This document shows, one piece after another, positions 1 to 64,000 of a DNA stretch of 64,000 nucleotides. The DNA is taken from assembly GCA_000004985.1 (NCBI GenBank), contig GG738895.1. The stretch is one strand, 5' to 3'. The first letter of the stretch is position 1. Each line of letters begins with the position of its first letter. Origin of the DNA: Naegleria gruberi (taxonomy: Eukaryota). The notes under the pieces are model-generated. The model was not told the origin of the DNA, searched no databases, and saw only the letters and a program-made list of their open reading frames with translations. The position numbers and the translations under genes are program-made.

Positions 1-1398
1 GAGAATCAACTTATTAATGAAGTGAATGAAAGAGATGATATGATCAAGGAACTTAAGTTGCAATTAGCAACTGACTCTTCCCTCAGAATGGAGTTGGATC
101 AAGTTAAAGAATTATCTCACAAATCATTAACATTGTTGGATGAACAAAATGAAGAAGTTAAAAAACTTCAAATTGAAATTATTCAGTACACAAACATAAT
201 TGATCAGTTGAAACAAGATAACGATACCAAACTTTCAGAAATGAGTGTAAATAATCAATCGCAGATAGAGGAGCTGGAAAATAGAAATAGAGAATTAGCT
301 GAAATGAAGCTGAACTATCAAAAGCTTGAATCCATGTTCTTCCAAATGGAGAGAGACTACAGAACTTTGCAGAGTCAAGATAGCGTAATTAACAGACAAT
401 TGGAAGAAAAATGTATCCAATTACAAACCAAACTTGAGGAGACAATTGAACCTATTACAAATAAGGAAGAAGAGCTTAAGAGATTAACTAAAGAAAATTC
501 AGACATGAAAGATCAACTTGTTGAAAATAAGCAAATTACCGAAAAGATGGAACAAGAAATAGAAAGACTGTTAGAGCAGTTAACAACATCGAGTACAGGA
601 GGGGGCAGCTATATGGGAGGAGACTCCAGCTTACTTTCTTCCACATCTAACACACAAAATGTTAAATCCAATAGAACAACCCAATCACCTCTCAAAACTA
701 GCCATCTTATGCAATCAGCTACAATCGACCTCAAATATTTATGGAAGCAGCTGAGATCTGAAATTGTTAGATTGAAGCAAAAGAATGTTGAACTTGCACA
801 ACAAATAATGCAAGTAACTAGAGCTAGAGAAGATATAATTGTTAAGTATGAAAAACAACTCAAATCTACAATGGTTGATTTGATGCACTATAAGAAAGTT
901 GCAGAAGAAGTTGAGCAATTGAGATTAGATAATACCAGGCTAACATTAACAAAGAAAGACTCTGAGGAACAAATGAATAACCTGTCCATAAAGCTTTCGA
1001 CACTTGAGGCTGAAAAGCAAAATTTGTGGAGACTACAAGACCAAACAAGAAAGGAACTCATTAACCTTAAGGAAAATGTCATTAAACTGTCAGAAGAAAA
1101 TGAAAGACTTTCCAGAATTGAATCAAAAGCTTCAAATATTGCAAATTTGGAATTGGAAAAACTAAAAAAAGAAAAGAGGATTCTAGAAGAAAAACTCTTG
1201 TTAGCCAATGATACAAACAAAACTCAAAAAGAAACATCTCAATTAATGAACAAAATTAAGGAAGCTAGAATTACAAGAGAAAAGCTTGAAAAACTGATCC
1301 GTGACCAAAGACATCAAATTGATGAAATGGATTCTACCAATAGAGAGCTTAAACTGAAATTGCAAAATTATGAAAAGGCTGTTTCTGCACAAAATTAG
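1..1398 (+). CDS. C-terminal part of a long coiled-coil protein; the 5' end lies upstream of the window and the stop codon is at 1396-1398
   Basis: The frame is open from base 1 (the ORF track starts at an internal Met, 22). It has a heptad-rich, charged composition of the type ...LKLQLATDSSLRMELDQVKEL... with no globular domain recognised. Confidence 0.6.
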   Translation, partial: ENQLINEVNERDDMIKELKLQLATDSSLRMELDQVKELSHKSLTLLDEQNEEVKKLQIEIIQYTNIIDQLKQDNDTKLSEMSVNNQSQIEELENRNRELAEMKLNYQKLESMFFQMERDYRTLQSQDSVINRQLEEKCIQLQTKLEETIEPITNKEEELKRLTKENSDMKDQLVENKQITEKMEQEIERLLEQLTTSSTGGGSYMGGDSSLLSSTSNTQNVKSNRTTQSPLKTSHLMQSATIDLKYLWKQLRSEIVRLKQKNVELAQQIMQVTRAREDIIVKYEKQLKSTMVDLMHYKKVAEEVEQLRLDNTRLTLTKKDSEEQMNNLSIKLSTLEAEKQNLWRLQDQTRKELINLKENVIKLSEENERLSRIESKASNIANLELEKLKKEKRILEEKLLLANDTNKTQKETSQLMNKIKEARITREKLEKLIRDQRHQIDEMDSTNRELKLKLQNYEKAVSAQN

Positions 1399-1475
1399 TG
1401 CACTTGTTGAATAATAATAAACAAATAATTTGAAATTTAATTTAGATTGAAACATTAATTGAATGAAGTAAAAAA

Positions 1476-4400
1476 ATGTTGAAACTAAGACAACAACTCA
1501 TCAACACTGTCTTAAATTCACATTCTCCGACAGTGGGATTCAATACCTTGTTGTTTAATCATCAAACAACATCATTGGTAGGATCCACTACAACCTCATA
1601 TCGTGCTATTCATAATAATCGTGGTGGTAATAATAACTTTAGAAACAATGATAATGACAATAACAATAGAGGAGAATTTAAACCAAGATTCAACAAGCAA
1701 TATCGATCATCCGATGATGCTACTTCATCTTCAACAACTAACTTTAACAAGAATAGTGAAAATAGACGAGCACCATCTTCATCAAATAATTATTCATCTA
1801 ACAACAGGGCTTCGGATGGTACCAATGGATTCAAACAAAACCGTTTTGAAAAATCCAACAATAACTACCAAAGATCATCATACGACAATAATACTAGATA
1901 CGAAAACAAGTTTAAAAAGTACGATACTAATAATAACAATAGATTTAAACAACAAGGTGAAAGTCGCTTTGAAAAGTCTGATAATAAGTTTAAAAAGTAT
2001 GATGATAATAATGGTGATAACAACAGATTTAAACAACAAGGTGAAAATAGGGTTGAAAAGTCTGGCACTAACTACCAAAGACCTTCATACAATGGTGATA
2101 ACAACACAAGATATGAAAATAAGTTTAAAAAGTATGATGATAATGGTGATAACAACAGATTTAAACAACAAGGTGAAAATACAAGGTTTGAAAAGTATCA
2201 AAGATCATCCAATGAAGATAGAAATAACAACAATAGCTTTAGAAAGTATGACAGAGAAGAAAGGAGAGAAAGAGAGGAATTTAAGCCAAAATTCAAATCC
2301 ACAGTAGTTCCTTTTGATCAATACAAGAAACAAAACAAGACACAATCAAGTGACAAATTTTCAAGTGAATCATCACGTACTAGATCCAAGTCTCCTTATG
2401 GAACACAATCAAGGAATCAACCAAAATATGAAAGAAAGGAAAGATCCAATCCAATCTATGAATATGATGAAGAGATTGATACCCTTTTTGAAGATAATTT
2501 AACACAAAAATCTAGTAAGGGAAGAGAAAACACTCGATTCAAATCATCTATTGAGAATCATGTTGATTCATATATTAGTGGAAAAGAACAAAAACAACCA
2601 AGAAAACAAACCAAGATGGCCTATATTCCTGCAAATGAAAATGTTAGAAATATGATGAAAAAGGAAATGGACAATGATGATTTTGAAGATGATTTCCAAG
2701 ACCTTACAAGTGTTAAAAAGATTGATATGAAGAACGTCGATAAGGATACCAAGAAGAAACCAAGACAAAGAGAAATTAAAGATCCAATGAGTGATGATTT
2801 GAAATGGATTGATGAAGATGAATACATGGCCATTCGTCAAAAGGGAATGAAAAAGATCATGAACAGTAGAAATGATTCACTTTCTAAAGCCTCTTCTCAC
2901 ATCTTATCCCAATCTAGAAATAATGTCACAAAACCACTAAATGTTCCAAGCAATGTCACCTTTGTTATGGATGATTCCAGAAGTTTAACAAGAAACCAAC
3001 CAACAGAAGAAGAAATTGAGGATGATGATGAAGATGTAGTTTTCTATGGAGATGAAGACTTTGAAGAAGATGAAGATTTTGATTTTGAAGAGGATATGGA
3101 AGAAGAGGAAGAAGAAAAACCAAAAAAGAAGGGTTCAAAAAAAGTGAAAAAGGAGCAGGAAGAAGCTCCAAAAATTGATATTCTTCCAGATGCCATGGTT
3201 GGCAAGTATTTGAAACAAATACAAAAAGAAAAGATGTCAAAGAATAGAGAATTTAAGTCTTTGCCTGTTGTGAATGGAGTTGTAAAGGAAATTTTCTCTT
3301 GTGGGTTAGCATCGAAAAGAAGTTTGAAACAAGCTGAGTATCTTCAATACTTTACCAGTGATGAAGTTTCTAAAACTGATGAGGAAGCTCAATCTAGAAA
3401 TGCAATGGCTAACATGTTGGGCGGAAATAGGGTGATTGAAGCACAATTGAAGCGTCAACAAGTTGCCAGAAAGACAAACAAAACTAGTCTTGTCTACAAT
3501 CAACCAGAACTCAGAGCTGACTTGCAAGTGAAAGATGATGTTGTCAATTGGGTATTTAAAAATTACAAGATGAAATATATTGGTTCGATTGGACTTTCTA
3601 AGAAGGATGAAGAATTGCTTGCTAAGGAACTAGAACAAGAAATGCAAGAAGAAAATGAAGAAGAAAATGAAAAAGAAATTCAAGAAAAACAAGAAGAAAA
3701 CCAAGAAGAAAATGAGAATCAACGTCTAGATATTGACAAATTATCAAAGGAAGAGCTGGATGAAATTTTGGAGAAGGAAGAAAATCTCTATGACTTCTAC
3801 CGAAGAAATTTTGAGGATCAAGAAGAAGAGGAAGAAACCCAAGTAGAAAAGAAAGAAAAGAATGAAAAAGAAGAGCCTGAAACCTTGGTTAGAAAGCTCT
3901 ATGATATTTCTAGAATGCTTGAGAAATGCAAAGGAATTCCACAAGTGGCATTTGCAGGAAGATCAAATGTTGGTAAATCATCAATTATCAATGCAATTAC
4001 TGGTAGAAATAACCTCAAAGCATCTGAAAAACCTGGTCAAACAAAGGATTTGAATTTCCACAGATTTGGAAAACACTTTTGTCTGGTAGACATGCCTGGT
4101 TATGGTTTTGCCTTCACCAAGGACAGTTCTGTTACTCAAAAATGGTTGGATCTCATCAGAAATTATTTTGTACAAAGTAGTACTGATCTTAAGGTTGTCT
4201 TTTTATTGATTGATTCGCGTCTAGGACTTAAGAGAAAAGATATGGACATGATTTCATTCTTGGAAGAGAATAATGTTCCATACCAAATTGTTTTCACAAA
4301 ATGTGATTTGATGTATGTTGACGATTTGGCAAGAATGGCATTCAAAACATTCAAGATTGATCCACTCACAAAAGGCATGACATTCAAAAATCATATCAAG

Positions 4401-4556
4401 GATGAGGAAACAGGCGACTTTAGAATGGTTTTCGTGAGTTCCAGATCCAAGACAGGAGTTGCAAGATTAAAGGAGGATATCGTGCTAAGACATGCTAAAT
4501 TCGATGTTGAATCATGGAAAAAGAATGTTAAGAAGAATGTTGTACTATTTGTGTAG
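1476..4556 (+). CDS. EngB/YihA-family ribosome-biogenesis GTPase (GTPBP8-like) with a mitochondrial-presequence-like N-terminus and an ~850-aa low-complexity N-terminal extension
   Basis: The C-terminal domain carries G1 GRSNVGKSS, G3 DMPGYG and G4 TKCD, and aligns along its length with bacterial YihA (AFAGRSNAGKSS...DLPGYGYA...TKADK). The N-terminus (MLKLRQQLINTVLN...) looks like a mitochondrial presequence. It is a single exon. Confidence 0.8.
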   Translation: MLKLRQQLINTVLNSHSPTVGFNTLLFNHQTTSLVGSTTTSYRAIHNNRGGNNNFRNNDNDNNNRGEFKPRFNKQYRSSDDATSSSTTNFNKNSENRRAPSSSNNYSSNNRASDGTNGFKQNRFEKSNNNYQRSSYDNNTRYENKFKKYDTNNNNRFKQQGESRFEKSDNKFKKYDDNNGDNNRFKQQGENRVEKSGTNYQRPSYNGDNNTRYENKFKKYDDNGDNNRFKQQGENTRFEKYQRSSNEDRNNNNSFRKYDREERREREEFKPKFKSTVVPFDQYKKQNKTQSSDKFSSESSRTRSKSPYGTQSRNQPKYERKERSNPIYEYDEEIDTLFEDNLTQKSSKGRENTRFKSSIENHVDSYISGKEQKQPRKQTKMAYIPANENVRNMMKKEMDNDDFEDDFQDLTSVKKIDMKNVDKDTKKKPRQREIKDPMSDDLKWIDEDEYMAIRQKGMKKIMNSRNDSLSKASSHILSQSRNNVTKPLNVPSNVTFVMDDSRSLTRNQPTEEEIEDDDEDVVFYGDEDFEEDEDFDFEEDMEEEEEEKPKKKGSKKVKKEQEEAPKIDILPDAMVGKYLKQIQKEKMSKNREFKSLPVVNGVVKEIFSCGLASKRSLKQAEYLQYFTSDEVSKTDEEAQSRNAMANMLGGNRVIEAQLKRQQVARKTNKTSLVYNQPELRADLQVKDDVVNWVFKNYKMKYIGSIGLSKKDEELLAKELEQEMQEENEEENEKEIQEKQEENQEENENQRLDIDKLSKEELDEILEKEENLYDFYRRNFEDQEEEEETQVEKKEKNEKEEPETLVRKLYDISRMLEKCKGIPQVAFAGRSNVGKSSIINAITGRNNLKASEKPGQTKDLNFHRFGKHFCLVDMPGYGFAFTKDSSVTQKWLDLIRNYFVQSSTDLKVVFLLIDSRLGLKRKDMDMISFLEENNVPYQIVFTKCDLMYVDDLARMAFKTFKIDPLTKGMTFKNHIKDEETGDFRMVFVSSRSKTGVARLKEDIVLRHAKFDVESWKKNVKKNVVLFV
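1860..2230 (+). repeat. Tandem in-frame coding repeats of ~40 aa (~120 nt) in the GTPase N-terminal extension
   Basis: The unit YENKFKKYD(D/T)N(N)GDNNRFKQQGE(N/S)R(F/V)EKS occurs at least 3 times; the nucleotide copies differ only slightly. Confidence 0.6.
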
Positions 4557-4580
4557 ATAAACAACGTATATTCTATATAT

Positions 4581-5417
4581 TTGATTCCAATAAAATTGAA
4601 AAAAATGGAAACAAGTGTAATTTATTGTGAAAGTCATGATGAAAATGTTATAGTTTCTCTCATTGATTTCCGAATAATATTGGAAGATCAAACAGTTGAA
4701 GAGAATTTGATCAACATGTGTAAGAAGCAAATGCAATCTCCACGACCAAAATATAATATGAAACAAATAGAAAAGTATGAAGATTTAGAGTTGGCAAGTT
4801 TGGAATTATTGAGAGGAATTTATGAGTATGGATTTACAAAATTACCAGACCTTCACAAAAAATGTATCATGCCAATTATTTCATCAGAACCTCCAATTGA
4901 TGTTGTAGTTAATGCTTACTGTGGTACTTCTAAAACTGCTGCCTATGCTATTTCTATTTTAAATAGAATCTATCCAATAGATGATTCTACTTATTCGAAA
5001 GGATGTCCACAAGCACTCATTTTAGTTTCAACCAGAGAGTTGGCAAAAAGTGTGTCTTATTTAATTAAGAGTATAGGTCGAGGTTTGAATGTAAGTGCCT
5101 TTCCATTAATTGGAGGCACAAAGACTACAGAAATGATTGAAAATTTAAATGAAATTCATCATGTCATTGTTGGAACACCTGGTACAACATGGAATGCAAT
5201 TGTGAGGGGCTATCTGAATGTTAAATATTTAAAAATACTAATTATCGATGAATTTGAATATATTTTGGATGGAGGATTCAAGGATTGTGTTGAGGAAATA
5301 TTGAACTCGGTTAGAAAAATTAATCTTCAAATATGTTTATTTTCTCAAGATTTTAAGGAAGAACGGGTAATGAATTTCATTGAAAAAGAATTGAGAAATC
5401 CTGTAAAAATAGTCTAA
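4581..5417 (+). CDS. Degenerate eIF4A-like DEAD-box helicase N-terminal (RecA-1) domain only; motif II is DEFE rather than DEAD, motif III is FSQ rather than SAT, and there is no helicase C domain
   Basis: Motif I-like AYCGTSKTAAY, Ia-like STRELA, GG, Ib-like VIVGTPGT, II DEFE and III LFSQ are present. The track start at 4581 is a TTG; the first ATG is at 4605. It lies in the same frame as the upstream GTPase, separated by one TAG (see findings). Confidence 0.6.
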   Translation: MIPIKLKKMETSVIYCESHDENVIVSLIDFRIILEDQTVEENLINMCKKQMQSPRPKYNMKQIEKYEDLELASLELLRGIYEYGFTKLPDLHKKCIMPIISSEPPIDVVVNAYCGTSKTAAYAISILNRIYPIDDSTYSKGCPQALILVSTRELAKSVSYLIKSIGRGLNVSAFPLIGGTKTTEMIENLNEIHHVIVGTPGTTWNAIVRGYLNVKYLKILIIDEFEYILDGGFKDCVEEILNSVRKINLQICLFSQDFKEERVMNFIEKELRNPVKIV

Positions 5418-5730
5418 TGTGTGGACTAATACGAAATAATTGCATGAAAATTCCGTAATTTTAATCATTGTAATAAAGTTAAAACTCAATACTGTTTTTG
5501 TTGATTTAATATTTAATTTAGTATTGTTGTAAACAATATTCGAATCTCTCTATTCAACAATGAGTGTTACTTTGTGATAGTTCAAATAGCACTTCAAAGG
5601 CAATACGAAACAATAGTTTACAAGATTTCCATAACTAATAATTGGCTTCCAGTGTGGAATATATAATATTTGGTCTCTTCATCTTGTGTCAAGTCGAAAC
5701 TTGTGAAAAAAAAACGAAACATATCACACA

Positions 5731-7461
5731 ATGGTTCTCTTAACCATTTCACTTCTTCTCATCATTCTTGCACCACTCTCTTGGTTCATCTATGATAAGC
5801 TCTACAAACCATACTTGGACTGTCAAGTGCCAATCGAACAAATTGACAGCGTACTAAATGGAAACCAGAAGAAAATTGGAGAAACTGCCATCATTATTGG
5901 TGGATCATTCTCTGGTCTCACAACAGCCATGGTACTAAGTAAATACTATGAAAAAGTCCTCATCATTGATCGTTCCAAAATTATTCCAGACGAATCTATT
6001 GCCAAAAATAGACAAGGTGAACAAGCTCACGTAATTGCCTATCGTTCAATGCTTGTCTGGGAGAAATTATTACCTGGATTCCTAGATGAATTGAAAGAGT
6101 ATCTGAAAAGAAACAAATTAAATCAAATAGTTTATCCTGCAAGTCAAATTAAATATAATTATAAGAATGGTTTGGGAGTTTCGGATCATTTGGATATGAG
6201 AAAGAATCCAATGATTATGGCATCTAGAGGTCAGATTGAAACTATTTTGAGAGATAAAGTTAAGAGAGAATTGAAAAATGTAGAGTTTATTGATGGTTAT
6301 GCAGTTTCGTCTAGTGGAATTAAAGTTGAAACTGTTTCGGATAATTTAAATGGAAAGGTGACTCGTGTTAAATCTGTTACCATTACAAAGGTAGATTCTA
6401 ATGAACAAGATCAAGCCGGCAATTCCAAAACAATTGAATGTAATTTATTGGTCAATTGTGCAGGAGCTAATTCAAGTAATTTGATGAAAAATTTAGAAAA
6501 TGAAATTTCACCAAAAAAGAAAATTCTCACCAAATCATTTATTGATTGCAAGATTGGATATCAAACTATTTTCATGGAACCAAAAGATTCATCCTATGAT
6601 AGTGAAGGTAAAGTTGCCATTTATAGAGAAGAAAAAGAAAGTGAACAGGAAAATAGAAAATTGAATGATCCTTACTATATTGTCTATTATTTATTGTGTT
6701 ATCCAAGTAGAAAGGGTATTCTATTCATGCCATACAGTGATAATACCTTCCTCATCTTGTTAACAACTTACAATGAAAAGATTAACTCAGTTGAGTATGA
6801 AAATGCTAAAGAACAAATTATGGAATTCTGTTCAAGTAATCCAAAGATGGAAAGAGATGCTAAGAATATGCTTGAAAAATTCAAAGATATTCCAACAAAA
6901 ATTGTTCCATTCTTTGAAAAGAGTGGAAGTGAATATATTCACTATGAAGATTTGAAGGGAGTGAGAGATTTCATTGCAGTTGGAGATTCGTGTGGAAGTT
7001 TAAATCCTATTTATGGACAGGGAGTTACAATGGCTGTTGATTCTGCTGTGCTTTTAGATGAAATGATTAAGAATGAATTGAGTAAGAATGATTCATCCCC
7101 ACAACAAGTTTTCAAAGCATCATTCTGCCAGGAATTCCAATCAAGAATTTGTAAATCCTATCTCGTTCCATGGTTGTTGTGTTCAAGTACTGATATGAGG
7201 TTTGATTTTGCCAAGTACACTGATAATCTTTCAATGCAAAAGTTGATTGCTCCAATTTTGGGATGGGCCACAGATAAGATGTTCATGTCTGCCAATGTGT
7301 CATCAGTTTCTAGTTTCCACTTGATGAAACTCTTATTGATGGAAGATGGATTTAGAAAAGAACTTCTCAATTTGCGTTGGCTCTTTGGTTATGTTTTGAG
7401 AAAGGAAGCTATGATTGCAACTTTCTTATCACTTTCTGTCTATATTGCAACATTGTTTTAG
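5731..7461 (+). CDS. FAD-dependent monooxygenase/oxidoreductase with an N-terminal transmembrane segment
   Basis: It has an N-terminal hydrophobic helix, a Rossmann dinucleotide motif IIIGGSFSGLTTA...LIIDRS and a C-terminal VGDSCGSLNPIYGQGVTMA motif of the GD...P.xGQG flavoprotein-monooxygenase type. Confidence 0.65.
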   Translation: MVLLTISLLLIILAPLSWFIYDKLYKPYLDCQVPIEQIDSVLNGNQKKIGETAIIIGGSFSGLTTAMVLSKYYEKVLIIDRSKIIPDESIAKNRQGEQAHVIAYRSMLVWEKLLPGFLDELKEYLKRNKLNQIVYPASQIKYNYKNGLGVSDHLDMRKNPMIMASRGQIETILRDKVKRELKNVEFIDGYAVSSSGIKVETVSDNLNGKVTRVKSVTITKVDSNEQDQAGNSKTIECNLLVNCAGANSSNLMKNLENEISPKKKILTKSFIDCKIGYQTIFMEPKDSSYDSEGKVAIYREEKESEQENRKLNDPYYIVYYLLCYPSRKGILFMPYSDNTFLILLTTYNEKINSVEYENAKEQIMEFCSSNPKMERDAKNMLEKFKDIPTKIVPFFEKSGSEYIHYEDLKGVRDFIAVGDSCGSLNPIYGQGVTMAVDSAVLLDEMIKNELSKNDSSPQQVFKASFCQEFQSRICKSYLVPWLLCSSTDMRFDFAKYTDNLSMQKLIAPILGWATDKMFMSANVSSVSSFHLMKLLLMEDGFRKELLNLRWLFGYVLRKEAMIATFLSLSVYIATLF

Positions 7462-7524
7462 ATAAAATCAAATTCATTTAATTTCTGAAGTTCAAATCTG
7501 GATTTGTTTTAGAATCTTATTAAT

Positions 7525-10500
7525 TTATTTCAAAAATTGTAACTCTGATTCATAAGCCTTTGGTTTGAATCGTTTTGGTAGTTCATTGGTTTTGGTATCC
7601 AATAACTTGGCATTTCCATCAAGTAACATGTTATCAAAGTGGAAAACGTTATCTTCCTTTGTCTTCTTGTTTACAATATCTGTGAATCGGTTAAATTCAA
7701 TCAATGGTTTGGCAATAACAGTTTCCAATCTTGGGGCTTCACCTAGAGCATCAATAATTTCAGAGGCAGAAATACCATTTGAGAAATCTTCAGATAAATG
7801 GCTCAAAACAAATCCAACTTGGTGTTTGGTCATTTCAGGACATACCAAAGTTCTCATTTCTTCTTGCAACAAGCCTTTTTGAACAATACATACGTCAGCA
7901 ACTTGTCTGCACATGACGAAAGCTTCTTCAGAGCTAGAGGTAGATTGTCTCAAACTGTGAATAATACCTTTAGAGTTGAACCAGTTCTCAATGAATGGCA
8001 ATCTCATCTTGATTTGAATAGCAGCATTTGTGTTCATCTTGTTTTGCAAGAAGTGGTTAAAGCATACAGCGTCAAGACCAGCAGCCAAATATTCAAAGAA
8101 ATGGTTGGAAATTCTCAAATCCACGTTATTGTTATCAAATTTGGATTTAAGTTCTGATAAACTTGCAAGAACAAATTTGATATCAGCTCCAGATTCTATT
8201 TCATATTGCTTTTCAGCAAAGAGAGCTCTAATCAACTTTTCTCTAACTCTACGAATGTGTTTCATAAGTAAATATGTGTAAGCCTTTCCTAATGTATTAG
8301 CCATTGATGTGAACAAGCTCTCCCAATTGGTAATAATTTCTTCGTTTTCTTCTCCTTCTTCAAGAGGTCTACTGAAAAGTTGTGGCATGTGTGGAGGATC
8401 GAATAGTGTTTCTTCTCCAGAAGCAGTGGTCTCTCTTGGACTTCTTAATGGACTTCTATTTCTTTGCTTCTCAAAAATAACAGCAGCATCACCAGTAGAA
8501 GTAGGTTTAAGTTGTTTGAGTGCCTTTTCAACAAGAGAGGCATTCTCCTTATCGAGTCCATGGAACATGGCAAGTAATCTACAAATTGCATTAATCCAAT
8601 AAATTAATTGATCATCATTGTGGGCATTCTTGTCTACAACATAATCAAGTGCATGAGAAACATTGGTAGCGAAAAGCTTATTTACACTCTTATTCTTTTC
8701 ATCGTTAATCTTCCACTTGTTAAGACATAGGAACAAAATTTTAACAGGAGTTGGAATTCTGCTATTCAAAACTTCAAAGGTTTGCACGTGTAAAATAGCT
8801 GACTCGACAACAAATCTTTGAACATCTAAAAGTTTGGATTGTTGAATGTAGGTGTCCATCTTTTCTTTAAGAACCTTTGCTTCTTCTTCCATCTTGGCCA
8901 TAGCTTCCTTGAGTACTGTTTCATTTTCACTCTTTTCATTAACTCCATTTTGCAAGTTATTAATTTCTTGGTTGCGCTTTTCAATAATCGAATCCAATTC
9001 ATTCATTGTAGTAACTTTTTGTTCCAGTTCTTGAGATTTTTCTGATAACTCTTGCTCCTTGGATTGAATGTTGTTAACAAGATTTTGTAAATCTTTTTCT
9101 CTAGTTTCAAGTTCTGTCTTTAGAGTTTGAATTTGCTCCTCTTGTTCAGTGACAGCTTGTGATTTTTGTACAAGTTCTTCATCAAGTTTGCTGAGTTTTT
9201 GTTCAAGTAATTCTGCTTCGGCTTGCTTTTCTTGAATCTTGTTATGAGCGTCTTGGAGTTGATTATTGAGATCAGATATTTCCTTTCCTTGTTGTTCAGT
9301 ACTTTCCAAAAGAGTACCTCTTTCTTGTTCGAGATCTCTCTTTTCTTTTTCAAGCTTTTCTAACTTTTCATCCATTTCATATTTCAATCTATTGAGAGCA
9401 TCTTCACTATTGACTTGAAGTCCCAAAAGTTCTCTGAGTTCATCTTGCTTGTTCTTCAACTCTTCGTCCTTTGATGAAATGATTCTGTCTTTTTCAGAAA
9501 TAGTTTTTTCGAAATCAGCAAGTTTTTCATGCAAACTCTCAAATTGCTTATTGAGGAATGATTGTTTGGCTTCTTCAGCGCTAGATGATTCTTCATTATT
9601 ATTGACTAAAGTACCGATCTTTGAGATGATATCTGCAATATTCTTGTTGTACTGTTCTTCTTTTTCTTCAATAACTTTGTTAAGACCTTGGGCCTTTTCG
9701 TCTTGCTCCTTTACTTGTTGTTGCAATTTTTCAACCACTAAATTGCTAGCATCCAACTCAGTGGTTACTCTTTCTTGCTTTTCTTTCAGGGTTTCAATTC
9801 TATTTTCCAGAGAAAGAACAATCTCCTTTGATTTAAATAGATCATTGATAGCTTCATCACGTTCTTGGATGGTTGTGGCCAATTGATTAGATTGTTCTGC
9901 GGAGGCATTCTTGAGTTTAGAAATTTCCTCTTCCAGTTGTTCAATACTTGCTTCTCTTTCGCTCAAAGATGCTTCAGCTCTATACTTGTCTTGGGTTACT
10001 TCGTTGAGTTGAGCTTTAGTAGTGTTGAGGTCATTATTGAGAGAATCAATTTGTTCATTCAAAGACTTAATATCCTTTTCTAAGGAGTCCGATTCTTCTT
10101 TTGCGGATACAAGTTTAGTCTCCAGAGATTCTTTTTCTTGAGTAAGACTTGAAATAATCTCTTCCTTGTGAGAGACTGACTTTGACAACAACATATTTTG
10201 GTGTTGATTGTCAGTAACATCATCTTCAAGTTTGGAGATTGATTCTCTGAGTTGAGCAATAATGATACCGAGATCCTTCTTCTCAACTTCAGCATTTTGA
10301 AGAATTTCAATCTTTTCTGATTCTAATTTTTCAAGTTTTTCAAGAGTTGAATCTTTTTCTTTGGTGATATCTTCAGCCAATTTTTTACTGGTGGCCAGTT
10401 GTTCACCAATTTCCTCCTTTGCTCTTCTTGTTTGTTTCAACTGTTCAGCAATTTCATCTTTCTCTTGATTGGCAATTTTGAGTGATTCTTGTGCCTTGTT

Positions 10501-13500
10501 CAATTCTTGGAGGAGCTTGTTGCCCATTTCTTCCTTTTCATTGATACTGGCCTCAAGAAGAGATTGTTTTTCTTTTTCTAAACTTTCAATCTTTGATTCA
10601 AGATCGATGATTTGACCCTTGTATTGTTCTCCATCTTCATTGGCATTCTTTAACTCTTGTTGAAGACTCTTGATGGTTTCTTCAAGTTGAGATTTTTGAC
10701 TTTCCAATTGGGTAACCTTGTTGCCCATAACTTCCTTTTCATTAAAGCTAGTTTCAAGAAGAGATTGTTTTTCCTTTTCCAAATTTTCAATCTTTGATTG
10801 AAGTTCAGTGATTTGACCCTTGTATTGTTCTCCATCTTCTTTGGCATTCTTGAGTTCTTGTTGGAGACTCTTGATAGTTTCTTCAAGTTGAGATTTTTGG
10901 GTATGAAGATCTGAATTGTCTTTCTCTATTCTAGAGATATTTTCATCCTTTAGGGAAATAATGTGCAACATTTCATCCTTTTGAGAGAGGGTAGAGTCAA
11001 GAAGTGATTGTTTTTCTTTTTCTAAGACTGCAATCTTCTTGTTAAGATCTGAAATTTGGCCTTTGTATTCCTCTCCATCTTCCTTGACTTTGTTAAGCTC
11101 GTCTTGAAGATTTTCAATCAATGTTTCAAGTTGAGCCTTTTGCTCATCTACTTGTTCTTTGTCTTTTTGGACCCTTTCGACCACTTGTTGTATGGTTTCA
11201 ACTTTTTGGTTTAATTCTTGAACCTTATTTTCAGCCAATAAGTGTTTCTTTTGGAGTTCTTCCAATTCTGAGGAGCTTGTTCTTAATTTCTTGGTAAATT
11301 CAAGAATTTCTAAGTCAGCTTTTTCTTTCTCTTGTTCCAATGATTCAAGCTCTTGTTCGAGCTCGTTACGTTCAGTCTTAATACCCTCTAGTTCCTTACC
11401 AAGTGATTCATACTTTTCGGAGAGTTCTGAATGTCTTGTTTGCAAAGATTCGAACCTGGACACTTGTGATGCAATTTCTTCAACTTTTTCCTTAATTTGA
11501 TTCAACAGGTCTTCCTTTTCTTCTGAATGAGCAGTTTCAAGATTCTTCTTTTCGGTCTCCAAGCTTTCTAATTGAATAATGACACCAGATAGTTTTTCGA
11601 CAGTGACATCCTTTTCTTCTCTCTCGGTAGCCAATGCAGACTTTGTAACTGATATTTCAGCCTTTAAACGCTCAATCTCTTTTTCTAATTCATCCTTAGC
11701 TGAAGCTTGTATTTCTATTTCTCTCTTCAAGCTTTTGATTTCCTCCTCATTTTGTTGGAGAAGTTTCAAAAGCTCTTCTTGTTTGCTCTTGAGTTCAATT
11801 TCCTTGTCATGTATGGCTGAGTCCTTTTCAGTAAGGAATGATTGGATAGCGATCAGTTGTTCTTTGAGATTGATGATTTCATTAGTGAGGCCATCCTTTT
11901 GATTAATTAAAAGTTCAATAACACTATCAGCAGAGTCACTATCTGTGCCAACAATCTTTGAAAGCTTACTGACCAAAGAGGTAATTTCATTCTTGTACTT
12001 AGCTTCTTGTTCAGAAAGGTTGGTGTTGAGTGTATCGATATTCTCCTCCTTGTTTTGAAGTTCAGACTTGAGGGCTTCAATTTGCTTCTTGCTTGCCTCA
12101 ACATCTCCATTCAATTCTGCAACTGATGACTCGAGCTTGGCAATAGAAGATTCCATTTCCACTATCTTGTCTTGCTTTTCTCTAATGCTTTGGACTTGCT
12201 CTTCAACTTGAGATTCTAATCCTTGTATGAGTTCTTGTTTGGCATTGATGTCAGATAAATGTTTTTCAATGGCGTCTTGCTTTTCTCTGAGAGTATTCAG
12301 GTAAGAATCATTGCTTTGATCAGTTTCGGATCTGAGCAAAGTAATTTGCTCCAACAATCCTTCCTTTTCCCTTTGGAGGGAACCAATATCTTCCTTTGAT
12401 TTTTCTAAATTGGAAATAACTTCGGTAAGCTCCACCTTGATGGAAGCCAATGATTCATCTAGTGTTTTCTTTTCCTCAACCAACTTATCAATAGAATCTT
12501 GTTTTTCATTGACAGATTTAGACAAAATAAGGGATTGATGTTGATTTTCAGTAACATCATCTTCAAGTTTGGAGATTGATTCTCTGAGTTGAGCAATAAT
12601 GATACCGAGATCCTTCTTCTCAACTTCAGCATTTTGAAGAATTTCAATCTTTTCTGATTCTAATTTTTCAAGTTTTTCAAGGGTTTCAGTCTTCTCCTTG
12701 AGTAAACCTTCATTTTCAGTGGAAATTTGGGAAATTTCTTGTTCAAGATCCTCCTTTGCTCTTCTTGTTTGTTTCAACTGTTCAGCAATTTCATCTTTCT
12801 CTTGATTGGCAATTTTGAGTGATTCTTGTGCCTTGTTCAATTCTTGCAAAAGTCTGTTACCAGCTTCTTCCTTTTCATTGATACTGGCCTCAAGAAGAGA
12901 TTGTTTTTCTTTTTCTAAACTTTCAATCTTTGATTCAAGATCGATGATTTGACCCTTGTATTGTTCTCCATCTTCATTGGCATTCTTTAACTCTTGTTGA
13001 AGACTCTTGATAGTTTCTTCAAGTTGAGATTTGTGACTTTCCAATTGCTCCTTGTCTTGTTCAATTCTATTGATACTATCATCCTTTGAGTTGATGATGC
13101 TATTCAATTCTTGAATCTTATTTTCAGCCAATAAGTGTTTCTTTTGGAGTTCTTCCAATTCTGAGGAGCTTGTTCTTAATTTCTTGGTAAATTCAAGAAT
13201 TTCCAAGTCAGCTTTTTCTTTTTCTTGCTCCAAGGATTCAAGCTCTTGTTCGAGCTCGCTACGAGCATTCTTGATATTCTCCAATTCCGTTTCAAGAGCA
13301 CTATTTGAAGTTCTAAGCTCATTAATCTCAGTATCTTTGTTTTGCATTTGTTCTAGCATGTTATTGAGCTTGTCTACAGTTGTATCTTTCTCTTCTCTTA
13401 TGGTTCCAAGTTGCTCTCTGAGTTCTGAAATTTCTTGTTTCAACTTTTCAATTTGGTCATCCAGGGTAGTATGGTGGTCGAGGGCTTGGGCGAGTTTTTC

Positions 13501-16500
13501 TTGATTGATCTTGAGATCCTTTTCTATTTCGTTCATTCTTTCCTCACGTTGAGCGATACTATTAGATAAAGATTCCTTTTCTTGTGAGGAAGATTCTCTT
13601 AGTAACTTTAAGGACTCTTCTAATTCTTCAATCTTAGTCTCTAGTAAAACTATCGTTTCTTGTTTCTTGGTATTTTCTTGTTCAACGATAATAATCTTCT
13701 CTCCAAGAGTTTGCTTGTCGGATTTTGTTTGAGAAAGCTCTTCGGAAAGAGTATTGTTTTCTTCCTTTACGTGTTTCAATTTCTCTTTGGTTTCTTCCAA
13801 CTCTTTCAACAAGGAACCTTCCTTAAGATCAGAGCTAGAAAGAAGACTGTTCTTCTCTTGAGTAAGGGTTTCAACTTGTTTGTTTAGTGAAATAATTTCC
13901 ACTTCATTCTCCTTAATTTTCTCTGAAAGCTTGGACTTCTCAGAGATATGTTTTTCTAGTTCTCTAGTCTTTTCTTCAATAAGGTTTGTCAGGTCTGTCA
14001 ACTTCTTGTCTGCATCACTTGAGAGAGATTCGAGTTCTGAAATTCTACCTGCTGAGGTTTGCAATTGTGAAGTAGACTCAGCGAGTTGATCTTCTAGCTG
14101 CTTCTTTGCTTCCTCCAATTGTTGCAGTTTGTCAGCAAGTTGATTCTTTTCGGAAAGTAATTCACTAATTTGACTAGAAAGAGTATCAGAGCCTTGACCC
14201 AATCTTTCCAATTCATCCTTAGTTCTTTCTAAACTTTGGCTTGTTTCTTCCAACTTTTGTTTGTATTCTAATACTTGTTTATCCAATTGTTCATGAGCAC
14301 TAATTTCTTTAGAAAGTTCTTGTTCCTTTTGTTGAATAGTTGCAGAAAGTTCTTTTCTCTCCTTTGTCAATAAATCTTCAATGTCGTTCTTTTCTTTTTG
14401 AATCTTTTCAATTCTTTGCAGCAATCCTGAAACCTCTGATGATGTATTTTCTTTATCACTTGTAATAAGTTTTAATTGCTCTTCTAAATTGGAAATATTG
14501 GACAAGGCTCTTTCGAGATCAACCTTGAAAGTATCTCTTTCTTGGACAGTACCTTCGAGTTCTTGTTCCTTGTCCTGTAGCGATTTGGAAACTTGTGCAG
14601 ATTTTTCTTGTTCACTCTTCAGAGATTCTTCAAGGGTAGTAACTCTGGATTTGATTTCTACCAATTCCGTTGCTAGGTTTTTCTTTTCATCGTTAAGTTC
14701 AGAGACCTTTTGTTGTGATTCGGTGAGATTTTGTTTTAGTTCCTCGATAGTGGAATTGAGAGAAGTTATTGTTTTCTCGAGGTCATCTGATTTTTGCTTG
14801 AAATCCTCAATTTGAGATTCAAGCTCTTCATTTTGTTTTCTAACAGATTCGACTTCCTGACTGACTTTGGAAAGTTTCTCATCTAATGACCCATTTTGCA
14901 CCTTCAATGATTCATATTCTTGCAACAAGTTATTCAGCTTTTCCTTATGTTCTGACAATTCTTTGAAGAATGTTTCTTTCTCCTTTTCGGTTTGAGAAAG
15001 AACTTCCTTAGTTCTATTCATTTCATTTTGAAGGTTAATATACAGCGAATCCTTTGTTTCAGAATCATTAAGATTTTGATCTTGCAAATCTTTAAGTTGC
15101 TTCTTAATCGATTCAATCTCATTAAGAGATTTTTCTTTTTCATCACGAGTTTGTTCCAATGTCTTATTAATATTTACAAGTTCTTGTTGTGTATCTTGTA
15201 ATTGCTTTTCTAAAGATAGCTTCTCGGTGGAATGCTGTTCAATAGTTGTATTGTTCTGATTAACAAGATCTTCATATTTTTGGGAAAGGGTGTTATACTC
15301 CTTTTCTTGATTGTCTTTGTTTTCATTTAGACTGGAAATAGTAGCTTCTAACGATGAAATTTGTTGAGTTAAAGAAGAAACCTTATCTTGCAAATCAACT
15401 TTTGCTTTAGTTTCGGCTTCAATCTCGCTCTCTCTGGTCTTTAACTCCTTTCTAAGATTGGATTCCTTTTCAGAAACGTCAGAAAGGTTTGATTCAAGAC
15501 TTGAAATCTTTTCAGACATTTGCTTAACCTCATTGTTGAGTCTTTCCTTCTCTCTATTTGCCTCATCAAGTTGTTGCTCTTTTTGCTTAATATTGTTCAT
15601 CAGTTCTTGTGATAAACTTTCTTGACTTGCCAAGGAAGTAGTAATAAGTTGATTCTTTTCATTCTCGAGTTGAGTAACTTTTTCATTCAGTAACTTGATT
15701 TCACTTTCAAGTTCAACCTTATCCTTTTTGACTTGATCTAATTCTGAATCAATTCTACTGTTAAACTCAACTAACTCCAAATTGGTTTGCTTGATTGCAT
15801 TTAACTTTAGAAGAAGAAGATCTGTCATTTTATGCAACTCTTCTTGAATTTGATCCGGATGAATCTTTTCAAACTCGTTACTCTTGCTATGGTTAATAAA
15901 TTCGTCACTTAATTTGGTGGCTTCTTTAATCTTCTTCTTGAAGTCATTGTCTTCAGTCACTTGAGTCATAGCTTCTTCCAGTTTCTTCTTCAGCTTGTTG
16001 AATTCTTGAATACATGACAACAAAATTTCATGTTCCTTGTTGGTCTTTTGGAGATTATGATTAGTCTTCTCAAGTTGAGTAGTAATTTCTGATTTTTCCT
16101 TCAAAATCTTTTGAATAGATTCGTGATTCTCGTTATCTTCTTTTTCTTTCAACTTCTTCAAGCTTTCAAGTTCAGATCTGATAATCTCAATATCTTTTTC
16201 TTTTGAAGATGCTTCACTTTCATAATGCTTCTTCAAGAATTATAGTGTTTCCATATTTTTTAAAACTTACCTTAAGTCTTGTGAGCTCTGAATTTAACTC
16301 TTCATTTGTATGCTTGAGTTGTTTAACATTTTCTTCGAGATTATGAGATTTATCCTCTGATGCCTTCAACTTTAGAGAAACTGATGAAACCTCCTCTTGT
16401 ATTTCCTCAATACGACCTTCATACTCACGACTAGATTTTTCCTTCTCTGCATTATTTTCCTGAATAATGTCATCCTTTCTGGAAGATTCCTGTTTCAAGT

Positions 16501-17701
16501 TTTCAATACTTTCCTCCAAGGATTTAATTTGTTTTTGAAGTGTTTCCTTTTGTTCTTGCAAGGTATCAGATTCTGCTTCCATCTTTTAACATTATTAGAA
16601 ACATTGTTAAAATGTTGAAACCTACCTCTTCAAGCTTATCTTTTGTTTGCTTGATTTGTTGTTCATACTTTTGTTGGGCTTGTTTCGATTTGAGTTGAAT
16701 CTCAAACAATTTGCTGTCTGCCTCTTGTTGGGCTTCTTGGGCACGATCATATTCTTCCCTAAGATTTTTAGCTTCCTCCTGAATAATTCTCAACTTTTCC
16801 TCGAGTTCATCTCTTTCCTTTGCAATTTGAGATACTATGGATGTCTTGTCATCCCCTTCAAGCTCTTTAATACGTTTCTGAAGGGATTCTATTTGTTCAC
16901 GTAACTCTCCAACAATATTTTCCTCAGCAAGTGATCCTCTGCTGAGTATGAAGGAACCTCCATTTCTAGGTGTTCCATAATCCTGTTAATAATAAACAAA
17001 TATTATAATTTCCAAAATCTATATGTAAACATACATTGTGAGTGGCTTCATCTTCCTCTTCTCCATTATCTCCTCCTGTATATGTACTAACTCCATCAAA
17101 ATCATCATCACTATCAACCAATATATTGATCATCATTTGTTCAATTTAAAAACTTACAGTCCGGGAACATTTTTCAAGCATCTTGAATTGATGACAATTT
17201 TAAGTTTAGCTTTTCCGACAGGTTTTGGGATAACCAAGCTGAGTTCCTTTGTTTGTGTAACTTCCTCACTTTCATTAACAAATTGACCAAGATCAAGTTC
17301 CTCCTTTACCAAAACAGTATCTTTTGATTGGTGTGTTTTGTTATTTGTAACTCTTTCCTCAAGAGTAAGTACTAAATCCTTCTTTTGAAAAACACCCTTC
17401 TTTTTGACAAGTGTACCATTAAACTTGAAAGTAGTATTCCAAGTCACTCTTTCTCTGTCAATTTTGGTGTATGGTGTTTCACCTTTACGTTTCTTACCTC
17501 TCTTCCAATGAACCTATAAACAAATATAAGAAATTCCATTTGATTATTTAAAAAACATACTGCATAAAACACATCTTCATCAGGTGTTGGTTGACGAGAT
17601 AAACTTGAATTTTTAAAATCAAAGAGGTGATCAACAGACAAATTAAATTGGAATTTAACATTTTCCTTTCCACCTCCAAGGAAAGATTTCTTTTTCAACA
17701 T
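7525..17701 (-). CDS. Giant (~3315 aa) coiled-coil protein with an N-terminal NT-C2-like domain and a C-terminal DIL (myosin V/afadin-type) domain; six exons
   Basis: Exons on the minus strand are 17561-17701, 17158-17513, 17036-17110, 16626-16983, 16271-16582 and 7525-16230. Introns are 40-52 nt with GTATGT/GTAAGT/GTAGGT donors, and all phases are consistent. The N-terminus (VKFQFNLSV...VHWKRGKKRKGETPYTKIDRERVTWNTTFKFNGTL...) matches the NT-C2 pattern. The C-terminus (FNHFLQNKMNTNAAIQIKMRLPFIENWF...CRQVADVCIVQKGLL) matches the DIL domain. About 2700 aa of heptad-repeat coiled coil lie between. Confidence 0.8.
10200..11350 (-). repeat. Intragenic near-identical duplicated blocks (copy set 1) within the giant coiled-coil gene
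   Basis: 10206-10703 is nearly identical to 12543-13040 (offset 2337 nt). 11205-11350 is nearly identical to 13105-13262. Units of ~210 nt encoding SQLEETIKSLQQELKNANEDGEQYKGQI..LESKIESLEKEKQSLL recur at least 4 times. Confidence 0.75.
12540..13270 (-). repeat. Intragenic near-identical duplicated blocks (copy set 2) within the giant coiled-coil gene
   Basis: This is the partner of 10200-11350. The antisense ORFs 10080..10310 and 12459..12647 share an identical N-terminus, reflecting the duplication. Confidence 0.75.
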
Positions 17702-18133
17702 GTTGTTGTTATTGGTGGTGATTGTACTAGTAGTGTATATAAATTAATAATAAATAAATTAAAACGCCTAAATTCTCTCCAAAAATTTCCAATAGTAATT
17801 AATTCTAACTATCAACACTCCAAATGTAAAACAGAAGCGTTCTCCAGTTTCCTAAATACTCTTGATGATGATACTTAATCAAAAAGCCTACTGATGCTTC
17901 CCGATGAGGATGATGAAAATTTTTTTTAAAAAGGCTTGAAGGATTAATTTGCTTGTTGATAGCTGTTGTGATCCAAAGTTTATTTTCTGCCACTCCGACA
18001 CCTGCTATTTGGAACTCAAATAGATTTTAAAAATAAATTTAAATTTTTTTAAAATATCAAATTGGATATTTGTTTTTGGTAAAATTGCCCCTTGTCAAAG
18101 GCAAGTGACATTTTAATAGAAAATTGAAATTCT

Positions 18134-19965
18134 TTAATGTTTGTCAACAACCATAGTCTTGGCATTACACCATTCAAGAATACCTTCAGAACCACATTCT
18201 CTACCATAACCACTTTCCTTAACACCACCGAATGGCATTTCTGGGCTTGATCTAACAACACCATTAACAAAGGCCATACCACATTCAAGTTTTTCAGCAA
18301 TCTTGGAAGCTTTCTTGACATCCTTACTATAAACACTACCACCAAGACCATAGATGCTTTCATTAGCCAATTGAACAGCATGATCAGCATTTTCAGCAGC
18401 AACAACAACGAAAACTGGTCCAAAGAGTTCATTATGGAATGCAAAATTATCAGTTGTAACATTTGACAAAACAGTTGGTTGATAGAAGAAACCATTGCTC
18501 AATTCACCTGACAAACTAGCCTTAGAACCACCAGCCAAAACCTTAGCACCTTGACTAACACAGAGTTTAACTTGATCATCCAATTTGTCCATCAAATCTT
18601 TTCTGGCCATTGGACCAACATCATTACCTCTAACAAGTGGATCACCCAATTTTAAGCTCTTAACCTTTTCAGCGAGCATTTTTTCAAATTGTGGAAGAAC
18701 TTCCTTTTCAACAATTAATCTCTTAGCAGCAATACAAGTTTGTCCACAATTGTTAATTCTTGAAACAACAGCATTCTTGACAGCAAGTTCCAAATCGGCA
18801 TCCTTAAGAACAATGAAAGCATCAGCACCTCCCAATTCCAAAACGTGCTTCTTAAGATTGGAAGCAGCTTGGCTGGCAATAATTTTACCAACTTGAGTAC
18901 TACCAGTGAATGCAACACCACGAATCTTATTGTGACTAATAGTAGTACTAACTTGTTGATTTTCAAGGAAGACATTTTGATAAATCTTGTTCAATTCAGA
19001 TGGAGCACCACTTTAAGAATGATGTTAACATTTTTTGTAAAATTATAATGAACTACATACGCTTTAGCAAGAGCTTCTTCAAATAAATCTTGAATTGATT
19101 TAGCACAAGTGGGAACTTGGTGATTGTGTCTAATCATAACAGTGTTACCAGCCATCATTGCAGGAACACAGAATCTAATAACTTGCCAGTATGGGAAATT
19201 GCTAATTAAATTGAAAATAAACACATTCACATTACAGAGTACAACTACTTACAATGGGGCACATTGAAGAACTGGTCCAAGTGGTTGGTAGACAACTCTA
19301 CTGAACATCTTTTCATTATCAAAAACAACCTTATCACGCAAAACACTTTCAGAAGTCTTGACATAATATCTGATGAGAGATGCACACTTTTCAGCTTCAG
19401 CAACACCTTGAGCAACTGGTTTACCCATATCCAAAGCCATCATTTTAGCTAATTCTTCCTTGTGAGCTTCGAATGCATCAGCAAGTGGATTCATGATTTG
19501 AGAACGCCATTGAATTAATTCAGCAATTTCCTTTGGATTTTCTATTTTGTTAATTCCACAATAATTTCGTTATTATTAATTATTATTATTTGTTGTTTGT
19601 CGTTGATGATAATTTAAATTATTCACATCACAAATTCCACATCAATTTAAAATCCAAAATTCCATCATCGTCATCACAAAATAATTCCGAAACCTCTAGT
19701 ATATAAAAACGTCCTCCATCTAAAACAACCTACCTGAGTATAATTGTGGATTCCAAGCTTGGAATGACTTCCAACTTTCTTGAATAGCTTGTTCCAATTG
19801 TTGATCAGAAAGACATTCAAATTGTTTGGTCAACTTTCCGTTAGTTGGATTGATAGAATTATAGTGAGTGTTCAACTTGGAGCTAGTGGAAAAACACTTG
19901 TCATTGCTTGAAGCAACTTTTCTCAATTGATTTAATGCTGAAGAAGCCTTCTTTGATTGATTCAT
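18134..19965 (-). CDS. Aldehyde dehydrogenase superfamily protein, probably a succinate-semialdehyde-dehydrogenase-like enzyme of the NFPYWQ subtype; four exons, with a mitochondrial-presequence-like N-terminus
   Basis: Exons are 19734-19965, 19253-19541, 19061-19201 and 18134-19010, with introns of 192, 51 and 50 nt. It carries ELGG, catalytic CGQTC, FTGST and the motif APFNFPYWQVIRFCVPAMMAGNTVMIRH. The ATG at 19965 starts MNQSKKASSALNQLRKV. Confidence 0.85.
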
Positions 19966-20142
19966 TTTTTTAATTGCAATTTTTGTGGGGAGTTTTTGCA
20001 ATTCAATTTCAATTATTGCTCAATAGTTAATTGAGAAATGAGGTTGAAGATCATGTTCAAATTGAATTGTTGTAAAAAGTAACAATTTCAACACTGTAAA
20101 TTACAACCCAAATACAGCCCCAATTTTCCAACAATTTAAAAA
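19966..20142. promoter_or_regulatory. Putative bidirectional promoter region between the divergently transcribed ALDH and CPQ-like genes
   Basis: It is a 177-nt AT-rich spacer between two start codons on opposite strands; no specific motif was identified. Confidence 0.3.
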
Positions 20143-21635
20143 ATGTCTCGACAATTACTTAGCAGTGGTGGTTTGTTGATTGGAGTTGTGTTGTTTGTGG
20201 CTACAATGTTACAATCATTTACTACTGATCAATATCATCATTCAATGGTTGAAGCCACTAAAATATCAACCAATGCATTTCCGAATAATTACAAGGAGAA
20301 AGTTGATCAAATTTGCCAACACATCATCAAAGGAGAAGAAAAGGGAAAGCTCTATGATTTATTGGCCTTCTTAACAGATACTTATGGCAGTAGATTGGTT
20401 GGAACTGAAGGTTTTGATTTGACTTGCAAACATTTTGCCAAACTAATGCAAGCCAATGGTTTTGATAATGTTCATACTGAACCTGTTTATAATATTACAC
20501 ATTGGAGAAGAGGAGAACCTGAATCATTAATCATGCATGAACCTAGATACATTCCACGTATGGAAGTATTGGCATTAGGTACAAGTCCTCCTGGTTCAGT
20601 AAAATCAGAAGTTATTGTGCTGAAGAGTTATGAAGAATTGGATCAATATGATGTTAGAGGAAAGATTGTACTTTTCAATCTTCCTTGGCAAGGTACTTAT
20701 GGTAAATCAGTAATTTTTAGAACTAGAGGACCTGCAGAAGCTGCTAAAAGAGGAGCTGCTGCATGTTTAGTGAGAAGTGTGACCCCATTCTCAATTTATT
20801 CAGCTCACACTGGTGGAACTAATTTCCAAGACGATGAAAAGAGGATTCCAGCTGCCACTATTACTGTAGAAGATGCTGACATGATTGAAAGAATGATTAA
20901 GAGAGGTCAACGAGTTGTCCTGTCATTGAAACTCAATTGTGAAAATCTTCCACCTCTAACCTCTTACAATACACTTGGTGAAATTACTGGAAGTACCTAT
21001 CCAAATGAAGTTATTGTTGTGGGAGGACATATGGACTCTTGGGATTTGAATTCTTGTCCTATGGATGACATTGGAGGAATTTTGACATTCTATGAAGGTA
21101 TGAAAACACTTATCAAACTTGGATTGAGACCAAAGAGAACTATTCGATTGGTTGCCTTCACTGCTGTAAGTAATCTGAAATTTAATTAAGATTAAATAAT
21201 TTAAAATAGGAAGAATTTGGTGGTGGTCGTTTTGGTGGTATGAGTTATGTCAAAGAGCATGAAAAGGAACTCAAAGATCATATTCTTGCAATTGAATCAG
21301 ATGCAGGACCATTTAAACCTCTTGGATTCGAATTTACTGGAGGAGAGGAAGGTAGAAAACTTGTTGAACTAATTGCCAGTACATTATTCACAAATATCAA
21401 CACAACACAAGTTACAGATAATGGTGGTGGAGCTGATGTTGATCCTCTTTATCAAGTAGCTGGTATTCCAGTAATGTCACCTAAAGTAGAAGGAAGTAAA
21501 TACTTTTGGTTCCATCACTCTAAGGCTGACACAATGACAGTTCTTAACACTGATGATTTAGATTTGGCAGCTGCTCAAATGGGTGCTTTCTTATATGTAG
21601 TTGCTGATATGGATGTAAGATTCCCAAGAAATTAA
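20143..21635 (+). CDS. CPQ: Carboxypeptidase Q-like M28-family metallopeptidase (plasma glutamate carboxypeptidase type) with a signal peptide; two exons
   Basis: Exons are 20143-21165 and 21210-21635, with a 44-nt intron (GTAAGT...AG). It has HMDSWD, NSCPMDDIGG, EEFGGGRFGG, ESDAGPF and an N-terminal hydrophobic signal (LLIGVVLFVATMLQS). Confidence 0.8.
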
Positions 21636-21753
21636 AAGTCTTCTTTTCGGCTCTCAAAATTTCAATACTTGTAAATTAAACTTTTTAGTGCTTCAATGTT
21701 TGTTGTATTGTTCTTTTATGGAATATGGAAAATATTTTTAGAATTAAAAAAAA

Positions 21754-22458
21754 ATGTCAGGAGACGATCATCACCAACACCATCATCATCACAGTGGAGG
21801 ATGTTGTTCCGAAGCCCATAGTGGAGATTTTCATGAACACGATCATCATTGCGAACATGATCACGGAGCACATGATAAGAATGAATTAGAAGGATTTCAA
21901 CAAACACTCTATCCATATATTGATAAAATTCATGTCCGTTGTTTGAATGAACATAAACTAAATGCTTGCCAATCAATTATTAGACCATACGATCAAAGAA
22001 AATCAAAAGATGGATATTTGGAAAGTGCTGTTGATGAGGAATTATTACTTGTTGTTCCTTTTACAGTTTCAACAAATTTAAAATCTTTTCAAATTATTGG
22101 AGGAGACAATGAGTCATGTCCAAGCAAAGTCAAAATATTCAAGAATAATGAATTATTAGATATTGAAACTGCTACACAAAAGAAGGCTGATCAAGAGCTT
22201 GATTTAACTTTTGATATTGAAGGAACTTATGACTTTTTGTTAAAGCAAAGCAAGTTCAATAACTGCCAATCTATTACTCTCTTCTTCCCTTCAAATTTTG
22301 GAGCTGAAAATACAAGGATTTCATATATTGGATTTAAGGGAGATTACTCTGATTTTAAGAGAAGAGCTGTAGAAGCAATTTATGAATCTGCTCCTCAAAT
22401 GAAGGATCATAAAGTAGATTGTGAATGGACCAATTCCAAGACAATTGGTGGACAATAA
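21754..22458 (+). CDS. PITHD1: PITH-domain protein (PITHD1/TXNL1 C-terminal-domain family) with a His/Cys-rich N-terminal extension
   Basis: PITH-type residues include LYPYIDKIHVRCLNE...SCPSKVKIFKN...ISYIGFKGD. The N-terminus reads MSGDDHHQHHHHHSGGCCSEAHSGDFHEHDHHCEHDHGAHD. Confidence 0.8.
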   Translation: MSGDDHHQHHHHHSGGCCSEAHSGDFHEHDHHCEHDHGAHDKNELEGFQQTLYPYIDKIHVRCLNEHKLNACQSIIRPYDQRKSKDGYLESAVDEELLLVVPFTVSTNLKSFQIIGGDNESCPSKVKIFKNNELLDIETATQKKADQELDLTFDIEGTYDFLLKQSKFNNCQSITLFFPSNFGAENTRISYIGFKGDYSDFKRRAVEAIYESAPQMKDHKVDCEWTNSKTIGGQ

Positions 22459-22571
22459 TTTTTTAACATCTAAATCTATTAATTTATTAGCTACTACTCA
22501 TTTCACAATGTTAAAAAATATTCTACCACACTCACTATATAAAATTTGTAAATAAAGAAATAAGTATGGAA

Positions 22572-24929
22572 TTATTCTCTCAATAAGGCTTCGAATTGTG
22601 GAGCAATCTTGTTAATTCTTTGTTCGAATAATTCGTTTGCCTTATCAAGTCTTTGACTTAGCGCTTTGAATTCATTTCCAGTAGTTGTAAGTTTCTTAAG
22701 AACTGCATAACTTTGTTGCCAGAATGGGATTGCAACTTCTCTGAATTCTTTATATGGATTTTGACAACAGAGGAACATGGATTTAAAGTTCTTTGGACTG
22801 AGTTTGTCTTCTGGGGTTGACAAAAGGTAATAAGCCAAAATACCCATAATATTGTTATGGTCAACAGAAAAACCAGTGATATCTCTCATAGTAGACATGA
22901 CACCTGATAAACTTTCAGATGAAATACTACGAGACATGTATACTGCTGTCAATAATGATTCATACAAGTGAGCAATATTTGTTTGCAATAATTTAACAAT
23001 GGAATAGTAAATAGCGAGATCTAACTTGATTAATCCTGTCCAACCACTCTTAGACAATGATGTACGTCTAAATGTTAATGGAACAAGACTCAAAATTCTA
23101 GTGATCAACAATATTTCATCTTCATTTTCAATCTTTTCCTCAACTGCGTATGGTTTTTCGTAAGTCCAAGAAGCAGTAAGAATGTTCATCTTGGCTAATT
23201 CAACGAGCACAAGTGTTTGTTCTATATGAGTCTTGGCATTAGATAAAACCTTTCCTTTAGAGGACAAGATGTCTAATGATCCTTGTTGTGGTTTCTTAAT
23301 ATATCCCAAAGTTTCCAAAACTTTCAAGTGAATAAATGTTTTAACTTCATTTGGTGTGGTAAAGTTTTGCATTTGATTCTTCTTGAGAAGTGTTGGTTTC
23401 AAATTCAATACCAAGCCCAATGACATAGAGTTATTGGTATATGTAATTTTCTGTTGTTGAAGATATTTGGTGATGTTTGCTTCATTAATTTGGAATTGAA
23501 GGCCATCCATAAATACATTTACAGGTTTTCTTTCTATATAAATTGTGTCGTTAGAATTTTCATCTGAAGAGTTATATCTAACAAGCATAACATTTTTGTG
23601 TTTAAAGTAGTCATTCATTTCACTAGTCAAATAGTTCAATGATGATGTATAAATAGGTTTCCAAGTGTTGATAAATTCCTTATATTCCAAAGAATCAAAA
23701 AGAGGATTTGGTTCATAAAATACTCCATTCACTAAATTTCCGACCAATTGTGGTGATAAAATACCATGACAAATTAAAAAGTAAATTTCTTCAGGTAATC
23801 TTTCTCCAACAATTTCTTCAAAGTCTCTAGGAAGAGCATCTCTATTCATTACAACAACTGTATTTCCAATAAAATCCAAAACTGGATGATGCATAATCAA
23901 ATACTTATTTAACAAGAAAGGCACTGTAAGATCCTCACGAGAATTCATTGTAAGAATACTTTTAGCTGAACCAATTCCTTTGATATTATCAATTTCTGTT
24001 TTGAAACGATCCTCTTTCTTTACAGTATTTTGGAATGGTGAAGGAGAAGAAAATCCTTTGAAAAAATAGCTTCCTGAAAGAAGAGCTGCATCCAAAAATT
24101 GATTGCTACTAATTCTTTCTTGTGTAAGAATTGTCTTCTTTTCCACATATTGGAATGTCTTTTCATCAAAATTAAGTGAGAAAATAACTTTAGGAATATC
24201 AAACATTAATAATTCTTCATCTCCCATAACACCATTAACCAATTTAGCATCAGACATGTATGACAGTTGTCCCCAAGCTAAATATGGTGCTCTCAAAAAT
24301 TCGATATCATTTTCATTAAACAATTCAAATAATGCATTAAGAGTGTCAATTGATGCCAAAAATTGATTTCCTTGTGCTGTTTACAAAGTGTGTAATTTTA
24401 AATATTAATTAATATTAATACAAACCTCTAGAGAATAACATAAGGGCTTCTCTCTTTTGATCCTTTTCATAAGAACCCCAAGCAGATTTCAAAGAAACTG
24501 TTCTAGCTTGATATATACTTGTTGAGCGTTCCTTCTTTACGCAATTAATACCATTAAATACAAAAACTGGTGTAATTCCAGCATCCCTAAATATATTTGA
24601 AAACTATTTCTTCATCAAATACTTACTTGAATTGTTTTAAATTAGTTTGAACCAATAAAGCTAATGAAATAGGAGTACCTCCTGTAGCCATTTGGAAAGG
24701 TTCATGTTTTTCATCATATAAAACTTTCAACCAATGAAATCCATCAATTCCTATTTTACATCCACGAAGAGCATCAAGAGATTCCTTTTTAATAAAGTTT
24801 TTTTCAGATAAATAACCTATACAATCATGATGATAATAATAATATTAAAAATTCCGTAATGAAATTAATCCACAATTAATTCACTTGATGATTAATAAAA
24901 AACATACTAGACAATCCTTGAATCGTCAT
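22572..24929 (-). CDS. MKT1: MKT1-like protein with an inactive XPG-N (FEN1-fold) nuclease-like domain; four exons
   Basis: Exons are 24908-24929, 24627-24816, 24426-24586 and 22572-24376, with introns of 91, 40 and 49 nt and consistent phases. The N-terminus MTIQGLSSYLSEK...KIGIDGFHWLK...DAGITPVFVFNGINCVKKE parallels FEN1 MGIQGL...KVAIDAS...GIKPVYVFDGK and yeast Mkt1 NITPIFVFNGG. Confidence 0.6.
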
Positions 24930-25370
24930 TTTGATCAAATAAATGTAATACTATTAACAAAATTTATTACAACAACAATGTTCTTGTTATTGTATTTTTT
25001 TTAATTTAAATTTAGGAAATTTTTGCTTGCCAGTTCTTCTTGCAATTTTGGCGCCAAATTATATTACTTTTCTATGTGATAGTGATGAACATAATCTTTT
25101 CATGATTTATAACTTTTAACTTTCTTGTTGTGAAAGGAAAGGGGGTTTGTGTGATTCTTATTAAATAAAATTAAAAAATAAAAAAAATTAAATTCGGAAC
25201 GGACATTGATGATTTAAGACTTACGCTATGATTAGATTAATAATTCATTTCAGTGCTAGTAAATAGATAGGACATTGAAAAACTCAAGTCCTCGGTTGTC
25301 CTTCATCCTATAGCCATTTGATCGGTAAACGAAATTACATTCAAAAGATAACCTTTGAAAAAAAACAACA

Positions 25371-26222
25371 ATGTCATCGAAGCCTTCATCATCATCGTCA
25401 TCACCATCAACAACAAGTGAAGGAGGTATCCGACTCTTCTCTCAAAATGAGAGTAAAGCTTGGGCTGAAAAGTTCTTTTTAATTTACGGACCAATTTGGA
25501 TGTCATACTTTTTCTATTTAATTTACTTTGAAATTTATGATAATGCATCAAGAATGGAATGGACAATGTATGGTGTAATTATGGCTACTCCATGTTTCTT
25601 ATATCCATTATTATTCCCTGGTAAGGCTGATCGTAATCTTCCGATTACTGAAAGATATTGGTTCAAGGCTAATATTTGGGTTTTCATCTTTAATTTTGTT
25701 GGAAATTACTTTTGGACTCATTACTTTTATAATCTTTTAGGTGCAACATATACTATGGATACTCATCGTATTAATGATGTTCCATATTTGATGTTTTTAT
25801 GTACTCAAGCTTATTTCACTTTCTATTTCTCATTGAGTAATGTTCTTTTGAGAATTATTTATACTGCATGGAGAAATCCATCAACTTCTAGAAGCATTTT
25901 CATTTGTCTTTTCATTTTGGCTTTCTCTTACTTTACTGCTTTTATGGAAACTTATACCATTCAATATTTCAAGTATTACACTTTCAAGAATAGAGATATG
26001 ATGTACAAAGTTGGTTCAATTGTCTATGGTATTTACTTTATTGTTGGTTTCCCAATGTATTATAGAATGGATGAAGAGGAAACAAAGAAAAAGTTCTCAA
26101 CTTTCAAATGTTGTGTTGAAAGTTTGGGCGCATGCATGTTAGTTACAATTTTGCTTGATTTTTGGAGATTGTTTGTTGGTGGTATTGTTGAAAATGTTCC
26201 TCAATGCGTTCCATGGATGTAA
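25371..26222 (+). CDS. CPI1: Cycloeucalenol cycloisomerase (CPI1-type sterol biosynthesis membrane enzyme)
   Basis: It aligns along its length with plant CPI1, e.g. GKADRNLPITERYWFKANIWVFIFNFVGNYFWTHYF, RMDEEE and LGACMLVTILLDFWRLF. It is a single exon. Confidence 0.85.
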   Translation: MSSKPSSSSSSPSTTSEGGIRLFSQNESKAWAEKFFLIYGPIWMSYFFYLIYFEIYDNASRMEWTMYGVIMATPCFLYPLLFPGKADRNLPITERYWFKANIWVFIFNFVGNYFWTHYFYNLLGATYTMDTHRINDVPYLMFLCTQAYFTFYFSLSNVLLRIIYTAWRNPSTSRSIFICLFILAFSYFTAFMETYTIQYFKYYTFKNRDMMYKVGSIVYGIYFIVGFPMYYRMDEEETKKKFSTFKCCVESLGACMLVTILLDFWRLFVGGIVENVPQCVPWM

Positions 26223-27071
26223 AATTAGTGTGGAATTAAATCAATTTATTTATTAATTTAATATTTGAAATTATCCTAAATTTAGAACCTCATTTCACTA
26301 ACATTCCTTCAATTTATATCGTTTTTCATCATCAATTCTTCTTTGAAATAGGATATCACCATTCAGTAATTTCTCTTCTAATGGAACATTAGAGCAGGAG
26401 AGGAATTGTTTCATTGGTGATTTGAAACATAATCCCTAACTTCACTACAGCTTAATAACACAACATTGGAAATTGTTCAATTCGAAATACTCAATATTTA
26501 ATTTGAATATAGACTCAGTATTATTTAACATATATTGAAAAAAGATTCTCTGTGAAGATGCAAATCTGTTAATGGTAATATCTAAAAATCTTTTATTGGA
26601 TACCAACGCCAAATTCCTTTAGAGCGTTGCAACAGTTCATTCCCATAACTGCAACTGCAATTTTCATATTAATTTCCCAATTCAAATTCTTCAACTTTTC
26701 AAAATCGAAGAGAAAGTAAACTAAACAGCTAAACTAAGGCTATTGTACAATCATTTAAACAATGAAAACACAAACATATCAAAGCTCAAGCTTTCGCCAA
26801 TTAATATGAATCGCCAAGTATGCTTAATACCCTTTCCTTTCGTATATTCTTTCTTTGTTTCGTACAAACAAATATCATCACTATCATTTTCAGATAAGAG
26901 CTCCAAATCCACAACATTATTACTCAAAGGGCCATGGACAACCAATTTTACATAATTGGTCCTTGAGTAATTGCAACTGTTCCTGTCATTTGTCATCTTC
27001 ACAAATAAAGGTGGAAAACTCCTATCAATCTCAATACAAAAAAACATCACAAGAGCGAGTACTACTATTCA

Positions 27072-29155
27072 ATGCCAGTCTTTTCTTTCTTCAAGAAGAA
27101 GGAATCTTCTTCATCAAACACTAAACCAAATTCTGACTTGGCTAAGAAACTTCAACAAAAAGGTTAGTTTTCTATTCGAAACCAACATTAGAATAATTTT
27201 ATTGTTTTAATAGATGCTGGTTCTTGGACAGTCAATGAAGTTGGTATTTGGTTAGATTTAGTTGGTTTAGGAGAATATAAAGTAAGTTGTTGTAGTTTCT
27301 AATAACATTAAACTAAACTATTTAGCCAATATTTATTAACAATTCAATTAGTGGTCAAGAATTACTCGAATTAGGAGAAGAAGGTTTGTTGATATTATTA
27401 TTATTTCCATTAGTTTCTAATAGATATGTTGTGATGATCATTAATTGATGTTTTTATTCGAATCTTTCTAAATTGAACTAAATATCCGTAATATTATCCG
27501 TTACTGTCATCACCCATTGTTAATTCCCATCTCTTTGAATACAATCATTATACATTCATTTATAATACTTTTTACAAATATATATTTAATATTACAATAA
27601 TAACACTATTTATAATAATACTAATACATACAATAATAATACAATAACATGTACATACAATTATATAAAAATAGATATGAATCAACTTCAAGTGACAAAA
27701 CTTGGTCATCGTAAAAAGTTTAAAAAACTTGTTGAAGCACTTAAAAAGAATTCAAATATTACAAATTTCCTTGAAACACTTTCAGAAAATGATTCCGATA
27801 TGATTCCACCAACAAGTAGTAGTAGCAGTTCTAATAATATTAATAATAATAATAATGGTACTGCTAGTAATAGTACAGGTGGAGGTGGAAATTTCACACA
27901 AACAGCTCAACCATCTAATTTCCAAAATAGTAACTTGTCTGAATTGAGTGCAGGTAGTTCAGGAGGTGGTGTTTCAGCTGATTTAGTTTTTAAATGTTAT
28001 CATGCTGAAGATGTTCATTTAATTGCATTGAAAAGAGATAGAGCTACTTTTAGTGAATTGAAATTAAAGATTATTGAAGAATATAATTGTTTAAAACCAA
28101 TTATTAAATACCGTGATACAGAAGGTGATTTTATTAATATTAGAAAGGAAGAAGATTTTAATATTTGTAAACAAAATGTTCCAGTTGACTCTGCTATTAG
28201 ATTATATATTACAACTGAAAATGATGCAGATGACACTTCAAGTCAAACAAGTGGAAGTGAAATGTCATCATCAAATACTGCACAACTTCATGCTCAACGT
28301 CATACAGATCAATTTCCATCAATTTATGCCTCAGATGAAGAACCAGAAATGGATGATGGAGCTGTTTTCTTTGATGACTTTGTTGATTCTGTAATTATTA
28401 TTACAGATGATAAGATTGTTCAATATATGAACAAATCTGCTGAAAAGGCATTTGGTTATACAAAGAAGGAAGTTATTGGAAGAAATGTCAAGATTTTAAT
28501 GAGTAATACTCATAGAATTCAACATGATAATTATGTTGATAATTATTTAAGAACTGGTCAAGCTAAAATTATTGGATCTGGAAGGTAAGTTTTTATACTA
28601 TGAATAATTTCTCTCTAATACACAACTTTACATCTAATTAGAATGGTTGAAGCTCGTGCTAAGGATGGTTTAATTTTCCCAATTTGGTTGAGTGTTGCTG
28701 AATCTGCTTGGTTAGGAAGACATGCTTTCACTGCTACAATTCAAGATTTAAGAAAGGATAAGAGTAAGCATAGTAATTCTTCTGTTACTTCTCTTTTGGA
28801 AAACCTTGTTGATGCTGTCATTATTATTGATCTAAAATGTAATATTTGTTTCTTAAACAAGTCATCTGAAAAGATGTTTGGTTATAATAGAGATGAACTT
28901 ATTGGAAAGAATATTAAACAACTCATGCCTGAGAAGTATTCCATTAATCACGATTCATATGTTTCTCACTATTTGGAAACTGGAGAAAAGAAAGTTATTG
29001 GAAGAGGTAGAAAAGTTACTGCTAAAGATAAGAGTGGATCAATGTTCCCAATTTGGTTGAGCGTCAGTGAAACTAAATTCTCAGGAGAACGATCATTTGT
29101 TGGTACTATTCAGGATCTAAGAAAGGAAAACTCTTTGGACAAGATGTTGCACTAA
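27072..29155 (+). CDS. Signalling protein with SAM, PB1-like and two PAS (LOV-like, no photoactive Cys) domains; five exons. The ORF track shows only the last two exons
   Basis: Exons are 27072-27162, 27214-27281, 27326-27383, 27675-28584 and 28642-29155, with introns of 51, 44, 291 and 57 nt; the total CDS of 1641 nt is in frame. The SAM domain is reconstructed across exons 2-4: WTVNEVGIWLDLVGLGEYKPIFINNSISGQELLELGEEDMNQLQVTKLGHRKKFKKLVEALKK. The PB1-like stretch is KCYHAEDVHLIALK...IKYRDTEGDFINI. PAS1 reads GRNVKILM...IIGSGR|MVEARAKDGLIFPIWLSV, and PAS2 reads GKNIKQLM...GRGRKVTAKDKSGSMFPIWLSV. Confidence 0.7.
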
Positions 29156-29277
29156 ACTTGTTAACACCAAACTAATGTACATTAATAAATATCTAGCTTA
29201 TTTCTATGTTGTAATCTGATTTGATGTAATGAATTAAGGAATAGTTACTTTTAATTTACTAGGTTAATTTATTCAGA

Positions 29278-32200
29278 TTATTTTTTCTTCTTCAACATGT
29301 ATGAAATAATTTCATTCAATGTATCAAAATTATGTTGTTGAGAAATGGAATGGATAAGGTGAATTGTGTCTGCTACCTTTTCACTCTTATTTTCTACTTG
29401 GGCAGAAATCCATTTACCTGAACAGTGGCAACGTTCAAGTACGTTATTGGCATTAATTTGGGAGCATCTAGAACATTGTAAATCTTGCAATTGATATCCA
29501 ACCATCTTATTTTGAACATAGTCAATTAATCTTCCCTCAATTAGAGATTTGTCAAAGTCATTCGAGCAGTGTTTACATTTAAAGATGTTTTCTGTTGTTG
29601 GTTTACCAAGCTCAAGATCACAACAAGAACTACAGAATGAACAAATCATATCAGGAACCTTGAAAATATTCTGGGATCTCTTGAACATTGATTCGGAAGA
29701 GAATTCCTTTACACCCAATAATTTCAGTAAAGATCTCTTGAGCACATTAACTTCATCTCTAATAAAAAGATCAATTGAAAGCATATGGCAAATTGCATTA
29801 ACAAACTCTAATCTAATATCTTTTTCTGATTCTAATTGTAGGGAGAGCTCTTTGAGTTGATTACTCATCACTTCCATCAAACCTTCTGAGAATTTAGTTG
29901 TCAAATATTCTTGGGCATGTTCTTCTTGGATCTTTTGAACTTCTTCTGCCTTCATTGTTGAAATTTTTTCATCCAATGATCTTCTATACTTGAGACATTC
30001 ATACATGTAAGTAGAAAGATAGAATACTAAATGTACTCTAACTGATTCTGGAAGTTCACTCAATAAATCAATGTGTGGATCAGAAGAAAGTCCAGTCTCT
30101 GTTTCTTGGTCTTCCTTAAAGCCCAAGAAGTTATCTTGATTAAACCACAACAAATTACTCCAAGTGTTTTTAACTTCAATATCAACCCAAGTGAATAACT
30201 TTTGTTGTTGAATGCTTGACTTAAGGTAGTCAGTGTAAACCTTAGCTTCATCTGTAGTATTCTTGCCAGTATCTACAATAATCTTAGTGAAGTTGGCATA
30301 GATGATTCTACATCCACACTTCTTAAAGTGAGCACAGAGTTGGAGGAAGACTTTCTTTTGAAGTCTGTAGATGAATGCTAAAATTTCAGGATGGAAAAGC
30401 TTAGCATGAGTATTACAACACCATCTATAAAGATTTGATAACAACAAATCTGGAACATCAGGACAGGTATTGTCATCATTGTGAACATCTGCGAACATTT
30501 TGGAAACAACTTGCTTGAATATTTTGAAAATTTCAGTAACAGTGGAGAATTTAGATGAATTACTAATCTTGTCATCAATTGTTTCTTCAATAAAACTACT
30601 TTGCAAAATGGCATTAATGTCCAAGTGAGAAATATCAAACTCAACACAAACTGAGTGATAGCAAGCAGAGTGATTAATAAAAGTACCACTTCTGGAATAC
30701 AATTGGTCATCACTCAACAATGCTTGTTGTTGTAGTGCATCATTTTCGCAACCTCCTAAATCTGGTTTGTTGGCCTTGCTTAACCACAATACATAGTCAT
30801 TTTGTAAACTTCTTCCAAACATCATGTCAATTAAATGCATAACAAAGTCATTTGATTCAATATTACCAATAGGAATACCACAATAGTTACTGTAGTTAGT
30901 CATATCCTTATACCATTTTTCAATAGCACAATATCTGATAAACATTTGCTTGATACAATTATTAGTCCAGTATGCTGAGAGAGCATGTTGATATTTGTTG
31001 TCTTCTTCACTGAAAGGAATGGCTACAATAGGTATTTCTTCTAACATTGGAGCGATTTCAGAGGCTGAATGAGTTTGGTATGAGAATGGAGACTGAACTA
31101 AAAGCAGAGATGATGCCTTTCTTTCCTTCGCCAAAATGTTGTTAATTTCTTTAAGTACATCAACTCTATTCTTGAAAACATCCAATTCAAATTCTTCAAT
31201 TTCTGTAATATTCAAGTTAGATTGCTCAATAATTTGATCTAATACTTCATCGAATAATCTATCAGGATGCAAACCTGTAGTTTGGAGATCAATTGAATGA
31301 ATCAAATAAATATATGCTTTCTTGTTTGCAAAAGAGAACAAACCAATAACACCTCTGACATCACAACAACTTTCAAAAAGATATAATTTTTGCAAGTTTG
31401 TTACATCTTTGAGATAAGATACACCAGGATTCTTCTTAGAATGACTTCCGTCAACTTGAACAAGATCTGAAACAGTAAGCGTATTGGCAGAGTCAATCTT
31501 TTCTCTTGACTTTGGATGTACTTGACAAAGTGAACCAATTGAAAGAACAGCTCTAAGAACAGGATCAATTTGTGTCTCATAAACACCTTGAATATGAGGA
31601 TTAGAGAATTCAGAGTAAATAGTTTGCAAGTTCTTTTGGTAGTACGACTCTAGCAACTCTTTTCTATAGAGGAATGTATCTCTCTTATTAGCTACTGAAG
31701 TTTCAACAAGCTGACTTGAGAGAATTGGTAATTTCTTATGAGGCTCCTCTGATTCACCTTGCTTTTGATAAAAATTGAGATAGACAACTCTTGGTACTTC
31801 TATCTTGAATGTTCTCATTTTACCTCCAACACTAATAAAAAGCTTGAGAAGACCTGGTGTTTCGGATTCTCTAACTTCAATAACATGCCACACGAGGTCT
31901 TTAAGTTGGTTAGAATAAAATTGAACATATGAAGCCATAGTACCATCATTGACAAGAGTGTTACCATCTGAGGATTTAGATTTCTTGGTCTTGTTCTTCT
32001 TCTTTTTCTTCTTTCTCTTTTGCCCTACCTCTTCACCTAATGAATCATCATCAACATCGTCAATCTTTCTCTTTGTAGATTTAGATTTTGGTTTTTCATC
32101 ACCTGAAGCGTCTTCCATTTCTTCATCACTATCAGAGGAAGAATCTTCTGTTACGGGTATCTTCTTAAGCATATCCATCAAGGATCTTTGTTTGCTTTGA

Positions 32201-35200
32201 CTTGCATTTTCTCTCAACTTTTTGAGCAACCAATCTGGGTGCTTAACTCTAGGTACTGGATTATCAATAGCTTGTAAAGCTGCAGGAATAGTAATAATTT
32301 TTTGAATAGCACTACCCAATCTTTCAATATAATAATCCCAATCAACAATTTCCTTGAGATCGATTTCTGTCATTGATGTATCCTTTGTCCACTTCTTCAA
32401 GAATGACAAGCATACAGATTCCTCCTTTTGGAAAACAACTGTTGGAATAACACGTTCTGTAACACTAGCATTTTCAGGTTTCTTTGCCACAATGTAACTA
32501 CAAACTAAACCCTTATCTCTAACCATTTGTTCACCAAAAAGATCAACCAATCTTTTAGCTGCTGTAATTCTTGCTGCCTTTTGATTACCATATTCTTCTA
32601 ACCTCTTACTCATGTTAGAACTTTCAGTAATATAATCAAAGAGTTGCTTAGTTTCAATTCCTTCACCTTTAGTGTAAAGAATATCCAGCCATCTATTTGC
32701 AATTTCAGCAACATGTTGATAACATTCAGAGAGAGAATATCCTTTTAAGAATTGTTCGAAAACTTGAGATTGGAAAATCTTAATAAGCTTAAGTTCACCT
32801 CTTCTTTTAATTTCGAAACCCTTCAATTCAGCCAAAGTACCATCATGATTGAAAACTGCATATCTCTTCTTAATAGATTTACCTTCTTCCTTTGAGGCTG
32901 GCAAAATCATAGCACGATAAGGACCGTCAACTTCGAAGAAAATGGAACATTCAGCTCTCTTGTCCCATTTTCCAGTTTCTGGATTGAAATTTTGATATTG
33001 ATCGTTACTGAAATTTTGAGCAACATCTGCGTTCAACATCAAACAAGGATAGGAGATTGTTCTCTTCTTACCATTAGTAAGCTTGAGTGTATAATTTTCA
33101 GGGAATGAACCAGGGAGCATGCACCAAATACCATCAGTATCCAATTCCAATGAAATACCAATATCATCGATAAGCTCTCTGGCCATTCTAATAATTTGAG
33201 CACCATTGTAAGTAACAACACCAGCCATTTCCATACTGTACCATCTGGCAGCTTTTCTCATAACGTAACCGTAGAAAGAGTTCAAAATACACTTGTGGGC
33301 AAGTTGAAGAGAATCGTACAAAACTAACATGACTTTGGACTTTTCTTCAAATTCTGGATCTTTAGACTTGTCCTTCCATTCTTTGGATTTATCTTTAAGT
33401 ACATATCTTCTGTCACGAAATTCTCTAACTGTATTTACATAGAATGGATTTTCTCTTTGACAAATAGTAGCATCCTTGACCATACTTTCCTTATTATATT
33501 TCTTCTTGTGGGCCTTTTGACTGATTTCACCCACTCTCTTTCTTAATTCTTCATTGGTAAAGTTTGGATTATCGTTCATTAAAGAATTCTTGGCAATATT
33601 AAATTCAGATCTAGATGCTGTAAAATATTCAGCTCTAAAGTGCCACTTCATTATTCTCTTACAATCATTCTCTGGCTTATTGTAAATGCATTGAGCACAG
33701 GTGTCCTCGTTAACAATAGCAGATGGTTGAAGTCTGTGTGTAAGAATAATGTTAGGATACATAGCACCAACATCCAAGTGATATAATTTTGGACATTCTT
33801 CTCTTTCTGGTTTTTCTTTGAGTTTAAGTAAACCATCAATAATTTCTTGTTTCAATTCCTCAAAGTTGGCAACATCTTCAACTTTCAATTGTTGTTCAAC
33901 TTCAATTGCAAATCTAATGACTCTATCTACATTATCAACTAATTGTTGATATCTGTCTGGATTTAATTTGAATTTGTATGGTATATCTGATCTATAAACA
34001 CCAGACTTTAAACCTTCTACACGACCACCGATATATGTTTCACTTGCTAACAAGTGACCCTTATACATCTTTTCAGGATCTGATTGATATCTATTTGGGA
34101 AAATAATATTACCCTTGAATGCTTGTACCATGAGAAGTGTTTCACAGAGTGTACCTGATCCTTTTCTCAAAACTTCATCTGGTGGCATTGGAATAATGTT
34201 ACAAAGTGAGAAGATAAAAGGATTGATATACTTCATATATAAATAGTATGTTGAAACTGCATCAGAAACAGAATAAGAAGCCAATTTTTGAGGTTGACTT
34301 GTTGCAAAAGGTAACATATCTTCAGGATCTACTTCAATAGGATCATACTTTAACTTGGCTTTAGTGACAGCTTTCAAACCATGAGAACCTTGAGGTAAAT
34401 AACTGTCTCTGATAACCCAATACAGACAATCGATATGGAGACCAAAACTACTGCCATAAAGCGTGTCAGATCCAAGCTTTTTGCAATCTCCTGACATTCT
34501 ATAGTAACCTACATGGTCTCTAAGATTCAGTGAATATACACTAGCTCTTTGTTCTATGAAAGGCCAATCGAAAAAGTCACCGTTATACGTCACATATACA
34601 CATGGTTTTTCTTCTTGCATATGTGAAAACCATTTAAGTAATAACTCTTTTTCATTTTCTACGTTGAAAACTTCAAAATATCCAGGGAATTCATCTTTTG
34701 GAGTATAATCAAAATTTTCGATATCTTCAGCGACGATTTCACGATTCACAATTAAGTAACCGTGGCCGTCAATCATATAAGATATCATCATAATTCTATC
34801 TGATTGTGGATCAGGGAACATGAGAGGAGGTTTTGTGGTTTCAATATCGAAAGCACAAACTTTAGGAACAGCTCTTTCTTCGATATCTTCTCTCTTTGAA
34901 ATCAAAACATTTCCTTCCTCAACAGAAATATCATACCAATAACCAACTCTTAAATCTGTATCAATGGCACAACGAATATGATATTTAATATCATATTCTC
35001 TAATATCAACTATCTTGTCAACACAATCAATAGTCGAAAGTTTAGCTTTCCTTTTACGTCTAATTCCTCTTTCGTAGTCATCAAGATCATCTAAGAACTG
35101 ATCCTCCATTTCTTCGTTCAATAACTCTTCTTCTAATAGCTCAAACGAATCTTGACTCTTTTTCTTATTTTTTTCAATTATTGGTAATAACTTAGATCTC

Positions 35201-35760
35201 ATTTCCATCAATTGTTGAACGTTTTTAAATCTCAATTTCAAGTACTTTGCCTTTATACCGGAAAGGTGATTAACCTTGTCAAGATCTTCTTTATCTACTA
35301 TATCCAATGATACTATTGGGTCCATTGATGTTAAATAATTGCAAACTTCTGTAAATGAATTGTCATCCTTCACAGCAATATAGAAATATGGTTCGAATAC
35401 TTTGGTGACAGAAAAAGAGTCACCTTCATCACTCATAAAATATAACACAACTGCAGCAAGATCCATATCCGAAGAATTGGCATCATCTTCACCTCCGGAC
35501 CCACCCATAGTCAATTTTTCTGGTACACTCGTTGCTCTAAAGTTTACCAACCAACCCAGATTCTTTGTACCCTCCATCTGTGGTCCAAAGAATCGTTTGT
35601 CAATTTCAATTTCCTCTAGTTTTTTCTTTTCTCTATATTCTTTTAATTGTTGAGCTTTTTCATCGTCATCCAATCTTTCTTGTTGACTGCCATGGTCTCC
35701 TTTCTTCTTTGTGGGCTTGTTTAGCAGCCGAGGTTTATTGTTGGATTTGTTTGTGTACAT
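29278..35760 (-). CDS. POLE: DNA polymerase epsilon catalytic subunit A
   Basis: The 2160-aa single exon has the exonuclease motifs FDIETTK and YNGDFFDWPF, the polymerase motif DVGAMYPNIILTHRLQP, and C-terminal Cys clusters CSFCSSCCD...CKHCSN and CSRCSQ...CHCSGKW. Confidence 0.95.
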   Translation of the reverse strand: MYTNKSNNKPRLLNKPTKKKGDHGSQQERLDDDEKAQQLKEYREKKKLEEIEIDKRFFGPQMEGTKNLGWLVNFRATSVPEKLTMGGSGGEDDANSSDMDLAAVVLYFMSDEGDSFSVTKVFEPYFYIAVKDDNSFTEVCNYLTSMDPIVSLDIVDKEDLDKVNHLSGIKAKYLKLRFKNVQQLMEMRSKLLPIIEKNKKKSQDSFELLEEELLNEEMEDQFLDDLDDYERGIRRKRKAKLSTIDCVDKIVDIREYDIKYHIRCAIDTDLRVGYWYDISVEEGNVLISKREDIEERAVPKVCAFDIETTKPPLMFPDPQSDRIMMISYMIDGHGYLIVNREIVAEDIENFDYTPKDEFPGYFEVFNVENEKELLLKWFSHMQEEKPCVYVTYNGDFFDWPFIEQRASVYSLNLRDHVGYYRMSGDCKKLGSDTLYGSSFGLHIDCLYWVIRDSYLPQGSHGLKAVTKAKLKYDPIEVDPEDMLPFATSQPQKLASYSVSDAVSTYYLYMKYINPFIFSLCNIIPMPPDEVLRKGSGTLCETLLMVQAFKGNIIFPNRYQSDPEKMYKGHLLASETYIGGRVEGLKSGVYRSDIPYKFKLNPDRYQQLVDNVDRVIRFAIEVEQQLKVEDVANFEELKQEIIDGLLKLKEKPEREECPKLYHLDVGAMYPNIILTHRLQPSAIVNEDTCAQCIYNKPENDCKRIMKWHFRAEYFTASRSEFNIAKNSLMNDNPNFTNEELRKRVGEISQKAHKKKYNKESMVKDATICQRENPFYVNTVREFRDRRYVLKDKSKEWKDKSKDPEFEEKSKVMLVLYDSLQLAHKCILNSFYGYVMRKAARWYSMEMAGVVTYNGAQIIRMARELIDDIGISLELDTDGIWCMLPGSFPENYTLKLTNGKKRTISYPCLMLNADVAQNFSNDQYQNFNPETGKWDKRAECSIFFEVDGPYRAMILPASKEEGKSIKKRYAVFNHDGTLAELKGFEIKRRGELKLIKIFQSQVFEQFLKGYSLSECYQHVAEIANRWLDILYTKGEGIETKQLFDYITESSNMSKRLEEYGNQKAARITAAKRLVDLFGEQMVRDKGLVCSYIVAKKPENASVTERVIPTVVFQKEESVCLSFLKKWTKDTSMTEIDLKEIVDWDYYIERLGSAIQKIITIPAALQAIDNPVPRVKHPDWLLKKLRENASQSKQRSLMDMLKKIPVTEDSSSDSDEEMEDASGDEKPKSKSTKRKIDDVDDDSLGEEVGQKRKKKKKKNKTKKSKSSDGNTLVNDGTMASYVQFYSNQLKDLVWHVIEVRESETPGLLKLFISVGGKMRTFKIEVPRVVYLNFYQKQGESEEPHKKLPILSSQLVETSVANKRDTFLYRKELLESYYQKNLQTIYSEFSNPHIQGVYETQIDPVLRAVLSIGSLCQVHPKSREKIDSANTLTVSDLVQVDGSHSKKNPGVSYLKDVTNLQKLYLFESCCDVRGVIGLFSFANKKAYIYLIHSIDLQTTGLHPDRLFDEVLDQIIEQSNLNITEIEEFELDVFKNRVDVLKEINNILAKERKASSLLLVQSPFSYQTHSASEIAPMLEEIPIVAIPFSEEDNKYQHALSAYWTNNCIKQMFIRYCAIEKWYKDMTNYSNYCGIPIGNIESNDFVMHLIDMMFGRSLQNDYVLWLSKANKPDLGGCENDALQQQALLSDDQLYSRSGTFINHSACYHSVCVEFDISHLDINAILQSSFIEETIDDKISNSSKFSTVTEIFKIFKQVVSKMFADVHNDDNTCPDVPDLLLSNLYRWCCNTHAKLFHPEILAFIYRLQKKVFLQLCAHFKKCGCRIIYANFTKIIVDTGKNTTDEAKVYTDYLKSSIQQQKLFTWVDIEVKNTWSNLLWFNQDNFLGFKEDQETETGLSSDPHIDLLSELPESVRVHLVFYLSTYMYECLKYRRSLDEKISTMKAEEVQKIQEEHAQEYLTTKFSEGLMEVMSNQLKELSLQLESEKDIRLEFVNAICHMLSIDLFIRDEVNVLKRSLLKLLGVKEFSSESMFKRSQNIFKVPDMICSFCSSCCDLELGKPTTENIFKCKHCSNDFDKSLIEGRLIDYVQNKMVGYQLQDLQCSRCSQINANNVLERCHCSGKWISAQVENKSEKVADTIHLIHSISQQHNFDTLNEIISYMLKKKK

Positions 35761-35983
35761 TTTTTTTGATTTAATTTAAAATTTTAATTTGGGCGGGAGA
35801 GAAAAATAGCGCGCAAATTTTGACAACACAACCAGCATGATGAGAGTCATTCATTATTGATAAAAACTTGATCGTACACTTATTGTTGTCCATTCATTTT
35901 ACGATGACAATCGCAATAACATAACACAATAGTTAATAGCAACTCAATACCATCAAATATTTTTAAAATAAAAATTTAAAAAA
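35761..35983. promoter_or_regulatory. Putative bidirectional promoter region between the divergent POLE and NDUFA6-like genes
   Basis: It is a 223-nt spacer between opposite-strand start codons; no motif was defined. Confidence 0.3.
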
Positions 35984-36526
35984 ATGTTTAAAAAGGCTTC
36001 TTCATCATCAATCATACAACTCAACAAGGCCGTATCAACCAAATCATCTCCTTTGGTTGCTAATTTATCATCAATTCAAAGTGCTAATTTCACTGATTAT
36101 GCCTACATTAGAAGTAAATCATTAGAAGAAGCCAACGCTAACGTTTTGTTTCTCTACCGTAGAATGTTGAAGATTTTGCCTTGGATGAAGGAAACTTATC
36201 ACGTACCAACAAATCTTGATGTTATGAGAAAAACAATCCACAAGGAATTCAAGAGCTTCCAAGGTTTATCCGATACAGAACTTATTGACGCTTTAGTTAT
36301 TCGTGGTTACATTGAATATAATGAAGCCACAATGCACCACAAACAAAGAGGACACATTATCAAATTCTTCATTGAATCCGATGTTACAAATGTTGCTCCA
36401 CATTTACAAGAATACAAGAGAATTATGAAAGAAAAAGTCGATACTCAATCACTCTGTGCTTCCGTGGAAGGCAAGGGTATGGGTAGAAACATTGGAAAAT
36501 ATCTTAAAAACACTAAAGACTTGTAA
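35984..36526 (+). CDS. NDUFA6: LYR-motif protein; NADH dehydrogenase 1 alpha subcomplex subunit 6 (B14)-like
   Basis: It has the LYR motif LFLYRRMLKILP, and DALVIRGYIEYNEATMHHKQRGHIIKFF parallels NDUFA6 [28 protein letters not shown]. Confidence 0.65.
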   Translation: MFKKASSSSIIQLNKAVSTKSSPLVANLSSIQSANFTDYAYIRSKSLEEANANVLFLYRRMLKILPWMKETYHVPTNLDVMRKTIHKEFKSFQGLSDTELIDALVIRGYIEYNEATMHHKQRGHIIKFFIESDVTNVAPHLQEYKRIMKEKVDTQSLCASVEGKGMGRNIGKYLKNTKDL

Positions 36527-36675
36527 ACTTTTTAACAGAGATTATTATCCTTCTCGAATGGGATTATAATATGAAGGCGAAAATCTTAACACATAAAAAA
36601 CAATAATTATTTATATTGGTAATGTTTTTTATTTAATATGAGGATTCTAGTAGTAAATTGTCATCATAGACTCTA

Positions 36676-37962
36676 TTATGAACTGGTGAATCTATCCAAA
36701 CAAATTTCAAATCCAGTTTCATCATATTCTTCCTTCTTTACTGTACTATTGTCCAATAATTGTTTTTCATAAAAGGAAAATGCTGAGGCTCCTCTCCAAC
36801 ATAAAGTCATTGGATTCTTACTTTCATGAACAGTGACTGATTTGAATTCTTGTGGAGCAAAACCTCTCAGATCGTTTTGAAGCCTAGATTTAAAGTTTTT
36901 AAACTTGGTACTACCACCTGTTAAAAGGATTGTATCAAAAAGGATTGACTGTTCTACACTCGATTTGAATTCTGTTAAAATAGTTCTAGCAGCTGTTTCA
37001 GAAACTCCAGCCTGATTAATTCCAATATCAGAAGGTCTAAATAAAATTTCAGGTATTGCCATTCTTTCTTGATTCAAGGTAAGAATTTGTAAATCTTCAT
37101 TTGATGGTCTATCAGTTTTCAACACATAACCAGTCTTACTGTTCTTGTAATCTGGTAAAACATAATCAACTAAAAATGGTGAATCTATATACGAGCACAA
37201 ATTCAAATCTTCTTCAAAATTGTTAGAAACTAAACATAATCTCTCTTTCACTATATTCATTAAATAAGTTTCATCCATCATATCGTAGTGTCTTCCTGAA
37301 ACAACTTCTTTGAAATAATTGGTCAATAGTTTTCCACCAATATCTATTCTTTTAATTGCCTGTTTGACTGGGAGAGAATTTACAATGGGATAAATATGTG
37401 AAAATGAAAATCCAGAATCTATTACAAGAGCACTCTTTGATTGTACAATTGAATTATTTGAAGTTTGGGAATTGAGTGGAGTTTTTTCATCTCTAATTTC
37501 ATTTAAATATCCAAAAAAACTTAAATATTGGCTTGAAATTGATGAATATTCTTTAAATCCATAATATTCAAAGACAAGTTGGCATATATCTCTTTGGAGT
37601 GTTTTAGGAGTGAAAGGTTGATGAGGCAAAAAGAGTCTAGTTTCGTTAGTTTGTAAAGTTGGAAAGTGATTCTTTAAAATATGGTCCATAATTATTGATT
37701 GAGTTTCACAATCCACTATATATCCCTTTTCAATTGGTCTCCTAAATAAAAGTGATGCAAAACATTCACAATCATTTTCCAATTCATCACCAATAAAAAC
37801 TGATCCAGGAGCTCCCGATGTAGATCTATGTTTAGCAATATAATTAGGAATGATCAGAGGATTTTTATCAAGTCTACAATGTTCCAACACTTCTGATTCC
37901 GATGTTGCTCCATATCCAATTTTGATGGAAGAACCTCCACAGTCAGCTATGAGTGTTTTCAT
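36676..37962 (-). CDS. ARP6: Actin-related protein 6 (Arp6, SWR1/SRCAP complex subunit)
   Basis: It aligns with Arp6 at IKRIDIGGKLLTNYFKEVVSGRHYDMMDETYLMNIVKERLCLVS, VDYVLPDY, QERMAIPEILFRPSDIGI, ILLTGGSTKFKNFKSR and KEEYDETG. It is a single exon. Confidence 0.8.
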   Translation of the reverse strand: MKTLIADCGGSSIKIGYGATSESEVLEHCRLDKNPLIIPNYIAKHRSTSGAPGSVFIGDELENDCECFASLLFRRPIEKGYIVDCETQSIIMDHILKNHFPTLQTNETRLFLPHQPFTPKTLQRDICQLVFEYYGFKEYSSISSQYLSFFGYLNEIRDEKTPLNSQTSNNSIVQSKSALVIDSGFSFSHIYPIVNSLPVKQAIKRIDIGGKLLTNYFKEVVSGRHYDMMDETYLMNIVKERLCLVSNNFEEDLNLCSYIDSPFLVDYVLPDYKNSKTGYVLKTDRPSNEDLQILTLNQERMAIPEILFRPSDIGINQAGVSETAARTILTEFKSSVEQSILFDTILLTGGSTKFKNFKSRLQNDLRGFAPQEFKSVTVHESKNPMTLCWRGASAFSFYEKQLLDNSTVKKEEYDETGFEICLDRFTSS

Positions 37963-38435
37963 TTTTTTTTAAAAGAAAATTTGTTTTCCCTCCATTATTT
38001 TGTTTTTTCAAGATGAGAAACAACCACAAGCATGAAGAACTTATCTAAAGTTATCTCAACTTGTTATCATGAAAACAACTGAATATTCAAACCAATATTG
38101 ATTCTGTAGTGTCCATATTTTAAAAAGGTTTCAGTGATACTCATCAAATTAAAACTCGTCATGTTGATATCATCACTTGTTAGTCAAATAACAACAAACT
38201 CGTTAAAAAATATTCGCAAGCCAATTCAACACTTTTTTTGTTAGTGGGCATCATCATCAATTGTGCCTTTGTTTAAAACAACAACAATAACAACAACAAG
38301 TATAACGATTTCGAATCATCTCTTGTGTGCGTGATAGAGGGTGTTGATGAATAGTGTTTTATAATAATTATTGGATAAATTAATTGTTTTTTGGAGTGAT
38401 TATTTAGTTAAACAACAACCCGAAGAAACAACAAC

Positions 38436-41400
38436 ATGGGATCCAATGTTAGTAGTGTAAAGTTACCGGCAAATGATAATTTGCCTTTAGAGGATGAAAA
38501 ATCATCAAGAGTGGAAATACCAAATATGCCACCAACAAGAAGGAAAACAATAACAACATTTGATAATCAGATGAGTAGAGTATCAATAGTTTCTATACGG
38601 TATGATTCACCAATTAATGTTGGAGAGGATATTAAATCGGATATTACATTTGAAATGTTTGATCTCGCCATGGCTAGAGTTTTTACATTTCTTGATATAA
38701 CTTCTCTTCTAATGTGTTCGAGGTAAGAGGGTTATTTGAATTATTATTAATTAACATTTTCAAAAAGTGCTTGTAAAAAGTTTAGAGAATTAGAAAACAA
38801 ATATCAAGATGTTTTGTGGCAAAACTTGTATAAATTTCATAAAACCAACATGATGTACATTTGTACAAATCCTTCACAAGCTCTTCAAATGATGGAGGAA
38901 ACAAAGAAAAAACACCAAGCATCTGATAGTATTAGGAAAGGAATGGAAAGAAATGAGCTTGGTCTTTTGGTAAATGATCCAATTTTGTTGGAATTGAAAA
39001 AGGATGTAAAAAATTGGAAAGAAGAATGCTTGAACTATTGTAAGTTTGAATTGGAATATTTACTGTAAATAACCATATTTAGATTTTGTAAAAAGGAAAT
39101 TCATATCTTCTCAACAAGAATATTTACTTTTGGCAAAACTTAAAGAATTACTTTTAACTCAACCTGAAAATCCAACAAGGAGGAAATCTTCAGTAGTTGG
39201 ACATCTTTCCAATATTGGTAATACTGATTCACCTATTGCACAGAACGATATTCATACAGCCAGAAATAGTGATAGCAGCGATAGTAGTGACGATTTTAAA
39301 TTTGATAGTATCGACGATGATTTCTTAAAGAAAAAGAGCATGGAATTCATGATGTATAATAATGTAAAATCTTCATTGATTGATGACAATCCCTTTGGAA
39401 GTGATGATGATGAGGATAACGACACTCAAAAACACAACGAGGAAGCTTTAAATCCAAATCTTAATAGGTGGAAAGAAGCAGAATCAGATTCCGATGATGA
39501 TAATTGGTTGGAAGATGAAAAAGATGATGAGAAATTAGAAGTAGATTTAAAGAGTCCAAATCAAATTTTACAAGAAAAGATTGGAATGACAAACAGTGAA
39601 TCTGAAGAAAACTTTTCGACTCCTTTAGTACTTAGAGGAGAGCCAATTAATAATAGTAGTATAAAACATTTTGAGGAAAACTCAGATGAGGATGAAGACT
39701 GGTTCAATGACGATGATGAAAAATCAAAAGATAGCTCGATAATTGAGCCTATTGTCAAGAAGGGTGAAAGAGCATCCGAAATTGAAAGTCAAACTAAGCT
39801 TCATGTTAAAAATGACTTTTCCGCACTTGATATCAGTGAAGTCAAGATAGAAATAAGTTCCGAGAATGATAATAACAAATCATTTAGAAATTCCTCTTCC
39901 TCCAATCATGTAACCTTAAAACTTCCTTCCATTGATGATAGTGATGATGAACATATTCTAGGCCGTGAAGCATCTGCTTCAGAGATCAAGCTGGTATTCT
40001 CAGATGATTTAGATTCTGATAAGAAGAAGATATCTACACCAAAGACTAAAGATGAAAGTGAAAGATCTGCAAGATCTTCATTCGAAGAAGATATTGATGA
40101 TTCTAGAGGTTCACACAAAAAGTCTTCATTCCTAATTTCTAAATCATCCAATGATGATGACTCTGATCCTTGGTATTCAGATGAAGAGAGTACAAAAAAG
40201 ACTGTTCTTCATGTTGAATCTGAAAATTTAAATATTAAGAAAGAAGAAACTGACTCGGACACAGATGATTGGTACAGTGAAAGCGAAGATGACAAGAAGA
40301 GTAGTCATTTTGGATTAATGCTAAGAGATAATGAAGAATCACAAAAGGATTCCTCATCATGCTACTCTGTTTCAAAACTTGGATTTGGTAGTAATTTACC
40401 AAGTTTTATTGGCAGTCAATCTGATACTGCTAGAAGAATCAAAGAGGCAGAGAATCTTACATTGGATGAACTCATCACGGATCTTACTGATGTAACAAAA
40501 CTGAAAGAAACTTATCTGAATAGATCAAATGCTGAAACCCAACAATTTTACAGCAAGTTATTATCTTTCCATCAGAGAACACAGGTATTCTGTGGAGATG
40601 AACCAGTTGAGGATACAATGCCTGATGCTATGGTATGTTCAAATTAATTTTAAATTCTAACTTTAATTTAGATGGCACCAAATGATTGGCCAACAACCTT
40701 ATCTTTCTTCCAACAAAAGAAAGGTCAAGGTATTGTTATAAAATTGATTTACATTGAAGAGATTCAGACACCTTACCCAGCAAAACTCTGTAACCCTGTA
40801 CTTAAATTCTTTGGATCAAAATCAAAAGAGATGAGAGGTGTTTGTTCTGGATTGATTATTGGACCATTTTTACTTCAGTGGAATAAGACTCACTCATTAA
40901 TTATACCAAGAAAATTAGTTTCAGACTCCTACTTGTATCAAACAAGAACTCATCGTATTGCAGAGCTTTTTAATGTTACTTTGGATTCAATTATCGATAC
41001 CATTGCTAAAATTATTGTAGAGTGGAATCTCACAAAACTGTATCATGATCAATTACAAAATTGTCAACATTTTGTTGAGAAAATAATTGATTCTCTTGGT
41101 ATCAAGAAGGTTTTGGAAACTGAAAGAATAGGAAAAACGATTTGTAAGTTTTATTCGAGTTATCTTGATAATTTTTACACCAACAGTCAACTATAATACT
41201 ATCTTGAATAGAGAAGGAAAAGGGTCAATAGAATTCAATTTTGCTGACCAAGCTAAACATGACAAGTTATATGCATGCTTGGAAAAGAAGTATGGATCTG
41301 GAAAGGTTACCTTTGAAACTCACAAACAATTAGATGAATTTATGAGATCAGTTATTGCTGAAGATCCAAACTTTACAATTACTCACCACCAAGATTATTC

Positions 41401-41539
41401 CTTACTTGTATTCTTTGATCAACTTTTCTGGGCTAAACATTCTTTACTTCCAAATGAGGACCAATACAAACCTCTATCAGATGAAAAATCATCAACTCTG
41501 TGTCCATTCGGTTCACTGGCTTTTGGTACAACCAAATGA
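38436..41539 (+). CDS. F-box-like protein with a long acidic Ser/Asp-rich region and a C-terminal PPPDE/DeSI-like (NCQHF) domain; five-exon model, which could alternatively be two genes split at 40632/40672
   Basis: Exons are 38436-38722, 38768-39039, 39083-40632, 40672-41143 and 41187-41539, with introns of 45, 43, 39 and 43 nt; the total of 2934 nt is in frame. The F-box-like stretch is FDLAMARVFTFLDITSLLMCSSACKKFRELENKYQDVLW. The C-terminus (VIKLIYIEE...GVCSGLIIG...LYHDQLQNCQHFVEKIIDSLGIKKV) resembles the PPPDE motif Y.L...NCNHFS. Confidence 0.5.
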
Positions 41540-41909
41540 AGCACAAAAGATTAATTTGAATCATCAATTTGCTTCAAATCTGTTTCACCTTCAAACCTGT
41601 TTATCTGAGAATGAAATCTCAATAATTACCCCCACTCAACTCCTTATTGTACAATTTTGCCAAAGAGTTTTACCTTTAACACCTCGGAAATACTCTAATA
41701 TGATATTAAATAAAAATCCGTCTGATAATAATAATAATAATAACAACTATGGAATAACATCAATGTAAATAACAACACATTATCCAAACAATAACACCCC
41801 ACACATCTCTCTTCATCACTCTAACAATTTGATGAATGGAGTTGAAGAGAGAATGTTGGTGATAAAATTCAACAAGAAATTTGACTCGAATAAAAAAAAA
41901 TAACACAAA

Positions 41910-44081
41910 ATGCCAAACACTAAAAGAGCAGCATCAAAAAACAAGGCATTTGCTCAACAGAGAAAGGATATTAAAAAACATCAATCCGAAAAGCCAGTTC
42001 TTGAGGATGCTATAATAGACGCCGAGAGTTTCCAATCAGAAACTGATAAATTCCAATCTAAAAAACTTGCGCAAATAAGACAAAAAACAGGTTTATTAGA
42101 AAAGGACAAGGATAGAGATATTATTCAACCACTTATACAAACAAATGATCAAGATGATGACGATGATAATGATGGATATGCTGATGAAACATCAATTGAT
42201 AGAAAATTAGTAAAACAAACAGTTGCAAAAGTTACTAAAAAACAAAAAGATGAAAGTGATGATGAATCTGAAGATGATGAAACTCAACTAACAACAACAG
42301 TCTCTTCTGATGAGGATGATGAAGAAGAATATAAAGGAGCATATAGTGATGAAGATGAATCCGATGAAGATATTAGCAAATTAAGAAAGAAGGCTTTGGC
42401 TGGTTCATCACAAACAACAAGATGGAAGAGAAATGAATTCTATGAAGGACAAACTAATATTTCTCAAAAGACACATACAAATAGAGAAAGAAAACAATTT
42501 GATGAAGAAGAAGAGGAAGTTAAAAGAATGCAAGAAGAAAGAGCAAAGAGATTATCTACAAGTGATTATTTGGATGATTTCATGTTAGATAGTAAAACAA
42601 CAACAAAAAAGAAGATTCAAGAAAGTTCAAAGAAGGAACAAGTTTCAATTGAAGAAAAACTTGCAATTATACAAAAAGATGCTCCTGAATTTATGAATTT
42701 ACTTGTAGATTTAAAGAACAAACTTGTTACAGTTAAGGAACAATTACATCCAATTTTATCTAAAGTTGAAATGGGTAATTTAGCAACAAGTGAAGGTTTA
42801 AGTTATTTAGAAACCAAGTATCATTTAATGTTGACTTATTGTACAAATATTTTGTTTTATGTCTTGTTGAAATCAAGTGGAAAATCTGTTAAAGATCATC
42901 CAGTTTTGGAAAATTTGGTTGAACTCCGATTACTTTTAGAAAAGATTAAACCAATAGATGAAAGAATGAAATATCAAGTTGATAAACTTGTTAAATTGGC
43001 AAATAATATTCAAGATTCAACAATGACATTTGATTTCAAACCAAATCCAGATAGATTATTAAAGAATGATGAAGAAGGTGCTTCTTTTAATTCAGATGAA
43101 GATGGTTCTGATATGGGTGAAAGTGATGAAGATCTTATGGAAATGAAGACTGGTTCCAGAAAATTAAAGACATCATTTGATTCTGACAGTGATGATAATG
43201 TTGATGAAGATGATGAACAAGATACCTATGTTGCTCCAAAGATGATGGCTGTTTCTTATGACGATTCTGCTTTGAAAAAGTCAGAAAAGACAAGAAAAAA
43301 GGCCATGGAAAGAATTGAAAAGGGTGGGCTCTTGAAAGAACTTAAGAATGAATTTGGTGATGCTCCAGAAGAATCATACTCTATTGGTACTGAAGGAAGA
43401 AGTAAACATTTGGAAGCTATTGAAAAGGCAGAACTTGAATCTCGTCAAAGACTTATGCTTACAAAGAAAGATAAAAAGAAGATTGCTGAGGAATTGAAGA
43501 TTAAGGATCCATTGACAGAAATGGATTCATTCCACGAATTTACTGCTCTTCAAAGATATGCTAAATCAAAGAATGCCACAAACAGCAAATTGGCTTTGGC
43601 TCAATATCTTGGAGATGCTGATGAAGCTATGAAGGAAATTACAAAGGGACCAAAGCGTGATGCTATGGATGATGAAGAAAAGGCCATGTTAGAAAGTGGT
43701 GCTTTGACTTATGATTCTAATTCTGATTTTGATGAAGATGAAGATGATTACTATGAAGAAGAGGATGACTCAAAGAAGAGAAAACGTGGAGGTTCTGATT
43801 TTTCATCAAAGAAACAAAAGAGAGATTTTGAAGATGAAAACTTGGAATATGAAGGTAGAGATGAAAGTGGTAAGAGAAGGGCTGATCACACAATTATTAA
43901 GAATAGAGGTTTAGCAGCACACAAGAAGGAAGATCAAAGAAATCCAAGACTCAGACTGAAAAACAAGTATAAGGCAAAGACTGGAGGTTATAGATTCGGT
44001 AAAGTTAAATCTCAAGCAGGTTATAGTGGTGAAAGCAAAATTTCAACTGGTGTTGTCAAATCTAGGAAGATTAAGTCATAA
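41910..44081 (+). CDS. UTP3: SAS10/UTP3 (U3 snoRNP, small-subunit processome component)
   Basis: It has the Sas10/Utp3/C1D domain (LVDLKNKLVTVKEQLHPILSKVEMGNL...YHLMLTYCTNILFYVLLK), acidic linkers, and a Sas10 C-terminal domain (GLAAHKKEDQRNPRLRLKNKYKAKTGGYRFGKVKS...VVKSRKIK). Confidence 0.8.
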   Translation: MPNTKRAASKNKAFAQQRKDIKKHQSEKPVLEDAIIDAESFQSETDKFQSKKLAQIRQKTGLLEKDKDRDIIQPLIQTNDQDDDDDNDGYADETSIDRKLVKQTVAKVTKKQKDESDDESEDDETQLTTTVSSDEDDEEEYKGAYSDEDESDEDISKLRKKALAGSSQTTRWKRNEFYEGQTNISQKTHTNRERKQFDEEEEEVKRMQEERAKRLSTSDYLDDFMLDSKTTTKKKIQESSKKEQVSIEEKLAIIQKDAPEFMNLLVDLKNKLVTVKEQLHPILSKVEMGNLATSEGLSYLETKYHLMLTYCTNILFYVLLKSSGKSVKDHPVLENLVELRLLLEKIKPIDERMKYQVDKLVKLANNIQDSTMTFDFKPNPDRLLKNDEEGASFNSDEDGSDMGESDEDLMEMKTGSRKLKTSFDSDSDDNVDEDDEQDTYVAPKMMAVSYDDSALKKSEKTRKKAMERIEKGGLLKELKNEFGDAPEESYSIGTEGRSKHLEAIEKAELESRQRLMLTKKDKKKIAEELKIKDPLTEMDSFHEFTALQRYAKSKNATNSKLALAQYLGDADEAMKEITKGPKRDAMDDEEKAMLESGALTYDSNSDFDEDEDDYYEEEDDSKKRKRGGSDFSSKKQKRDFEDENLEYEGRDESGKRRADHTIIKNRGLAAHKKEDQRNPRLRLKNKYKAKTGGYRFGKVKSQAGYSGESKISTGVVKSRKIKS

Positions 44082-44094
44082 ATTTACATTTGTT

Positions 44095-46374
44095 TTATTG
44101 ATAGGTTCTTAATAATTCTTCCCACATTGATAAGAGTGCATCAATTTTCATTGTTCCAACTAGAGTACCATCTCTCTTTCTGACACTCACTGTCTTTTCT
44201 TGCATTTCCTTTTCTCCCAAAACCAAGATAAAGTTATATTGAAGAACTTGGGCATCTCTAATCTTTTTCTTCATTGTCTTATCAGAAAGATCAACATCAA
44301 TGAAATAGTTGGAGAAAACTCCTCTCTCTTCAGCAGTCTTGAAAATTTGATCCTTAACCTCTTTACAGTAATCAACAAGGGAAGCATTTTCAGCTGAGAC
44401 TGGACAAATAAAACATTGACGAGGATTAAGCCAGAATGGCCATCTTCCTGATAAATGTTCAGTCAAGAGAGCAATAAATCTTTCAATACTTCCCAAAATA
44501 GCTCTGTGAATAATGACTGGTGTAATGAGTTGGTCATTTTGACTTTGATACTTGAGATTAAATCTACGAGGAAGTTGGAAATCTAATTGAATAGTAGCAC
44601 ATTGATGGAATCTTTGTAAGCTGTCTTCAATTTGAATATCAATCTTTGGACCGTAGAAAGCACCATCACCTTCGTTGAGTTTCCAATTGTATCCATCCAA
44701 GCATTCCTTAAGAGATTGTTCAGCTTTATCCCACATTTCAATATCACCAACAAACTTTTCTGGTCTTGTTGATAAATTGAATCTCAAATTAAATCCAAAT
44801 ATTTCACTATAAACAAATTTAACAAATTGTAAACAATTTTCAATTTCACTCTTAACTTGGTCATGAGTACAGAAAATGTGAGAATCATCTTGATGGAATC
44901 TTCTGACACGAGTGAGACCTGTCAAGGAACCACGTGGTTCATTTCTATGGAGTGGACTGAAATCAGCCAATCTTACAGGTAATTCTCTATATGATCTAAT
45001 CTTACTATCAAACATGAGACAGTGGGCTGGACAATTCATTGGTTTGATTCCAATAGTTTCTTCCTTGTGTTGAGTTCCTTCAATTACAGTGAACATATCG
45101 TCCTTGTAATGTTGCCAATGGCCAGACGTTTCCCATAATTCTTTTTGGAACATTTGTGGAGTAATAACTTCATCATAACCTCTCTTTCTATATTCTTTTC
45201 TGATAAATTCAACCAATTTGTTAAACAGTCTAGTACCATGAGGTAAGAAGAATGGTGTTCCAGGACTGTATTCATGGAAGAAGAATAAATCTTGCTTTTT
45301 AGCAATAAGTCTGTGATCCCTCTTGAGAGCTTCTTCAATAAGTGTTTGCCAATCCTCCAACTGTTTAGCTTTAGGGAAAGAAATACCATAAACACGTTGT
45401 AAAAGTGGAGATTTTTCATCACCCTTCCAATAGGCTCCACTCAATTTTGTAAGTTTTACAGCTTTGATCATTGAAGTATTTGGAATATGAGGACCTCTAC
45501 ATAAATCTACAAGATTACCACATTTATACATGGTAATTGGTTCACCAGATGGAATTTTCTCTATTATATCCAATTTAAATTGATTATATTTGAAAATTTC
45601 TCTTGCCAATTCCTTTGTAATGTGAATTTTTTGGAATGAATGTTTTTCTTTCACAACTTGTTGCATGAATTTTTCTAATTCTTCCAATTGTTCAGTTGTA
45701 ATTCTTTCATTATTTTCAAGGAAACCCTCATAAAAGAAACCACCATTTAAAACTTGAGAAGCTTCTTTTGAAACCAAAGGTGGACCATCACATAATTTAA
45801 GTGATGAACCAAACTTTTGTTCCAAAGCACAACCAAGAATGTGAGCTGTTGAATGCCAAAATACTTCCTTTCCTTCAACACTTTCAAATGTAAAGAATTC
45901 AATATTATTATTATTTGATTCTTGATTATTCAAAATTTCAGAAAATGTATCATTCATATCAGTGAGCTTTCCATTAATTTTACAAACTAAAAACTCGCTT
46001 ACTTCATTCTTATAAAAGACTTCATTAGCTAATTGAAGTGGTGTCTTTTTCAAGAATTCCGAGTCTACAACAATTGATAAAGGTTTACTCTTTTCTCCAA
46101 ATTTCAATACTAAATTTAAATTGCTAATATTAATATTATTAGGCTTGATATTTTCTTGTTGTTTTAATTCATTCCAATGTTTTGATCGTTCTTCAAAGGC
46201 TTGTTGTTGCTTGTTGGAGAGTGAAAAGTATCTTTGAGTGGAAATTGAATTGGTCATTTTCATCATCTTGATTGCATTACTAACAGAGGCTGTTGTTGTT
46301 GTTGTTGCAGCACTGCTAACAAGAGAATTGGTACAACTCTTCAATACTCTTCTTCTCATCACGGCGTTTAACAT
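44095..46374 (-). CDS. Threonyl-tRNA synthetase (class II) with an N-terminal presequence-like extension, possibly the mitochondrial or a dual-targeted form
   Basis: It has a TGS-like region, the editing-domain motif FWHSTAHILGCA, class II motifs (FFHEYSPGTPFFLPHGTRL, HRNEPRGSLTGLTRVRRFHQDDSHIF, GPKIDIQ) and a C-terminal anticodon-binding domain. It is a single exon. Confidence 0.95.
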   Translation of the reverse strand: MLNAVMRRRVLKSCTNSLVSSAATTTTTASVSNAIKMMKMTNSISTQRYFSLSNKQQQAFEERSKHWNELKQQENIKPNNINISNLNLVLKFGEKSKPLSIVVDSEFLKKTPLQLANEVFYKNEVSEFLVCKINGKLTDMNDTFSEILNNQESNNNNIEFFTFESVEGKEVFWHSTAHILGCALEQKFGSSLKLCDGPPLVSKEASQVLNGGFFYEGFLENNERITTEQLEELEKFMQQVVKEKHSFQKIHITKELAREIFKYNQFKLDIIEKIPSGEPITMYKCGNLVDLCRGPHIPNTSMIKAVKLTKLSGAYWKGDEKSPLLQRVYGISFPKAKQLEDWQTLIEEALKRDHRLIAKKQDLFFFHEYSPGTPFFLPHGTRLFNKLVEFIRKEYRKRGYDEVITPQMFQKELWETSGHWQHYKDDMFTVIEGTQHKEETIGIKPMNCPAHCLMFDSKIRSYRELPVRLADFSPLHRNEPRGSLTGLTRVRRFHQDDSHIFCTHDQVKSEIENCLQFVKFVYSEIFGFNLRFNLSTRPEKFVGDIEMWDKAEQSLKECLDGYNWKLNEGDGAFYGPKIDIQIEDSLQRFHQCATIQLDFQLPRRFNLKYQSQNDQLITPVIIHRAILGSIERFIALLTEHLSGRWPFWLNPRQCFICPVSAENASLVDYCKEVKDQIFKTAEERGVFSNYFIDVDLSDKTMKKKIRDAQVLQYNFILVLGEKEMQEKTVSVRKRDGTLVGTMKIDALLSMWEELLRTYQ

Positions 46375-46579
46375 TTTTTTTAATAATTATAATTATTAAA
46401 TTCATGTGATGGTGATAATAATAATCGGACCTATTAAATCCATTTCCAACCATCCTATTAAACTGTATATTACTGAAATTTTTAATAGTATTCAATTGAT
46501 ATTCATCAAAACGTGTCCTCCTAACATGACCTCATATACATCATCATCATCATCGAATTTAAAATTAAATTAAAAAAAA

Positions 46580-46915
46580 ATGGCACTGTGGACTTTAATT
46601 AAAATCATTGTCTTGTTGGTGAATGCTGTGGCAATTTTGAATGAAGAACGATTTTTGAGAAGGAGTATGTGTTTATAGTAGTGTATACATAGTACTAATA
46701 TAAAATTGATCAATTGTTCAAAAATTAGTCGGATTTGGATACAGACCAGAAGTAGTGGCGGAAGAAAGTATAAAGGCTAGAATTATTAATTTATTACATG
46801 CTGTTAGGACACTGCTGAGAAGTAAGTCTATTTATATTAATTGGATCTTATCAGAATAGTTCCTCTGATATTTATTAATGCTTTTGTTATTCTGATTTCA
46901 ATGATTGTTGGATAA
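46580..46915 (+). CDS. IER3IP1: IER3IP1/Yos1-family small ER membrane protein (77 aa); three exons, absent from the ORF track
   Basis: Exons are 46580-46664, 46729-46821 and 46860-46915, with introns of 64 and 38 nt. The protein MALWTLIKIIVLLVNAVAILNEERFLRRIGFGYRPEVVAEESIKARIINLLHAVRTLLRIPLIFINAFVILISMIVG parallels human IER3IP1 (LLCVNAIAVLHEERFLKNIGWG...NLIRSVRTVMRVPLIIVN...). Confidence 0.65.
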
Positions 46916-47050
46916 ATATATTTTGGAAATGTAAATTATTAAACAAATATTTTGTATAATCGATCGAGTTTTATATTATTGATTCATAAATTAATGGATT
47001 TGGAATGTAAATTATTTTGACAATTTTTCAATGTTTGGAAATATTCTTTT

Positions 47051-48443
47051 TTAATTAAAGAATGGATACTTTTTTTTGTGGATGATATTATAAATATAAT
47101 CTCTATCTAATTCTTTATAGTCATCAATGTAGCTTTCTAAATTTTCCCTTGCTTGTTCAAATTCCCCATCTGCTAGACCTTCGAGGACATATTTTTGAAT
47201 ATAAGTATATTTCTCTAAATGGTATAAAGTTAATTATTTTGGATATTCAAACTTACTGAAATTGGTGTCAAACAATTTCAAATACTGTTCAAGATTATTC
47301 CTAACACCAGTGGAATTATTTGCTATATGAACAATATTATTGGAATTAAATAATTTACAAGCATTTCCAATATTTCTTTGAGAATTGAATACGTTTTGGT
47401 AAATTAACTTTCTATGATTCAAATAATTAGCAATACTATCCTTATTAATATTGTAAAAATCAGTTCCTCTCATTGATATACATGTTGAAATGGATTTTGC
47501 ATTATCAATTCCATCGATTGTCAATGAATATTGATTGGAAAATAACTCTTTACAATCCAAATTGTTTCTTATACTCATTAAACTATTAGAAATAATATTC
47601 ATTGATGGGTAGGGAACTAGTTTTGATGAAATTTGTGAAAAACTTTCATTTGAAAATAGACATGGTTCTAAAAATGTTGAAATCATTTGTGAAATTACTT
47701 GATTAATAGTATTATACTCAATATTTTCTATTTTCAATTCATATTTACAATAATCATATATCAAATCATTTCGGATTGAAGATATATTGGACAGATATTC
47801 TCTCATAGTCTCCATTGATAAAACCATATTATACAATTCAAAAGTTGTGGAACTAGCCATTTCACTTAAACTTGGAAACACACTAAATGATGACTAATTT
47901 AAAATACTCACACAATATGTGCTGCTATTCGAAACTTACTATTGTAACTCCTTTTAACCATGACTTGGATCTCAATTGTTCCAATATTCTACAAATCATT
48001 CCACTACCTGTTCCTCCTCCAATGGAATGAGTGAAAATAATTCCATCCAAATGATCACAATTTTCAACCATTTTACGAATTCTCTCTTCAATATAATTAA
48101 TATAATTATTTCCAAAAGAAAATTGAGATCTTAAAGAGGTAATTGAAGATTCATAATCATTAATTATATTTTCTTGTTTACAACAATATTTTAACTTATT
48201 TTCACAATGCGTTAATCGAATTTGTTGTGTAAAAGTGTTATGATCAATAATATTAGAATCGGAATCAATGAATAAACTTCGGGATGTGAATGTATTTTCC
48301 TTTCTAATACTTTCTTCAAATAATTGATAAGTATTAGATTTAAATTCTGTGTTACAAAATAAATCCCATATGGATTTTCCTATCTGACATCCACATTCTC
48401 CTAAGTGAATGAAAATTAATTCACCACTGTTGTTATTTGACAT
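47051..48443 (-). CDS. Highly divergent tubulin-superfamily protein (delta/epsilon/zeta-like), ~435 aa; three exons
   Basis: Exons are 47940-48443, 47257-47893 and 47051-47214, with introns of 46 and 42 nt. The N-terminus ELIFIHLGECGCQIGKSIWDL matches tubulin REI..IQ.GQCGNQIG..FW, the glycine loop HSIGGGTGSGM is present, and the C-terminal helix KYVLEGLADGEFEQARENLESYIDDYKEL matches tubulin HWY.GEGMEE.EF.EARE.L..L..DY. Confidence 0.7.
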
Positions 48444-48529
48444 TTTTTCAATTTTTTATTATGATAATTTATTTAAACATTCAATTTTTGGAACTAGTTC
48501 AGAAATTCTATGAGATTTGAAAGAGTATT

Positions 48530-50602
48530 TTAAGGTTTCCAATAACTTGACATCCATCGAGACCAATAGGACCAAATAGTTTCCTTCTTACCGTATAAAA
48601 CTTTCATGGAATTTTCATCAGAAACTGTAAATGGAATACCTAATAATTTTGCATATTTCAATTTCATTTCGTATCTTTTAACATTTAAGGAATCTTCTTC
48701 AAGGAGAAAGCAACAATCATCATAGATCATTTTTAACTGTTCCTGATCAGTTATGTTCAATTGGTTGGCTATCATTACTCTACGCTCTTTCAATTGAAAA
48801 TATAAACTAAGCATACTTTTTGAATACCTTTGATCAGTTTTTTCAAGTTCTTCTAAATTGTTCAACATTGAAGTTGCTTCTTTAAATTTACTCTCCAAAT
48901 CATCATGTTTTTTGTTGAAATGAAAAGAATTAAGTGCCTGAGCTTCCAAAGAGAGAATTTTTCTTGTTTTCTTGTCATTTAAAGTTTGTTTCGAAATATC
49001 CTTATCCACTCTAAGTTGTAAGGCTTCTGAAAAGAGTTTTTCTGAGAATTGAGGATTATCTTTCAATACAAATTGACCAAATTTCAATAGTGATTCAACA
49101 TTGTCTGGTCTATAACATGAATATTTTGAAAAGTAGGAAAACGCATTGTCCTTATCTCCCAAATGTTGATAAATGAGGCAGAGTTGATGATATACTTGAT
49201 CAATATTCCAAAATCCTAACCTCTCACATTCTTTGAAATCATTGATTGATTCATCAGTCATGCCTAATTTGAGATATATGCACCCTCTTCTATAATAGGC
49301 ACAAGAGTATTTAGGATCTAAATTAATGCACGTTGTTATTACTTTTTCTGCCTTTTGTAATAGATTTTTTCTCAGTTCCTCATAATTGTCCTCTTTAGAA
49401 TCAATTTTTCGACTTTGGTCAAAATAACATTTTGCCAATTTTTCATATGATAATTGGAAGTAAGGAAATATTTCAATAGATTTCTCAAAGAAAATGATTG
49501 CCTTTTTAAATTGCCTATTTTTCTGATAGTAACATCCTTGAATAACACACTTAATTAGAGATGAATCATCAAGTTGACTAATAGAGTCTAGAAATTCATT
49601 CTCTGTTTTGTTGGCATGAGGACTAGCTAATATGTCAACTTTAGTATCAGAAGATCGATCACTTAAACCTAAAACATATGCGAAGAATGAAACTGCTTCA
49701 CTCATTGTTGCTGCTGTAATTCTTTCATGCTCTTCAATCTTAATACATGATAGAATCAATAATTGTAACCCTGAAGATTCCAATCTTTGCTTAATTTCTT
49801 CTTTACCGTTTTGAAGTATGTGATTATCAATATCTTGTTGGTTTTTAAATTCTGATTTCTTGTTAAAACAAGTTTCAGTATCTTTGGTAATTAATCTGTA
49901 CAATGTTACCCCAAAACACCACACATCCCCGCTAGAACCAACCTCATATGCTTCCTTTCCATTTTTCATATGTAATGGTGGCCTATGTGCTGGTTTACCA
50001 ACACGCATACTACTCTCAATTGTTCGATAACTAAGGTCCTGGTCCATTTGAATGCTAAACTCAAAGTCACCCAATCTAACTTTAATGATACCAGTAGTTC
50101 TATTAAAAGACTCAATGAATATATTATCCTCTGAGATATCTCTGTGAATAATTTTACCTTCTGCTGAGTGAATAGAAACAAGTGCTCTTGATATTTGGAA
50201 AGCAATTAAAATACAAGTTTCTCTACTGAGATCTTCTGTTAAAAGTTTATCCAAACTACCTCCCTCATAAAATTTCATTAATGTGTAACAATAATAAACA
50301 CCTTTAAAGAATTCAAACATTTCACATGAATACTCTTTGGATTGAGAATTGTAAAAAGCACTCTTTTCTCTTTCAACAATTTCATTTTCCGAACCGTAAT
50401 CTTCTCCAGGTTCATTCTCATAATTGACAATTTTAACAACAGCCCTTATTTCTGGGGATTGTCCTTTTACCATTTTGCATTGTAACAAGTTGCATTTGTC
50501 TCTTTGTTCCATGAATGAATAATCCATCAACTTGATATCTCTAAGAGAGAGGTACTCTTCAAATTCAGCAAGACGCCATTTTGATCTTTGGTAGTTTGAC
50601 AT
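48530..50602 (-). CDS. Kinase-like (probable pseudokinase) domain fused to C-terminal TPR repeats
   Basis: The catalytic loop is IHRDISEDNIF rather than HRDLKPEN, the DFG triplet reads DFE, no glycine-rich loop is visible, the VAIK-like lysine is retained (AVVKIV), and the activation segment ends SSGDVWCFGVTLY. The C-terminal half is TPR-like (YYRRGCIYLKLGMTDESINDFKE...). Confidence 0.7.
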   Translation of the reverse strand: MSNYQRSKWRLAEFEEYLSLRDIKLMDYSFMEQRDKCNLLQCKMVKGQSPEIRAVVKIVNYENEPGEDYGSENEIVEREKSAFYNSQSKEYSCEMFEFFKGVYYCYTLMKFYEGGSLDKLLTEDLSRETCILIAFQISRALVSIHSAEGKIIHRDISEDNIFIESFNRTTGIIKVRLGDFEFSIQMDQDLSYRTIESSMRVGKPAHRPPLHMKNGKEAYEVGSSGDVWCFGVTLYRLITKDTETCFNKKSEFKNQQDIDNHILQNGKEEIKQRLESSGLQLLILSCIKIEEHERITAATMSEAVSFFAYVLGLSDRSSDTKVDILASPHANKTENEFLDSISQLDDSSLIKCVIQGCYYQKNRQFKKAIIFFEKSIEIFPYFQLSYEKLAKCYFDQSRKIDSKEDNYEELRKNLLQKAEKVITTCINLDPKYSCAYYRRGCIYLKLGMTDESINDFKECERLGFWNIDQVYHQLCLIYQHLGDKDNAFSYFSKYSCYRPDNVESLLKFGQFVLKDNPQFSEKLFSEALQLRVDKDISKQTLNDKKTRKILSLEAQALNSFHFNKKHDDLESKFKEATSMLNNLEELEKTDQRYSKSMLSLYFQLKERRVMIANQLNITDQEQLKMIYDDCCFLLEEDSLNVKRYEMKLKYAKLLGIPFTVSDENSMKVLYGKKETIWSYWSRWMSSYWKP

Positions 50603-50748
50603 TGTTTTTTTTTGTAAAACTTATTGAAGAAAATAACGTTTATTTTAGCAGCAACACACGCTTTCCTTTTCGCGAAACGTGACATCACGTTTGGTCTTTA
50701 TCCAGAATATTATTGCCTGTATTTTACTTGCTGTAAACTTCAACATAT

Positions 50749-53058
50749 TCAGTAGTCATCATCAAAAAAGTCAAATGTTTTCTCTTTTGTTGTGTTTTCT
50801 GTGAATAGGTCATCAGCAAAATCAATAGATAATAGGGGTTGAGACATTGGTTCGATAACAATTGGCTTTGGTTTTGGTTTTCTGGCACTTTCCTCTGCAT
50901 CTGTTCCATTTTCTATTCTTGTTTGCCATTCATCAATCTCAGTATCCAATTCTTGCAATACTTTGGCATATCTGTCTTCCAACTCTTTCAATCTTTGTTC
51001 TCTTTCTTGTCTCTTATTGGCATTCTTTTGAGATTCCTTCTCCAACTGGTACAATGTACAATAATATTAAATAATATTATATTATTAACCTACCTCTTGT
51101 TGGTAATGAGCTGACATTTCTTCATAGAATTTTTCAAGTTGTTCGTTCATTTCTTCTTGCAGTCTTTCATATTCCTTTTCAAAGTCAAACCCTAAATCAA
51201 TCTTTGCATCTTTTCCAACTAGCTTTTGGATCTTTTTCCAATTCAGTGAGCAATTAGTTCTATAGAAACAAAACTTACCATAATTTGCTTTTCACTGAGA
51301 ATGGAATTTTGTCTTCTTTCTTGATCTCTCAATAAATCTAATTGTTCTTGTAGCAAGGAAAGTGATGACTTTTTCTTTTCTAGCTCTTCTTTCTTCTCGT
51401 CTCTTTGGGTTTCATGTGACTTTAAATCCAACAAACTCTTACTCAAATCCAGTTCAACCTTTTCCAAGTTCTTCATCTCATCTTGCTCTCTTTGTTCCAA
51501 TTCTTGAAGCTTCTTTGTGAGATTACTCATTTCTTCATTCTTGAGCTCTAGTTGGTATCTTAGTTCTGATAATGCAAAAGTATTTTGCTCACTTTTTTGG
51601 TTGCTATTGGTGACAATCTTGAAAATCTCATTATTGACATTCTGCAATGAAATGCTCTTTTCTTCAATTTCTTGCTTTAAAGAGGTGGCTTGTTCCTTCA
51701 AGTCTTTGATGGTAGTATCTGATGCTGAAAATTCTTCCCTCTTAGCCTCAATACTTGATTCAACAGTGGTCAACTCCTCTTCGCAAGACTTGAATTTAGT
51801 TTCAATTTCACTCAAGTTGTTGTCAATTTCCTTTTTCTTTTTTTCAAGTTGCTCACATTTAAACTTGAGATCGTTCAAACACTTTTGCTTTAATTGCTTT
51901 TTCTGAGCAAGGTATGATATCTTTGAAGTGTCAATACCTTCGAATTGAAGTCCATTCTTTTTCATAATTGTTTCAAACTTGTCCTTAAACTTCATTTCAT
52001 CCCTTGAGGATCTATACTCTAACATGGATGTCTCTAAATCAGCCTTTGTTGATTGATATTATGTATATATGGATTAAACAATAACACTTACCATAATATC
52101 ATTCAATTTCTTGAATTCACCTTGATTCTTGATGAGTTCTTCCTCTTTATCTTTAATTTGAGTCTCAATTTGTTGGTTTTCTCTCATCAACTCCTCTTGT
52201 TGCTTTCTAATTGTTGCAATTTGCTTTGAAACTTGATTGGAAATCATTAAGATTTCATTAATTTCACTCTGCTTCTTTGTAATAATCTCCATGACCTCTT
52301 GCATCTTGACATTAACTCCATTGATTTGTTCTTGTTTCAACTTGAGTTCTGATTCAACTTCATTCTTTCTTTTCTCTCTTTCCTCTCTTTGTTGGTTGAC
52401 TATTATGATATAATTAAAATAATCAATAGGTTAGACTTACCTCTTGTCAAATGATCTTCTTGATTTCTATTCTCTTCTTCAATATTTTGTAAAGTGTCCA
52501 TGTAGATTTCATAACATCTTTGATCGTGAGAAATCTTCTCTCTAAGATTAGCAATAACTTCCTTTGCATGCTTGTTTCTTTCAGATAACTCATTAAGATC
52601 TGTTACTAGCCCTTCCATTTTCTTCTCCACTTGTTGATGTCTTTCCTTTAATCTTTCAAGTCTTCCTTCCTCTGATTGACTGATAGCCTCAAGTCTAATT
52701 TTCGTCTTGGATAGATCGGCAACAAGTTCCTCAACCATTGTTAAACTCTCCTCAGTTTTGTGAAGGATTTTAGTCTAAAGATGACGAGTGAATGTTATTG
52801 GTAATAATAATAAATGTGTGTTGGGTGTTCAGAAGAAAGGCTTTGTAGTATTCTTAAACTTACCTTTGATTCAATATTCTGCTTGTTTTGAGAACGAGCA
52901 CTCAATAACTTTTCAACAGAGTTCTTCAAGTTATCAAACTTTGATCTAGCCTTCAAAGCTTCCTTGGTAGAAAACTCTCTAGTTGACCCATTCAAAGCCT
53001 TGTTTTCCAATGAGGCTGCTTGAAATTTAGTCTTGATAGCAAAGCTTTGCTTTTGCAT
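50749..53058 (-). CDS. Coiled-coil protein (~678 aa) of unknown function; six exons
   Basis: Exons are 52864-53058, 52441-52774, 52092-52399, 51279-52043, 51094-51231 and 50749-51045, with introns of 89, 41, 48, 47 and 48 nt, all in phase. Heptad-rich sequence runs throughout, and the C-terminus is acidic (...FDFFDDDY). Confidence 0.65.
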
Positions 53059-53326
53059 CTTGGTTGTTTTTTTTTGAGTTTGTTTTTGTGTTGAGACAAA
53101 TCCCGATTTAGTCAATTATAACAATTTTCCCTCCAAAAAACTTAGCCTTTATTCCAATAGATTATTAAAATTGAATCAATGAAAAATCTCAAGTGAATTC
53201 ATTGTGCTCTTTATAAAGCAAATTTCAATGTAAAACTCTGTCATGTCTTTTCATCATTCAATACTAATAACTATTAAAATATAATAATAATAATAATCAT
53301 TACTATTAATATTACAATCAAAGAAT

Positions 53327-53600
53327 TTAAACACTCTCCGAAGAGTATGTACTTCTATTATTAATAATGTTATTAGAATTATTTGTTGTTGTTGATAGAG
53401 TAGGTGCCATTTCCATTGAATCAACATGTGCTAAATCTGAATTGTTGTTACTTCTTTTCATTCTTCTGAAAAATCCTCTTCTCCACAATAAATATAAACC
53501 GACAATCACCAATAGTGCTATGAAAGTAAATATACCATATCCAATTAAACTCTTATACTTGGTTACTTGAGCAGCAGAGTCTATTATTTGAACATTGGTT
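53327..53600 (-). CDS. Terminal exon of a putative single-pass membrane protein (extracellular stalk, TM helix, basic cytoplasmic tail); the 5' exons are not resolved
   Basis: The open frame reads ...SPASPARIQIPTNVQIIDSAAQVTKYKSLIGYGIFTFIALLVIVGLYLLWRRGFFRRMKRSNNNS...ESV* and is preceded by a candidate acceptor near 53603. The frame stays open for >100 codons upstream with no ATG. Confidence 0.3.
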
Positions 53601-54047
53601 GGTATTTGAATTCTAGCTGGTGATGCCGGTGACCTAATTTTAATATTATTATTATAAATATATTTTAATATTAAATATATTATATCATCAGATAAATGTT
53701 GAAAATTATAATTATGACAGGAAGAAACAATGTACTGTACATACCCTCCTCATCCCATGTTGTTGTTTGATTGTATTTTTTTTTTAAATGGCTTGTTTGA
53801 AGAGTGAAATGTGATGCATTGTAAATGGAATAATATTAAATATTGACATTATTGTAAAATATGTTGTATTTATTAAATATATTGATAAATACTAATTGTT
53901 ATTTTCACTTTGTGATGATTCTGATAATGAACTTTTCTTGTTCTTTGTAACACAATGTTTGAAATGGAAATCAATTTCATAATTGACCAAAATGTAATTT
54001 GAAATTTAATCAAATTCTATTTCTGAAAAACAATTATTTAAAAAAAA

Positions 54048-54815
54048 ATGGGAGTTTTAGGTAAAAGAGTTTATAGAAAATACAAACAAAAATACATTAA
54101 CAAGTATTTTAAATATTCCTATCAATGTGATTTTCCAAATAGAAAACAAATATTTCAAATACAATCACCTTATCTAACATTTAATGAACAATATTCACCA
54201 TCATCTAAATATCCACAACTATTGACACCTGTCACTAAAACAAGTATTTCAAATTTAAAGTTAACATGTATGAAGAAACCACTCATTCAAATACCTACAT
54301 TTAAAAGAATTATCAATAGATCAATGGAATTATCAGCTCCAGATATAATGCCATTAAAAGAAGAATATAATTATAATATTGTAAAGTTGAATATTAGCAC
54401 AATAGATGATCAACAGTGTGCACAAACAGAATTTAATGGATTTCGTTTAACGAGAGATAAATTAACATCACTAACTTGTAGAAAATGGCATTCAATAATA
54501 ACATTTAATAATACATTTAAAAGTATGGATGGATATCATGTTAGAATTTTCATGACATCATGTACAAGAATGAAATTATTACAAATTAAAAAGACATCAT
54601 ATGCTAACAAGTCACAAATTAAAAAGATTAGAACTATAATGTATCAAGTAATATTAAAATATTTAAGTAAAATGACAATATTAGAATTTGTTAATAGAAT
54701 GGCAATTAAATGTGAAATGAGCAGTGAAATTAGAATGAAATGTGAAAATATTTATCCATTAGAGGATGAAATTTTAATTACAAAGATTAAATTATTAGAA
54801 AAACCTCAACTTTAA
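54048..54815 (+). CDS. Highly divergent ribosomal protein eS1 (RPS3A)-like ORF of 255 aa, either a diverged paralogue or a decaying copy
   Basis: The C-terminal two-thirds aligns with eS1: FNGFRLTRDKLTSLTCRKW...DGYHVRIF...LQIKKTSYANKSQIKKIR...CENIYPLEDEILITKIKLLEKPQ versus human FHGMDLTRDKMCSMVKKW...DGYLLRLF...NQIRKTSYAQHQQVRQIR...[22 protein letters not shown]. The N-terminal third is not recognisable, and the region is extremely AT-rich. Confidence 0.6.
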   Translation: MGVLGKRVYRKYKQKYINKYFKYSYQCDFPNRKQIFQIQSPYLTFNEQYSPSSKYPQLLTPVTKTSISNLKLTCMKKPLIQIPTFKRIINRSMELSAPDIMPLKEEYNYNIVKLNISTIDDQQCAQTEFNGFRLTRDKLTSLTCRKWHSIITFNNTFKSMDGYHVRIFMTSCTRMKLLQIKKTSYANKSQIKKIRTIMYQVILKYLSKMTILEFVNRMAIKCEMSSEIRMKCENIYPLEDEILITKIKLLEKPQL

Positions 54816-54915
54816 CAATTTTTCTATTAATATTTATGTAAATATTAAATAAATAGATAAAAATGTAAAAATTAAAAAATCAATTAAATTAAAAAATTAA
54901 ATAAAAAAATAAAAT

Positions 54916-56067
54916 TTAATTTTCATTTTCTTTTTTATCCTTATTTCCTCCTAAACCAATATATGCAATTGCAACAATACCAACAGTTAATGCAAATAAA
55001 ATTGCAACAAATTTTTTAAATTTTTTAGAATTTTTAGTTTTTTCTTCTCTTCCAACAATGATATCAAGTTGCCAATTATGAAATTCTCTTGTTCTATCAA
55101 TAATTTCTTGATCTTTTGAACCTAAACGATGATACCATTCTTCTAAAGATAATCTATATTGTAACCAATGTAATAAATAATTATTTTCAAAATATTTTGT
55201 AATAACTTCATATTGAGCTCTTGCTATAATTGGTTTTGTTAATTCATTTCTTTGATATAAATCATTTGGTCCACTTTGTCCAATTGCTTTTAATTCTTGA
55301 TAATAAATTGAATTATTTAATTCATCATCATTTATTGTTAAAAATGTATTTTTATAAATTTCTTTAATATTTTCATCTGATAATTTTTCAATATTATTTA
55401 ATTGTAATGAAGGAGATGATTCTATTGTTGATTTTATATTATTAAATTCATTCAATCCAAAATTAATTAAAATTCTTTTAATAAAATTAAAAATATTTAA
55501 ATCTTGATATTTATATAATTCATTTTTAAATAAAACTACTTTTAAAGTAATTTGATTAGAAATTTCACCTTCATCTTGAAGTTTTTCATCAATTGAATAA
55601 ATTTGTGGATATTTTTGTTTTAATACTTTATAATAACTTTGATTTACTATTTGAGTAATTGAATTCCATTTTAAAAATAAATTTTCTTCAGGTTGATTTG
55701 GAAGATTTAAAACTTGATTAAATAATTTATGAGAATATACTTGTTCTTCTACTTGATTTAATATTTCTTGTAATTCATCTCTTGAAAATTTATTTTCATC
55801 ATTATTTAAATTATTATTTAAATTATTTTCATCATTATTTAAATTATTATTATTCAAATTATTATTAGAATGATATAATGATTGATGATAATTAAATGAT
55901 GATAATGTTATTAATTTGAATAATTGATGTTGATTATTCATACTACATGATGTTATTGTTGTTGGAAGAAGAAAATTATTCATTCCGATAGAATTATTCA
56001 TCTTTATAATAGAAGATGAACAATTTCTACTATTACTCTTTGATAATTGTATTACTGCTCTTCTCAT
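54916..56067 (-). CDS. Hypothetical protein with a presequence-like N-terminus, Asn/Leu-rich repeats (LNNNNLNNDEN x2) and a C-terminal transmembrane anchor
   Basis: It is a 383-aa ORF with a C-terminal hydrophobic segment FVAILFALTVGIVAIAYIGL and no recognised domain; the sequence is very AT-rich. Confidence 0.5.
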   Translation of the reverse strand: MRRAVIQLSKSNSRNCSSSIIKMNNSIGMNNFLLPTTITSCSMNNQHQLFKLITLSSFNYHQSLYHSNNNLNNNNLNNDENNLNNNLNNDENKFSRDELQEILNQVEEQVYSHKLFNQVLNLPNQPEENLFLKWNSITQIVNQSYYKVLKQKYPQIYSIDEKLQDEGEISNQITLKVVLFKNELYKYQDLNIFNFIKRILINFGLNEFNNIKSTIESSPSLQLNNIEKLSDENIKEIYKNTFLTINDDELNNSIYYQELKAIGQSGPNDLYQRNELTKPIIARAQYEVITKYFENNYLLHWLQYRLSLEEWYHRLGSKDQEIIDRTREFHNWQLDIIVGREEKTKNSKKFKKFVAILFALTVGIVAIAYIGLGGNKDKKENEN

Positions 56068-56161
56068 TTTTTTTAAATTGTTGTTAATTTTTATAATATC
56101 TTTATTTTAATATTTTATTACAATTAATTGATGAAAATAGTTGAACATTCTTAATAACAAT

Positions 56162-58390
56162 TTATTCATGTTTTTGTTTCTTTGTTTGTGGAGAGAGTGA
56201 TTCTTCATTTGTATTAGTTGTGTTTGTTTCTTCATCTTCATTATTAGAAGATGATGCATTAATAGATTGATGAATTGTCTTTCTTCTACCTGGTCCCCAA
56301 TTTTCTTCTGGATTTGGTAAATAAGTTGGAATACCTGTATGTTTGCTTGAAATTAAAGCTTTTTGATTAATTTCCAAACTAACTTGAGATTTTTGAGGTC
56401 TGGAAAGAATGACTTGACCTGGTGTTAATTTCTTATCACTATGAATAGGAGTACTATTAGTAGTAGTGGTAGCAGTAGTGGCAGTGGTAGTGGCAGTAGT
56501 GGTAGCAGTAGTGGAAGTGGTAGATTCTTGTTGTTGAACTGATTGTGGTTGAACTGATTGTTTAACAGGATGAGTCTTTATCCATTCCTTCATCATATCA
56601 TAAATGAAACTCATTGGAGCATCAGTTTTGATTGCATTTGGTTTAATGTGAGTACCTGAAACTCTATAACCAGCATTTAAAATAGCAGATCTAGCAACAT
56701 TCATTGGAATATTATTACATTTCAAAACACTTGCAACATGATCAAGATAATAATAGAGTGGAATATCAGATAATTCATTCTTTGCAGCAGTTAATAAACC
56801 AATAATTCTCTTATGAGTTGTAAATAAATGAGTATTCTTTTGAACGTGATCTAAACATTTAGAAATGAAATCAGCGTCATGAATTGGACCTAACCACATT
56901 GGACCAGATAATTTAAGTCTCCATCCACATTCAGGACAATTATCTTTTGGAATTGAATGATCATGAATATATTCCTTTCTAGATGCACTTGATCCACCTC
57001 CTAAATTTTCATAATAATATGATTCACATCCAGAACAAACAAAAACATTTCCAAATTGTTTGTAAATTGTTTTAACCTTTTCAGGTGAAGTATAAACTCT
57101 AACAAAAATTCTAACATAAAAATCAATTGAAAGTGAAAGTACAGGTACAACATATCTCTTATACTTTGATGCACATGTTTGAATTGATGAAATTAACATT
57201 CTCAATCCTTGTTCATGACATGATTTCAATTTTTGTGGATATGATCCATATTTAGCAAAACAAGTACCTGGTTGTTGTCCACATAAAACTGCCATATCTG
57301 TACATGTTACACATAATAATCCTCCATTTCCATCAACTGATTGAATTGCTCCATCAATAAATGGTGCTGCTGTACCATATGGATCTAAATCAACAACATC
57401 AAAAGCTTTATCTGTATTTGATGCCATATATACAATTGCATCAGCTTGATTAGCAATAATACTATTATCTGAAATATTATTAAATTCTACATTTCTCTTA
57501 ATCACTTCAACTGCTTCAGGTAATAAATCATTAGCAATAATTTGTTTAACATTTGGAATTTCATGCCAATAACGAATTGAACGTAAGCCTGTTGCAGACA
57601 AGGCTTCTAAAATTCTAATACCTTCATAAGTTGGTTTTTTATCATCACTTGTATCCATTTGATCATTTGATTGTTGTTTTGGTTGTGGTGGTTGTGTTTG
57701 TTGTTCGGATGCTTGTTGTTCACTAGTATTAGTGGCAGTAGTGGTAGTGGATTCTTGTTGTTGTTGCTTAGCTTGTTGTTTTTGTTGTCTCTTCTTTTGT
57801 GGTGGATTTAATTTTTCTTCCTTTCTAATATCATTGAACATTTTAATCACCAAAGTTGATGTATCTCTATTAAAGACTTGAACCTTATTATAAAAGGCTT
57901 CAGTATCTTTAGAATAAATAACTGTAGCTGTTCCTTCTTTAATACATTTAAATTCGGATGGTATTTCTCTTTCAGTATTATGATGACTACCTGATGGATA
58001 ATACTTTCCATCAATTAATTCAATAATTGGAGTTTGTACAGAAGAGGCAGCACCATTGGTTGCAGAAGAAGATTGAACGTCCATTTTTTTTAATTCGAAA
58101 TTTTCATGAATTATTTCTTCTTCCTCTTCTTCTATTGGTTCATTCTTATCAATAAAAGAACCAGCAACATTTGACAGTTGTGGTGCAATTCTAGAATGAT
58201 GATAGAATGATGAAGAAGGTGCATTCTTGTTATTGATGATTAATAGTGATGATGATGATTTTTTATCGGAAGATGACAATGTATTGAGTAGTACTGGAGA
58301 TTGTTTTATTGAATATTTCCCACTTCTCACTAATGATGTTGTATTATTAAAGATGATATGGTTTTTAGAGAGGATGAAAAGCCTTTTCAT
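56162..58390 (-). CDS. TRM1: tRNA (guanine26-N2)-dimethyltransferase TRM1 with Gln/Thr-rich low-complexity inserts
   Basis: It has the TRM1 SAM-MTase core (ILEALSATGLRSIRYW, VVDLDPYGTAAPFIDGAIQSVDGNGGLLCVTCTDMAVLCG, CFAKYGSYP) and a C-terminal zinc-finger region (CSGCESYYYENLG...CPECGWRLK). Confidence 0.85.
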   Translation of the reverse strand: MKRLFILSKNHIIFNNTTSLVRSGKYSIKQSPVLLNTLSSSDKKSSSSLLIINNKNAPSSSFYHHSRIAPQLSNVAGSFIDKNEPIEEEEEEIIHENFELKKMDVQSSSATNGAASSVQTPIIELIDGKYYPSGSHHNTEREIPSEFKCIKEGTATVIYSKDTEAFYNKVQVFNRDTSTLVIKMFNDIRKEEKLNPPQKKRQQKQQAKQQQQESTTTTATNTSEQQASEQQTQPPQPKQQSNDQMDTSDDKKPTYEGIRILEALSATGLRSIRYWHEIPNVKQIIANDLLPEAVEVIKRNVEFNNISDNSIIANQADAIVYMASNTDKAFDVVDLDPYGTAAPFIDGAIQSVDGNGGLLCVTCTDMAVLCGQQPGTCFAKYGSYPQKLKSCHEQGLRMLISSIQTCASKYKRYVVPVLSLSIDFYVRIFVRVYTSPEKVKTIYKQFGNVFVCSGCESYYYENLGGGSSASRKEYIHDHSIPKDNCPECGWRLKLSGPMWLGPIHDADFISKCLDHVQKNTHLFTTHKRIIGLLTAAKNELSDIPLYYYLDHVASVLKCNNIPMNVARSAILNAGYRVSGTHIKPNAIKTDAPMSFIYDMMKEWIKTHPVKQSVQPQSVQQQESTTSTTATTTATTTATTATTTTNSTPIHSDKKLTPGQVILSRPQKSQVSLEINQKALISSKHTGIPTYLPNPEENWGPGRRKTIHQSINASSSNNEDEETNTTNTNEESLSPQTKKQKHE

Positions 58391-58549
58391 TCTTTTGAAG
58401 CAAATTTAAAACAATTTTTTAATTTAATAATAATAACAAGTAAAAGCTTAACATGAGATTCCTATCATCAAGAGAGAAAACAAAGAAGTGGGGAGGCTTG
58501 ATGATCAAAAATTTCAAATTAATAATAATTTAATATTAGGAATTAAAAA
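58391..58549. promoter_or_regulatory. Putative bidirectional promoter region between the divergent TRM1 and KRTCAP2-like genes
   Basis: It is a 159-nt AT-rich spacer between opposite-strand start codons. Confidence 0.3.
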
Positions 58550-58954
58550 ATGGCTCCTTCATCTTCTTCATCTTCACTTGTATTGAGTGCCACTCTTGCT
58601 GGTATTACATTCTTTGGATTAAACTTTTTCAAGGATACATTATTGTCATCAGAGAAGGGAAAAGTTTTTACTGGATTTATGTGTAGTATAATTTACATGT
58701 TGCTTCTTACAGCCTATGGCAATATTAAATCAAATATTAAATGGTTCGATATGTTATTATGTTTATTCCCAGCAGAGATCATTGCATCAAGTTTCCATGG
58801 TGTTTGTGTTACCACTTGTTTCCTATTCTCGATGGTTATTTCCTTTGAATTACACAAAGTAGCCCAACATATCTACGGAGGTGCAGAACAAGGCACTACT
58901 ACACAAGCCAGTAGTACATCATCTACCCAAGCTAACGATAAGAAGAGAAGATAA
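58550..58954 (+). CDS. KRTCAP2: KRTCAP2/KCP2-family small membrane protein (oligosaccharyltransferase complex accessory subunit)
   Basis: It has three predicted TM helices. HGVCVTTCFLFSMVISF matches human KRTCAP2 HRVCVTTCFIFSMVGLY, and it ends in a basic KKRR tail. Confidence 0.6.
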   Translation: MAPSSSSSSLVLSATLAGITFFGLNFFKDTLLSSEKGKVFTGFMCSIIYMLLLTAYGNIKSNIKWFDMLLCLFPAEIIASSFHGVCVTTCFLFSMVISFELHKVAQHIYGGAEQGTTTQASSTSSTQANDKKRR

Positions 58955-59795
58955 AAACATTTTATATAAAGATATATTGTTAAGAGTAATATCTGTTTAA
59001 TAATCAAATTGACATTACTAAAATAGTTGTAATCCTTTTTATTAGGGTTGAGTTGTTTTACTGCATTTATAGATTAATCTTTTAAATGTAATAATTATCA
59101 TGTTATGTGAATCAAATTTGGTATTAATGTTAATTGATGGTTTTATTATTCATGAAATTTAACAAAATGGCTGTCTAATATAAATTGTTACTAAATTGAA
59201 TAATTAAGGTATTGCCAACCAGTTTTTTATGATTAAGGGTGATGAATAATCCAAAAATTCGCACATTTCTTTTAAAATGTACATGGTTCTATTTTCCCCA
59301 ACATAAGTCTTTAAACTAATTGTTCTGTCATTTTTAAATGGTGTGAAACTATTGCTGGAATTGGAAGGTTATACTTATGACAATGAACAAGTACATGATT
59401 TCAGATAATTTCAACAATAGAATTCGAAAACCAGATATTTATGGATGTTTCAAAACCGTTGTTGGTGGTGGATTGAATTCATCCCATATACTGGAAATAA
59501 TATTTAATTTAATAATTCAGATTTAACTATCCGTGTTATTAATTTACAATTAAAGTGTCCTAATAGTGTATTTGAAATTAGTTGTTAAAACTGTGACCTT
59601 AATAAATATTGTAACATGTTGGCTTACATTCATTTTATTTCAATCCATTTCCCTAAATATATAAAGTTCAACCACATCTAGGACATCATCCTTGTTGTCT
59701 CATTATTCTGATAATAACTAGATCCACTACCAACAATTAGCTTCCCCGCCAAATTTTAAAAAATTTCGGATTATTAAGCAAAAAAATATTCTAAT

Positions 59796-60914
59796 ATGAA
59801 ACAAGTGTACTCATATGCTCCTTCAACAGATTCAACAGAGAAGGAAAAGGCAGATCAAGAAGAAGAAAACAATGTCGAAATCGGATTGGTGGAGAGTTTC
59901 AACTCTTGTGATATTAGAATTGGATTTTTAAAAGATTTTCCAATTCAAGATGATTGTTATGAAGGATGGCTTGAAAAGATGAAACAACATCCAAATTATA
60001 AAAAGAGATTTACTGTTTCTGGTGTTTTAGAACATTCTGAACCATCATTAACCTATCAACAGGAAAGGACTGCAATTTTGAACTATATTGCTGATGAGAA
60101 TGGTTTCACAGGAATGGAAAGTTTTGGTGATGCAGATTATGAACGTATTTTTCAAAGAGAATTTGTTGAAATAATGAGATTGAATGATTTGGAATTTTCA
60201 CAATTATCTAAATTAGTCAGACCAGCATTTAAAAGAATTGGAATGTACTTGAGAGATTGTTTATTCAATTTTAAAAGTTCACATCAGTTAATTAATAGAG
60301 ATGATATATTCAGACATAGACTGAAATGGATTATACCATTATCAGAAAGTACTTCCATACGAAATTTATTACATTTTGATCCTTCTTATGAGTTTGATGA
60401 TGGTTTAAAAATTAATAGTGATATTTGTTTGGAGGATTTAACTAAAAAGCATAAATTATTCATCATGTTTTCACATTCAAATTTAAATGATGCATTCAAT
60501 TCAGAGGAATTTTATAAAATGATTTCCCTCCTACTATTAACTATAACCTATCACAAGTCAAATGATCCACATTATAAGTATTTTGAACCTTCTGGATTGA
60601 TTTGTTGTAGAACACATGCTTATTATTTGAACTGTTATTATTCTTCAATCAATATTAATATTTGTAAAATAGATTTACAGACAGTGAATGGCATGTTTGT
60701 ACTATTTTTTATAATTTCAAATTTTTTTGGACACAGAGATTGTGAAAGAGCCTATTGTAGGGAATTAAAAGAATTAAAAAATCCAACTATTAAGAAAAAT
60801 ATTAAGGGAATTGAAAAGAGTAAAAGAATGATTTTGAATAGAAAAATAGAGAACAAACCCTGTATTCCACTTCTAAACATTACAAATTTAATGATGAAAA
60901 ATAACTATAAATAA
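59796..60914 (+). CDS. Hypothetical protein of 372 aa with no recognised domain
   Basis: It is a long ORF with ordinary, non-low-complexity composition, Cys/His scattered in the C-terminal part (CCRTHAYYLNCYY...HRDCERAYC) and a flanking AT-rich intergenic region. Its product cannot be assigned from sequence. Confidence 0.5.
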   Translation: MKQVYSYAPSTDSTEKEKADQEEENNVEIGLVESFNSCDIRIGFLKDFPIQDDCYEGWLEKMKQHPNYKKRFTVSGVLEHSEPSLTYQQERTAILNYIADENGFTGMESFGDADYERIFQREFVEIMRLNDLEFSQLSKLVRPAFKRIGMYLRDCLFNFKSSHQLINRDDIFRHRLKWIIPLSESTSIRNLLHFDPSYEFDDGLKINSDICLEDLTKKHKLFIMFSHSNLNDAFNSEEFYKMISLLLLTITYHKSNDPHYKYFEPSGLICCRTHAYYLNCYYSSININICKIDLQTVNGMFVLFFIISNFFGHRDCERAYCRELKELKNPTIKKNIKGIEKSKRMILNRKIENKPCIPLLNITNLMMKNNYK

Positions 60915-61475
60915 AGCTAAAACCAGATTATTACTTCATTAATCTCAAATAATAAATATACAAAAGGATGATAATGAACTTGCCAAGATGGATCTAGATT
61001 TCATTCATAGAGTCATTGTATCCAAACAAATGAATACCATTTCTATGAACAAATGCATTGGTTAATAACTCAAAATGGAACATCTGGCATGATTACAGGA
61101 TATGAGTTTTTACTGAATAAGTAATTAACCATTGATGATTGAGAATAGTTCCTTTAGTCATTAAGATGATTAATCTCATCAGTATCACATTGATCAGTAA
61201 AATGAATATGATTGGCAGTAATGATTGTTCAATGTATTGAAATGTGTAATAATCGTAAAGACATCTCCTTCTCTAAAATAGTTATAATTCCTTTTTATTT
61301 GAGTTTAAGTTTTACCGTATTTCTGTAAGGAGTTAGAGAATATTCGGTTTTCCTGTTTTGTCGTTTATTGTTTTTTATTTGGTCTCGATCACCATATTCG
61401 CCTTAATTGTTCGAAAATCATTGCAGAACGAACTTGACTCTACCTTAATATACCACAACAAGAATATCATTAAAA

Positions 61476-64000
61476 ATGAATAGGAATAAACCCACTTTTA
61501 ATTCTAGTAGTGGTGGTAGTAGCAGCCCGCCAAATATTAATAACAAACAACAAATTCCACTTTTAATGAAGGAGGCCTCAATAACATTGTTTCCTTCAGC
61601 ATCAACTTCATCATCATCACTACATAATAACAATGATATTAATAATAATAACAATAATAATCAAAAGTCATCCACTTCGACTACTGCTAAGGATCAACAA
61701 GTAACATCATCTTCATTGGCTATTAATAATACTAATAACAATCGAGAACCAATCAACAAACATCTCCAACTACAAATAAATATCAACAATAACAGTATTG
61801 GTGGAAGTGGAGGTGGTGGTCCTAAAACATTCTCTCCCAAACCAAAGATTAATTCATCACCATCATTTCAATATATGATGTCAAAGAGACCTTCATCGGT
61901 TGGAAGTAATAAGAGAACACCCTCATTCAAATCAACAAATTCATCCTCTTCTCTTCTCTCTCCAAGAACAAAGCCTTCATCATTTCCTTCTTCATCTTCT
62001 ACTACAAATACTAATAACTCTTCTACTAGTAATAGTAATAGTAACAGTTATGGATCATCACCCTCATTAAAAACTACTAATATTATTCTAAATACAAGTA
62101 ATAATAATACTACTCCAAATAATCATAATAATTCATCATCATCACTCAATAATTTATTTTCCAATACAAGTAAGCAACAACAACAACAATCAAATGATAA
62201 TACTACTACTAATAATCATCATCATCATTCTAATACACCTAAAAGAGTGTGGTCTAGTTCACAACGTCCACAATTACCTAAAATGTCAAGTATTAATTCT
62301 TCATTATCAACACCAGTTACACCTTCACCTGATTCTCAAATGTTTAAATCTCATTCAAATAGTGGAAGTAATTTATTAAGTAATTCTAATTCAACATCAA
62401 ATTTAAGAAGAGAATTAATTAATAATAGTGGAAGTAGAAGAAATACATTTAGTAGTTATTCATTAAATCCATCTCCAATACCTAAATTAGGACAATTAAA
62501 TACTATAATTGGTGTATCAAGTGCAACTAATAATTCGAGCCAAAGTTCATTAACAAGTGTTACTTCTACATATAGTATTAATATTGCTTTAAATAATTCA
62601 TCATCTACTACAAGTTTATTATCAAATGGATATAATGGAGCATCTACATCTTCTTTAAATAATACAGTTACAAATAATAATAATAATATAAATATTAAAT
62701 CTGATAATATTATAGTCAATAATAATAATAATAATTCTAATACAGGAAATACAATTACTAATAATAATACAGTTAATATTAATAATAATTCAACTAAATC
62801 TGATAATAATCATCCAATATTAACAGTTACTAATAATAATAATAATAATAATCAAATTATTTTAAATAATTCAAATAATTCAACAATTCCATTTAATAGA
62901 AAAAATGCAATTACACAAAATCCAGTATTTAGTACAACATCATTAAGTATTAATAATAATACAAGTAATACAAATAATACTAATAATACTAATAATACTA
63001 ATAATATTTCCAATAATAATGGAAATAATCAATCGACAAGCACAGTAACAAATAATATAAATAATAACATAAATAATTCTTCTAAATCTAATAATACTTC
63101 AAAATCAATAACATCAAATAATAATTCTACTTTTAATTCTACTTCCAATAATATAAATAATTCCAATAATAGTAATAACTCATCCAGTAACTCATCTAAT
63201 AATTCTTCTAATAATTCTAATAATAATAATAACAAATTAATTTCAACATTAAATTTAAACAATTTAAATTTATCTATTAGTAGTGTACCATCATCAGCAA
63301 GATCATTTGCATCACCACCACCCTCTAGTCATATTTCACCTAAATCTAGAATTGGACAAAATTATACAATTTATGATCATAAAAATAATTCATTATCATT
63401 AACTTGTAGTAGTAATAGATCAAGTATAGAAAATGATTCATTAGAAATACAAAAAGGACCAATTCCATCAAACAAATTTCCACATCAAATTTCACCACCT
63501 CAATCACCTACTCTAAGTAATAATACAAGTTTATTATCTTTAAATTCTTCAATAGATTCTTTTAAACCTAAAAAGGGTGGAAATACTCCAAATATAGTAA
63601 ATCAATTTAATGAAAATATATTTAAATCAAATCATTCTATTAACACTCCAATGAAAGGTAAAAATAAAATGGATCAAAATTTACTTTCAACAAGTACACA
63701 ATCAGATAAAGAAGAAGAAAGAGCTAAAATTCAAGAAGAAATTAAACAAATTTCAGATGAATTAAAAAAACAAGACGCCATTACTTTATTAGATCAAAAT
63801 GATAAACAAATTATAACAAGTATAATATCAAAATCTAATACTACTTCTACTAATAATAATATAAATGGTAATATAAATGGTAATATGAATATAAATGGTA
63901 ATAATAATGAAAATGAAGATGTACTTAAATATAATTTTTATAAAATGTTAAAATTAAATCTTCAAGAAGAAGAAGAAGAAGATTTATTTAATGAAATTAT
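61476..64000 (+). CDS. Large Asn/Ser/Thr-rich low-complexity protein; 5' complete, 3' end beyond the window (not in the ORF track because no stop is reached)
   Basis: The ATG at 61476 is followed by >840 codons read open by eye to the window end, with homopolymeric N/S/T runs. The C-terminal portion in view turns charged and helical (DKEEERAKIQEEIKQISDELKKQDAITLLDQ). Confidence 0.55.
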   Translation, partial: MNRNKPTFNSSSGGSSSPPNINNKQQIPLLMKEASITLFPSASTSSSSLHNNNDINNNNNNNQKSSTSTTAKDQQVTSSSLAINNTNNNREPINKHLQLQININNNSIGGSGGGGPKTFSPKPKINSSPSFQYMMSKRPSSVGSNKRTPSFKSTNSSSSLLSPRTKPSSFPSSSSTTNTNNSSTSNSNSNSYGSSPSLKTTNIILNTSNNNTTPNNHNNSSSSLNNLFSNTSKQQQQQSNDNTTTNNHHHHSNTPKRVWSSSQRPQLPKMSSINSSLSTPVTPSPDSQMFKSHSNSGSNLLSNSNSTSNLRRELINNSGSRRNTFSSYSLNPSPIPKLGQLNTIIGVSSATNNSSQSSLTSVTSTYSINIALNNSSSTTSLLSNGYNGASTSSLNNTVTNNNNNINIKSDNIIVNNNNNNSNTGNTITNNNTVNINNNSTKSDNNHPILTVTNNNNNNNQIILNNSNNSTIPFNRKNAITQNPVFSTTSLSINNNTSNTNNTNNTNNTNNISNNNGNNQSTSTVTNNINNNINNSSKSNNTSKSITSNNNSTFNSTSNNINNSNNSNNSSSNSSNNSSNNSNNNNNKLISTLNLNNLNLSISSVPSSARSFASPPPSSHISPKSRIGQNYTIYDHKNNSLSLTCSSNRSSIENDSLEIQKGPIPSNKFPHQISPPQSPTLSNNTSLLSLNSSIDSFKPKKGGNTPNIVNQFNENIFKSNHSINTPMKGKNKMDQNLLSTSTQSDKEEERAKIQEEIKQISDELKKQDAITLLDQNDKQIITSIISKSNTTSTNNNINGNINGNMNINGNNNENEDVLKYNFYKMLKLNLQEEEEEDLFNEI

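What the first reader, a model, noticed from the sequence alone, without database searches (positions are those of the whole stretch)
54048..54815. Highly divergent eS1/RPS3A-like ORF in an AT-rich island
Ribosomal protein eS1 is among the most conserved eukaryotic proteins. Here a full-length-sized ORF (255 aa) keeps the C-terminal eS1 signature blocks (LTRDK, KW, DGY..R.F, QI.KTSYA, IYPL, KPQ) but has an unrecognisable N-terminal third. Its codon usage is unlike a highly expressed r-protein gene. It is either a neofunctionalised paralogue (an extra-ribosomal role) or a retained, slowly decaying duplicate. Either way it should not be annotated as the canonical RPS3A.
Basis: partly seen in the sequence, partly recalled or inferred. 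Interest (0 to 1): 0.55.

Follow-up and report, generated by a model that had tools for sequence, protein, structure and literature searches.

The report
Diverged eS1 ribosomal-protein paralogue in Naegleria
This is a real, intact gene of the amoeba Naegleria gruberi that belongs to a small family, so far seen only in this species, of highly diverged copies of ribosomal protein eS1 (RPS3A); selection still maintains them, they are almost certainly not the standard ribosomal protein, and their job is unknown.

Summary
Window 54048-54815 (+) is an intact 255-aa ORF, identical to the N. gruberi 'predicted protein' NAEGRDRAFT_72207. It matches Pfam Ribosomal_S3Ae at E=8e-31 over aa 86-253 and lies in a ~3 kb AT-rich patch.

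It is extremely diverged for an eS1:
- 107 bits against the Pfam model, versus 194-280 bits for canonical eS1.
- About 33% identity to human RPS3A.
- Only 49 of 99 near-invariant eS1 positions are kept.

It is not a lone oddity. N. gruberi has at least four such loci, 49-68% identical to each other and monophyletic. All share the same replacements at canonical-invariant sites, a 20-38 aa N-terminal insertion, and loss of the eukaryotic C-terminal tail. No other organism showed a member in 1.84 billion representative proteins, JGI metagenomes or IMG/VR.

The family is basic (pI 9.8), folds as eS1, and shows dN/dS of 0.21-0.32 in the core. It is therefore a maintained, probably neofunctionalised RNA-binding paralogue, not a decaying pseudogene.

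The N-terminus is diverged but still alignable, not 'unrecognisable'.

I could not retrieve the canonical N. gruberi RPS3A with these tools, so that refutation test stays open. Interest is moderate.

The parts
54048..54815 (+). Complete intron-less coding sequence (255 codons plus TAA) of the eS1-like paralogue NAEGRDRAFT_72207.
   Evidence: ORF list. 100% identical to XP_002672781. Pfam Ribosomal_S3Ae E=7.9e-31.
54048..54302 (+). N-terminal basic tail, aa 1-85. It is diverged but alignable to the eS1 N-terminal extension and carries a lineage-specific insertion. It is predicted to be disordered.
   Evidence: Not covered by the Pfam model. Aligned remnants MxxGK, F21, K33, F36, P41, F45, T60. 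Columns invariant among the paralogues: K33, F36, S40, P41, Y42, P56, T60, P61, T63, K77, P83, T84. pLDDT below 50 for residues 1-80. dN/dS 0.46-0.54.
54303..54812 (+). eS1 (S3Ae) globular core, aa 86-255. It ends at KPQL, without the eukaryotic C-terminal tail.
   Evidence: Pfam aa 86-253. AlphaFold2 pLDDT mostly above 90 for residues 150-255. Every Foldseek top PDB hit is eS1, probability 1.0, TM 0.40-0.48. dN/dS 0.21-0.32. The tail PKFD..KLMELHG... is absent.
54029..54047 (+). A-rich translation-start context (aacaattatttaaaaaaaa-ATG), generic for genes of this genome.
   Evidence: Similar A-runs precede most long ORFs in the window and the paralogue on L001.
53100..56250 (.). AT-rich patch (GC 0.15-0.29) that holds the eS1-like gene and the convergently oriented 383-aa ORF at 54916-56067 (-).
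   Evidence: Composition profiles. Per-ORF GC and GC3.

Best explanation
The ORF is a functional, selectively maintained member of a family of highly diverged paralogues of small-subunit ribosomal protein eS1 (RPS3A). The family has at least four loci and was found only in Naegleria gruberi.

Shown: one ancestral duplicate went through a burst of change. About half of the universally conserved eS1 residues were replaced, including 12 of 25 conserved basic positions. The eukaryotic C-terminal tail was lost and a 20-38 aa insertion appeared in the N-terminal tail. This copy then multiplied to dispersed loci, and each copy has since evolved under purifying selection.

Shown: the proteins keep the eS1 alpha/beta fold, a basic unstructured N-terminal tail with conserved short motifs, and a pI near 9.8.

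Inferred: the most likely mechanism is binding of structured RNA through a remodelled eS1 surface. Either the protein acts on or near the 40S platform as a non-constitutive substitute, competitor or placeholder for eS1, or it acts on another RNA. I put roughly equal weight on these two targets. It is not the constitutive eS1 of the ribosome.

Shown: the window copy additionally sits in a locally AT-rich patch, and mutation bias there has shifted both its codons and its amino-acid composition.
For: Identity and homology.

Family:
- Four 90%-identity clusters and five gene models in N. gruberi, 49-68% identical to each other.
- Monophyletic in 100 of 100 neighbour-joining bootstraps, with a stem of 0.69 substitutions per site.
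- All paralogues carry identical replacements at canonical-invariant columns: KAP to SP, SLADL to SAPDI, FRK to YN, HGM to NGF, LIEA to IT.N, KTTDGY to KS.DGY, IRKKM to IRT.M, IRKVK to ITKIK.

Divergence: Pfam scores are 105-113 bits for the paralogues against 194-280 bits for canonical and even aberrant eS1. 49 of 99 near-invariant columns are kept and 13 of 25 conserved basic columns remain basic. The C-terminal tail is absent and the N-terminal insertion present.

Selection:
- dN/dS is 0.21-0.32 in the core and 0.46-0.54 in the N-terminal part, with dS 1.06-1.69 where it could be estimated, so the ratios are if anything overestimates.
- Near-identical copies of two paralogues occur in an environmental metagenome. 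Their only 2-3 differences lie in the N-terminal tail.
- The window copy has 19 unique changes at 107 columns where the other three paralogues agree, mostly conservative. One paralogue has 30 of 118.

Fold and charge.

Restriction to N. gruberi: only the N. gruberi family scores at or below 1e-30 among 1.84 billion representatives (411 and 366 bits, next best 113 bits). JGI metagenomes gave only canonical eS1, at most 41% identical.

Gene-like start context.

AT shift specific to this copy: GC 0.238 against 0.34 for two paralogues.
Against: - There is no expression, localisation or ribosome-association data of any kind, and no paper mentions these genes.
- The canonical N. gruberi eS1 was not retrieved. 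'Not the constitutive eS1' therefore rests on the degree of divergence, the multi-copy divergent family and general knowledge, not on a direct comparison.
- dS between paralogues is near saturation, and no branch-specific test could be made for the window copy. Recent relaxation of constraint on this particular AT-shifted copy is not excluded.
- RNA binding is inferred from fold and charge only.
- Absence from other Naegleria species rests on protein databases. Unannotated genes would be missed.
Confidence: 0.75

Rival explanations
1. Specialised-ribosome subunit. The paralogues still occupy the eS1 site on the 40S platform, at the mRNA exit and eIF3 docking region. They replace canonical eS1 in a subset of ribosomes, for example in a stage-specific way (amoeba, flagellate, cyst), and so change translation initiation. 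This is a sharper sub-case of the best explanation.
For: The eS1 fold is retained. The N-terminal tail motifs that in eS1 are ordered only on the ribosome are kept as remnants: MxxGK, K..F..(A/S)P. The tail is under constraint among the paralogues. pI matches that of canonical eS1.
Against: Half of the universally conserved residues and 12 of 25 conserved basic positions are replaced. The C-terminal tail is lost and there is a 20-38 aa insertion in the tail. The copies are 49-68% identical to each other, unlike known exchangeable ribosomal-protein paralogues, which are usually near-identical. There is no ribosome-association data.
Confidence: 0.2
2. Decaying duplicate. The window copy, or the whole family, is non-functional DNA slowly losing its eS1 signal.
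For: Sequence divergence is extreme. The window copy lies in an AT-rich patch with very low GC3 and AT-shifted amino-acid usage. One family member, P0004 (220 aa), has an aberrant, truncated C-terminus compared with its near-identical twin P0155.
Against: The ORF runs 255 codons in 24%-GC DNA, where roughly 9% of random codons would be stops (my estimate from base composition). dN/dS is 0.21-0.32 in the core. Shared derived residues are conserved in all copies. The window copy's unique changes are mostly conservative, and it retains W147 of the canonical KKW motif, which the other copies lost. It has a normal start context. Two paralogues are intact in a second, environmental strain.
Confidence: 0.06
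3. These proteins are themselves the working eS1 of N. gruberi, and no conventional RPS3A gene exists in the genome.
For: Two large searches listed no N. gruberi canonical eS1 among their best 120 hits. No paper naming one was found.
Against: Those searches listed only 120 of 7559 and 120 of 4513 hits, so absence from the lists carries no information. Canonical and aberrant eS1 proteins sampled here, from opisthokonts and green algae and from several unidentified transcriptome and metagenome sources, score 194-280 bits against Pfam, compared with 105-113 here. A single essential, stoichiometric ribosomal protein is not expected to exist as four copies only 49-68% identical to each other. By general knowledge, not tested here, N. 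gruberi is a free-living, slowly evolving organism whose ribosomal proteins are otherwise conventional.
Confidence: 0.03
4. Foreign origin. The AT-rich patch with its two genes is an insertion from a giant virus or a mobile element.
For: Local GC is 0.15-0.29 against about 0.33 in the flanks. The neighbouring ORF has GC3 0.042 and no known domains.
Against: Neither gene has a relative in IMG/VR or in PHROGs. No terminal repeats or duplications bound the patch. The paralogues at other loci have normal GC (0.34) and unrelated neighbours. The family groups as a diverged branch of eukaryotic eS1.
Confidence: 0.02

Closest known systems
Canonical eukaryotic eS1 / RPS3A (Pfam PF01015 Ribosomal_S3Ae), for example human RPS3A, yeast Rps1A/B, S. 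pombe eS1B
   Same: Homologous over the whole length. The alpha/beta core fold is the same. The N-terminal tail is basic and disordered, starts with MxxGK and carries the K..F..(A/S)P motif. pI is about 9.8. Size is similar, 255 aa against about 255-265 aa.
   Different: Only 30-33% identical, whereas the best-matching canonical eS1 proteins are 67-76% identical to a consensus eS1 sequence. The Pfam score is 107 bits against 240-280. 50 of 99 near-invariant positions are changed. There is a 20-38 aa insertion in the tail, and the C-terminal PKFD..KLMELHG.. extension is missing. The family is multi-copy and internally divergent.
Specialised ribosomal-protein paralogues (for example mammalian RPL3L, RPL22L1, RPS27L, RPL39L; Drosophila germline RpS/RpL paralogues). 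General knowledge, not tested here.
   Same: A duplicate of a core ribosomal protein that is retained under selection alongside a presumed canonical copy, raising the possibility of ribosome heterogeneity.
   Different: Known exchangeable paralogues are typically 70-99% identical to the canonical protein and keep all rRNA-contact regions. This family is about 30% identical, with a remodelled basic surface and changed termini.
Ribosomal-like assembly factors that mimic a ribosomal protein (Mrt4 and uL10, Rlp24 and eL24, Rlp7 and uL30, Imp3 and uS4). General knowledge, not tested here.
   Same: Strongly diverged paralogues of a ribosomal protein that keep the fold but have altered extensions. 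This is a precedent for binding the ribosomal protein's rRNA site without being the ribosomal protein.
   Different: Those factors are ancient and conserved across eukaryotes. The eS1-like family was found only in N. gruberi-like amoebae. No eS1 placeholder factor is known.
Archaeal S3Ae
   Same: Lacks the long eukaryotic C-terminal tail and belongs to the same Pfam family.
   Different: All of the 60 listed sequence matches and all of the 50 listed fold matches are eukaryotic eS1. The N-terminal MxxGK motif and the core motifs are of the eukaryotic type. The short C-terminus is therefore a secondary loss, not archaeal ancestry.

Membership tests
eS1 / Ribosomal_S3Ae superfamily (PF01015) | Significant match to the family profile above the curated threshold | tested here: met
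   107.5 bits against a cut-off of 29.3, E=7.9e-31. The paralogues score 105-113 bits.
eS1 / Ribosomal_S3Ae superfamily (PF01015) | eS1 alpha/beta fold of the globular domain | tested here: met
   In the AlphaFold2 model, residues 81-255 are folded and residues 150-255 have pLDDT mostly above 90. All 50 top Foldseek PDB hits are eS1 chains, probability 1.0, TM 0.40-0.48. The rmsd of about 15 A shows that the global superposition is loose.
Canonical (constitutive) eukaryotic eS1 / RPS3A orthologue | Full-length profile match, including the N-terminal profile positions 1-37 | tested here: not met
   Only profile positions 38-191 align. Canonical proteins align from position 2-3. Remnants of the N-terminal motifs are visible only in a multiple alignment.
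Canonical (constitutive) eukaryotic eS1 / RPS3A orthologue | High conservation: near-invariant residues kept and a profile score typical of the family | tested here: not met
   49 of 99 columns that are at least 85% invariant in 227 canonical sequences are kept. The score is 107 bits against 194-280 bits.
Canonical (constitutive) eukaryotic eS1 / RPS3A orthologue | Eukaryotic C-terminal extension (PKFD..KL.ELHG..., about 35-45 aa) | tested here: not met
   The protein ends at ...EKPQL. All four paralogues stop within 0-4 residues of this point.
Canonical (constitutive) eukaryotic eS1 / RPS3A orthologue | Being the genome's eS1 gene, with no other and more conventional copy present | tested here: inconclusive
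   The window holds no second copy. Database searches with a consensus eS1 and with a paralogue-weighted profile listed only the best 120 of 7559 and 4513 hits, none from Naegleria. The N. gruberi genome itself is not searchable with these tools.
Canonical (constitutive) eukaryotic eS1 / RPS3A orthologue | Stoichiometric incorporation into the 40S subunit | not testable with these tools
   Needs ribosome proteomics or a structure.
Pseudogene / decaying duplicate | Disrupted reading frame or loss of the start context | tested here: not met
   The 255-codon ORF is intact and has the normal A-run before the ATG.
Pseudogene / decaying duplicate | Neutral evolution (dN/dS about 1) | tested here: not met
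   Pairwise Nei-Gojobori dN/dS is 0.21-0.32 in the core and 0.28-0.38 overall, with dS above 1. This is an average over the whole divergence between paralogues, not a test of the terminal branch.
Ribosomal-like assembly-factor placeholders (Mrt4, Rlp24, Rlp7, Imp3 type) | Diverged paralogue of a ribosomal protein with the same fold and altered extensions | tested here: met
Ribosomal-like assembly-factor placeholders (Mrt4, Rlp24, Rlp7, Imp3 type) | Broad conservation across eukaryotes | tested here: not met
   Only N. gruberi and a near-identical environmental strain carry the family.
Ribosomal-like assembly-factor placeholders (Mrt4, Rlp24, Rlp7, Imp3 type) | Association with pre-ribosomes or nucleolar localisation | not testable with these tools
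   Needs an experiment.

The most novel reading that the evidence does not exclude
Naegleria gruberi has evolved a private family of eS1-derived proteins. They exchange with eS1 at the mRNA-exit and eIF3-docking face of the 40S subunit, or act as placeholders for eS1 during assembly. This would give compositionally distinct ribosomes in different life stages (amoeba, flagellate, cyst). It would be a natural case of ribosome specialisation through a radically remodelled core ribosomal protein rather than a near-identical paralogue.
Probability: 0.15. Interest if true: 0.65.

Novelty: new variant of a known kind. Interest (0 to 1): 0.4.

Why it matters
eS1 sits at the mRNA exit channel of the 40S subunit, where initiation factor eIF3 and some viral IRESs dock, and it is almost invariant across eukaryotes. 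This family keeps the fold but rewrites half of the invariant residues, and it has stayed under selection in several copies. That makes it a natural experiment in how far a core ribosomal protein can be repurposed.

If the proteins are ribosome-associated, they would be an unusually clear handle on ribosome heterogeneity in a tractable free-living protist that differentiates within about an hour. If they act outside the ribosome, they add a case of ribosomal-protein neofunctionalisation.

In practical terms, annotation pipelines should not transfer the name 'RPS3A' to these genes on the strength of the Pfam hit. Phylogenomic pipelines should also keep them out of ribosomal-protein matrices.

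Tried and rejected
1. Finding the canonical N. gruberi RPS3A.
- tblastn of human RPS3A against the window found only this ORF.
- A consensus-eS1 database search gave 7559 hits, of which only 120 were listed, none from Naegleria.
- A paralogue-weighted profile with one canonical block, designed and simulated offline, again listed no Naegleria canonical.
- Exact-sequence contig look-ups of the N. gruberi proteins failed, because the genome is not in that index.
- The literature search terms and the supplement look-ups in two Naegleria genome papers returned nothing useful.
- Result: not achieved.

2. P0278 stood out at 172 bits. It is a canonical eS1 with an internal tandem duplication of the block I had added to the profile, so it is an artefact.

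3. No canonical eS1 is noticeably closer to the paralogues than the others. All are 26-37% identical, so the parent lineage cannot be read from similarity.

4. Viral or mobile origin of the AT-rich patch. There are no IMG/VR relatives of either gene, no PHROG hits and no bounding repeats. Rejected.

5. An inverted repeat links the two gene starts (I4; pattern test). It is only the generic A-run start context shared by many genes in the window. Rejected as a regulatory element.

6. Conserved gene neighbourhood. The neighbours of the paralogues on L001 and L002 are unrelated to those in the window. Rejected.

7. RNA genes in the region: no Rfam hits in 50000-60000 and no tRNAs in the window.

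8. A first neighbour-joining bootstrap run timed out. It was redone with a faster distance routine.

Full report
**What is there.** Window 54048-54815 (+) is an uninterrupted ATG-to-TAA ORF of 255 codons. The protein is 100% identical to the Naegleria gruberi 'predicted protein' XP_002672781 / NAEGRDRAFT_72207 / D2VT81, so the window comes from N. gruberi. Pfam gives one significant family, Ribosomal_S3Ae (PF01015), at E=7.9e-31 and 107.5 bits. The match aligns aa 86-253 to profile positions 38-191 of 191. All listed PDB sequence matches are eS1/RPS3A chains, the best being S. pombe eS1B at 97 bits. Identity to human RPS3A is 33% over 166 residues.

**The AT-rich island.** GC falls to 0.15-0.29 between about 53100 and 56250, against 0.30-0.37 on both sides. 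The ORF has GC 0.238, GC3 0.145 and GC1 0.266. GC3 is the fourth lowest and GC1 the second lowest of 27 long ORFs in the window. The convergent neighbour at 54916-56067 (-) is more extreme still, with GC 0.194 and GC3 0.042.

Two other family members, recovered with their DNA from an environmental metagenome (L001, L002), have ordinary composition: GC 0.34 and GC3 0.29. AT-richness is therefore a property of this locus, not of the family. The window copy's private amino-acid changes run towards AT-rich codons, for example P to N, G to E, A to T, V to I, L to F/I/M and E to K/N. This is what local mutation bias would produce.

**How diverged it is.**
- Canonical eS1 proteins score 240-280 bits on the Pfam model, and two aberrant representatives score 194-195. 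The N. gruberi proteins score 105-113.
- A consensus eS1 finds 7559 database proteins at E of 1e-20 or better. The best are 67-76% identical to the consensus. The N. gruberi proteins are 26-37% identical to every canonical sequence I hold, and none is noticeably closer than the rest.
- Of 99 alignment columns that are at least 85% invariant in 227 canonical sequences, the window protein keeps 49. Of 25 conserved basic columns, it keeps 13 as K or R.
- The protein ends at ...EKPQL. It lacks the PKFD..KLMELHG... tail of about 35-45 residues that every canonical sequence in alignment A3 carries.
- The N-terminal 85 residues are missed by the Pfam model but are not unrecognisable. The multiple alignment shows MxxGK, F21, K33, F36, P41, F45 and T60 in register with canonical MAVGKNK...DPF.RKDWYD.KAPS.F...T, interrupted by a 20-38 residue insertion.

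**It is one of a family.**
- The first database search returned four N. gruberi clusters. Cluster look-up shows five gene models: NAEGRDRAFT_72207, 64820, 64949, and the pair 76025 (256 aa) and 76343 (220 aa, with an aberrant C-terminus). They lie on different scaffolds.
- Pairwise identities are 49-68%.
- The four full-length proteins are monophyletic in 100 of 100 neighbour-joining bootstraps against 36 diverse canonical eS1 sequences. The stem is 0.69 substitutions per site and the root-to-tip lengths are 0.26-0.39.
- All copies carry the same replacements at canonical-invariant positions: A to S in KAP, L to A in SLADL, R to N in FRK, M to F in HGM, E to T in LIEA, T to S in KTTDGY, K to I/V in IRKKM and R to T in IRKVK. 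They also share the insertion and the C-terminal truncation.
- This is the signature of one ancestral copy that changed radically and then multiplied while keeping its new sequence. It is not the signature of several duplicates decaying independently.

**Distribution.**
- An exhaustive HMM search of 1.84 billion representative proteins with the family profile found only the N. gruberi proteins at E of 1e-30 or better (411 and 366 bits). The next best, at 113 bits, begins the mass of canonical eS1.
- A pattern-plus-tblastn scan of JGI metagenome contigs found 36 loci, all canonical eS1 at most 41% identical to the query.
- IMG/VR holds none.
- The only relatives outside the reference genome are two contigs from one ENA metagenome, ERZ929261. 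They encode proteins that differ from NAEGRDRAFT_64820 and 64949 by 2-3 residues, all in the N-terminal tail. This is presumably an N. gruberi-like strain.
- No N. fowleri or N. lovaniensis member appeared. This rests on annotated proteins only.

**Is it under selection?**
- Nei-Gojobori estimates were made between the window gene and the two paralogues for which I have DNA, and between those two. In the eS1 core, dN is 0.25-0.34 and dS 1.06-1.28, giving dN/dS of 0.21-0.32. In the N-terminal part the two computable comparisons give 0.46-0.54.
- dS is close to saturation, so these ratios are if anything too high.
- The window copy differs at 19 of 107 columns where the other three paralogues agree. 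One paralogue differs at 30 of 118. About half of the window copy's changes are conservative. It alone keeps W147 of the canonical KKW motif.
- The gene has the A-run start context seen at most genes in the window.
- From base composition I estimate that about 9% of random codons would be stops at 24% GC. An open 255-codon frame that has been through extensive AT-ward substitution therefore argues for maintenance.
- I could not test the terminal branch alone.

**Structure and chemistry.** AlphaFold2 was run with a 38-sequence alignment. Residues 81-255 come out folded, with pLDDT mostly above 90 for residues 150-255, and residues 1-80 come out disordered. This is what is expected of a ribosomal-protein tail off the ribosome. 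All 50 top Foldseek hits in the PDB are eS1 chains, with probability 1.0 and TM 0.40-0.48. The rmsd of about 15 A shows that the global superposition is loose. All four paralogues have pI 9.75-9.94, the same as human, Fonticula, Chlamydomonas and Rhizophagus eS1. Half of the conserved basic positions have nevertheless moved, so the basic surface has been remodelled rather than lost.

**Interpretation.**
- Shown: this is a real gene and a member of a lineage-restricted, monophyletic, selectively maintained family of eS1-derived proteins with a distinctive architecture.
- Inferred: because the fold, the basic tail with conserved short motifs and the charge are all retained, the proteins most likely still bind structured RNA.
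- Inferred: because half of the invariant residues, half of the conserved basic positions and the C-terminal tail have changed in concert, they are unlikely to be the constitutive eS1.
- Open: the target could be the eS1 site on 18S rRNA (as an alternative subunit, competitor or assembly placeholder, by analogy with Mrt4, Rlp24 and Imp3) or a different RNA. I put roughly equal weight on ribosome-associated and extra-ribosomal roles.

The decaying-duplicate reading is disfavoured for the reasons given above. The 'this is the only eS1' reading is very unlikely but was not formally excluded. A foreign or viral origin of the AT patch found no support.

**The test I could not complete.** The window has none. 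The two remaining large protein searches list only their best 120 hits and included no Naegleria canonical. The second search was built to rank by similarity to the paralogues. Its result shows only that no listed canonical eS1 stands out as close to the family. The single outlier, P0278, is a tandem-duplication artefact. The literature and supplement searches found nothing.

**Novelty and score.** The gene models are public, as 'predicted protein' entries with a precomputed PF01015 hit. I found no paper that mentions them. Retained ribosomal-protein paralogues and ribosomal-like assembly factors are known kinds. An eS1 derivative this diverged, multi-copy and confined to one amoeba lineage is a new variant of that kind. 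Interest is moderate at 0.4. It is a clean and testable oddity in a very conserved protein, but there is no functional evidence and it bears on no long-standing open question.

Noticed in passing
window 47234-48443 (-): Two adjacent ORFs (47925-48443, 172 aa; 47234-47881, 215 aa) lie in another AT-rich patch (GC 0.25-0.27). The first is a tubulin GTPase domain scoring only 96 bits on Pfam and 66 bits against alpha-tubulin in the PDB. The second has no Pfam hit. This is a second extremely diverged paralogue of a very conserved protein, about 6 kb from the eS1-like gene. It may be split by an intron or a frameshift.
   Followed up: partly
window 54916-56067 (-): The convergent neighbour is a 383-aa ORF with GC 0.194 and GC3 0.042, the most AT-biased ORF in the window. 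It has Asn-rich repeats, a basic N-terminus and a C-terminal hydrophobic helix that looks like a tail anchor. It has no Pfam, PHROG, significant PDB or IMG/VR relatives.
   Followed up: partly
N. gruberi proteins P0004 (NAEGRDRAFT_76343, 220 aa) and P0155 (NAEGRDRAFT_76025, 256 aa): These two family members are over 90% identical and lie on different small scaffolds (18 kb and 99 kb). The shorter one has an aberrant C-terminus after residue ~208. They could be allelic haplotigs, a recent duplicate with one disrupted copy, or a gene-model error.
   Followed up: no
L001 and L002 (ENA metagenome ERZ929261, run ERR1078381, project PRJEB11402): An environmental metagenome holds contigs from an N. 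gruberi-like amoeba (GC 0.33). They carry copies of two paralogues that are over 99% identical to the reference. I could not identify the sample's origin.
   Followed up: partly
window, starts of most long ORFs (for example 20143, 21754, 29278-35760(-), 36676-37962(-), 44095-46374(-)): A run of 5-9 A residues directly before the ATG is a general start context in this genome. It produces spurious inverted repeats between divergently or convergently oriented genes.
   Followed up: yes
window 51243-52738 (-): Several consecutive coiled-coil ORFs on the minus strand have weak, sub-threshold IFT57-like hits (about 20 bits). They are probably exons of one long coiled-coil gene.
   Followed up: no
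window 56162-58390 (-), 44095-46374 (-), 41910-44081 (+), 36676-37962 (-), 22572-24359 (-): The neighbouring genes are ordinary housekeeping genes: TRM1 tRNA methyltransferase (with Thr/Ser-rich repeats), threonyl-tRNA synthetase, Sas10/Utp3, an actin-related protein (195 bits, so not actin itself) and MKT1. The window holds no ribosomal-protein gene.
   Followed up: yes
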